Shown here piece after piece: positions 1-64,000 of a DNA stretch of 64,000 nt. The DNA comes from Heptranchias perlo. Taxonomy: Eukaryota. The position numbers and the translations under genes are program-made. Each line of letters starts with the position of its first letter. Position 1 is the stretch's first letter. The stretch lies in contig NC_090359.1 in assembly GCF_035084215.1 (NCBI RefSeq), forward strand, positions 13,950,001 through 14,014,000, given 5' to 3'. The notes under the pieces are model-generated. The model had not been told where the DNA came from. It did no database searches and saw only the letters and a list, made by a program, of their open reading frames with translations.

Positions 1-60
1 AACTTGCTGTCTACAGGAACTGAGCTAACTTGAGCCATGTTTATTTTTTAAAAAAATCTA

Positions 61-340
61 TGTCCCTGACCCCGTCTCCCCGTGCGTCCCTGACCCCGTC
101 TCCCCGTGCGTCCCTGACCCCGTCTCCCCGTGCGTCCCTGACCCCTTCTCCCCGTGTGCGTCCCTGACCCCGTCTCCCCGTGCGTCCCTGACCCTGTCTC
201 CCCGTGTGTCCCTGACCCCGTCTCCCCGTGCGTCCCTGACCCCGTCTCCCCGTGCGTCCCTGACCCCGTCTCCCCGTGCGTCCCTGACCCCGTCTCCCCG
301 TGCGTCCCTGACCCCGTCTCCCCGTGCGTCCCTGACCCCG
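61..340. repeat. 24-bp GC-rich tandem repeat (minisatellite), ~11.5 copies
   Basis: Unit TGCGTCCCTGACCCCGTCTCCCCG repeated head-to-tail; explains the periodic ORFs 58..420 and 154..432. Confidence 0.95.
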
Positions 341-939
341 TATTTGGCGTTTTCCCCTTTCACTGTCTCTTTCTCTTTCTGACTGAAACTTGTCTGATGA
401 GTGGTAACACTGTCGTACAAGGTACTTTCTGAATCCTCACTGCCTGTCTGTACAATTCACCTTCTCCCCCTAACCTCTGTGGTGTTGCCGTGGATTTCTT
501 CCAAACACACATTGGCCTCACCCCTTCCTGCTTTGTCAACATCTCTTCCTTTGAGCATTATCTCTGGACTCCTCCCCTTCGATCACCTCCCTGTCGATCC
601 CCATACCCCGCCCTCCCATTGCTCCACGTGTCAGATCTCATTGACTTCCATTGGTTTCCTGACCCTCAACACGTTCCCTATAAGTCCCTCCAAGGTTTGC
701 CTGTCCGACCTCTGCAAACGCCTCCATCTCCATGTCCCACACTCTTTGATCCTCCAACACTGGCCTTCTATGCATTCACTCATTCCTCGGTTCCCCTTCT
801 GTGGCAGTGCCTCGAGCTAACCCGGCTTTACTCTCTGTTAATCCCTTCTGAGTGACGGAAACTTCATCTACTCCTGTGAAATTCCTCCATCGACTATTCT
901 AACTGAGTCATTGGCCTGATTTTTAAAAAAAGACTTAAC

Positions 940-1460
940 GCCTGTTTTGAAACATCAACAGACCTTCTGCGACCTGAATGATTCTGTGTTTCATGTCTAC
1001 AAGGAGTGTGAGAGGTTGCAGCCCCTGTTCCACTATTTAAAGGGGCTGCTCCACAACTTCTGGCTGCGCTTCAGTCCCACGCTCCTCATCTTTGGCCACC
1101 GGGTGAGGAGGAGGGCGGGTCAGTCAGAGGATCTCCTCGTGGGCCTGTCCAAGGTGGCCATCCACAGGTCCAGGTTAGACGGGGCCCGTGGGGGCGGTCG
1201 CTCCAACTGTCGGCCTCTCTTCCCCGGATTTCTCCGTGCCTGGGTGGCCCTGGAGATGGAGCACGCGGTGTCTGCCGGTTCGCTTGGGGCTTTCCGCGAC
1301 CGGGGGGCACCGCAGGGGCTGGAGTGCATCCTGGACCGATATAATAAAATTTAAATTTGACGCTTATTTTGGGTTTTTTGGTTTTTCTGCACAGGAACAC
1401 ACCCGAAACCCCGCTTCTTGTGAAAGGGGGGCCTAAAAACACAAAAAAAAGAAAAAAAAG
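940..1460 (+). mobile_element. 5'-truncated Tx1-clade non-LTR retrotransposon (ORF2 C-terminus, 3' UTR, A-rich tail)
   Basis: ORF 947..1354 (ESVFH-like..CERLQPLF..FSPTLLIFG..GLECILD) matches the C-terminus of ORF2 at 17649..20855; ends in ggggggcctaaaaacac plus an A-tail. Confidence 0.9.
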
Positions 1461-2057
1461 TCAAGCGTCACTCTGACTGCACTTCCAGTAAACACTTCAG
1501 AACTGAGCTGAGTGGAGGTCTGAGCAGAGCAAAACGACAGCCCTTGCCTGCCTCCTGAATCCGGGAGAAGGCAGAAAAAAAAACCATCAGTGATTCCCAG
1601 ACTATTGAGGACCAACAGCTGTTAAAATATCAGACACGGAGTTACAGGAATGTTTTAAGGGGGCCCAGAAATAGTTAAAAATGAGAATTAACCCCACAGA
1701 TGCTGTAGGCGGGGCTCGATTATTGGTCCGGTCCGGTGCAAACTAATATCCAGTCGCTAATTCACAGCCCTTCCTCCGGACAATTACATTTCGGGTCAGA
1801 CTCCCTGAGGATGTGTTTAAAAAATGATCTGAATACAGGAACATGTTTTGATAATGTTACTGTCTGTTGCTTTTGCTCATTTTTTGTCGGCTGCTGTTAA
1901 ATTTAATTTTGGTATAACTTTTGACAACAAATGTGTTTAAAGGAGATGCCTTTGGCCCTGTTGCTGAGTCCCTTTGGTAAATTGAGGTGATAATTTTGAT
2001 CTGGAATTAAGTTGTGATGTTGGGAAGTCAGTTACCGCTTCACTTCAGCCGTTTTCC

Positions 2058-4428
2058 TCATTTGACCAATTTACCAATTAGAGTAAACGGATATTTAATC
2101 ACATTGAGCAGCTCCTCTCTGAACTTACTCTGGGTCACTGTGTAAATGGCCGTGTTCGTACAGGAACTCAGAAGCTGAAGCAGAATTCCCACTTGTTCGA
2201 AGGTTGGGAAAGGGTTATAGAAAGATCGGCGGTTAAAGCCGCCTGAAATTCGATAATATAAAAAATATACGACCGTTGTCATCCAGAGCAGGATAAAACT
2301 GCCGGATATGGCAAAAAGTAAAACGATGGACCTTCTGCGGTTCTTCATCTCAGGGTCCTTGTCATTCTCACCATTGCTGAGGTCCCGGAGGCTCCTTCGG
2401 GCCCGACTGGCCACTAAAATGCGTCTGACGGTGAGAGCATTAAACAATAAAATCAAACAGAATGGAAGCAACGGGGTTAACAGCTGTTCAATCCAAGAAA
2501 ATGCGATCCATGTGGGTAGAATATAAAACTGTGATGATACAAGACAACCCCGTGGTATATTGTTAACAGTACGGTAATGAATATACACGAAGGGCCGGGG
2601 AATGTTCTTTAAACCGAACAGCGCGCTCAAAGTCACGATAATCACAAGTGAAGTTTTCTCGGTGCAATATTTTGTTTTCAGCTTCTGACAACTAATGGCT
2701 ACAAAACGATCAAAGGTAAAAGCGACCGTTAACCAAACAGAACTGTCTGTGGCAGCAGGAGCCAGGAAGAGAATGAATCTGCAAACAGGAGTGTAGAGCA
2801 GGAAAGTGTCCCCCCAATAAAGATGAGCAATCCGATATAAGATCACATTACAGGCAATCACCAGGAGATCCGCCGTCGCCATGGCCACCAGGTAGCGAGT
2901 GATACATTTGGAGAGACCGCACTTTCCACGGGACAGGATCACAATCGCCAGCAAGTTCACTGAGAGAAAGAGAGAGACAGAAACAGTGAAATCACTAACC
3001 GGGCTGATCAATGAGCTCTCAGTTTAACCGATGTACATGGGCTGTGATTGTGTTTATTTATTGGTTTTTCCCCTTGGCTTCTGCCTCCTGTTCCGAAGGA
3101 GCAGCTCATTCTGGGAGGTTCCTTTCGGGTGACGGTGGCCCCGGGATCCCTCACCCGACAGCTGAGTCCTCACTTGTGATCCTTGAGATTAAGTTTATTT
3201 TGTCGATTCCGACACTGGGAGGTCCGCGGGGCAGGACGTCACCAACTATGAAAGTGAAAGGCGACAAGACGAGTTAAATCAGGAAATACAGACAAGGTGA
3301 CTCTAGATTTGGTTTAAATCGTAATGCGGGGGAGAAACCTAATGCCTTGACCCACACAATACCAGAGACTTTGATTTTAGAAAATACATTGAAAACACGA
3401 GCCTGGTATTGAGTTGCTGCCCGTCATCTTTCAGTAATTAATTAGATGAGGTTTCCAGTGCAGTATTGTGAATGGATCATGACACAATATGTCAAGGAAT
3501 TTAATTCTGTAACGTGCTCCAGTTATAACCAGGTCCAGTCTTTATATCTCAGCACAAGGCGTGAGAAAAACAAAGGACAGTCGGATCCTCGGAATAAGAG
3601 ATCGATCCCAGGAGCCGCGCGGAATAAGAACAAATCACCGCCAACTCTCACTCATGGTCTCCAGCTCATCCCCCTCCCGAACCAGTGTCAAGACTGGTTT
3701 CCCCACTCTCCACAATAACACACATGGACTGAAGTATACAGTCATCGTCATTCAACTAGTCCAAACAATACTTTAAACATCAAATACATCAAAAGTCCTG
3801 TGAAGCCATTTTGCTGAAATATAATTATGATCTGAGAGGAACATTTGACGGGAACACAAGATTGTACCTTCGAGTGAGGAGGACGGTTTCTGTCACATGT
3901 TTTATTTATCTGATGCGTATTCCGTTTGTTCCCTGTCCTTCTATCCTGAAGACACTGACTCATGCCGGGATACACAGCCGCAATCTGCTCTCCGGAACCC
4001 CAGGCGATCGTTCCTCGGGAAACACGACAATCTCACCCGGTCCTTCCTCACCCGATCTCCACAACAGGCGCACTTTCCACCAGGAGGCAGTGGATTACAC
4101 TCAGGACTGTGCGCCCTGCCTGTTTGACCCCTGCCTGGCCGGGGAGCACCAAGGACACATTTGGACCCCAGACTCGACAGTTCAGCACAGAGCGAGGGTG
4201 AGTTACTCGGTGCATTGACCAATGGGACAAGGATGGAAGTTTTAACTGTATCACAAAACGGTGAAGAATAACATTCCACATTTACCAGGCTCAGAGCACA
4301 AACAGCAACATAGTTAAACATTCTGTTATTTACACCGTACGTGCTGATAATGACTTACCAGGTACTCCAATTGCTGCCAGAACAGGATAATAAATGAATT
4401 CTATCTCCGTAAATCGCGACAAACGCAT
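2058..4428 (-). CDS. Class A orphan GPCR, GPR139/GPR142-like; 2 exons (4428-4359, 2959-2058), 323 aa
   Basis: Exon 1 MRLSRFTEIEFIYYPVLAAIGVP with GTAAGT donor and phase-1 acceptor ctttctctcAG; exon 2 has LVAMATADLL, FTFDRFVAI and SSCTNTAIY with 7 hydrophobic segments overall; total 972 nt in frame. Confidence 0.9.
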
Positions 4429-5084
4429 TTCTCTGTGGAGACAATGTCTTTCGGTGCTATAAAGAGGTATGTGAACTGCGATAGTCAGGTAACGAAGTTA
4501 AAACAGCGAGATACTTATAATGTAAATAAACCCCGAATGGGACAATTAGATCGCATCCCGACTGACATCACATATTATTTACAGACTCCTGAACAAACAA
4601 GTTTTGGTCCCACCTGACCTTTGACTATCACAATCATTAAGGTGACAGAACATTACACATCGACCAGCTGAGTAACCTTTTGGAACAATGAATTCAACAA
4701 TGACAGAGTCACAATTTCTACATTTAATAAATTACATGAAGATTGAAACCAACAGCACACAGTGTAAGAAAAATCGAAACCCAGTTCACCAATGTGACAT
4801 TTTTACTTGAATCTTCTGTACTCCCATTCCCAGGCCGGTCCTGCTATTCCCTGTCACCCTACTATGTAATTTAGCACAGTCCTTGTCACCTTGTTTCACT
4901 CATTCCCCCTCTTTCTGTCTCTCTCAATGTCCAGGCCTCTCTCCCTCACACACACTCCTTTTACTTGACTCCCAAATTTCTCTCTCTGTTAATCTACCTC
5001 TTTTATTCCCTCTTTCTCTGGAACTCCATTTTCTTCCTGATTTCCTCTCTTTCTGGCTAACGTTAGTACACTCAAAATAATTTT

Positions 5085-5235
5085 TGAGACTGAGATTGAT
5101 AGATTTTTGTTTAATGAAGATATCAAGGGATATGGATCAAAGGCGGGTAATTGGAGTTGAGGTACAGATCAGCCATGATCTGACTGAATGGCGGCACAGG
5201 ATTGAGGGACTGAATGACCCACTTCTGTTCTTATA
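5085..5235 (+). mobile_element. CR1 LINE 3' end fragment
   Basis: gagattgatagattttt...aagggatatgg...tacagatcagccatgatctgactgaatggcgg matches the other CR1 3' ends in the window. Confidence 0.7.
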
Positions 5236-5714
5236 AGATAATTTTTCACATCTTTATTATTGGCCACAGCTCACACTCTGGGTTCAAATGAGTTGTTACT
5301 CTTTTCTGCCAGCTGGTGGAATTTACGTTAAAGTCTGGCTGATCTCTGCACCTCAGTGAAAGACAGAGCCAAGCATAGTTCTGGGAGCCTTTGCTACTTG
5401 TCTGACCGCTGCAGGCAGACCACAGCTCTTAAAGGGACAGTGCACCAAAAATCCAGAACCACAAGCTGAAGGGAAGCAAGCAACAATGTCCCGACAGGTC
5501 ACTCAGCAGCTGGGCAGCAGCTCATGGCGTTGTGTTTGACGACAGTCCTTTTATCATTTACTCTAAAACCCGAGTCACTCACAACATTCTAGAAACACTC
5601 AGCGAGTCGGGCCCCATCTGTGGAGAGAACAGACCAATTAACTGAGATCTCAATGAGATGAGGAACAAGACACGGCCCCCTGTGAGAAACAAAGAACTTG
5701 CATTCATATAGCAC

Positions 5715-5885
5715 CTTTCACATCCTCCTTCAAACCTGCCTGTTTGACCAAGCTTTTGGTCACGTGTCCTGATATCTCCTTACATGGCTCGGTGTCAAAT
5801 TTTGTTTGAAAATCGCTCCTTTGAAGCGCCTTGGGACGTTTCACGACCTTAAAGGCTCGATATAAATGCAAGTTGTTGTTGATGT
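5715..5885 (+). mobile_element. L2-type 3' tail fragment
   Basis: gaccaagcttttggtcac...gaagcgccttgggacgttt...tataaatgcaagttgttgtt; reverse homologue at ~54660-54790. Confidence 0.6.
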
Positions 5886-6100
5886 TATTCACAGTGAGAT
5901 TGTGCGTTTCATTTCTTCCTCATTATTGTGGTTCTGACATCGAGGTGAAGAGTGACAGAGAGCAGATTTTAAAACCGTTGGAATATCAGTGAAATTAAAT
6001 TGTGGCAAGTGAGAAACTCCAAGTCAGTTTTGCTCTGTATTTCCTGCATCCAATATTGCAGATAAATGAAAGTGAAGCTTTTGAAGGCAGAGAGTTTAAT

Positions 6101-6174
6101 CGCCCCGTCAGAGGAATTGAACCCCTGTCTTTCCACGTGACAGGCGAAGATACTCATCACTATACTCATGGAAA
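6101..6174 (-). pseudogene. Degenerate tRNA-Asp(GUC) pseudogene
   Basis: Reverse complement tttccatgagtatagtgatgagtatcttcgcctgtcacgtggaaagacaggggttcaattcctctgacggggcg is collinear with vertebrate tRNA-Asp (AGTATAGTGGTGAGTATC..CCTGTCACG..GGTTCGATTCC); acceptor stem is mismatched. Confidence 0.85.
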
Positions 6175-6184
6175 AGGCCATCCC

Positions 6185-6490
6185 TGATCACTTCCTTGTA
6201 TCCCTCTGTACCCACATCCCCCTTCCCCCTCCAAAACCCACTTCCTTCTGTGTTCGCCCATCAAAAAAACCCTCCCCCCAAGTCACTTACAATCACAATT
6301 TCAAAGTCCCAACTGTCCAGCCTTTGGCCCTCCATTCACCACGACATTTCTGCAGCGACCGATCTGCTCAATCACACTCTCACCTCCACTTTTGATGCAG
6401 TTGTCCTCATTAAAACCATTACTCTCTCTCACACTGTTCGGCCACCCTGGTACAGCTCTCGTCTCCTCTCCCTGAAGTCCAAGGGACAGG
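6185..6490 (+). mobile_element. Decayed L2-like LINE ORF2 fragment (end of endonuclease, tether region)
   Basis: DHFLV and LTSTFDAVV..PWYS motifs in ORFs 6168..6395 and 6196..6504. Confidence 0.55.
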
Positions 6491-6494
6491 GTAC

Positions 6495-6725
6495 GGTCGC
6501 ATAGTGATGATGTTACTGGACGAGTAATCCAGTAGGCCCGGACTAATAATCGGGAGTCATGAGTTCAAATCTCCACCACAGGAGCTGGGGAATTTAAAAT
6601 CAGTTCATTAAATAAAATCGGGACTGAAAAGCTACTATCAGAAATGGTAACTGTGAATGTACTGGATTGTCATAAAAATCCCTCTGGTTCACTGATGCCC
6701 ACCTGAGGGAAGGAAACATGCCGTT
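6495..6725 (+). mobile_element. tRNA-derived SINE fragment (same family as 50380-50790)
   Basis: A/B-box-like head (tagtg..; gagttcaaatc); reverse-complement homologue at 50560-50790. Confidence 0.65.
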
Positions 6726-7394
6726 CTCAGACCAATTAACTGAGAGTCTCAATGAGACAAGGAACGAGACACGGGCTCTTCACAAATTGTCACGGGACCT
6801 TTTACACTTCGGAGCAGAAAGAAGGGACCGCCATTAAACACCTCATTCAAAGGACAGCACCTCTCACGATGCAGCTCCGTCTCAGCACGACACAGTCAGT
6901 CTGGATCATGTGTCCCAGTCCTGGAACGGGAGCTGGAACCCACACCCTTCGAAACACCTGCCTGACTCCCTGGAGTTACTCTCACCCCCGGCGAGTCATG
7001 AACCAGATTGTGCCACTCCCAGAGTAACTGATGACCACAGCCTCAGCCCTGGGTCCCGGTCTGCACCATAACCGCAGCCTGTTACCGCTCATAGAAAGTG
7101 GCGTGGGATTCCTGAGTTCATTCTGTGATGTGCATTGGGGGAGTGGGACAACATGGATTGATCTTGCATAGAGCTGGCATGGACTCGATGGGCCGAATGG
7201 CCTCCTTCCGTGCTGTAACCTTTCTATGATTCTATGATTCCATGTGGGTGGAGAGGGATACAAGGAAGTGATCAGAGATGGCCTTATCCATGATTGACAC
7301 GATCGGGAGTAGAGAGGCCACGTGAGATGGCAAGGTCGAGGGGGTGGCCATGAATATGGGTCGGGGAGTTTCTATGCAGGGAGAGATTAAGGGA

Positions 7395-7928
7395 GGATAA
7401 AGTATCACATAATAGACTTGTTTTAAAAATTGAAGCCCATGGGATTAAACGGACAATGGCAGCGTGGATATAAAATTGGCTCAGGAGCAGAAAACAGAGA
7501 GTAGAGGTGAACGGTTGTTTTTCAGACTGGAGGCAAGTACACAGTGGTGTCCCCCAGGGCTCGGTATTGGGACCACTGCTCTTTTTGATATATATTAATG
7601 ACCGGGACTTGGGAGTACAGGGTATAATTTCAAAGTTTTCAGATGACACGAAACTCAGAAATGTAATAAACAATGTGGAGGACAGTAACAGACTTCAGGA
7701 GGACAGAGACAGACTGGTGAAATGGGCAGAAACATGGCAGATGAAATTTACTGCAGAGAATTGTGAAGTGATACATTTTGGTAGGAAGATTGAGGAGAGA
7801 CAATATAAACTAAATGGAACAATTTTAAATGGAGTGGATGAATAGAGAGACCTGGGGGTGTCGTTACACAAATCTTTGAAGGTGGCAGGACAAGTTGAGA
7901 AGGCTGTTAAGTAAGCAAATGGGGCCCT
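7395..7928 (+). mobile_element. CR1 LINE reverse-transcriptase fragment
   Basis: ORF 7507..7845: [36 protein letters not shown]. Confidence 0.93.
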
Positions 7929-7959
7929 GAAAGACATCCAATCGTTTCAAAACAGCGAC

Positions 7960-8850
7960 TTTTTTTTCTTTTTCTTTTTTTCTTCTTTTTTGTGTGTTTT
8001 TAGGCTCCCCTTTTATAAGAAGGGGGGTTTAGGGTTTGTTTATGTGCAAAAACACCCAAAGAAAACCAAAAACCAGTGTCAAATTAAGATTTTATTATTT
8101 TTGTCCAGAATGCACTCCAGCCCCTGCAGTGCCCACCGGTCGGGGAAACCGGGGAGTAAGTGAACTCCAGCTCCCCAACTCACCCGGCACCGTGCCCAGA
8201 GACCGGGAGAAGGGGCTCCCTCCACCCACACCGCCACCAACCGACCTGGCAGGTGAGACGTTTTTATTAAAACCGTCCACTAGGTCGAGCAGGTCCTGGG
8301 AGATGTCGAGCCGCGAGCGGGCGAATTCAGCCTCATCGGCCTCGCCCACCCCGGCAACCAGGACGCCCGACCCGGTGAACTGTATACTCTCCTCCGTGCC
8401 CGGATCCGCGACCCCCCTCATAGGCAGGGTCTCCCCATCCCCCCCCGGGAGGCACGGACTCGGTCTCCTCCCCCCGAGTGGTGGACGACTCCCGCCGATG
8501 GTGTGAAATGGAGGGTGGGGCCCCAGGATCCGCGTCAGGCGCCAACTCCCCTTCCACGGGGGGCCGTCCCTTTGCAGGGTTCCAGTCCGCTTCCAGGGAG
8601 TGGCGCCTTTTTTTCTTTCCGGAGGCTCGCGGAGGGAGGGTCTGCTGGGGCCCCCTCCTCCGCTCCCTCCTGACCAACGATCTGCCCGGCCTCCGTCGCG
8701 ACCACGAGATGTAGATCGGCCGCGGTCACGATCGCAGCCTCGGGCTCACTCGATTGTTCAGCATCCCGGGGACCAGCCTCCAGATGTTTGATTTTCCTCC
8801 CTGCCTTTTTTCCGCGAGAGTGCCCTCCTTCCCCCCCGGCGGAGGCCTTG
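7960..8850 (-). mobile_element. Internally deleted Tx1 copy: mid-ORF1 segment (8146-8850) fused directly to the 3' end and tail (7960-8145)
   Basis: ORF 8095..8421 matches ORF1 (FTGSGVL..SQDLLDLV); junction ccaccggtc|ggggaaacc shows microhomology; T-rich tail at 7960-8000. Confidence 0.88.
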
Positions 8851-9164
8851 TGTTGTTTTTTTTATTCTTCGAGTGTGTTCATGTGCAGTAAACAATAAAC
8901 CCAGAATATGTGTCATAATAATTTTTTTCCCTTGTGTTTTCGGCCCTCTTTCATAAGAAGGGGGGGTTTGGGTGGTTTTTTTTGTCGACTGGAAGTTCAG
9001 TCAGAATTAGGCTTTTTTTCCCCCTTTTTCCTTGTGTGTTTTTAGGCCCCCCTTTTATAAGTAGTGGGGGGGGGGTTCAGGGTGTGTTCATGTGCAATAA
9101 ACCAAAAAACCCAAAATAAGTGTCAAATAATAATTTTATTATTTCGGTCCAGGATGCACTCCAG
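8851..9164 (-). mobile_element. String of short Tx1 3'-UTR and 5'-end fragments separated by oligo(T) runs
   Basis: Pieces at ~8866-8920, 8928-8975, 8984-9012 and 9013-9164, each bounded by T-runs; they contain the ggcccccc-ttttataag-gggg 3' motif or the actggaagttcagtcag 5' motif. Confidence 0.8.
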
Positions 9165-9180
9165 TTTCGTCTAGTTTTCT

Positions 9181-9240
9181 CGTTTAGCCTCATCTGGGAC
9201 AATTGGAGTCAGTTGACTGCAGGTTGTGTATAAAAGGTGC
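9181..9240 (+). promoter_or_regulatory. ZP3-like proximal promoter: three E-boxes and a TATA box
   Basis: CATCTG 9191, CAATTG 9200, CAGTTG 9210, TATAAAA 9229-9235, ATG at 9280; E-boxes are the known FIGLA-type sites of ZP promoters. Confidence 0.65.
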
Positions 9241-9279
9241 TGGTTGGTGGGTAAAGTGATAGTTGAGTTGTTTGGTATC

Positions 9280-12089
9280 ATGGGGGATTTTGTGGTGAGA
9301 GGTTTGTTCCCGGTGCTGGTGTTAGTTGGAGTGGTTTGTTACTCTGACATTTGGCAACAGTTTAGAGGGCAGAGATTTCCATGGAGAAGAGTAAAACCCA
9401 CCCCTGTGCCCCAGAGAGTCCCTTCCCCTGTGCCTCCCTTTGGTTCCCATTTCAGTGTGTCTGAGGGGAGAAGTCTGTCCCCACTGCAGACTGTGATGGT
9501 GCAGTGTGGAGAGCAGAACCTGCTGGTGAGGGTAGACATGGATTTATTTAGAACCAGGCACCTGATTAAAGCTGCTGACCTGACCTTGGGGACAGCAGGT
9601 TGTCGGCCAACTGGGATCCACTCTCAGAACCACACTGTCCTCTTTGACTATGGGCTCCATGAATGTGGCAGCAGATTGCAGGTAATGTGATTCCTCAACT
9701 CTTGCTCCAATTTCACTGTGTAGATTACTGCCCACTCAGAACTCATTAACATCGGGTGAAACTCCAGCCACTGAGGAGATCCCTGAATGAAATCTGTGTA
9801 TAAATTCTTGCCCACTGTTAAATATCACCCTGTGTGAAACTACTTCTTTATGTTGACATGTCAATCTTAGCTTTATATTTAAAAAGAACTTCAAATTGTC
9901 ACTGAGGGACTGCATCTTTCTTAAATGGGTCATTACTACTCTAACTCTGAGATTCAACTCTATTGGCCTTGAACCTTCACCTACATTTCTCCAAACCACT
10001 CTGTTCTTTTGTGCCTCAATTGATTTATCTTTTCTGTGCCTTCCTGTGGATATTCAGGCCTGTTGCCTCAACTTGTGGTCAATGAATGTTCAGTGTGGAA
10101 GTTCCTGTTGAGACTTCTCTTGAAAGATGAAACAAGTGGAATAATAATTGGGATACAATGTATTAAAGGGGAACTCCACTTTTGGTTATTACACCTGCCA
10201 ATCCCCTTGATTCCATGGATACAGGTGAGGTTTTAAAGTGATGTTGTGTTTTGTGCTCCATATCAGGGGTAACTTGAAGCCCCTTAAGGTGAAAGCTCTA
10301 TTCTATATGGGAAAGAATGCTCATCAAATCTGGCAGTGCCAATCATTTCAGGGTTTCTGACTGCAGGCCTGAAGTCCCCTGTAATACAAGGTGGACTGAG
10401 CAGAGTAACAGAGGCTGCTCCAGGCAACTTCAACCAATGGTGGAGCTGCTTCAATCATGTGTGATTTGAGGAGCAGCTAAAACCCCTCAAACTGCTGTTT
10501 AACAGGGCAGGAAAATGACCAGAAATAGCTCTTGTCCAATAAGACCAGCTCTTCATTCCTTAAGCTGATGTCTTTCAGATGGCTGGAGATTTCCTGGTCT
10601 ATACCACCCACCTGAACCATACCCCAAATGCTCGTGGATCTGTCATTGTGAGAACTAATGGAGTAGTCATTCCCATTGAGTGCCACTATTTTAGGTAAGA
10701 ATCTTTACTCTATTGCAAATGAGGTCTACAGGAGGTGCAGTTCTCTGAAGTTGTCCTGAAATTACACGCCTGTCCTTCCAGGAAGGGCAATGTGAGCAGT
10801 GACCCTATCAAGCCCACCTGGATCCCATTCAGCTCGACCAAGTCTGGAGAAGGGCTTCTGTCATTCTCACTGTGTCTTATGAATGGTATGTGATGTGTGG
10901 ATGGGGAGTGCTTTTCTGTCGTCTCCCACTGGGAGTTACACCCACTGTCTCCAACCCTTGTCCTCTTGTACTTCAGATGACTGGCTTACAGAGCGCACCT
11001 CGACTGTCTACTACCTGGGTGACCTCATTCACATTGAGGCCTCTGTTTCGATGACCAACCACATGCCCTTGAAACTCTACATTGACAGCTGTGCAGCTAC
11101 ATTGAGCCCAGGCAAGGATTCCACCCCAAGATACAACATCATTGACTACCATGGGTAAGGAGCTCTCTGCCTATTCCAGCTGGTTATGTCCCAAAGGTTC
11201 ACTTAATTCACTTTGTCTGTTTTTTTAATCTTTCTTCAGTTGCCTCCTGGACAGCAAAGCTGAGGACTCCTTTTCAACCTTTGTGTTGCCAAGAGGTGAA
11301 CGTGAGCTGGACAAACTCCAGTTTGATCTGGATGCATTCCGCTTCTTTGGAGATGACCGTTCCCTGGTAAGAGGAAGCCAAACATTGGGTTCCCCATGTT
11401 GGGAGGAGGTCACGAAATAACAACTTGTATTGAATGTGTTCCTCAGATTTTCATCACCTGTCACCTGAAAGTTGCTGCAGTGGATCGGAGAGATTCCATG
11501 AACAAAGCTTGTACTTTCCAGAATATGTAAGTTCCCTCTCTCACTCAGGGATGTGTTGTATTAAAGGGTGATGGACAACCTGGTTGATAAACTGATTCTC
11601 TGGTTTAGCTCGACCCCATTGGAAGAATTGACCAATGACGTGTGCGCCTGTTGTCATCTGGGCAACTGCAGTGCGAGGAGGGAATTCTGACTTGATTCCA
11701 GAGGAAGGAGGGATCTTGTGTATCTGGACCTGGTAGGACATTGATCCTCTCTGTGTTGGTGGTCACCCTTTACCCTCTCTAACTGGAATGTTTGATATTG
11801 CAGGGAGTGATGCTGAATTGAAGTGGGAGGGTGAAGCCTCACTTGGACCCCTGGTCATTCTGGATCCTGAAGTGTTAGAGCTGGCAACTGAGCCCCTTAA
11901 TGATGTTGAGCAAAGGATGCAGGAGAGGTCTCCAGGTGGTGAGTTGGCGGACTGCTGGTTTCCATTTTCCCCTCAATATTTCCTTCACTCACTGACCATT
12001 GGTTTCTTCTTCCGTTTTAGGTGTGGAGTCTGAGGTGGTCCTGATCCTGATCCTGGCCCTGACTGTGACCGCTGTCTCTGATCTCTGCT
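9280..12089 (+). pseudogene. zp3: ZP3-like egg-coat glycoprotein, copy 1, disrupted (exons 9280-9681, 10579-10694, 10782-10885, 10977-11154, 11240-11366, 11447-11526, 11609-~11732, ~11803-11937, 12021-12089)
   Basis: Collinear with the intact copy at 42004 in exons and introns; CGA>TGA stop at 11688-11690, 2-nt insertion ~11718, last exon cut by a Tx1 tail at ~12089. Confidence 0.88.
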
Positions 12090-12982
12090 TTTTTTTCTTA
12101 GGCCCCCCTTTTATAATTAGTGGGGGTTCAGGGTGTGTTTGTGCAGAAAACCGAAAACCAAAAACCAGTGTCAAATTAAGATTTTATTATTTTTGTCCAG
12201 GATGCTCTCCAGCCCCTGCAGTGCCCATCGGCGGAGATGGTGTCGCCATATTCCATCGAGCTACACCCACCCCAAGTCTCAGGCCGACTAATAACAAAGG
12301 CCTTGCAAAAGAAAACCTCCTCTCCCCAATTCCCACTGTGTTTGGAGAGGGGCTCCTTTGCAGGATTTTGTAAAAAAGAATATCCGTGATAGTGGGAGGG
12401 ATGGTCGAATGGGAAGGAGGGAGTCTGCAGGGGTGGGCTGCTGCAGAAGTGGGTGGAAGAGGGGCGGGGTTGCACCTTAACAGGTGGATCTTCTGGTGGG
12501 CAGGGGGAGGAGATGTCTTCCCCTAGACAGCTGGAGCTGCCCAGTCCTCCACAGATTGAAAAGTAACTTCACCCAGGCAGCTCCAGCTGTCCTGGGCCAG
12601 ACACTGGGGGGGAAACCCCCTGTTCTGTATGATCTTTCCTCCCCCTACCTTCAGTTGGTCACACTGCACCGCACCGACCTCCTCTTCCTCCCTCTGTTGG
12701 ATGGTATCGGTCAGCAGCAGTACACCCCTCACAGTGAATGGTGGTCTTCTTCTTCCTCCTTCCTCCCTGTTGGTTGTTTGTTCCTCTCCTTCTCCTTCTC
12801 CTTCTCCTGGATTCAGAGGTATACAAGCGAGGGCTGGTACTTTTCACCCTGCTCTCCACCCAGAGCTTTAACTCTGACCTCTGCTCTACTCAGCAGTATT
12901 AACTGGCAAGTTCAGTCAGGCTGATTCCTGGATGGATTGATGGTCTGTCTGAAAGACATCCAATCGTATCCCAACAGTGACT
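12090..12982 (-). mobile_element. Bipartite non-autonomous Tx1 derivative (5' UTR + ORF1 start codon fused to 3' end), ~0.9 kb
   Basis: 12230-12982 aligns with the 5' UTRs at 16830-17400 and 23570-24331; 12090-12230 is the 3' end with tail; junction gcccatcgg|cggagatggtgtcgccat. Confidence 0.85.
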
Positions 12983-13261
12983 CCTTATTTTTTCTTTTAG
13001 AAATTTATGAAATAGGACAATGGAAGTGATTGAACGAAAGGAGCATCCTAAAGACATTGAGTTGGATCAAAAACAGTTTTTTACTATTTTCACCACTCCG
13101 CTCAGCTCAGGAGTGTGGGATGGAAGAGCAGCCGGGGGTTTTATCAGCTACTCTTTTTCTGATGAGTCTGAAAGACATCCAATCGCATCAAAGCAGTGAC
13201 CTTTTTGCTGTTTTTAGCAGCCAGGATTTTTTCGCGACTTTTTTCCATTCCCAACAGCGAC
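12983..13261 (-). repeat. Mosaic of short Tx1 5'-end remnants separated by oligo(T)
   Basis: gaaagacatccaatcg..cagtgac at 13170-13200, cccaacagcgac at 13250-13261, and a 24-mer at 13110-13133 shared with 34123-34146. Confidence 0.65.
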
Positions 13262-16200
13262 ATTTTTTAGGCCCCCCTTTTAAAAGGAGGGGGATTTCGG
13301 GTGTCTTTTATGTGCAAAAATCCCAAAGAAAAACCAAAACCAGTTTCAAATTATAATTTTATTTTCCTTGTCCAGGATACACTCCAGTCCCTGCGGTGCC
13401 CACCGGTCGCGGAAAGCCTCAAGCGTACCGGCAGACACCGCGTGCTCCATCTCCAGGGCCACCCGGGCGCGAAGCATTCCGTGGAAGAGAGGCAGACAGT
13501 CCGAGCGACCGCCCCCACGGGCCGCAAGCAACCTGGACCTGTGGATGGCCACCTTGGACAGGCCCACGAGGACGTCCGCCGGCCTGCCCGCCCCCCTCCT
13601 CACCAGGCGGCCAAAGATCAGGAGCGTGGGACTGAATTGCAGCCAGAACCTGAGGAGCAGCCCCTCCAAATAATCACAGGGGCTGCAGTCTCCCACACCC
13701 CGTGAACAAATGAAACACGGACTCCTCCAGGCCGCAGAAATTGCAGGCGGCCTGGGAGTCCGTAAAATGGCGTAACCGCCGGTTGCACGCGACTGCTCCG
13801 TGCAACACTCTCCACCCCAGATGCCCGATGTAACACTGGAGGATCCCCAAGTAGAGAGCCCCCCCACTGGGGACCCCCGCCTCTGCCGGATGGCAGGCCA
13901 GGGCGTGTCCGGGCGAGAGACGAGGGCGAGGAAGTGGAGTGTGTGCAGGAGCAGCCCGTACAGGAAATACCTCCGTGCGGAGTGAAAAGGCACGGAGGGA
14001 ATTTCCCAGACAGCTCAAGTTGTGAGGCGCAGCCTCCCGAGCCAGATTCAGCGGAGCGTCCAGCCGGTCGGCGTCCTCCGGGCTGACCTTTGGCAGGTCC
14101 TCCCACAAAACTCTGCGCGCTTCCTCACTGGACGGATCAGGAGAGAACAGAGCCTCGTAGTAGGATCGAGCCCGGGCCCTGACTCCCTCCGGGTCCGAGA
14201 CGAGGGACCCGTCGTCGGCCAGCAGCGTAAGGAGATGCTTTTCCAGCGAGGTCCAGTTGCAGGTCCCTCAGAGCGTCCTTCTTCTCTTCGTACACCTGCC
14301 GCAGGACCGGAGCGGTCCCTCGCCTCGAGGGTACGGTTAAAATCCCCCCCGAGGATAATGCACTCGCCGGCGTCGACGGAGTTCAGGTAAGTGGACACTT
14401 CTTCAAAGAAGCTCACTTGCTCGGCTCCGGACCAGGGGGCGTACACGTTCACCAGGTGAAGCGGCACGTCCCCGTGGCGAAGGGCTACGTGGAGCAAGCG
14501 GCCCGGCACCGGCTCCTTGACCCCCAAGATCTCCGGCTGAAAAGTCGGGGCCAACAAGATGGCCACCCCGCTCGAAACGCTGGCGAGGTGACTCAAGGAG
14601 ACCCCCCCTCCCCATTCCAGGATCCACGTGGCCTCGTCTCCCGGAACGGTGTGGGTTTCCTGCAGAAAGCACACCGCATACTTCCCGTCCCGCAGGACCG
14701 AGAACTTGTCAAATCTACGGCGGGCGTCTCTGCCGCCGTTGATGTTGAGGCTGGCTATGGTTATCTCCATGGCAAGAGCACAGCGCAACCTACTTAAACC
14801 TAATGCGCGGAGGGAGCGGGGCCGCTAGTCGACCTCCTCTCCCCCCAAGAGCCCGGTGAGGAGGGATCTGAGCCGGCGCAACCCGACCCCGCCGCCGTCC
14901 TCCTCCGCGGCCACGGACGCGACGGCGACCCGGACCGAGCGGATTAGATGCACCGGCTCCGACCAACGGTCGAGGGCCAGCCGGACGCCATCGCGACGAT
15001 GGGTCCAACCGGACACAAAATCCCGGAGTTCCTCAACGGGGATGAGGGGAGACTCGGTGTCGGGCACGAGGGTGTCCGCCGCCGCCTCACTGGCGGCGAA
15101 CTCTAAATCCTCCCCAGTGCCCACCACCGAGTCCCCGACCTCCTCCGGGCCATCGTCGCCCGCGGCCGACCCACTCCCCGCACAGGGTGCGGAGAACGGG
15201 ACGGCCGCGCCGGCCGGCCCCGCCTCCGCCACGATCCCACCCCCAGGATCGTCGGCAGAGGATTCCTCCCCGGGCTCCACCGGGGGGTCCGGGTCAGAGG
15301 GCGGCTCCGGGCGAGGACCCTCCCCAGCCTCCGAGCGGTGGTAAACGGGCACCCGGATATAATGGGAAACCGGGGAACCCGGGGAGAACATATATTCCAG
15401 CTCTCCAACCTCCCCCGGCTCCGTGCCCAGAGACTGGGAGAAGGGGGTCTCCCCACCCACACCGCCACCGACCGACCCGGCCCGTGACATTTTCGTGTTA
15501 AAACCCGCCACCAGGTCGAGCAGGTCCTGGGAGAGGTTGAGCCGAGGGCAGACGAATTCGGCCTCGCCCGCTCCGGCACCCAGGACCCCCGACCCGGTGA
15601 ACGGGAAGCTCGCGTCGGCGCACGAATCCGCGGCCCCCCCCTTTCGGCAGGGTCTCTCCATCCCCCCCCGGGAGGCACGGGCACGATCTCCTCCCCCCAA
15701 GAGGTGGATGACCCCCGCTGGCGGTGGGAAATGGAGGGTGGGGTCGCAGGATCCGCTGCCGGCGCCGACGCCGATTCCCTTTCCGCGGGGGGCCGTCCCT
15801 TGGCAGGGTTCCCCTCCGCTTCCAGGGAGCGGCGCCTTTTCTGCCTTCAGGAGGGTGGCGGAGGGAGGGCGAGCCCCATGTCTGCTGGGGCCCCCCCCTC
15901 CGCTCCCTCCTGAATACCCGCCAGCACGGGCCCTGCCGCGACCGCGAGTTGCCGTTTGGCCGCGGTCACGACCACGGCCTCGGGCTGGCTGGAAGGCTTT
16001 CCAACCCGGGGACCAGCCTCCTGATGTTTACTTTTCTTCCGCGCCTTCTTAGGGCGAGGGTTCCCTCCCTCTCCCCCGGCGGAGGCCTCGTCGGCACCCT
16101 CCGCCCGCGCAGTTGACTCTCCCGACGCGGGGGCGGGTTTGGGGGGAGGAGCGGTGGCGGCGCCAGCCTCGGCCGCCGGAGCTGCTTTGGCGGCCAGGGA

Positions 16201-17552
16201 GACGGGGCAGTTCTTCCTCAGGTGCCCCACCTCCTTGCAGGCATGGCACCGCCCACCCTCTGCCGTCCAGAAGACGTGGTAGGCGGTCCCCTCGTGAATG
16301 ATACTAAAACCCCCCTCTGTCACCTCCTCCCGCACCAGCTTAACAAACGCCTGGCGCCGGAAGGAGTACACGTGACGGAGGCTGTTCTCCCTGAGGCCGA
16401 GCGTCAGTGGTGTCAACCCTGACCTCACCTCCCCCAGTTGACGTAGATGGGGGAGGAGGAGCTCGACCGGTAGAAAGGGCGGGACGTTCGATAACACCAC
16501 CCGCTGCGCGGTGGCCTCCAGCGGGTCCACCGGCAGGAAGGTCCCGCCAACCGTGAGCCCCTTATTTAGGGCCAGGGACACCGCCCGCTCGGTCCTCAGG
16601 AAGAACACTGCCCTCCCATACATTTTCGAGGCCGCGACGATGGCCGAGGGGCCGACAACCTCGGCCATGGCCTTCACGCAGGCCTCGATGGTCATATTGG
16701 GGTGAGCATAACATTTCACCCCATGGAGCCTCGTCAAGAGGCGAAATGGCGCCGGCCCAGCAGGAGCGTCCGAAATCGAAGGCGCGGCCGCCGTGGCGAC
16801 CCCCGCATACGTCCTGCTGGGACCGGGGACCGGCGAAGATGGCGTCGCCATGGTCTCAGGCCGGTGGATGGCAAAAAATGGCCTTGTGTTCAATGTAAAT
16901 AGAAACCGCCTCTCCCCTGTATCCCAGTACAAGTGTGGGAGAGGGGCTCCTTTGTCCGATATTTGGTTCTGTCTTTGTCTGAAGCTACTGCTCAAAAGAG
17001 CACGAGAGCAAGAGAGGGAGGGATGGCACAGGGAAAACGGAGGGAGTCCGCAGGGGTGGGCCGCTGGGGAAGTCGGCCAAAGAGGGGCGGGGTGGCACCT
17101 TCTTCTGGCTTCTTTCTTCCGGTGGGCGTGGAGGGGAGGAGATGTCTTCTCCTAGACAGCCGGAGCTGACTCGGCTCAGTCCTCCACAGATGACAAAAGT
17201 AAGGAACTTCACCCAGGCAGCTCCAGCTGTCCCGGGCCAGACACTTGGGGGCGGAATCCCCTGGTCGAAAAAGATCTTCTTACCTCCCCCGACCTTCAGT
17301 CGGCCACCCCGATCGCCGTCGACCTCCTCTTCCTGCTGTTTAAGGCTGACAGCAGCAGCAGCACACCCCTCGCAGCTGCCTGATGTTTTTCGCCTCCTTC
17401 TTTCTTTCTCCCTCCTTCCCTCTCGATGGCTCTCCTCTCCTCTGTGCTCTGCACCTGCTTGCAGCACTTCCGCAAGGCCACACTCGATTGGCCGGCAAGT
17501 GGCTCGCCAATACCGACCGGCCCCAGCACTCTCCTCACAGGCTGGGAAGTTG
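13262..17552 (-). mobile_element. Tx1 element A: 5' UTR, frameshifted ORF1 (ATG 16851), ORF2 (ATG 14770) with endonuclease N-half but RT deleted, 3' end
   Basis: ORF1 CCHC knuckle CHACKEVGHLRKNC; APE motifs SLNING, LQETH, GGDFN; jumps at ~14300 and ~14040 remove the rest of the endonuclease and the whole RT. Confidence 0.93.
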
Positions 17553-17648
17553 TTTTTTTTTTAAATTAGGCCCCCCTTTTATAAGAAGGTGGGGTGTGGG
17601 GTGTGCTTAACAACTAAAAACCAAACAAACCAAAACGAAGAGTTCAAA

Positions 17649-20600
17649 TCAAAATTTTATTATCCTCGTCCAGGATGCACTCCAGCCCCTGCAGTGCCCC
17701 CCGGTCACGGAAAGCCTCAAGCGTACCGGCAGACACCGCGGAGCAACCCGCGAAAGAGGCAGACAGGCCGAGCGACCGCCCCCACGGACCGCGATCATCC
17801 TAGACCTGCGGATGGCCACCTTGGACAGGCCCAGGAGCAGGCCCACGAGGACGTCCACCGACCTGCCCGCCCCTCTCCTCACCGGGCGGCCAAAGATCAG
17901 GAGCGTGGGACTGAAGTGCAGCCAGAACTTGAGGAGCAGCCCCTCCAAATAATGGAACAGGGGCTGCAGTCTCTCACACCCAGTGTACAAATGAAAAACG
18001 GACTCCTCCAGGCCGCAGAAATCACAAGCGGCCTGGGGGTCCGTGAAATGGCGTAACCGCCGGTTGCACGCGACTGCTCCGTGCGCCACCCTCCACCCCA
18101 GATCCCCAAAGTAACACGGGAGGACCCCTGTATAGAGAGCCTCCCACTGGGGACCCCCGTCTCCGCCGGACGGCAGGATGGCACGCCAGGGCGTGTCCGG
18201 GCGAGAGACGAGGGCGAGGAAGTGGATGGTGTGCAGGAGCAGCCCGTACAGGAAATCCCTCCGCGCGGTGTGAAACGGCACGGAGGGAACTTCCGAGAGA
18301 CAGCTCAAGTTGTGAGGCGCGGCCCTCTGAGGGAGGTTCCGGGGTTTGGCGCCGAGGAGGAATTCAGTCCGAACAGGGGTCAGGTCGGACGGGATGGCTC
18401 CGCACGCTTGAGCCGCCTCCACACCCCGAGTGGAGTCAGGGCCGAGCGCCGATTTCAACGCCTGGATGGCGGCGGCCGCGTCCCCGGCACGCCACGAGGA
18501 CATGCGAGCGGCGAGCGCCCACGGCTCGAGCCAACCCGACCCACCGCCATCCAGGACGTCCCTGACTCTGGTCACCCGACCGGCCACAGCCCTCCGCTCC
18601 GTCAGCCACGAGTGGCCGAAGCCGACATCGCGGAGGAACGGATTCCCGAGCAGCGGCTCCTGCAGGACGGCCGCTACCCCCGACGGGTGAGAGCTCCGAC
18701 CGGAGGCGACCATGTTCCAGACCCTGAGCAGATTCTGGTACAAGACAGGCAGCTCCTGCAAAGACATGCGGCCGTCCACCAGCGAGACGAACAGGAGCTG
18801 CGTGTCGTAGTTCAGGCCGTGCAGCTGGCGGAAAAAGTACGTCGCCAGCGCACGCCATCTAAGAGGACGCTCATCGTACAGGTATCGCCGCAGCGTCCGA
18901 AGGCGGAAAGTTGCCACCTGGGTGCGGACGCACACCAGCCCCTGACCGCCCTCCCTAAGCGGGAGACTCAGGACTGCGGCAGCGACCCAGTGTATCCCTT
19001 TGGCCCAGAAGAAGTCGACGAACTTCCTCTGAATCTTGGCGACAAAATCAGGGGGGGGGGTCAAAGTGACCAATCTGTACCACAACATGGCGGCCACCAG
19101 CTGGTTTATGACCAGCACACGACCCCTGTAGGATAACACTCGGAGCAGTCCTGTCCAGCGCGCCAGGCGAGCGGCGACTTTGGCCTCCAGCTCTTCCCAG
19201 TTCGCCGGCCAGGCTTCCTCGGCAGGGCCGAGGTAGACTCCCAGGTACCGGAGGTGCGTGGTACTCCAGGCGAAAGCCCTGAGCTCCTCCGGCATGGAGT
19301 CCACCCGCCACTGACCCACCAGGAGTCCGGAACATTTCTCCCAGTTGATTCTTGCGGAGGACACGGCAGAGTAGACCTCTTGGCACTCGCGCATCCTCCG
19401 CAAGTCAAGGGGATCGGTGACCACGAGGAGCACGTCGTCGGCGTAAGCCGAAAGGACGACCTCCACGCCCGGCTCGCGCAGAGCCAGTCCCGACAACCTC
19501 TTTCGCAAGAGGCGCAGGAAAGGCTCCACGCAGACGGTGTATAATTGGCCGGACATGGGGCACCCCTGACGCACTCCTCTCCCGAAGCGAAGGGGCGCCG
19601 TCAAGGATCCGTGAACCTTAATCAGACACTCCGCGGCGGCGTACAGAAGTCGGATCCGGGCGACGAAATGCGACCCGAACCCGAAAGCGCGCAGAGTCCC
19701 GAATAGATACTCGTGATCCACCCTGTCGAACGCCTTCTCCTGATCCAAGGTAAGGAAGGCGACCGACAGACCAGCCCTCTGGGAATGGTGGATCAGGTCC
19801 CGGACCAGGTGGATGTTATCGTGGATCTTCCGACCCGGGACCGTGTAGGACTGGTCGGGGTGGATCATGTGGGCCAGCACGGTGCCCAGGCGAGCAGACA
19901 TCGCCTTGGCAAAGACCTTATAATCCGTGCTGAGGAGGGAGACCGGGCGCCAGTTTTTAAGGTTGCGGAGATCCCCCTTCTTAGGCAGCAGGACCACGAC
20001 CGCCCTGCGCCACGAAAGGGGCATCTCCCCGGTCGCCAGACATTCCCCCAGGACCCGCGCGTAGTCGCCCCCCAGGACGTCCCAGAAGGCCCTGAGGAAC
20101 TCCACGGTCAGCCCATCCAGCCCCGGGGACTTGCCCCTGGAGAGCTGGTGGAGGGCGCCGGTCAGCTCCGCCAAACTGAGCGGAGCGTCCAGACTGTCGG
20201 CGTCCTCCGGGCCGACCTTCGGCAGGTCCTCCCACAAAACTCTGCGCGCCTCCTCGCTGGACGGATCCGGAGAGAACAGAGCCTCGTAGAAAGATCGAGC
20301 CCGGGCCCTGACTCCCTCCGGGTCCGAGACGAGGGACCCGTCGTCGGCCAGCAGCGTAAGGAGCTGCTTACGAGCCCCCCGCCGCTTTTCCAGCGAGTAG
20401 AAGAAGGGAGAGCCGCGGTCCAGGTCCCGCAGGAGCTGGAGCCGCGACCTCACGTACGCTCCTCGGGACCCGACCAGTTGCAGGTCCCTCAGAGCGTCCT
20501 TCCTCTCCTCGTACACCTGCCGCAGGGCCGGATCCTCGGCGGCCTGACCGAGACGGGACTCCAGGCCAAGCACCTCCTGCTCCAACCGCCTGACCTCGGA

Positions 20601-21523
20601 CTCCCGCCTCTTAGTCGACCCCCTCGCGTACTCTTGACAGAAGAGGCGGACGTGAGCCTTGCCCACGTCCCACCAGAGCCTCAAGGAGGAGAAGCCTCCC
20701 CGCTTCCCTCTCCAGTCGCTCCAGAACAGACGGAACGAGTCCCGGAACCGCGCGTCCTCCAGCAGCCGGTTGTTAAAGTGCCAGTACGCGGACCCCGACC
20801 GGGCGCGGAGCAGAGCGAGCTCCATCCACACCAGGTGGTGGTCCGAGCACGACACCGGCCGGATGGAGGCCGACGGGATGCAGGAGGCGTACGCCCGCGA
20901 AACGTACAGGCGGTCGATTCTGGAGCTTCCCCCCTCCGGCCCTCACAAAGGTGAACTGGCCGGAGTCGGGATGGAGATTCCGCCAGACGTCCACCAAGGC
21001 GAAGGACCCGACCAGGTCCCTCAACTTCTCCGCCGCCGTTCGGGCACGCGCGGGACCGGAGCGGTCCCTCGCCTCGAGGGTACGGTTAAAATCCCCCCCC
21101 CCGAGGATAATGCACTCGCCGGCGTCGACGGAGTTTAGGTAAGTAGACACTTCCTCAAAGAAGCTCACTTGCTCGGCTCCGGACCAGGGGGCGTACACGT
21201 TCACCAGGTGAAGCGGCACGTCCCCGTGGCGAAGGGCTACGTGGAGCAAGCGGCCCGGCACCGGCTCCTTGACCCCCAAGATCTCCGGCTGAAAAGTCGG
21301 GGCCAACAAGATGGCCACCCCGCTCGAAACGCTGGCGAGGTGACTCAAGTAGACCCCCCCCTCCCCATTCCAGGATCCACGTGGCCTCGTCTCCCGGAAC
21401 GGTGTGGGTTTCCTGCAGAAAGCACACCGCATACTTCCCGTCCCGAAGGACCGAGAACTTGTCAAATCTACGGCGGGCGTCTCTGCCGCCGTTGATGTTG
21501 AGGCTGGCTATGGTTATCTCCAT
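17649..21523 (-). CDS. Tx1 ORF2 endonuclease/reverse transcriptase, frameshifts at ~21355 and ~20935, small C-terminal deletion ~17738
   Basis: MEITIASLNING, SDHH, KSPGLDG, NWRPVSLL, DQEKAFD, GVRQGCPMSG, YADD, CDFCGLEESVFHLYTGC. Confidence 0.93.
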
Positions 21524-21552
21524 GGCAAGAGCACAGCGCAACCTACTTAAAC

Positions 21553-23594
21553 CTAATGCGCGGAGGGAGCGGGGCCGCTAGTCGACCGCCACTCCCTCAA
21601 GAGCCCGGTGAGGAGGGATCTGAGCCGGCGCAGCCTGACCCCGCCGCCGCCACCCTCCGCGGCCACGGACGCGACGGCGGCCAGCACCGAGCGGATTAAC
21701 TGCGCCGGCTCCGACCAACGGTCGAGGGCCAGCCGGACGCCATCGCGACGACGGCTCCAACCGGACGCAAAATCCCGGAGTTCCTCAACGGGGATGAGGG
21801 GAGACTCTGTGTCGGGCACGAGGGCGTCCACCACCTCACTGGTGGCGAACTCCAAATCCTCCCCAGTGCCCACCACCGAGTCCCCGTCCTCCTCCGGGTC
21901 ATCGTCGCCCGCGGCCGACCCACTCCCCGCACAGGGTGCGGAGAACGAGACGGCCGCGCCGGCCGGCCCCGCCTCCGCCACGATCCCACCCCCAGGATCG
22001 TCAGCAGAGGAGTCCTCCCCGGGCTCCACCGGGGGGTCCGGGTCAGAGGGTGGCTCCGGGCGAGGACCCTCCCCAGCCTCCGAGCGGTGAAAAACCGGCA
22101 CCCGGATATAAGGGGAACCCGGGGAAACCGGGGAGAACGTGTACTTAAGTTCTCCCACCTCCCCCGGCTCCGAGCCCAGAGACTGAGAGGAGGGGGTCCC
22201 CCCACCCACGTCGCCACCGACCGACCCGGCCCGTGAGATATTTTGATTAAAACCCACCACCAGGTCGAGCAGGTCCTGGGAGAGGTCGAGCCGGGGGCAG
22301 ACGAATTTGGCCGCAACGGCCTCGCCCACCCCGGCACCCAGGACGCCCGACCCGGTGAACAGGGTGGTATCTGGTAAAAGCGGATCCGCGACCCCCCCTA
22401 TCGGCGGGGTCTCTCCATCCCCCCCGGGAGGCACGGGCACGATCCCCTCCCCCCGAGAGGTAGATGACCCCCGCCGCTGTTCGGATGTCACGGGCGGGGC
22501 CGCAGGATCCGCGACCGGCACCGACTCCCCTTCCACGGGGGGCCGTCCCTTAGCAGGGAGCCCGTTCGCTTCCGGGGAGTGGCGCCTCTTTTTCTTCCAG
22601 GAGGGTCGCGGAGGGAGGGGGGACTCCATGTCTGCTGGGACCCCCACCTCCGCTCCCTCCTGATCACCCGCCAGCCCGGGCTCTGTCGCGACCGCGAGAT
22701 GTTGACTGGCCGCGGTCACGACCTCGGGCTGACTGAGATCTTCTCTGTCCCGGGGACCAGCCTCTAAATTCTTCCTCTTTCTCCGCACTTTCTTCTGGCG
22801 AGGGTTCCCCTCCTCCCCCCTGGCGGAGGCCTCGACGCCAACCTCCACCCGCGCAGTTGACTCTCCCGACGCGGGGGCGGGGTTGGGGGAGGAGCGGTGG
22901 CGGCGCCAGCCCCGGCCGCCGTAGCTGTTTTGGCGGCCTGAGAGGCGGGGCAGTTCCTCTTCAGGTGCCCCACCTCCTTACAGGCATGGCACCGCCCACC
23001 CTCTGCCGTCCAAAAGACGCGGTAAGGGGTCCCCTCATGGAGGGCGTTAAAGCCCCCCTCCGTAACCTCCTCCCGTGCCAGCTTGACGAATGCCTGGCGA
23101 CGGAAGGAGTAAACATGCCGGAGGCTGTTCTCCCTGAGTCCGAGCGGCAGCGGCGTTACCCCCGACCTCACCTCCCCCAGTTGACGTAGGTGGGGGAGGA
23201 GGAGCTCGTCCGACAGGAAAGGCGGGACGTTGGATAAAATGACCCGCTGCGCGGTGGCCTCCAGCGGGTCCACCGGCAGGAAGGTCCCGCCAACCGTGAG
23301 CCCCTTACTAAGGGCCAGGGACACCGCCCGCTCGGACCTCAGGAAGAACACCGCCCTCCCGTACATTTTCGAGGCCGCGACGATGGCCGAGGGGCCGACA
23401 ACCTCGGCCATGGCCTTTACGCAGGCCTCAATGGTCATGTTGGGGTGGGCGTAGCTCTTCACCCCATGCTTCCTCGTAATGAGGCGGAAAGGCGCCGGCC
23501 CAGCAGGAGCGGCACGAACTGTAGGAGCGGCCCCCGAGGTAACCGCCGCATACGTCCTGCTGGGTCCCGGCACCGGCGAAGATGATGAAGCCAT
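21553..23594 (-). CDS. Tx1 ORF1 nucleic-acid-binding protein (CCHC zinc knuckle), one frameshift at ~22880
   Basis: ORFs 22764..23594 and 21553..22848; MASSSSPV..HGVKSY..ASKMYGRAVFFL..LSNVPPF..CHACKEVGHLKRNC. Confidence 0.88.
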
Positions 23595-38539: not shown

Positions 38540-38860
38540 ATCTTTATATTGATGGAGTAAATAAGGGGAAACTGATTCCAGTAGCAGACCGGTTAGTAAC
38601 CAGCAAACACAGATTTAAGGTGATTGGTAAAAGAACCAGAAGTGACACGAAACTTTTTTCAGTGTTCTGATCTGGAATGCATTGACTCATCGGGTGGTGG
38701 AAGCAGATTTAATAACTTTCAAAAGGAAATTGGATAAATACTTGAAGGGGGAAAAGAGCAGGGGAGTGGGACTAATTGGATAGCTCTTTCAAAGAGGCAG
38801 CATAGGCACAATGGGCTGAATGGCTTCTTTCTGTGCTGTAATAGGATATTATGATCTCTA
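38540..38860 (+). mobile_element. CR1 LINE 3' end
   Basis: tttaaggtgattggtaaaagaacc..tctggaatgc..tggataaatacttg..gggctgaatggc. Confidence 0.8.
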
Positions 38861-38974
38861 AAGGCACTTTTGGGATATCAATGTCACCACATTTCATACG
38901 TTGTTGAGCCATAATTTTACGAGTCAGTGTGAATTATCTGGTAGCTTTGACTGCTGCATAGTTCGCACCTTTGA

Positions 38975-39340
38975 GGTGTAGTCACTGTTGTAAGGTAAGA
39001 AATGCGGCAGTCAATTTGCCTCCAGCAAGGACCCAAAAACAGCAATGAAATATTGACCTGATAATCTGTTTTAGTGATGTTAGTTGAGGGATAAATATTG
39101 GTCCAGATATTGGGGAGAACTCCGCTGCTCTTCCTCGAAATAGTGCTGTGGGATATTTTACGTCCACCTGAGAGAGCAGATGAGGCCTCGATTTAATATC
39201 ACATCCAAAAGACGGCACCTCCGACAGTACAGCACTCCCTTAGTCAGCCTAGATTATGTGCTCAAGTCTCTAGATGATGACTTGAACCCACAACCTTCTG
39301 ACTCTGAGGTGAGAGTGCTGCCACTGAGCCACAGCTGACA
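38975..39340 (-). mobile_element. DeuSINE (SacSINE1/AmnSINE1-like) with tRNA head
   Basis: Reverse strand: gtggctcagtgg A-box, ggttcaagtc B-box, Deu core gtgctgtactgtcggaggtgccgtctttt..caggtggacgtaaaatatccc. Confidence 0.82.
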
Positions 39341-39770
39341 CAAATGGAGATGTTTGTGTGGGTGACATTGCATTCAGTAATCTTCACTGCCTCTCATTCT
39401 CGCTGAATATCCTGAATTTTACCAAACAACATTTCATGAGAATCAAAACTAAAAATGATGCATCCCACAATGCTTTGCCCAGTTGATGCCCCCATGCTGC
39501 CAATCCTCAGACACACCCATTCTCTATATTAGAACTGGGGACGATTCACACCATCCATGGGATGGAATTTCCATTTCTCTGACCAATGGATGGTTTGCAA
39601 ATTCACTCAAGACAACTTGATTGCTTTGAATATTGTCTCAACATCACAATCACTAACAAGTAATAAACTTGACCAGATTATGAAAAGCCACTTCAGTGAA
39701 AATATCAAATTATTATCAAATAATTCAAAGTTATGATTCCAAGAGATTGAAACAAAGAGAAACTTTCAGA

Positions 39771-41619
39771 TTTTTTTTTTTCTTTTTTTTTCACTTTCAG
39801 ATTTTTTTTTTTCCTTTTTTCTTTTTTTAAATTTTGTTAGGCCCCCCTTTTATAAGAAGGGGGTGTGGGGTGTGCTTAAATACTAAAACCAAACAAACCA
39901 AAACCAAGTGTTCAAATTAAAATTTTATTCTCCTCGTCCAGGATACACTCCAGCCCCTGCGGTGCCCACCGGTCGTGGAAAGCCTCGAGCGGACCGGCAG
40001 ACACCGCGTGCTCCATCTCCAGGGCCACCCGGGCGCGGAGCATTCCGCGGAAGAGAGGCAGACAGGCCGAGCGACCGCCCCCACGGACCACGATCATCCT
40101 AGACCTGTGGATGGCCACCTTGGACAGGCCCAGGAGCAGGCCCACGAGAACGTCCACCGACCTGCCCGCTCCCCTCCTCACCGGGCGGCCAAAGATCAGG
40201 AGCGTGGGACTGAAATGCAGCCAGAACTTGAGGAGCAGCCCCTTCAAATAATCAAACAGGGGCTGCAGTCTCGCACACCCAGTTCACAGATGGAACACGG
40301 ACTCCTCCAGGCCGCAGAAATCACAAGCGGCCTGGGTGTCCGTGAAATGGCGTCACCGCCGGTTGCACGCGACTGCTCCGTGCGCCACCCTCCACCCCAG
40401 ATCCCCGATGGAACACGGGAGGATCCCTGAGTAGAGAGTCCCCCACTGGGAACCCCCGTCTCCGCCGGACGGCAGGATGGTACGCCAGGGCGTGTCCGGC
40501 CGAGAGACGAGGGCGAGGAAGTGGATGGTGTGCAGGAGCAGCCCGTACAGGAAATCCCTCCGCGCGGTGTGAAACGGCACGGAGGGAATTTCCGAGAGAC
40601 GGCTCAAGTTGTGAGGCGCGGCCCCCCGAGGGAGGTTCCGGGGTTTGGCGCCGAGGAGGAACTCCGTCCGAACGGGGGTCAGGTCGGACGGGATGGCTCC
40701 GCACGCCTGAGCCGCCTCCACATCCCGAGTGGAGTCAGGGCCGAGCGCCGATTTCAACGCCTGGATGGCGATGGCCGCGTCCCCGGCACGCCACGAGGAC
40801 ATCCGTGCGGCGAGCGCCCACGGCTCCAACCAACCCGACCCACCGCCATCCAGGACGTCCCTGACTCTGGTCACCCGACCGGCCACGGCCCTCCGCACCG
40901 ACAGCCGCGAGTGGCCGAAGCCGATATCGCGGAGGAACGGATTCCCGAGCAGCGGCTCCTGCAGGACGGCCGCTACCCCTGACAGGTGAGAGCTCCGACC
41001 GGAGGCGACCATGTTCCAGACCCTGAGCAGATCCTGGTAAAAGACAGGCAGCTCCTGCAAAGACGTGCGGCCGCCCACCAGCGAGACGAACAGGAGCTGC
41101 GTGTCGTAGTTCAGGCCGTGCAGCTGGCGGAAAAAATACGTCGCCAGCGCACGCCATCTAAGAGGACGCTCAACGTACAGGTATCGCCGCAGCGTCCGAA
41201 GGCGGAAAGTTGCCACCTGGGTGCGGACGCACTCCAGCCCCTGACCGCCCTCCCTAAGCGGGAGACTCAGGACCGCGGCAGCGACCCAGTGTATCCCTCT
41301 GGCCCAGAAGAAGTCGACGAACTTCCTCTGAATCTTGGCGACAAACTCGGGGGGTGGGGTCAAAGTGACCAACCGGTACCACAACATGGCGGCCACCAGC
41401 TGGTTTATGAACAGCAGTCGACCCCTGTAGGATAACACTCGGAGCAGTCCTGTCCAGCGCGCCAGGCGAGCGGCGACCTTGGCCTCCAGCTCTTCCCAGT
41501 TCACCGGCCAGGCTTCCTCAGCAGGGCCGAGGTAGACTCCCAGGTACCGGAGGTGCGTGGTACTCCAGGCGAAAGGCCTGAGCTCCTCCGGCAGGGAGTC
41601 AACCCGCCACTGACCCACC
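39771..41619 (-). mobile_element. 5'-truncated Tx1 copy (last ~1.8 kb of ORF2 plus tail)
   Basis: Aligns with 17553-19321; T-tail 39771-39830. Confidence 0.95.
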
Positions 41620-41652
41620 AGAAAACTAGACGAAACTGGAGTGCATCCTGGA

Positions 41653-41959
41653 TATCCACAGGTCCAGGATGCTCGCGGTCCGTGGGGGCGGGCGCTCGGA
41701 CTGTCTGCCTCTCTTTCGCGGGATGCTCCGCGCCCGGGTGGCCCTGGAGATGGAGCACGCGGTGTCTGCCGGTACGCTTGAGGCTTTCCACGACCGGTGG
41801 GCACCGCAGGGGCTGGAGTGCATCCTGGACGAGGAAAATAAAATTTTAATTTGATGCCTGGTTTCGTTTTATTTGGTTTTTAGTACTTAAGCACACCCCA
41901 CACCCCCCCCCTTCTTATAAAAGGGGGGCCTAAAAAACACAAAAAAAAAGAAAAAAAAG
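41653..41959 (+). mobile_element. 5'-truncated Tx1 3' end, head-to-head with the preceding copy; tail ends at the ZP3 TATA position
   Basis: ORF 41669..41854 RARVALEMEH..GLECILDEENKILI; tail aaaaaaaag|ggtgctgg. Confidence 0.93.
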
Positions 41960-42003
41960 GGTGCTGGTTGATGGGTAAAGTGATAGTTGAGTTGTTTGGT
42001 ATC

Positions 42004-44856
42004 ATGGGGGATTTTGTAGTGAGAGGTTTGTTCCCGGTGCTGGTGTTAGTTGGAGTGGTTTGTTGCTCTGATATTTGGCAACAGTTTCGAGGCCAGAGAT
42101 TTCCATGGAGAAGAGTAAAACCCACCCCTGTGCCCCAGAGAGTCCCTCCCCCTGTCCCTCCCTTTGGTTCCCATTTCAGTGTGTCTGAGGGGAGAAGTCT
42201 GTCTCCACTGCAGACTGTGATGGTGCAGTGTGGAGAGCAGAACCTGCTGGTGAGGGTAGACATGGATTTATTTAGAACCAGGCACCTGATTAAAGCTGCT
42301 GACCTGACCCTGGGGACAGCAGGTTGTCGGCCAACTGGGATCTACTCTCAGAACCACACTGACCTCTTTGACTATGGGCTCCATGAATGTGGTAGCAGAT
42401 TGCAGGTAATGTGATTCCTCAACTCTTGCTCCAATTTCACTGTGTAGATTACTGCCCACTCTGAACTCATTAACATCGGGTGAAACTCCAGCCACTGAGG
42501 AGATCCCTGAATGAAATCTGTGTATAAATTCTTGCCCACTGTGAAGTATCACCCTGTGTGAAACTACTTCTTTATGTTGACATGTCAATCTTCGCTTTAT
42601 ATTTAAAAAGAACTTCAACTTGTCACTGAGGGACTGCATCTTTCTTAAATGGGTCATTGCTGCTCTCTAACTCTGAGATTCAATTCTATTGACCTTGAAC
42701 CTTCACCTGCATTTCTCCAAACCACTCTGTTCTTTTGTGCCTCAATTGATTTATCTTTTCCGTGCCTTCCTGTGGATATTCAGGCCTGTTGCCTCAACTT
42801 GTGGTCAATGAATGTTCAGTGTGGAAGTTCCTGTTGAGACTTCCCTTGAAAGATGAAACAAGTGGAACAATAATTGGGATACAGTGTATTAAAGGGGAAC
42901 TCCACTTTTGGTTGTTACACCTGCCAATACCATTGATTCCACGGACACAGATGAGATTTAAAAGTGATGTTGTGTTTTGTGCGCCATATCAGGGGTAACT
43001 TGAGCCCCTTAAGGTGAAAGCTCTAATCTATATGGGAAAGAATGCTCATCAAATCTGGCAGTGCCAATCATTTCAGGGTTTCTGACTGCAGGCCTGAAGT
43101 CCCCTGGAACAGAAGGTGGACTGAGCAGAGTAACAGAGGCTGCTCCAGGCAACTTCCACCAATGGTGGAGCTACTTCAATCATGTGTCATTGAGGAACAA
43201 CTGAAACCCCTCAAACTGCTGCTTAACAGGGCAGGAAAATGACCAGAAATAGCTTTTGTCCAATGAGACCAGCTCTTCATTCCTTAACCTGATGTCTTTC
43301 AGATGGCTGGAGATTTCCTGGTCTACACCACCCACCTGAACCACACCCCAAATGCTCGTGGATCTGTCATTGTGAGAACCAATGGAGCAATCATTCCCAT
43401 TGAGTGCCACTATTTTCGGTAAGAATCTTTACTCTGTGGCAAATAAGGTCTACAGCAGGTGCAGTTCTCTGAAGTTGTCCTGAAATTACACTCCTGTCCT
43501 TCCAGGAAGGGCAATGTGAGCAGTGACCCGATCAAGCCCACCTGGATCCCATTCAGCTCGACCAAGTCTGGAGAAGGGCTTCTGTCATTCTCACTGCGTC
43601 TTATGGACGGTATGTGATGGGTGGATGGGGAGTGCTTTTCTGTCTTCTCCCACTGGGAGTTACACCCACTGTCTCCAACCCTTGTCCTCTTGTACTTCAG
43701 ATGACTGGCTTACAGAGCGCACCTCGACTGTCTACTACCTGGGTGACCTCATTCACATTGAGGCCTCTGTTTCAATGACCAACCACATGCCCTTGAAGCT
43801 CTACATTGACAGCTGTGCAGCTACATTGAGCCCAGACAAGGATTCCACCCCAAGATACAACATCATTGACTACCATGGGTAAGGAGCTCTCTGCTTTCTC
43901 CAGCTGGTTCTGTCTCAATCGGTTCACTTAATTCACTTTGTCCCTTTTTAAATCTTTCTTCAGTTGCCTCCTGGACAGCAAAGCTGAGGACTCCTTTTCA
44001 ACCTTTGTGTTGCCAAGAGGTGAACGTGAGCTGGACAAACTCCAGTTTGACCTGGATGCGTTCCGCTTCTTTGGAGATGACCGTTCCTTGGTAAGAGGAA
44101 GCCAAACATTGGGGTTCCCCATGTTGGGAGGAGGTCACTAAATAACAACTTGTATTGAATGTGTCCCTCAGATTTTCATCACCTGTCACCTGAAAGTTGC
44201 TGCAGTGGATCGGAGAGATTCCATGAACAAAGCTTGTACTTTCCAGAATATGTAAGTTCCCTCTCTCACTCAGGGATGTGTTGTATTAAAGGATGATGGA
44301 CAACCTGGTTGATAAACTGATTCTCTGGTTTAGCTGGACCCCATTAGAAGAATCGACCAATGATGTGTGTGCCTGTTGTCATCTGGGCAGCTGTAGTGCC
44401 ACGAGGGAATTCCGACCTGATTCCAGAGGAAGGAGGAATCTTGCATCTGGACCTGGTAGGACATTGATCCTCTATGTTGAAGGTCACCTTTTACCCTCTC
44501 TAACTGGAATGTTTGATATTGCAGAGAGTGATGCTGAATTGAAGTGGGAGGGTGAAGCCTCACTTGGACCCCTGGTCATTCTGGATCTTGATGTGACCGA
44601 GCTGGCAACTGAGTCCCTTAATGAGGTTGAGCAAAGGATGCAGGAGATGTCTCCGGGTGGTGAGTTGGTTGACTGCTAGTTTCCATTTTCTCCTCAGTAT
44701 TTCCTTCACTAACCATTGGTTTCTTGTTGCTTTTTAGGTGTGGAGTCTGAGGTGGTCCTGATCCTGGCCCTGACTGTGACCGCTGTCTCTCTGATCTCTG
44801 CTTCTTTGATCGCCTTGTTCCTGTGCAGGAAACACAAGCAAACCCAGTTCAACTAG
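42004..44856 (+). CDS. zp3: ZP3-like zona pellucida glycoprotein, copy 2, intact; 9 exons (42004-42405, 43303-43418, 43506-43609, 43701-43878, 43964-44090, 44172-44251, 44334-44455, 44525-44659, 44738-44856), 460 aa
   Basis: Signal peptide, VQCGE..LHECG, IECHY, PTWIPF, DSCAAT, GCLLDS, FITCHLK, NKAC, CACC, furin site RGRR, EHP SLGPLVI, TM helix; exon phases sum to 1383 nt; AATAAA at 44870. Confidence 0.93.
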
Positions 44857-45664
44857 TTATCAAATGACCAATAAAGCAGTGACTACTTGTATCTTCTAAT
44901 GGCTGGTTGCTCATTTTTCATTATCTGGCTCCAATCAGCATGCAACAAGTGCTCAATTCTGTTAGTAACACTCCGCACTCCTCCACAGTTCCTCCTGTTA
45001 GTGAAATGGGTTTTAATGGGTCCATGTAAGTAGTTGCAGAATGGTTGGTAATAGTGTTTCCAGGCCCTGTCCAGGGATGGCTGCAGCAATGGGTGTAGGC
45101 TTGCCAGGCCCTCATTGTGCAGGTCAATGAACTCTGAAGGGACAGTGGGACTGGCCTGGGGTACTGGTGCCGGCTGGTTGACGGCCCAATCATTCCCTTG
45201 GTGTCCCGTGGCCATTGATCACTCGAATCCCACACGGGCTCCAAACTCCAGTTAAACTTTCCCTTTTGGAGCTCATTGTCCAAACACCAATAGTATTGAA
45301 AGTTGGTGGACTTGGAACTCTCCTCCAAGATTGAAGATCTCTGCCTCTGGTGTAAAGATTCTTGTTTAGTGGGGGTGTGGCTCCAGGTAGATTTCAAATG
45401 TTCAGTGTCATGGTTAATGTACACAGGGGGCAATGTTGTGCCCATTGGGTCCAGGCACAGTGAGAGTGTGAGGGACGGGGAGCCCAGCGGTTGTGATTTA
45501 ACTCTGTTGGATTTGAATTTCACCTGTCATCTTGTGAGCACAGATTGAAGTTTCTTTATCCTCAGCTTCCCCTCATGACAGGCCCTCAAGATTGTCTTGT
45601 AAGTAGTTCGTCCTATTTTCAAATTACATTGTTTATCATTCACTGTATTTGAAGGGTGGTCATC

Positions 45665-45945
45665 GGAACAGGAGCAGGTCACTTAGCCCCTCGAGCCTGG
45701 TCCACCATTCAATGAAATCATGGTTGATCTGTGACATAACTCCATATACCTGCCTTAGTCATATCCCTTACCTTTTTTTGCTTAACAAAATTTTAAGCTG
45801 AGATAATAGATTTAACAATTGAGCGAGCATCAACTGCCATTTGTGGCAGAGTGTTCCTAACTTCTCCCACTCTTTACGTGTCGAAGTGTCTCTTCACTTC
45901 ACTCCTGAAAGTCCTGATTCTATTTTTTAGGTGATGTCCCCTGGT
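45665..45945 (-). mobile_element. CR1 LINE 3' end fragment
   Basis: ggaacaggagcagg..cagcccctcgagcctg-like terminus, ccattcaatg..catggttgatc. Confidence 0.7.
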
Positions 45946-46884
45946 CGCGAAACTGGCTGTTTTTATAACTTTACAGTGAATTGGGTCCAATCCATGTCTG
46001 GGACACCCTTGCCTTGTGAAATACTGAAATTTGTTCATAAAATATTCAGATTAATAAGAGAATGTTTAACTTTACTGAGCTGAGTTTTTCTTTCTGGTAA
46101 ATCAGACATTCAGGGGGTCTATTAAACAGGATGGGAGCTGTTAGCAGTAAACACCCTCGCTTCAGACAACATTCTTTGGCAGGTGGAAACCACTCCTCCA
46201 TTTAAATCAAATCATGGTAATATTTTACTTAAGCTATAATCACTGAAGTTTAGTGTTTAAACATAGCAGGAGATCCAGGCTTGTTCTGTTAAAGTAGAAT
46301 AACAATAAGTTAGTGGGAACTTTTAACAATAGCAATTCATTTCTGCTCACTGTACATACTGAAGGTGATTTTTCTTCCAGTGGAAACTACAGTCAGACGG
46401 CCCCTCCTCACTTTCACTCTGAGCTTCCTCACACTATTGATAAATAGTGTTCGGAAACTTTAAACCCAATAGATGACAATACATTCAAGTGCAGTGTTGG
46501 TCCATCCTACCCTCTTCTGACTGTTGTCTGATTTACATGTAAACATTTCAGGGAGACTTTACAAAGTGGCCAGGTCACCAGGAGAACTACTTTGGGATAT
46601 TTTTACAATGTTGCAAAAAATACCATGTAGAAATGCTTCAAGAATTCATTCTCAATGAAGCTTAGGATCTTGCAGTGCAGAAACAGGTGACTTTCCTCTC
46701 CCCTCATCCAATTTAATGTTCCTCTGTTCCAAGGTCCCTATACCACTCCCATTTAAAATAATTCATGGAGTCGGTCTGAACAACACTTTCAGGCAGAGCT
46801 CTACATTGTTTCTTTCCTCTCTGTAAAGATTTTTTTTGAATCATGAACAAGTACCTTTTGCCATGTCACATTTGACACTAGGAG

Positions 46885-47540
46885 TTATAGAATCATAGAA
46901 ATTTACAGCACAGAAGGAGGCTATTCGGCCCATTGTGTCTATGCCAGCTGAAAAAGAGCTATCCAGCCTGATCGCACTCCTGGTCTTGGTCCGCAGCCTT
47001 GTCGGTGACGGCACTTCAAGTGCACATCGAAGTACTTTTTAAAAAGCGAATTGTGTTTCTGCCTCTACCACCCTTTCAGCCAGTAAGGTCCATACCCACA
47101 CCACCCTCTGGGTGAAAAAAATTATCCAGAGATCCCCTCCAATCCTTCTACCAATTACTTGAAATATATGCCCCCTGGTTATTGGCCTCTCTGCTGAGGG
47201 AAATAGGACCGTAATATCCTTTTTTTATTTGTTCATGGGATGTGGGTGTCGCTGGCAATGGCAGAATTTATTGCCCATCTCCAATTGTCCTTGGGAAGGT
47301 GGTGGTGAGCTGCCTTCTTGAAGTGATGCAGTCCGTGTGGCCCCCAATAATTTTATACACTTCAATTAAATCCCCCCCCTCAGCCTCCTCTGTTCCAATG
47401 AAAACAACTCCAGCCGATCCAATCCTTCCTCACAGCTAAAATTCTCCAGTCCTGGACCATCCTTGTAAATCTCCTCTGGACCCTCTCTGGTGCAATCCCA
47501 TCTTTCCTGTAATGTGGTGACCTGAACTGGACACGGGTTA
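46885..47540 (-). mobile_element. CR1 3' fragments with an intervening SINE tail
   Basis: atagaatcatagaa terminus; ORF 47380..47565 VQF.SPHYRKD..ERVQRRFTRMV. Confidence 0.75.
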
Positions 47541-47599
47541 AATTTATTAGTCCGCCTGTTCCCACAGGTCCCAGTCGAGTTTCTTCATTCCTTTCCTTG

Positions 47600-48140
47600 G
47601 TTCAATCCGTCATTCACCGATTGGGTTTATGACCGGTCACCACCTCCTGTGATTTCCCCAATTGGCTGCCCCTCTTCTCAGAGATTCTCTCGCTCCACAG
47701 ACCACCTGCACTCTGTCGGTTCCACCAATCCGGGAAGCTTCACCTGTGATTGGATGAACTCGGTGACCCGGGCCCGTCATGGCGGCCGAATCTCCCACAA
47801 TGCAGAGCGGCAGAGAACAGGCCCCATCTGTGAGACAGGCCGCGCTGCACTCTGGGAGAATGTTCGCACATGCGCACATCACCCGCCGGATCAGCGGCCG
47901 CTTCCTGTTGTGTCGCGAGACAAACTTTCCGTTTTTTCGGTTGAGAACGAGCGGTTTTTATTGTGACGGAAACTGACGTCACTTTTCCTTTGAATCGCGC
48001 GGTTTGATTTAAATAAACGGCGCACATGCGCAGTGTGGCGCGTCCCTCTTAAAGGGCCCTGGACCGGCCGAGAGTCCCCGAGCCCGGGGACAGGACCGAG
48101 AGACGGGCAATGGGATTAGAGCGGAGGGCGGCCCCGGGGA
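47600..48140. promoter_or_regulatory. CpG-island-like promoter with NRF1-, CRE-, YY1-, ETS- and CCAAT-type motifs
   Basis: CpG-dense non-repeat tract; CATGCGCA at ~47868 and GCGCACATGCGCA at 48020, TGACGTCA 47974, CATGGCGGC 47778, CTTCCTG, GATTGG. Confidence 0.6.
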
Positions 48141-48144
48141 GGGG

Positions 48145-48590
48145 GAACTTGCATTTCTCCAGCGCCTGTCACATCCTCAGGACGCCCCAAAGCCTCGCAG
48201 CCAATGGGGGGCTTTGGAAATGAGGTCACTGTTGTCATGTGGGCAGCCATTTTGTGCAGAGCAAGATCCCACAAACAGCAATGTGATAAATGACCAGATA
48301 ATCTGTTTATAGGTGTTGGTTGAGGATTAAATATTGGCCAGGACACCGGGGAGAACTTCCCTGCTCTTCTTCGAATAGTGTCGTCGGATCTTTTACATCC
48401 ACCTGAGGGGCCGGACTGGTTTAACGGCTCGTGCAACAGACGGCACCTCCGACAGTGTAGCACTCCCTCAGTACTGCACTGGAGTGTGAACCTGGATGTT
48501 GTGCTCGGGTCTCTGGAGGGGGAGCTTTAACCCACAACCTTTATGATTCTAGAGGTGAGAGAGTGCGACAAATGAGCCAAGGCCGACACC
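48145..48590 (-). mobile_element. DeuSINE (SacSINE1-like), near complete
   Basis: Homologous to 38975-39340 including the tail (ttggggcgtcctgagg..aaatgcaagtt). Confidence 0.85.
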
Positions 48591-49059
48591 GAGTACTTCA
48601 GAAGGGTCGTTAATTCTTCCGTCCCGTAACACGATGTGACTTTCTTCCACAGGAGAATTCGTGCCTGAACTTCCAGGAGTTTTGAGGAAAAACGCAACGG
48701 ATTTGAACAATTTGCTGGAAAATACTTGAGGCTGACTGGAAACCTCTTTGGATGTTCACACGGCCGGGAGGCACCAAGACATTTCGATGAGACTGTGAAG
48801 GATGTCAAGTGAAATCAGACACATGGCGAGCAACGGTGTGAAGGTAATTGGGGGATCCCCGGGGTAATGCCCAGTCTGTTCAGGTGGGCCATTTAAAAGG
48901 AAATGGAACAGTGCGGGGAGAAAGTTGTCTGGGGACCGGAAACAGAGGGTCCGGGTTAATGGGAGTTGCTGAGATTGGAGAAGGGTTGGAAGTGGTTACC
49001 CCAGGGGTCAGTGCTGGGCCCACTTTTATTCTCCGTATTTATGGACTATTTGGAATTAC

Positions 49060-50210
49060 ATAGAATTTACAGCACAGAAACAGGCCATTCGGCTCAACTG
49101 GTCTGTGCCGGTGTTTATGCTCCACACGAGCCCCTCTCACACCTCTCTTCATCTGTCCCTATCTGTATATCCTTCTGTTCCTTTCTCTCTCATGTACTTA
49201 TCGAGCTTCCCCTTAAAGGCATCTATGCTATTCACCTCAACTACTCCATGTGTTAGCAAGTTCCACATTCTAACCACTCCTTGTGTAAATAAGTTCCTCC
49301 TGAATTCCTTACTAGATTTATCAGTGACTATCTTCCATTCATGGCCCATAGTTCTGGTCTCCCCCACAAGTGGAAACATCTCTATGTCGACCCTATCAAA
49401 CTCCCTCATAATTTTAAAGACCTCTATCAGGTCACCCCTCAGCCTTCTCTTTTCTAGAGAAAAGAGCCCCAGCCTGTTCAGTCTATCCTGATAGTTATAA
49501 CCTCTCAGTTCTGGTATCATCCTTGTCAATTTTTTTTGCACCTTCTCCTGTGGCTCTACATCCTTTTTGTAACATGGAGACCAGAACTGTGCACAGTGCT
49601 CAGTGTGGTCTAACCAAGGTGCTAGACAAGTTCAACATAACTTCCCTGCTTTTCAATTCTATTCCTCTGGAAATGAATCCCAGTGCTTTGTTTGCTTTTT
49701 TATGGCCTTATGACCCTGAGTCACTGCATTTAATGATTTGTGTATCTGTACCCTGAGACCCCACTTTGCTCCGACTCTTATTATCCAGGAAGTATGTGGC
49801 CTCCTTATTCTTCCTACTAAATTTGTACCACCTCACACTTATCTATATTGAAATTCATTTGCCAATTACATGCCCATTCTGCAAGTTTATTAATGTCTTC
49901 CTGTATTTTATCTCAGTCCTCTTCACTATTAACTATATCCCTCAATTTGGTGTTGTCTGCAAATTTTGAAATTGTTCTTCCGATTCCCAAGTCCAAACCG
50001 TTGATGCAAATGGTGAACAACAGTGTTCCCAGCACTGATCCCTGTGGAACACCACTTCCCACCTTTTGTCAGTCTGAGTGACTCTCATTAACCCCTGCTC
50101 TCTGTTTTCTGTTTTGTTATCAGCTTGCTATCCATTCTGCTACCTGTCCCCTGACTCCACAAGCTCTGACCTTGGTCATGAGTCTACTATGCGGTACCTC
50201 ATCGAAGGCC
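49060..50210 (-). mobile_element. CR1 LINE, RT to 3' end
   Basis: ORF 49149..49541 RLGLFSLEKRRLRGDLIEVFKI; [10 protein letters not shown] on the minus strand near 50050. Confidence 0.92.
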
Positions 50211-50379
50211 TTTCAAGATCTTTCATCTTTTCTTCTTCAGATATTGATTCACTTCCCTTTTAAATTCTGCTTCCCTCATTGTTTCTGGTCGGACATTCCA
50301 TTGTCCTAACAACCCTCGACATCAAAAAGAAAACCAAACTCTCTTACTTTGATGCCCTCCAGTTACCGACTCACGAACT

Positions 50380-50790
50380 GGGATGTGGGCGTCGCTGGCA
50401 AGGCCAGCATTTATTGCCGTTCCCAGTTGCCCTTGAGAGGGTGGTGGTGTGCCACCTGTCTTGAACAATTGAGTGACTTGCTAGGCCATTTCAGAGGGCA
50501 ATTAAGAATCAGCCACATTGCTGTCGGTCTGGAGTCACATTTCGGCCAGACCGGGTAAGGACGGCAGGTTTCCTTCCCGAAAGGACATCAGTGAACCAGA
50601 TGGGTTTTTACGACAATCCGGTAGTTTCATGGCCACCATCACTGATACTAGGTTTTTTTTAAATTCCAGATTTTATTTAATTAATTGAATTTAAATTTCC
50701 CAGCTGCCGTGGATTTGATCTCATGACTCCGGAATATTAGTCCGAGCCTCTAGGATTACTAGTCCAGTAACATAACCACTGTGCTCCCGT
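50380..50790 (-). mobile_element. tRNA-derived SINE
   Basis: Head on the minus strand cagtggttatgttactggactagtaatcc..gagtcatgagatcaaatcc; same family as 6495-6725. Confidence 0.75.
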
Positions 50791-50799
50791 ACCCGTACT

Positions 50800-51530
50800 A
50801 GTGGAAATAGTTTTCCCTCATTTACTTTATCAAAACCCCCTCATAATTTTGATCCCCACTCTCTGATCTTATTTGAACTTCTCTGCTGTCATGAAAAGTT
50901 ATGTCAAGACTCTCATCCTTGGGATCATCTTAGTGAATCTCTTCTGCCCCTCTCCATGGCCGCGACATTCTTACTGAAGTAATGCACCAAAAACTGGACA
51001 CAATATTCTGACTGTGGCCTGACCCATGATTTGTCCAGGTGTAGCATTAACTCTTTCCTTTTATAATCTATGCCCCTATTTATAAATCCTAGGATCCCAT
51101 GGGGGTTTTTGCAAAACAGCTTTATCAACTTGTCCTCCCACTTTTTTAAAGATTTGTGTATCTGAATCCCTAAATCTCTCTGCTCCTCTACTCCTTTTAC
51201 AGTTTTACAGTATAGTGTCTATTTCCTCTCCTTATTCTTCTCACCTCACATCTCTCCCCATTAAATTCCATCTCACATCTACCTGCCCAAACTGCTCACC
51301 TGTCTGCCTCCTCCTGAAGTTGTTGACAATCCTCTTCATGGTTAATCTCACTCCTTATCTTTGTGGCAGCTGCAAATTTTGATATTGTGCCCCTTACACC
51401 CAGGTCCAGATCATTTCTATCCACAGATATTGAGAAAAGCAATGGTGCCAACACTGACCCCGGGGATCGCCACTGTTTAAATCCTTCCAGTGCAAGAAAC
51501 ATCTGTTAACCACAACTCTCAGTTTTCTGT
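50800..51530 (-). mobile_element. Decayed CR1 RT fragment
   Basis: ORFs 50925..51128 (VRPQSEYCVQF) and 51296..51502 (PGSVLAPLLF). Confidence 0.85.
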
Positions 51531-51889
51531 CCTTTTATCCATGCAATCTCTCATTTCTCTCCAACTTCTCACATTTCTATCCCTTCGTTCTCATGCACAA
51601 ACAGGCTCTCTTCCCCTTTCCTCTCTCTCTTGCACACAGACTGTTTCTCTTTCCTGTCTCCAATATTCTCTCTTGCCCGTTCTCACAAACCCTTTCTCCC
51701 TCTCCATCTCCCTCCCACTCGACCTCTCAGACTCTCCTTCATCCAGATGCAGACTCTCCGAGACACACTCTCAGACTCTCCGAGACTCATTCCCTCTCTC
51801 ACACAGACTCTCTGTGACTCACTCCCTCTCTCACACAGATTCTCCGAGACTCATTCCCTCTCTCACACTATTTTACCCACTTTTCAGAG

Positions 51890-54290
51890 AAACTTACAGA
51901 ACAGAAGGAGGCCATTCATCGTGCCTTTGAAAGAGCTGTCCAATTTAGTCCCACACTCCAACTCTTTCCCCATAACCCTGCATATTAGTCCTCTTCAAGT
52001 ATATGTCTAATTGCCCTTTCAAAATTCCCATGGAATCTGATTCCACCACCCTTTCAGGGAGTGCGTTTCAGATCTTAACAACTCTCTGTATGAAGAAAAA
52101 CTTCTCCTCATTTCCTCTCTAGTTCTTTTGCCAATTATTTTAAATCTACGACCTCTGGTTACCGACCCGCTTGCCAGAGGAAACCGAGCAAGTAGGGAGA
52201 AACTATCAAAACCCCTCTTGATTTTGAACACCTCTATTAAATCTCCCCTTATCCCCGGCTCTAAGGAGAACAATCCCAGCTTCTCCAACCTCTCCACATA
52301 ACTGATGTCCCTCATCCCTGGTACCATCCTGGTAAACCTCCTCTGTACCCTCTCCATGACCTTGACATCCTTCCGAAAGTGCGGTGCCCAGAGTTGTCCA
52401 CAATACTCCAGCTGAGGCCTAACCAGTGATTTGTAAAGGTTCAGCATGACTTCCTCGTTTTTGTATTCAATGCCCCTATTTACAAAGCCAAGTTTCCCAT
52501 ACCCTTTCTTAACCATCTTATCAATTTGCCCTGCCACCTTCAAAGATTTGTGACTCTGTACCCCAGGTCCCTCTGTTCTTGCACTCCCCTCAAAATAGTC
52601 CCATTTAGATTATACTGCCTGTCCGCTTTGTTCCTCCCAAAGTGCATCACTTCACACTTGTCCGTCTTAAATTGCATCTGCCCTGTGTCTGCCCATTTTA
52701 CCAGTCTGTCGATGTCCTCCTGAAATCTGCTACTATCCTCCTCACTATTTACTACGTTGCTAAGTCCTGTATCAGTCGCAAACTTTGAAACTGTGCTCCC
52801 GAAACCCAAATCCAGGTCATTTTGATATAACAAGAAAAGTAATGGTCCTAATACTGACCCCTGGGGGACCCCACTGCATACTTCTGTCCAGTCAGAAAAG
52901 CATTCGTTCACCACTGCTCTCTGCTTCCTTTCCCCTAGCCAATTACGTACCCAAGTTTCCACCAATTTTTTCCTTTAATCCCATGGGCTTCTGTTTTCCA
53001 AATAAGTCTGTTATGTGATTCTTTATCAAATGCTTTTTGCAAGTCCATATATACAACAGCGACTGCACTACCTCCATCGACCCTCTCTGTTACTTCATCG
53101 AAGAATTCAATCAGGTTAGTCAGATATGGTTTGCCTTTAAGAAATCCGTGCTGGCTGTTCCTTCTTAACCCATGCCTCTCCAAGTGAGAATTAATTTTGT
53201 CCTTGACAATGGTCTCTAGTAGTTTTCCCACCACTGATATTAGACTGACTGGCCCGTAGTTACCAGTTTTATCCCTCTCTCCTTTTTTGAACAGGGGTGT
53301 AACATTTCCAATCCTCCAGTCCTCTGGCACCACTCCCATATCCAAGGAGGATTGAAAGATTGTGGTCAGAGCTTCTGCTATCACCACCCTTGCTTCCCTC
53401 AGCAGCCTGGGATGCATCCCACCTGGACCGGGGGACTTGTTAACTTTGAGTGATGCCAACCTATTTCGAACCTCCTTTCTATCTATTTTGATCCTATCCA
53501 ATATCTCTACTCCCTCCTCCTCTACTGCGACATTAACTTCATCCTCTTCTTTTGTGAAGACAGATGCAAAGTCCTCATTCAGTACCTCAGTCATGCCCTC
53601 TGCCTCCACAAGCAGATTTCCTATTTTATCCCTAACCGGCCCCACCATTCCTTTTATCCTTTTACTTTTTATATTTTTATAAAAGTTTTTGGGTTCCCAT
53701 TTATGTTACTTGCTAATCTTTTCTCATATTCTCTCTTTGCCCTTCTTATATCCTTTTCAATTTCCCCCTGCACACTCTCCTGGTTGTGTACTGTATTCTG
53801 TACCTGACAGTGGTCATAAACCTTTTTCTGTTTTATTTTAAGCTCTATTTCCTTTGTCATCCAGGGAGCTCGAGCTTTGGATGCCATATCTTTGCTCCTT
53901 ATGGGAAAATCCTTGGTTTATACCCGAACTATCTCCACCTTGAAGACCTGCCATTGCTCATTTACTGTTTGTTGGCCAATCTTTGTTTCCAGTCCACCTG
54001 TGCTCGATCCCTTCTCAAATCACTGAAATTGGCTCTCTTTCAGTTGGATATTTTCACCTTTGATTTTTCTTTGTCCCTTTCTGTAATTACTTTAAACCTA
54101 ATTATATTATGATCACTATTACCCAGATGTTCTCTCACTGAAATACACTCCACTTGCCTTACATCATTCACTAAAACTCGATCCAGCACTGCTTCCTTCC
54201 TCGTTGGGCTAGAAATATACTAATTAAGAAAGTTCTCCTGTACAAATTTTTCAAATTCTTCACCCTCTCTCCCTTTCAATTACTATAATC
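51890..54290 (-). mobile_element. CR1 LINE ORF2 (frameshifted) with 3' end
   Basis: ORFs 53669..53887, 52935..53648 (KSPGPGGMHPRLL, DLQKAFD), 52540..52965, 52019..52543. Confidence 0.95.
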
Positions 54291-54654
54291 CCCTGCGTCT
54301 GTCTTTAAGGGACCACATTACTCTGAGTCACCTTCTTTCTCTTAATATACTTGTAAAAACCTTTAGTGTTGTCCTTGATATCCCTCACAAACTGGAGTTG
54401 GCAGCTGATATTGTGACTGAATTTAATCCATGTAAAGAGCGGAAAGAAAAGAACAATTTAATGTTAAAGTAAATCAATCAAATGCCATTAATGACAAATA
54501 TATTCAAATTAAATATAATCATCGTCTCAAAAATAGTCCTGTTGTATTCCAGTGACAGATTCTGGAATCTAATCAGCCGCGAGGAGATGTCGGACAGCTG
54601 CCCAGTGAGACTCGGCCTGTGATGGTTCCTCCCTTCCTCTGGGTAAGCACCTTG

Positions 54655-55420
54655 GCCAATATCGCCTTTAATGTAGTAAAACACCCTCAGGTGATTCACA
54701 GGCGTGATTATCAATCAGAATTTAACACCGAGCCACATAAGGAGGTATTAGGACAGGTGACCAAAAGCTTGACCAAAGAGATAGGCTTAAGGGACGTCTT
54801 AGAGGAGGAGAGAAAGAGAAGGAATTCCAGAGCTTAGGATCAATGCAGCTGAAGACACGGCCGCCAATGGTGGAACGATTAAAATCGTCGATGCGCGTGA
54901 GGCCAGAATTAGAGGAGCGTGGAGATCTTGGAGGGTTGTAGGGCTGGAGGAGGTCACAGAGATAGGCAGGGGCGAGGCCATGGAGAGATTTGAAAAGAAG
55001 GATGAGAATTTTAAAATCAAGGTGTTGCCGGACTGGGAACTAATGTAGGTCAGCGAGCACAGGGGTGATGGGGTGAACGGGACTTGGTGCGAGATAAAAT
55101 ACGGGAGTTTTGGACGAGCTGAAGTTTATGGAGGATGGAAGATGGGAGGCCAGCCAGGAGAGTATTGGAACAGTCAAGTCGAGAGATAACAAAGGCATGG
55201 ATAAGGGTTTCAGCAGCAGATGAGCTGAGGCAGGTGTGGAGACGGGCGATGTTATGGAGGAGGAAGTGGGCGGACTTTGTGATGGAGCGGCTATATGGTC
55301 AGAAACTCATCTCAGGGTCAAATAGGACACCAAGGTTGTGAATGGTCTGGTTCAGCCTCAGACAGTGACCGGGGAGAGGGATGGAGTCGGTGACGAGGGA
55401 ACGGTGTTTTTGGTGGGGAC
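54655..55420 (-). mobile_element. L2-type LINE 3' portion
   Basis: Minus strand VRNLGVLFDPE-like, HAFVISRLDCSN, RLDFKILILLFKSLHG motifs; L2 tail. Confidence 0.85.
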
Positions 55421-56089
55421 CAATTGAGCCAAGTGTTACTGTGGACGCTGCACGTGATCTGCTACAGAAAATGGATCAACTGATTTAGCAAATGAGATCA
55501 CCTACAATTCAACATAATAAATGCCCTGAATCTCAATAAAATGAATAATCTGTGAATCAAAATAGCTGAGATAATCTTAAAGAATGGCTGACCTGCAGCA
55601 TGAACACAGCTGTCTGTGGGCCTGTCTGTCTATCTACCTGTCTGTCTCCCTTTCTGTCTCCAACCTGCCTGTTTGCTTCACTTGCTCACTCACGGTCGGT
55701 CTGTCCCTTGACCTCTCTCACTATTCCTGTTTCCCCTGCTTTTGTGCCGCCCAGTCTCTGCATGCTGGTTTCTCTCACTTCCTCCTTGTCCCATTTCACT
55801 TGCTCCGCATCCCTCTCCCTTGCTCCCCATCTCCTATTCTCTCCCAACCGAGTTCTCATCTCTGCGTCCACCTTACTCTGTTTCCTTACCCCTCCCTCTC
55901 TCCATTCCTTCTCATCCCTCTCTGTCATCCCCATCAATCGCTCTTTACCCTCTCTCTTCCCTCCCACTCCGTCCCCATCCACTTTCTCTCTGTGCCTGAC
56001 CCTGCTCTCCTTTTAATTTCTCGGACACATTTTCGACACAATCCCCGTGTTTTGCCCCGTCCCTAGATCTCTCTGTCTGCAGTCCATCC

Positions 56090-58245
56090 CTTTCTGGAGG
56101 AGGGCCAATTTCAGTGGGATGAGAACAGATCTGGCCCGGGTTAATTGGAATCATAGATTGGCAGGGAAAACTGTAATTGAACAGTGGGCGGCCTTTAAAG
56201 AGGAGATAATTCGGGTACAGACAAAGTACATTCCAATGAGGGAGAAAGGTAGGGCAACTAAAGCCAGAGCTCCCTGGATGACAACGGAGATAGAGAATAA
56301 GACGAAGCGGAAAAAAGTGGTGTATGGCAGGTATCAGGTTGATAAAACAAGTGAGAACCAGGCAGAATATAGAAAGTTCAGAGGGGAAGTGAAAAGGAAA
56401 TAAGAGGAGCAAAGAGAGAGTATGAGAATAGACTAGCGACCAACATAAAAGGGAATCCAAAAGTCTTCTACAGATATGTTAACAGTAAACAGGTAAAACG
56501 AGGAGGGGTGGGGCTGATTATGGACCATAACGGAGATCTACTCATGGAGGCAGTGGGCATGGCTGAGGTATTAAATGAATACTTTGCATCTGTCTTTACC
56601 AAGGAAGAAGATGCTGCCAGAGTCTCGGTAAAGGAAGATATTGTTAAAATACTGGATGGGCTAAAAATTGATAAAGAAGAGGTACTAGAAAGGCTGGCTG
56701 TACTTAAAATAGATAAGTCAACTGGTCTGGATGGGATGCACCCGAGGATGCTGAGGGAAGTAAGGGGGGAAATTGCAGAGGTACTGGCCATAATCTTCCA
56801 AACAACCTTGGATACGGGAGTGGTGCCAGAGGATTGGAAAATTGCAAATGTTACACCCTTGTTCAAAAAAGAGTGTAAGGATAAACCCAGCAATAACAGG
56901 CCAGTCAGTTTAATCTCGGTGGTGGGGAAACTTCTGGAAACAATAATACTGGACAGAATTAACAGTCACTTCGACGAGTGTGGATTGATCAGAGAAAGCC
57001 AACACGGATTTGTTCAAGGCAAATCGTGTTTAACTAACCTAACAGAGAGGGTAGATGAGGGAAATGCGGTTTATTTTGTGTCTTTGGACTTTCAAAAGGC
57101 GTTTGATAAAGTGCCACATGGTAGGCTTGTCATCGAGGTTGTGGCCCATGGAATAAAGGGGGCAATAACAACATGGACACAGAATTGGCTAAGTGACAGG
57201 AAACAGAGAGTAGTGGTGACCGGTTGTTTTTCGGGCTGGAGGGAGGTGCATAGTGGTGTTCCCCAGGAGTTGGTTCTGGGACTACTGCTTTTCTTGATAT
57301 ATATTAAGGACTTGGACTCGGATGTACAGGGCACATTTTCAAATTTGCAGATGACACGAGACTTGGAAGGGTAGTGTACAGTGCAGAGGATAGTGATAGA
57401 CTTCAAGAGGATATAGACAGGCTAGTGGCATGGGCGGAAACGTGGCAGATGAAATTTAACCCAGATAAATGTGAGGTGATACATTTCGGTAGCAACGAGG
57501 AGAGGCAATATAAACTAGAGGGCAAAATTCTAAAAGGGGTACAGGAAAAGAGAGATCTGGGGGTATTTGTGCACAAATCGTTGAAGCTGGCAGGGCAGGT
57601 TGAGAAAGCGGTTAAAAAAGCAGATGAGCCCTGGGCTTTATAAATAGAGGCTTAGAGTACAAAAGTAAGGAAGTCATGATGAACCTTTATAAAATACTGG
57701 TTCGACCACAACTGGAATATTGTGTCCAGTTCTGGGCACTGCACTTTAGTAAAGATGTGAAGGCCTCAGAGAGGGTGCAGAAGAGATTTACTAGAATGAT
57801 TCCAGGGATGAAAGACTTTAATTATGTGGATAGACTGGAGAAACTGGGGTTGTTCTCTTTGGAACAGAGAAGGTTGAGAGGAGAGTTGATAGAGGTATTC
57901 AAAATCATAAAGGGTCCAGAGAGAAACTGTTCCCATTGGCTGAAGGGTCAAGAACCAGAGGGCATAGATTTAAGGTGATTGGCAAAAGAACCGAAGGTGA
58001 TATGATGTGAAACTTTTTTACACAGCGAGTGGTTATGATCTGGAATGCGCTGCCTGAGGGGGTGGTGGAGGCAGATTCAATCATGGCCTTTAAAAGGGAA
58101 CTGGATAAGTAGTTGAAAGTAAAAAATTTTCAGGGCTACGGGGATAGGGCGGGGGAATGGGACTAGCTGGATTGCTCTTGCACAGAGCTGACATGGACTG
58201 GATGGGCTGAATGGCCTCCTTCCATGCTGTAATCTTTCTATGACT
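56090..58245 (+). mobile_element. CR1 LINE ORF2 (frameshifted) with 3' end
   Basis: ORFs 56047..56403, 56508..57374, 57374..57643, 57676..57978. Confidence 0.95.
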
Positions 58246-58254
58246 CGAAGAGTA

Positions 58255-59345
58255 AACCGTATGACTCTGCCTAATCATATTTTGATTTTCTAGGTGCCCT
58301 GTTACTACGTCCTTAATGATAGATTCCAGCATTTTCCCTAACTATTGATGTCAAGCTAACTAGCCAAGAGTTCCCTCTTTTCTCTCTCACTCCTTTCTTA
58401 AATGGCGCGGTTACATTTGCTGCCTTGCAATCCACAGGGACCATTCTAGAATCTGGGGAATTCTGTAAGATCACAACCAATGCATCCACTATCTCTGCAG
58501 TCACCTCTTTTAAAACCCGAGGATGTCGGCCATCAGGTCCAGGGGGTTTCTCGGCTTTCAGTCCCATTAATTTCTCCAGTACTTTTTCTTTACTAATATT
58601 AATTACTTTAAGTTCCTCACTCTCATTAGGCCCTTGGTTCCCCACTGTTTCCGGTATGTTTTTTGTGTCATCTGCTGTGACGACAGATACAAAATATTTG
58701 TTTCACATCTCTGCCATTTCCTTAATCCCCATTATAATTTCTTCTGTCTCTGCCTCTAAGGGACCCACGATTACTTTCACTCATCTCTTCCTTTTCACAT
58801 ACTTGTGGAAGCTCTTACAATCTGTTTTTATATTTCTTGTTGGTTTACTGTCAGATTCAATTTTCTCCCTCTTTATGAATTTTTGGTCATCCTTGGCTGA
58901 TTTCTAAAACTCTCCCAATCCTCAGGCTAACTACGCTTTTTGACTACATTGTAAGCCTCTGCTTTTCATCTAATATTATCCTTAAATTCTCTAATTAGCC
59001 ACAATTGTACCACTTTTCCCGTGGAGTTTTATTCCTCAAGGGAATGTATATTAGTTGAGAATTATGAATCATTTCTTTAAATATTTGCCATTGTTTGTCT
59101 GCCGTTATATCTTTTAATCTAATTTCCCAATCTACCTCAGCCAACTCGCCCCTCAAACCTACATAATTGGCTTTGTTTGTTTCAGACCCTAGTTTCGGAC
59201 TTAACCACATCACTCTCAAACTGAATATGAAATTCTATCGTATTATGTTCACTCTCCCCCAGAGGATCCATTACTATAAGTTTATTAATTAACCCTGTCT
59301 CATTACACAATACGAGATCTAAAATAGCCTGTTCCCTGGATGGTT
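58255..59345 (-). mobile_element. CR1 LINE internal fragment
   Basis: ORF 58313..58645 KPPGPDGRHPRVLKE..ANVTAPFKKG. Confidence 0.9.
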
Positions 59346-61236
59346 CCTCTACCAATTAAGTACTTTTAAAGTCTAGTTGCTGCTTTACTGTCGGAAACAC
59401 GGCAGTACATTGAACACAGTAAGGTCCCACAAACAGCAATGTGATAATGACCAGATCATCTGTTTTAGTGATGTTGGTTGAGGGATAAAAATTATAATTG
59501 AATTTAAAAGACCGGTCCAGCAGTAAGATACGGGTTTTCACCCACCTGCCATGTTTCTAAACCCGACCTTACCACTGGGGAAGATACCAAGCAAAGGCTG
59601 GGCCAGGGAGGCAGGGACTCTCCACAGGTGGTGGGGGGAGATCAAGGGAGAATTGCCCAGGTTGCTCTTACACCCTCCAATAGTGGCTGGATTCAGACCA
59701 GCAATGGTGGAGGTCGAAGACCCAGAGAAGGGGAGAAATGGCCTCAGATATAGAAATGACCGAGGCTCAGTGTTCATCACTGTGGAGTAGTTTACAATTC
59801 AGCAAATATATTGTCCACACGGAGAAAATTGTCCACCACAGCCAACTTATCAGGCGGGTAGAAGTGAACTCTTCGAGGAGTCGCGTTTCCCTTAAAAACT
59901 CTCCAGCCAAATGGTAATGTCCCTTTAAATTTACAATCCTGCCACACCAGTCATCGCCAGCTTGAATGTGTTGTGTCAGATCCTCTATCCAAGCAGTTTT
60001 CTGCTCCTGTCACTGTGACTCATTTCTGTTACACACCAGAGAGAGAGAGAGAGAGAATGTACTGCAAGTCTATTTATAAATCTCAGCCCATCTCCCCATC
60101 ACTCACTGAAACATTGTTGGTGCAGAGGGGTGATTAAGCAACACATATTTCTCCCTGTACCTTTCTGCCAGCTGAAATGTGTCCATTATAATGAGAACAG
60201 GTGATGTGCCACATAAGTCCAGTGCCTGGCATGTGATCCTTGGCACATTTATACACAGAGGCACCCTCAGAAAAGGTGGCAAATACCATGGCACTATTTT
60301 GGATGGAGAGGGCCTGAGGCTTAATTGCGACAGGCCTTTCCCCACAATATATGTGTGAGTGACAGGAGACACAGACGGAGACACGGGAGAGACAGACGGG
60401 GAGAGAGAGACAGACAGACAGACATGGGAGAGACAGACGCAGATATTAAAACGTACCCTTGTTTTAGATGGAGTATGACTTAAAAGCAAAGTAATGCATT
60501 GTTTCATTGACTAGTAATGTGGTGAATAGTTACGAATAGACCCGAACTCATTCATAACACCTGCAAGAATAACTTGCAGTTATAGCTTTCCCTCCAGTGG
60601 CACATGTGGACTATCATGCAATGTGAAACAGGGTGATTTTAACTCTCCCTGATCGCAGGAGCAGTTAAAATGGAGCAGCTCCATTTCCTGCTCCATTCCC
60701 GTCAATCGGCCGTTTTAACGCCACTCATCTTGGCGTTTAACGAGTCTCCCGCCGGACTCCTCGATCACATCATAACCCCTGAAATTTAACCCACTTCTGA
60801 GCAGGGAGGCCACCCCACAGGGGGAACCTGTCGAGAAGCCTGCAAGACACACTGAGGTAAGTTTAAAAAATAAACTGACCTTTGAGTAAATAAGGAGAAA
60901 TTGTTTCCACTGACAGGAGGGTTGATAACCAGAAAAAAACAGATTGAAGATAATTGACATCTAATCCAAATACATTGGGCCCGGTGTTACCAGGGCTGCG
61001 GATTCTCGGCGGGGGGGCTATCGGGCACGTGGGTAACGCGCCCGGTGAAATCAGTCAGCTCCCCGCGCGATCGTAGCATAAATGGATCCACTTACCTGGT
61101 CTTCCGGGATCCCCACTGCTGATCTGCCCGTCGGGCGGACTGCGCGTGCACAGTCAGATCCGTCAGCTGGAGGAGCTCTATTTAAAGGGGCAGTCCTCCA
61201 CTGACACATGCTGCAACAAATAGAAAAAATTACAGC

Positions 61237-61495
61237 ATGGAGCAGCCCAGGGGGAAGGCTGCTCCCAGTTTAATGATGCCTCAGTCCAGGTATCAATACA
61301 TGGGGTGAGGTGAAGGGGGAGGACCGAGATCGTCCCCCCCCCCCCGCCCCCCCGACGGGCGGGAGGAAGCGGCCTGCCTCTGCCACCAGGAAGGCCTGGC
61401 TCGAGGTGGCAGAGGAGGTCACCAGCACCACCAACATATCGCCCACCTGCATACAGTGCAGGAGGCGCTCCAATGACCTCAGTAGGTCAGCCAAA
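61237..61495 (+). pseudogene. Harbinger Myb/SANT-like (NAIF1-type) DNA-binding protein, exon 1, frameshifted
   Basis: MEQPRGKAAP..F; RKAWLEVAEEVTS..CIQCRRRSNDL followed by GTGAGT donor. Confidence 0.75.
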
Positions 61496-62024
61496 GTGAG
61501 TACACTTACTCATTCCCCTACACTCCATCTGCCACATCACTGCCCCCACCCCACACCTCCTTCTGCACTGCCAACACTACTCTGTCACATCACCCCTCAT
61601 ACCCACTCAAACCTCATCCTCATCTTACCTGCACCTACTCACCTCGCCAGTACTCATCCCGCCACTAGCACTCAACCCAATCCTCATACAATATCATGGC
61701 TCTATCTCATACTCACCCTCTCATGCATCTCTTTCACAGTCAGCCTCACTCAACCTGCCACTACCTGTGCTGCAGCCACAGGGCATGCATCACATATGTG
61801 CAGCAGGAAGCGTAAGGCAAACGTGTCGTGAGCATGAAGGGGATGCACAAGGGTGTTTGAGGGTTTGTCATGGTGTTTACCTGTATTTAATTTCTGAGCA
61901 ACTCACATCACAGATTATATTGGCACCACTGCTGCCATGTCTTCGCGAATCTTGTCTGGTTTGTGCAATAATGCCCTTTCCTGAGGATCACTATGAAGAC
62001 CCACAACTGATGCCACCCATTGTG

Positions 62025-62492
62025 TCACTGCAGAGTGGGTGTAGGTGTATTTGCAGGGCTCTTTTGTGCAGACGGCTGAGAGACGTCAGCGATGTCCCCG
62101 GTTGCACCCTGGAAGGATGCGGAGGAGAAGTTGTTGAGGGCAGTGGTGACTTTGACAGCGACAGGTAAGAAGATGGTGCTCGGGCCAGCCAGGAGCAGCT
62201 TGGCATGAAGGAGGCTGCAGATGTCCACGACTACATGTCGAGTGACTCTGAGCCTCCGTGTGCACTGCTGCTCAGAGAGGTCCAGGAAGCTGAGCCTCGG
62301 TCTGTGGACCCTGTGGCGAGGGTAGTGCCCTCTGCGACGCATCTCTCTCTGCGGTAGCCCTCCCTCCTGCTGTACAGGTGGACGTGTCACAGCGCACTGT
62401 TGTGGAGCTCCACGTGTCAGAGGTGGACGGTGAGGCTGGTGATGCTGTTCGCCCTCCGAGGAGGTCATGACTGCAGCTACGGCGGCCCCCAT
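62025..62492 (-). pseudogene. Harbinger transposase N-terminal remnant (HARBI1-like), DDE domain missing
   Basis: RPRLSFLDLSEQQCTRRLR..LPVAVKVTTALNNFSSASFQGATGDIADVSQ. Confidence 0.8.
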
Positions 62493-63127
62493 CCGGAAGA
62501 TGTACATCTGAGGGGGTCCGCAAGGTAGGTACATATCTCTGGACCCCGGGGTAAGTGTGCAAGTTGGTGACTTTGGTTGTCAGGAGGAGGGTGGTGGAGG
62601 CCAAACTTTGTCCCAAGTGACTGAGTGGCCTCCTGCAATGGGTGAGGGTCTCCCCCACCCCCAACCTGTCAAATGGACCTTTGCTGCTGCCACAGGCTGA
62701 CAGCTGCAACAGGTCCATTTGAACTGGGAGTGTTTCCCCCAGTGCGGGAAACAGTCCCAGTTTCCTTTAAAATCCCACCCCTCCTCACATAATCCCTGAA
62801 TCAGGTCAGTTAATGACCTGAACAAGCAAAATAAATACGTTCAAGTGGCATCCCGCTGGCTATAATTGCCTGTGGGATTCCCACCAGCGGGGGCTGCGCG
62901 CGCACGCCGGCGCGTTAGTGGGGAACCCGGAAATGCGTGGTCCCACTCCGGGATTTCCCGATTTTCGGGGCCCCCCCGCCAGGAACGCACCCGATAGCGG
63001 GTGCTAAAATGCTGCCCATTATATACAAGATGGGTAAAAAGAGTTAAGATACAGATTAGCCATGATCTAAATGAATGGCAGAACAGAATTGCGGGAATGA
63101 ATGATCTACTCCTGAGGGTGAGCGTGC

Positions 63128-63930
63128 AGTTCAATGGGCCCTTCCTCTCACTTGATTCAGTTCCATGGACCCTGACAGTCACTGGGGGACAGTTCCATGG
63201 ACCCTGACAGTCACTGGGGGACAGTTCCATGGACCCTGACAGTCACTGGGGTACAGTTCCATGGACCCTGACAGTCACTGGGGTACAGTTCCATGGACCC
63301 TGACAGTCACTGGGGTACAGTTCCATGGACCCTGACAGTCACTGGGGTACAGTCCCATGGGCGATGATTCTCACTGGGGTACAGTTCCATGGGCGATGAT
63401 TCTCACTGGGTACATTTCCATGGGCACCTACTCTCACTGAGGTACAGTTCTGTACACTCTGACTCTCACTGGGGTACAGTTCTGTGCACTCTGGCTCTCA
63501 CTGGGGTACAGTTCTATGGACCCTGACTCTCACTGGGGAACAGTTCTATGCACCCTGACTCTCACTGGGGAACAGTTCCATGCACCCTGACTCTCACTGG
63601 GGAACAGTTCCATGAGGACCTACTCTCTCAGTTCCATGGACATTGTCTGTCACTCGAATACTATTCTGTGGATCCTGACACACTCTGCGAACAGTTCCAT
63701 GAACACTGACACTGGGATACAGTTTCACGGACACTGACACTCACTGGGATACAGTTCCATGGACACTGACTCTCACTGGGATACAGTTCCATGGACACTG
63801 ACTCTCACTGGGATACAGTTCCATGGACACTGACTCTCACTGGGATACATTTCCACGGACACTGACACTCACTGGGATACTGTTCCACGGACACGGTCTC
63901 TCACTGGGATACTGTTCCACGGACGCTGTC
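63128..63930. repeat. 32-bp tandem satellite, ~25 copies
   Basis: Unit GTTCCATGGACCCTGACAGTCACTGGGGTACA; TTCCATGG at 63161, 63193, 63225... Confidence 0.95.
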
Positions 63931-64000
63931 ACTAATAATGAAATACCATGGATGAATAAAGAGATAAGATCAGAATTGAAACTAAAGAAAAAGGCATACA

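Follow-up and report, generated by a model that had tools for sequence, protein, structure and literature searches.

The window, meaning the whole stretch of DNA analysed, is a 64,000-nt segment of the Heptranchias perlo genome (NC_090359.1, positions 13,950,001-14,014,000; assembly GCF_035084215.1). It contains two ZP-domain genes and three ferritin genes interspersed with Tx1 retrotransposon sequence (Table 1). The ZP-domain genes are presumed to be ZP3, a name taken over from a preliminary description of the sequence; spliced joints in RNA were found for gene 1, in which Pfam recognizes ZP-N only. An alignment search of the window returned 16 Tx1 alignments, with no match in 42-64 kb or in any intron, in line with the earlier remark that the CR1-rich 45-64 kb holds no Tx1 junction.

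Table 1. Genes, promoters and Tx1 sequences in the window
Feature	Position	Strand	Remarks
Tx1 3' fragment	965..1460	+	Tail, then Tx1 5'-head-like sequence
Tx1 fragment stack upstream of ZP3-1	7929..8972	-	Two 3' ends with an ORF1 piece between them; left edge is a match to -74..-41 of other ZP3 promoters
Tx1 3' fragment before ZP3-1	9013..9164	-	Inherited
ZP3-1 proximal promoter	9165..9235	+	TATA box 9229-9235; position 9236 is a recurrent insertion site in other ZP3 copies
ZP-domain gene 1 (ZP3-1)	9280..12088	+	Interrupted in the last exon by Tx1 (12089)
Tx1 with internal deletion	12089..13262	-	3' end joined to 5' UTR, then head/promoter-like pieces that recur elsewhere as 3' tags
Tx1 element A	13263..17545	-	Internally deleted
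Tx1 element B	17550..24322	-	Near full-length, frames interrupted; putative ORF1 zinc knuckle and ORF2 RT; 3' end at head of element A, 5' end head-to-head with ferritin-1 promoter
Ferritin-1 promoter	24323..24648	+	CCAAT boxes and TATA box
Ferritin gene 1	24649..27382	+	4 exons
Ferritin gene 2	29609..31836	+	Promoter without Tx1, the empty-site reference
Older Tx1 fragment	33832..33911	+	Some 750 nt 5' of ferritin 3; overlooked in the preliminary description
Tx1 3' fragment before ferritin 3	34151..34328	-	3' tag and target duplication; inherited
Ferritin gene 3	34624..37186	+	Frameshift in exon 1 in this assembly
Orphan ferritin upstream region	39400..39803	+	Ends at the -320 insertion site
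1.8-kb Tx1 3' part	39804..41621	-	Unit duplicated in 29 of the best 30 genome matches
Inverted ZP3-upstream block	41621..41959	+	19 nt host and 300 nt Tx1 3' end; poly(A) end meets ZP3-2 directly after the lost TATA box
ZP-domain gene 2 (ZP3-2)	41960..44807	+	Own TATA box absent

On sequence grounds the family is a two-ORF non-LTR retrotransposon of the Tx1 clade. ORF2 carries the Pfam Exo_endo_phos (APE) and RVT_1 (RT) domains and is 50% identical to the Xenopus laevis Tx1 149-kDa protein over 1294 aa (full length); for the RT region the figure is 62%. Relatives occur in ray, sturgeon and turtle. The zf-CCHC match of ORF1 scored 17.9-19.6 bits, under the 20.8 cut-off; a CCHC motif can be seen in the translated sequence. 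Poly(A) tails, 5' truncation and target-site duplications, the hallmarks of TPRT, are all present; where the 5' end is visible (64 loci), 40 have duplications of 9-19 bp.

The four junctions that the preliminary description placed in proximal promoters are real, and alignment to empty promoters changed one position and removed a shared base. The junction at 9164, 116 nt before the ZP3-1 ATG (9280), marks where an antisense Tx1 3' fragment has its 5' end. The one at 34328 lies 296 nt 5' of the ferritin-3 ATG (34624) and is accompanied by a short duplication (34110-34117 / 34330-34337). At 41959, 45 nt 5' of the ZP3-2 ATG (42004), a sense poly(A) end joins the host at the base right after the TATA box of intact copies. 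Empty ferritin promoters moved the ferritin-1 junction from ~24331 (-318) to ~24322 (-327); it shares homologous host sequence with the ferritin-3 junction, as had been stated, but the two are ~15 nt apart and not at one same base. Other Tx1 junctions lie at 12089 within the last ZP3-1 exon, at the Tx1 5' heads 1460 and 17550, and at 39804, the -320 site of the orphan ferritin upstream region.

All four promoter junctions are inherited copies within the segmentally amplified ZP3/ferritin cluster. The 9164 type recurs at 17/58 cluster ZP3 loci, the 34328 type at 17/26 ferritin loci of the first ferritin cluster (C38) and at 7 loci of the second (C43), the 24322 type at 3/26 C38 ferritin loci, and the 41959 type at 17 of the 20 loci having poly(A) at the TATA site. 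A count of four out of five genes therefore carries little weight. An excess over chance is not derivable from the window alone; tests outside the window show one.

Repeated insertion was measured within the clusters by counting distinct junctions, not copies, at C43 and at the ferritin promoter. At C43, the stretch from -1.07 kb to -60 of the ATG contains 36/38 intervals and 10/11 distinct events (p ~2e-6); one of these insertions follows the TATA box immediately and has a 13-bp duplication. The base behind the ZP3 TATA box was struck in at least 4 separate events (the ZP3-2 type, L095, L102 and L097) and additionally shows nested poly(A) in 9 loci, while poly(A) is joined to ferritin promoter sequence at at least 7 different bases. 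In these redundant clusters, insertions also lie on the TATA box and in the 5' UTR. The absence of Tx1 from ferritin and ZP3 introns holds in the window and fails for the family, since one C43 copy lies in ferritin intron 1 and the 3' tags of L035, L044 and L299 derive from ZP3 intron 1. It had also been claimed that most junctions face away from the gene, which is correct for ferritin and not for ZP3, where many sense fusions occur too; dispersed copies are 13 head-to-head versus 7 sense, a difference that is not significant (p=0.26). The recurrence of all four window junctions as inherited sequence in many cluster copies is what would be seen if a few chance insertions had been copied along with the ZP3/ferritin unit. 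As an account of the promoter pattern this is highly improbable, because the clusters were scored by distinct junctions and the dispersed copies already contradict it: single-copy promoters were struck on many chromosomes, and the junctions do not all trace to one ancestral insertion.

The family has about 2,500 candidate 3' ends in the genome. Dispersed copies were scored for a non-repetitive CpG island within 1.5 kb, with promoters called by CpG content and the analyst's reading, not by annotation or CAGE. Such an island adjoins 23/77 dispersed Tx1 3' ends compared with 1/30 CR1-type ends (p=0.002) and 0/60 arbitrary windows. A strict island criterion gave 15/77 for Tx1 and none for CR1-type ends or arbitrary windows (p=0.01 versus CR1); at 500 nt the figures were 14/77 and 1/30 (p=0.06), so that at this distance the comparison with CR1 does not reach significance by itself. 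The CpG-free search pattern alone gave 11/28 versus 1/30 for CR1 (p=0.0009). A replication set added 4 of 24 further loci judged to be promoters (p=0.007). The counts leave out L052, L053 and L292 as duplicates (of 80 first loci), three of the four C1414 duplicates (of 18 replication loci) and five of the 14 extra loci, namely L068, L072, L075, L261 and L262; L261 had been flagged and is a repeat. Both L035 and L294 were retained despite their 1.9 kb spacing. None of the 26 flagged loci showed Tx1 ORF homology. Neighboring genes had Pfam-confirmed N-terminal (first coding) exons in 5 of the 11 cases tested, and a Pfam match was lacking in the other 6 candidate first exons. Insertions at single-copy genes concentrate 100-600 nt upstream of first exons. 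About three quarters of the dispersed copies have no CpG-island promoter within 1.5 kb, and the preference, seen in about a quarter of them, is a bias and not a rule. These results support a Tx1-clade family strongly enriched beside Pol II promoters. The proposed preference for Pol II promoters is supported by a genome-wide excess over CR1, and its oocyte specificity is not, as the dispersed matches are mostly housekeeping CpG-island promoters.

The excess could in principle arise after insertion, with near-random integration followed by preferential retention near promoters through regulatory benefit, slower decay by unmethylated islands or loss of other copies. Selection does shape the pattern, as 20 of 21 promoter-proximal copies lie upstream, and exact-match search patterns could favor well-preserved copies. 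Retention as the main cause is nonetheless quite unlikely. The CpG-free pattern is equally or more enriched (11/28 versus 12/49), the CR1 control was chosen by a longer exact pattern and yields 1/30, insertions that destroy a TATA box are unlikely to be favored, and selection eliminates promoter insertions in Drosophila according to the portion of PMC10018349 available to us.

A sequence-specific target was considered and rejected: motifs common after the tails lie within the target duplication and are transduced tags, and no target sequence reached >20% of flanks, the criterion given in the accessible text of PMC4494074, among dispersed copies. The true flanks of dispersed copies share just AA at the priming end (two A's in 30/40, the terminal A being demanded by the search). 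Targeting of tRNA genes is not general, as ARAGORN run with introns on 151 loci gave a single clear tRNA-Tyr, at the one place shared by L405 and L406, plus two doubtful calls with long introns. Insertion, which leaves the short target duplications, needs little sequence beyond this AA. The enrichment beside promoters is probably best explained by access to nucleosome-poor promoter DNA followed by selection, with a weakly specific endonuclease likely nicking open germ-line promoters.

Active tethering offers a different cause. An ORF1p or ORF2p with affinity for a promoter factor (TBP/TFIID, NF-Y or an H3K4me3 reader) would steer insertion to a fixed promoter zone, a model likened to Dictyostelium TRE5-A, whose ORF1p binds TFIIIB. 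The enrichment of standing copies far exceeds the 1.7-2.3-fold de novo bias of the I element given in the part of PMC10018349 consulted, the base behind the TATA box was struck repeatedly in two unrelated genes, and a C-terminal 80-residue segment of ORF1 shows 87-92% conservation between copies, compared with 49-65% in the linker before it. This conservation could also stem from recombination between subfamilies, however, and ORF1 has no known reader domain in Pfam and its C-terminus no homolog in Atlas and sequence searches. Distance and orientation are not fixed, most copies lie elsewhere and one adjoins a tRNA gene, which makes tethering unlikely. The reading we consider probable is a promoter-enriched Tx1 family with promoter-fused source copies, which likely nicks open germ-line promoter DNA and likely uses host promoters.

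Potential source copies are concentrated in the clusters. The ZP3/ferritin clusters (about 10 Mb) hold 54 of 63 ORF1-pattern matches, and 25 of the 30 ORF1-bearing copies examined start either antisense at a ferritin promoter or in sense at a ZP3 promoter. These 25 promoter-joined 5' ends represent three junction types, so that duplication and gene conversion could have spread the fusions. An element tree of 21 ZP3-fused copies mixes the promoter types (5 label changes, 11/17 forks open); the same tree is compatible with re-insertion as well as conversion. An uninterrupted 1319-codon ORF2 frame stands behind the ZP3 promoter at 6/20 loci. As with 3' transduction, which is known from L1, dispersed copies carry 3' tags: 25/67 dispersed tails match cluster sequence compared with 3/77 background stretches, and some tags may match pieces of Tx1 heads and not host DNA. 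Because the tags record source sites, the genealogy of source elements is readable from one genome. L405, a full-length copy on another contig, has a ZP3 leader of only 43 nt. The leader starts 32 nt after the first TATA-box base, at the expected ZP3 start site, and the copy is ~99% identical to the main ZP3-fused group; no target duplication was found at L405, the single such case.

Structure of this kind suggests that host promoters of the amplified ZP3 and ferritin genes likely supply transcription of source copies in the egg cell. The germ-line expression proposed in the preliminary description is borne out to this extent by promoter-fused full-length copies, cluster-derived tags and the L405 leader, and not by RNA contigs. 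Tx1 body depth was similarly low in all four libraries (X1-X4), the ZP3-rich one included, and one junction contig extends upstream of the TATA box. The RNA status of the libraries rests on spliced ZP3 joints, not on the record, and the contigs reveal neither transcript start nor strand. Contig depth cannot rank expression, so these data speak neither for nor against ovary-enriched Tx1 RNA.

In the proposed cycle, source elements would be full-length copies placed in sense behind the ZP3 start or head-to-head with the CCAAT-rich, divergently acting ferritin promoter; progeny do bear 3' tags that match such source sites. A host-derived 5' leader could then anneal to a sister promoter during 5' joining and restore the fusion; the same annealing may build 7-kb head-to-tail arrays, whose junctions segmental duplication would multiply. 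HeT-A and TART form telomeric head-to-tail arrays in which the 3' end of one copy meets the 5' end of the following one, whereas the arrays here are anchored at gene promoters with host promoter pieces as spacers. A more far-reaching version is offered tentatively: a vertebrate LINE without its own promoter would home to open Pol II promoters, re-fuse with every full-length insertion to the strongest oocyte promoters via host-derived RNA leaders and breed in the ZP3/ferritin clusters, which it may have helped amplify as a 7-kb recombination substrate.

Non-LTR elements with known target preferences insert into repeated sequences or at Pol III genes, and no vertebrate LINE is known for strong Pol II promoter targeting. 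No earlier description of such a family was found in the literature searched, which covered few subscription papers or Repbase reports; one may exist. The R2 endonuclease is restriction-like and acts at a single rDNA site. R2 is transcribed from its host target, and co-transcribed target sequence aids integration (PMC4494074, in part); unlike R2, the hosts here are protein-coding multigene clusters and most progeny insert elsewhere. Sections of the same source describe target preference as common in the Tx1 clade (Keno, Kibi, Koshi, Tx1-Mar) and name DNA transposons, U2/U5 snRNA and 5S genes, satellites and microsatellites as targets (PMC4494074). The passages at hand have these relatives recognizing targets largely by endonuclease sequence, whereas only AA is shared here and the sites are unrelated Pol II promoters. 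The present family is a variant within target-preferring Tx1, set apart by its Pol II promoter sites. In Dictyostelium, TRE5-A is a non-LTR element placed by position at promoters, and its expression gains from the neighbor gene (PMC5911963, in the text available). TRE5-A, of the L1 clade, is directed by TFIIIB to positions 40-54 bp from Pol III genes, always in one orientation; the Tx1 family instead lies at Pol II genes, in either orientation and over a wide range of distances. In Drosophila, new insertions of the I and P elements favor promoters, those of I about 150 bp 5' of start sites; for I the bias is roughly 2-fold and disappears among germline insertions, and human L1 has no active-gene preference (PMC10018349, from the part consulted). 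Here, a roughly 15-fold or larger promoter excess persists in standing copies. Intact ORF2 frames together with this large standing bias make steering of a LINE endonuclease by chromatin or a tether testable, and the family connects the germ-line strategy of a transposon with an amplicon of egg-coat and ferritin genes that spans about 8 Mb.

Host leaders were also sought on short dispersed copies and rejected as a general feature (0/64 truncated copies). Truncation lengths recur at about 142-147, 263-277, 575 and 975 nt, which may be RT stall points.

The window (C38:13950001-14014000), from a genome of 3.25 Gb, contains three ferritin genes (Pfam Ferritin) and two genes with a ZP domain (Pfam ZP-N); for the latter, ZP3 is a provisional name taken from the preliminary description. 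All 16 window alignments to a full-length copy of Tx1, a non-LTR LINE family, lie below 42 kb. Tx1 junctions had been described in the proximal promoters of four of the five genes. Those at 9164, 34328 and 41959 lie where they were placed, and the ferritin 1 junction exists, with the near full-length element B ending at about 24322 rather than ~24331. Every window junction is inherited across cluster copies, and therefore "four of five" does not count insertion events. The window is a single unit of a large amplicon, and a common flank accompanies 29 of the 30 best genome matches of one Tx1 3' end. Two patterns locate 68 intact ZP3 TATA regions, 66 of them on the window contig (C38) or linked contigs, and the ferritin start pattern has 80 exact matches, a second cluster (C43) accounting for 27. 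The amplification of both gene types is very large; for the ZP-domain genes it comprises at least 66 intact and about 20 disrupted TATA regions. Two copies (L172 and L182) carry hexanucleotide repeat expansions in exon 1 soon after the ZP3 start codon.

Amplified regions and other located features in the Heptranchias perlo genome (G000)
Feature	Contig or locus	Position
Amplified ZP/ferritin region	C38	9.5-17.8 Mb
Amplified ZP/ferritin region	C725	
Amplified ZP/ferritin region	C1048	
Amplified ZP/ferritin region	C1246	
Amplified ZP/ferritin region	C43	4.27-4.77 Mb
Other amplified units, one Tx1 insertion	C1414 (L420-L423)	
Other amplified unit, one Tx1 insertion	C31	30.81-30.87 Mb
Tx1 ORF1	L246	6995-9031
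Ferritin 3 exon 1, 1-nt deletion in present assembly	window	34624-34725
Rhodopsin-family GPCR frame, single exon (Pfam 7tm_1)	window	2061-3023 (-)
Tandem minisatellite	window	63124-63933
Tandem minisatellite	window	61-341

Repeated promoter hits are found within the clusters. Across 200 kb of C43 with 39 ferritin starts, 36/38 Tx1 intervals lie between -1.07 kb and -60 of an ATG, and merging intervals by shared junctions, a grouping of our own, leaves 10 of 11 distinct events in this zone (p about 2e-6). One C43 event sits immediately behind a TATA box with a 13-bp duplication, and another uses the same -320 base as window position 39804. Insertions at ZP3 have used the base right after the TATA box in the ZP3-2 type, where Tx1 poly(A) is joined behind a lost TATA box, and in three other events (L095, L097, L102); a nested second poly(A) occurs at this site in 9/20 loci. 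At ferritin promoters, poly(A) meets antisense host sequence at no fewer than seven different bases, from about -60 to -345.

Dispersed copies were sampled as 77 non-duplicate 3-kb loci on contigs C1-C18 using two exact patterns (the first 30 of 77 matches of one; the first 30 plus 20 more of 308 of the other; minus 3 duplicates). With Tx1 sequence and both interspersed and tandem repeats masked, CpG islands were present at 23/77 Tx1 loci, 1/30 control CR1-type 3' ends and 0/60 windows drawn from 20 arbitrarily chosen 10-kb loci. Under the strict criterion the counts were 15/77, 0/30 and 0/60, and under a 500-nt criterion 14/77, 1/30 and 0/60 (p = 0.06 against CR1 alone). The CpG-free search pattern alone returned islands at 11/28 loci, and therefore preserved CpG sites are not the reason for the excess. 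No Tx1 ORF homology was detected at the CpG-flagged loci (0/26). By reading of the sequence, 21 of the 23 flagged loci are promoters or first exons; Tx1 lies upstream of the gene in 20 of these 21 (13 head-to-head, 7 sense), and its distance to the first exon is mostly 100-600 nt. Among 11 candidates tested, Pfam confirmed N-terminal exons in five: ADA2-type, core histone, OSTMP1, Tom7 and the RNase H1 N-terminus. In a replication set of 24 loci, five were flagged; four of these were interpreted as promoters, and the fifth falls within a different ZP-domain gene. Pooled promoter loci number 25/101 for Tx1 and 1/90 for controls (p = 6e-7), an excess of roughly 15-fold or more over an expected share of about 1-2%, itself estimated from typical promoter numbers. 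The majority of dispersed copies have no such promoter. One copy bearing a ZP3 tag (L411, on C23) is inserted in another ZP-C-domain gene.

Target duplications of 9-19 bp show an AA bias only, and the Tx1 preference is therefore positional, not sequence-based. The family is a Tx1-clade member: its ORF2 is 50% identical to X. laevis Tx1 across 1294 aa, and the closest RT match is from a ray. The family does not satisfy the criterion for sequence-specific elements given in PMC4494074, and works partly like R2 and partly like TRE5-A (PMC5911963). Most likely, the endonuclease would reach nucleosome-poor promoter DNA in germ cells. Selection would then spare upstream insertions at single-copy genes and tolerate TATA and 5' UTR insertions in redundant clusters; for a Drosophila LINE, a weak de novo promoter bias is removed by selection (PMC10018349). 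Tethering of Tx1 to promoters is a serious rival to endonuclease access. An 80-residue terminal segment of ORF1, conserved among copies and with no detectable homolog, is a candidate tether. No comparable case was found in the portions of PMC9341512 and PMC6240941 available.

Tags after the 3' tails and one full-length copy (L405) suggest that copies that land behind a strong oocyte promoter, or back-to-back with one, may become source elements. Tags match window ZP3, ferritin or head sequences at 25/67 dispersed tails versus 3/77 background stretches. L405 carries a ZP3 leader of only 43 nt, beginning at the expected TATA-dependent start site; the copy lies about 90 nt downstream of a tRNA-Tyr gene. 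An ORF1 pattern has 63 matches, 54 in clusters and often spaced about 7 kb apart. The first 30 begin at a ferritin promoter (21, antisense), ZP3 (4, sense), behind another copy (3) or elsewhere (2), the promoter-joined 5' ends collapsing to three junction types. Sense Tx1 lies 68 nt behind the TATA box in 16/58 intact ZP3 promoters, the whole promoter precedes the element in 21/22 ZP3-Tx1 fusions, and the ORF2 frame is uninterrupted in 6/20 fetched fused loci. Zebrafish ovarian follicles show strong expression of zp3 and ferritin heavy chain (PMC1488847). Four RNA contig sets from one sample contain spliced ZP3, far deeper in X1, and Tx1 body at low depth in every set. Of the contigs, two span the join between ZP3 and Tx1 by at least 31 nt, one extending upstream of the TATA box.

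An apparent duplication at L102 spans 68 nt, and about 180 nt of ferritin promoter separates array units. Such long apparent duplications would fit 5' joining via a host-derived leader; unequal crossing-over and conversion certainly also contribute. Independent dispersed insertions have common 5' truncation lengths (about 142-147, 263-277, 575, 975 and 1360 nt), which may mark points where RT stalls or go back to source copies that were already short. Tx1 3' ends have a conserved terminal stem-loop, and the A tails are interspersed with G, often in tag-plus-tail chains without an obvious polyadenylation signal.

Follow-up and report, generated by a model that had tools for sequence, protein, structure and literature searches.

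The shark DNA analysed here, a 64-kb stretch (64,000 nucleotides) from Heptranchias perlo referred to below as the window, contains two ZP3-like paralogues of the egg-coat gene family, and the second of them, copy 2, is best explained as a recently beheaded and probably silent member of a large shark ZP3-like family, a reading to which a probability of roughly 0.6 is given. According to this explanation, the endonuclease of a Tx1-like retrotransposon would have nicked the TATA box of copy 2 at TTTT/A and primed Tx1 cDNA there, a second Tx1 reaction would have been primed at another A-run, and a short piece of nearby DNA, caught up in the process, would have linked the two cDNAs, with the E-box promoter being deleted or carried elsewhere. 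The motif TATAAAAGGGGGG, now found ahead of the gene, would have arrived as the standard 3′ motif of the Tx1 element; in the absence of E-boxes, it would be unlikely to give oocyte-level transcription, and copy 2 would be at most weakly or leakily transcribed.

Copy 2 (42004..44856, + strand) has nine exons, GT-AG introns, an open frame encoding 460 amino acids, and AATAAA at 44870, and is thus coding-intact, as the original prediction held. Its product exhibits the features of ZP3, namely a signal-peptide-like start, a ZP module, a furin site, and a C-terminal hydrophobic segment; a PF23344 ZP-N domain and matches to ZP3 structures in the PDB were found, and RGRR and the hydrophobic tail are visible in the translation. 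The spliced product (460 aa) is 96.9% identical over 452 aa to a ZP3-like protein of H. perlo, an identical match being absent among the 93 proteins compared. Exon 1 of the gene at 42004 retrieved 64 proteins at E <= 1e-10 from 615 candidates, nearly all of them ZP3-like and from sharks and rays; a shark-like ZP3 protein filed under Salmonella enterica, in a 1415-bp contig, is probably contamination, and a single metagenome match to exon 1 was disregarded as weak and of low complexity. H. perlo has 56 annotated ZP3-like proteins in four clusters (38 + 14 + 3 + 1), and among the 33 listed, a signal-peptide start is present in 8 and an internal Met start in 19. The ZP3-like family looks large, with many damaged or mis-annotated members, and copy 2 is one of dozens of paralogues. 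With so many annotated proteins, there is little reason to presume that the intact copy must have a promoter. A literature search covering few subscription papers, without supplements, returned nothing on a shark ZP3 expansion, shark Tx1 tails, or a Tx1 TATA swap.

Copy 1 (9280..12093, + strand) is a pseudogene: it carries W337S and a stop at codon 363, exon 7 contains a 2-bp insertion, and exon 9 is truncated by a Tx1 3′ end (12094..12231, − strand); the rest of exon 9 and the 3′ UTR were not found within the 64-kb window. Position 12094 is a one-sided Tx1 junction, and Tx1-linked deletions or rearrangements thus recur in the window. The two copies, aligned from 9232/41956 to 12094/44807, share 94.9% identity, with 69 differences in 1466 intron positions and 8 intron indels in 1470 bp; the 443 aligned codons include 24 synonymous and 24 non-synonymous codon differences.

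The native promoter can be read on the side of copy 1. Its TATA box, TATAAAAG (9229..9236, + strand), lies 51 nt from the ATG at 9280, and shows on its lower strand TTTT/A, the motif cut by L1-type endonucleases (PMC1950540); the 2.9 kb of copy 1 contain eight TTTT/A sites, one of them the TATA box. The proximal promoter block (9181..9228, + strand) includes three CANNTG boxes (9191, 9200, and 9210), and in mouse Zp promoters FIGLA acts via E-boxes located within 200 bp, as stated in the available part of PMC1906760. This block had been predicted to be absent from copy 2, and so it is: the missing stretch spans 9181-9231, and none of its 12-mers (starts at 9181 or later) recurs near copy 2. 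Just upstream of the block lies Tx1-A (9013..9164, − strand), a short 5′-truncated Tx1 3′ end with a tail that carries TATAAAAGGGGGG (9059, minus); the exact TATAAAAGGGGG is accordingly found 170 bp upstream of the copy 1 TATA box on the opposite strand. Only 64 bp separate the end of Tx1-A (9164) from the TATA box, so that the earlier description of copy 1 as a promoter-intact pseudogene stands for the pseudogene (stop 363, exon 7 insertion), whereas its promoter is hardly intact.

The promoter of copy 1 can also be recognized elsewhere. A contig from the RNA-like run X6 (record 24, 497 nt) covers 41956-42405 and extends 47 nt further upstream; 30 nt of this extension are displayed, and the terminal 24 nt equal part of the copy 1 promoter block with one mismatch, CAGGTG included. 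This contig, from a relative, carries a copy-1-type promoter and provides independent support for the ancestral state.

The DNA upstream of copy 2 is a two-tailed bridge, in which two distinct 5′-truncated Tx1 copies stand in inverted orientation, head to head, with their 5′ ends joined and a tail on each. The left half, Tx1-B (39771..41621, − strand), is 1.8 kb long and its tail points away from ZP3; within this tail (39771-39812), a unit made up of flank and T-run is repeated, which would fit priming that slipped and began again. The right half, Tx1-C (41654..41958, + strand), is a 305-nt Tx1 3′ end with an A-rich tail; it is GC-rich, with a CpG o/e of 0.85 and a single GC box at 41685, and its start at 41654 is confirmed as native by the loose end of an X1 contig, which falls at the same position. 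Between both halves lies a templated filler of 33 nt (41620..41652, + strand), the reverse complement of 9148-9180 (+ strand), identical at 33/33 positions. Its source comprises 17 nt of the Tx1-A 5′ end and 16 nt of flanking non-Tx1 DNA, and the chance match for a given 16-mer is about 3e-5. At its Tx1-B end, the filler shares a 2-nt microhomology with the element, and a single untemplated T (41653) stands between it and Tx1-C. In an alignment of Tx1-B with Tx1-C, 24 of 302 bases differ and, because this divergence exceeds that of the ZP3 introns (69/1466), two RNAs were used. Classic twin priming of a single RNA was ruled out by the tails on both halves, which are 92% alike, and recombination between Tx1-A and Tx1-B alone by the lack of an A-type tail on either half. 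As for the far side of the bridge, the flank at 39101-39760 was rejected as a homologue of the DNA upstream of the ferritin-like genes described below, scoring 46 versus a shuffled maximum of 45; with both far flanks lying beyond the window, target-site duplications were not identified.

On the ZP3 side, the tail joins the A-run of the old TATA box, as claimed originally, although not exactly, since one extra G is present: copy 2 reads A8-G-GGTGCTGG, whereas copy 1 reads AAAA-GGTGCTGG. This G and the ZP3 DNA retained 3′ of the old TATA box occupy 41959..42003 (+ strand). The endonuclease motif TTTT/A is present at this junction, and the ZP3 DNA that was kept starts with the A-run of the former TATA box, which is what target-primed reverse transcription would be expected to leave. 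The inverted 33-nt relic shows that the Tx1-A upstream of copy 1 is older than the ZP3 duplication, that the ancestor of copy 2 once had the upstream DNA of copy 1, and that loss or displacement of the promoter was linked to these Tx1 insertions. The TTTT/A site, the relic, and the X6 promoter support both the proposal that the endonuclease cut the TATA A-run and the view that promoter loss is a derived state in copy 2. Known bridges are often one side of an inversion or translocation, so that the promoter, instead of being deleted, may have ended up elsewhere.

With regard to how the bridge arose, we infer a single event involving two RNAs. A stepwise origin is a less likely possibility, of the order of one chance in a handful: Tx1-B would have inserted in sense at the TATA box, deleting 9181-9231, would later have been inverted together with the 33-nt flank, and Tx1-C would then have been inserted next to the gene. 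In the orientation of copy 1, the end of the filler coincides with the start of the deleted block, and the 2-nt microhomology with Tx1-B resembles a 5′ junction with a target-site deletion, both of which fit such a sequence of steps. However, three or more events are needed, the remainder of Tx1-A and its flank was not found to the left of Tx1-B, and both bridge tails are of the B/C type and not of the A type.

Tx1-like DNA accounts for 15,482 of the first 45,000 bases of the window, with none in the remainder. The best match of its ORF2 is the Xenopus TX1 149 kDa protein, with 41% over 99% of the query and E 3e-94 (4 matches among 8000 scored candidates). Sister copies in the window contain an APE endonuclease (PF03372, E 1.5e-8) and a reverse transcriptase (PF00078, 5e-38), and their zinc-knuckle ORF1 gave a weak match to PF00098, below the cut-off; judging from the closest protein matches and these three domains, the elements appear to belong to the Tx1 clade. 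A sequence-specific target is a trait of many, though not all, Tx1 members; the nine Tx1 3′ ends of the window, however, end on varied A-runs without a common downstream sequence. ORF2 shows a stop-free stretch of 1097 codons (17649-20942), and the Tx1 DNA at 17700-20900 and 39950-41620 has 65-70% GC and a CpG o/e of about 0.9, versus 0.07-0.11 in ZP3 exon 1, which suggests that it is young or unmethylated. At 12094-12863 and 7961-8851, short Tx1 3′ ends are fused to same-orientation pieces of 5′ UTR/ORF1, the products being internally deleted or chimeric. In addition, six of the nine tails (1418+, 8018−, 9060−, 13285−, 17584−, and 34196−) are directly followed by short Tx1 5′-like stretches, forming head-to-tail piles, these matches being short and, in one of the comparisons, not controlled by shuffling; no tail precedes the Tx1 element whose 5′ end lies at 24265. 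The piles may reflect self-targeting or an arrangement like that of HeT-A.

The motif that faces copy 2 (41916..41928, + strand) is the conserved, TATA-like 3′-terminal motif of these elements, TATAAAAGGGGGG, and contains TATAAAAG in sense at promoter distance from the gene, 88 nt from the ATG at 42004; both this position and that of the copy 1 TATA box at 9229 had been located correctly beforehand. The exact TATAAAAGGGGG occurs six times in the 64-kb window, versus 0.01 expected by chance, every one in a Tx1 3′ end; moreover, TATAAAAG is found at the same place in seven of the nine tails, and the columns around it are among the best conserved of the Tx1 3′ UTR. The motif precedes ZP3, antisense ZP3 exon 9, unrelated flank, and other Tx1 DNA alike and, because tails carry it whatever comes after, its presence at 41916 needs no ZP3-based explanation. 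TATAAA is a variant poly(A) hexamer, and that of the motif lies about 11 nt ahead of the tail, a position that makes a variant poly(A) signal a plausible candidate role. A hairpin role found no support beyond base composition: all nine tails can fold a C-run to a G-run, yet z is only −0.01 to −1.72 versus shuffles. The tail motif gave 0 matches in the metagenome scans.

Whether copy 2 is expressed can be approached from its sequence and from contigs. The 300 bp that precede the new motif (41616-41915) contain neither an E-box (CANNTG) nor CCAAT, and the sole GC box, that at 41685, lies 230 bp upstream of the TATA-like motif. A start 25-31 nt past the motif would fall within the A-tail. Copy 2 also has the in-frame upstream ATG at 41971..41973 (+ strand) that had been pointed out earlier, GTG being the codon of copy 1, which would add 11 residues; it has T at −3, versus A at −3 of the normal ATG. 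Lying 18 nt past the start of the old TATA box, this ATG probably precedes the native start site and would not have been part of the original transcript. Its interpretation as a special adaptation was thus discarded, since a single transition creates it at a site probably not transcribed natively and other sharks possess a different upstream ATG in frame. A different in-frame extension, of 7 residues, is annotated in 7 of 60 homologues from species other than H. perlo.

The coding sequence of copy 2 carries marks that point in both directions. Codon 120 (42361..42363, + strand) encodes a private Asp (V120D) at a site where 86 of 90 homologues, as well as the solved chicken and mouse ZP3, have Val and none of the 90 has Asp; this change may harm folding. 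Other private changes at conserved sites are N207D (2/92), D371N (2/76), and P398L (0/62). On the other hand, neutral evolution of the branch ever since the duplication should, given the intron indel rate, have produced about 3.8 frameshifts, and none is seen (P of none 0.02). The open frame means that the loss is recent or that copy 2 is still expressed, and it fits continued expression or recent loss equally well. It stands as an argument against a beheaded, silent copy, as does the possibility that the consensus TATA, the GC box, and the CpG-rich DNA serve as a core promoter.

Four of nine RNA-like runs were compared as contigs, possibly derived from other species or paralogues. All four contain spliced ZP3-like contigs, those of X2 and X3 being very deep, and Tx1 3′-end sequence is abundant among the contigs; no contig crossing the Tx1-ZP3 junction was present among the pieces and loose ends listed. 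The copy 2 letter at 42362 is absent in X1, X6, and X2 (depth 40,803 in the last), and accounts for no more than 233 reads in 2.3 million (0.01%) in X3. At 44556, the runs carry G and both window copies A, a pattern shared by 13 of the 35 displayed differences checked. Since the runs may thus come from other species or paralogues, and contigs drop rare variants, these data were not counted as evidence of silence.

Leaky chimeric transcription of copy 2, that is, read-through or weak starts from Tx1 DNA with neither oocyte specificity nor a selected role, can be given perhaps a one-in-five chance. It would accord with the youth and CpG richness of Tx1-C, whose CpG o/e far exceeds the 0.11 of ZP3 exon 1, and with the abundance of Tx1 3′ ends in the RNA-like contigs; however, Tx1-C is 5′-truncated, Tx1-B upstream is directed away from the gene, and a bridging contig is missing from those listed.

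Functional promoter replacement, as put forward by the original prediction, seems unlikely. The Tx1 TATA and the GC-rich segment would in that case drive copy 2 in oocytes from about 41945, perhaps with the 11-residue N-terminal extension. The consensus TATA is in the right orientation and its distance to the ATG exceeds that of the old one by only 37 nt, the splice sites are intact and the frame has escaped the expected frameshifts, the RNA-like runs contain plenty of Tx1 3′ ends, and extensions seem to be tolerated by homologues. Nevertheless, the motif is generic to the Tx1 family, every E-box has been lost, the predicted start falls inside the A-tail, V120D affects a nearly invariant site, and rescue is unnecessary with dozens of paralogues. 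With a family-wide motif, neither E-box nor CCAAT upstream, and no transcript support found, the claim that the TATA box was functionally replaced by that of Tx1 is not supported; of the two fates originally proposed for copy 2, silencing is the likelier, and a functional TE promoter, though possible, is unsupported. Similarly doubtful is the broader idea that the Tx1 family may carry a working 3′-end TATA in the style of HeT-A, as suggested by the six of nine tails that stand ahead of Tx1 5′-like DNA, and that, by cutting TATA A-runs, it swaps host core promoters, with copy 2 as a live example. Finally, an assembly chimera between repeat copies, conceivable in such repeat-dense DNA with a high-copy gene family, is highly improbable, since the junction hallmarks (A-run tails, microhomology, an untemplated base, and an inverted local template) go beyond a mis-join.

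The window also contains three ferritin-like genes, named from their translated start, with TATA boxes at 24566, 29520, and 34542; the one exon tested gave no Pfam match. In the first and third genes, a divergent Tx1 5′ junction (24333 and 34340, versus 29301-29310) interrupts the upstream DNA, in both cases no more than about 10 bp from one homologous site. In addition, a single-exon frame for a rhodopsin-family GPCR (2058-3023, − strand; 321 codons, PF00001) and an array of tandem repeats, each about 64 bp long (63124-63933), are present.

Several known systems bear on the reading of copy 2 as a beheaded gene. From human tumours and cell models, bioRxiv 10.1101/2024.08.27.596794 and PMC11702581 describe two-tailed bridges of inverted 5′-truncated L1 copies, along with short insertions templated by local DNA. 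As in those cases, two distinct inverted 5′-truncated elements are here joined by their 5′ ends, each with its own poly(A) tail, together with an endonuclease motif at the tail on the ZP3 side, a short templated insertion from nearby, and microhomology. However, the present case involves a Tx1-clade element in the inherited genome of a shark and not L1 in human tumours or cell lines, and about 50-80 bp separate the template from the cut, versus at most 15 bp in the preprint (10.1101/2024.08.27.596794). Xenopus Tx1L (YTX2_XENLA) resembles these elements in its ORF2 with APE endonuclease and RT and its zinc-knuckle ORF1, but nicks one Tx1D site, according to the part of PMC1950540 at hand, whereas the nine tails found here lie at varied A-runs. 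In Drosophila HeT-A, as presented in the consulted part of PMC5537684, the 3′ end of a non-LTR element lies ahead of the 5′ end of the next, head to tail, as at several junctions here; its promoter activity is experimental and telomeric in that source, whereas here the TATA-like motif is known from sequence alone. With respect to the FIGLA E-box promoters of ZP3 (PMC1906760, available part), copy 1 and the relative's paralogue are alike in having CANNTG within 40 bp upstream of the TATA box, in contrast to copy 2, with zero CANNTG in 300 bp; FIGLA control in sharks is an assumption made by analogy.

Taken as it most likely is, the region upstream of copy 2 represents a tidy germline case in which a LINE bridge built from two RNAs took away the promoter of a gene, within an egg-coat family that evolves by birth and death. 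The structure of the bridge was previously described from human tumour long reads, and here the order of events is recorded by the inverted 33-nt relic. This is of modest interest, mainly for specialists in transposable elements and chondrichthyan genomes. If the 3′-terminal TATA were active, however, it would make this Tx1 family a vertebrate LINE with a portable tail promoter, which could rewire the genes whose TATA boxes it cuts.
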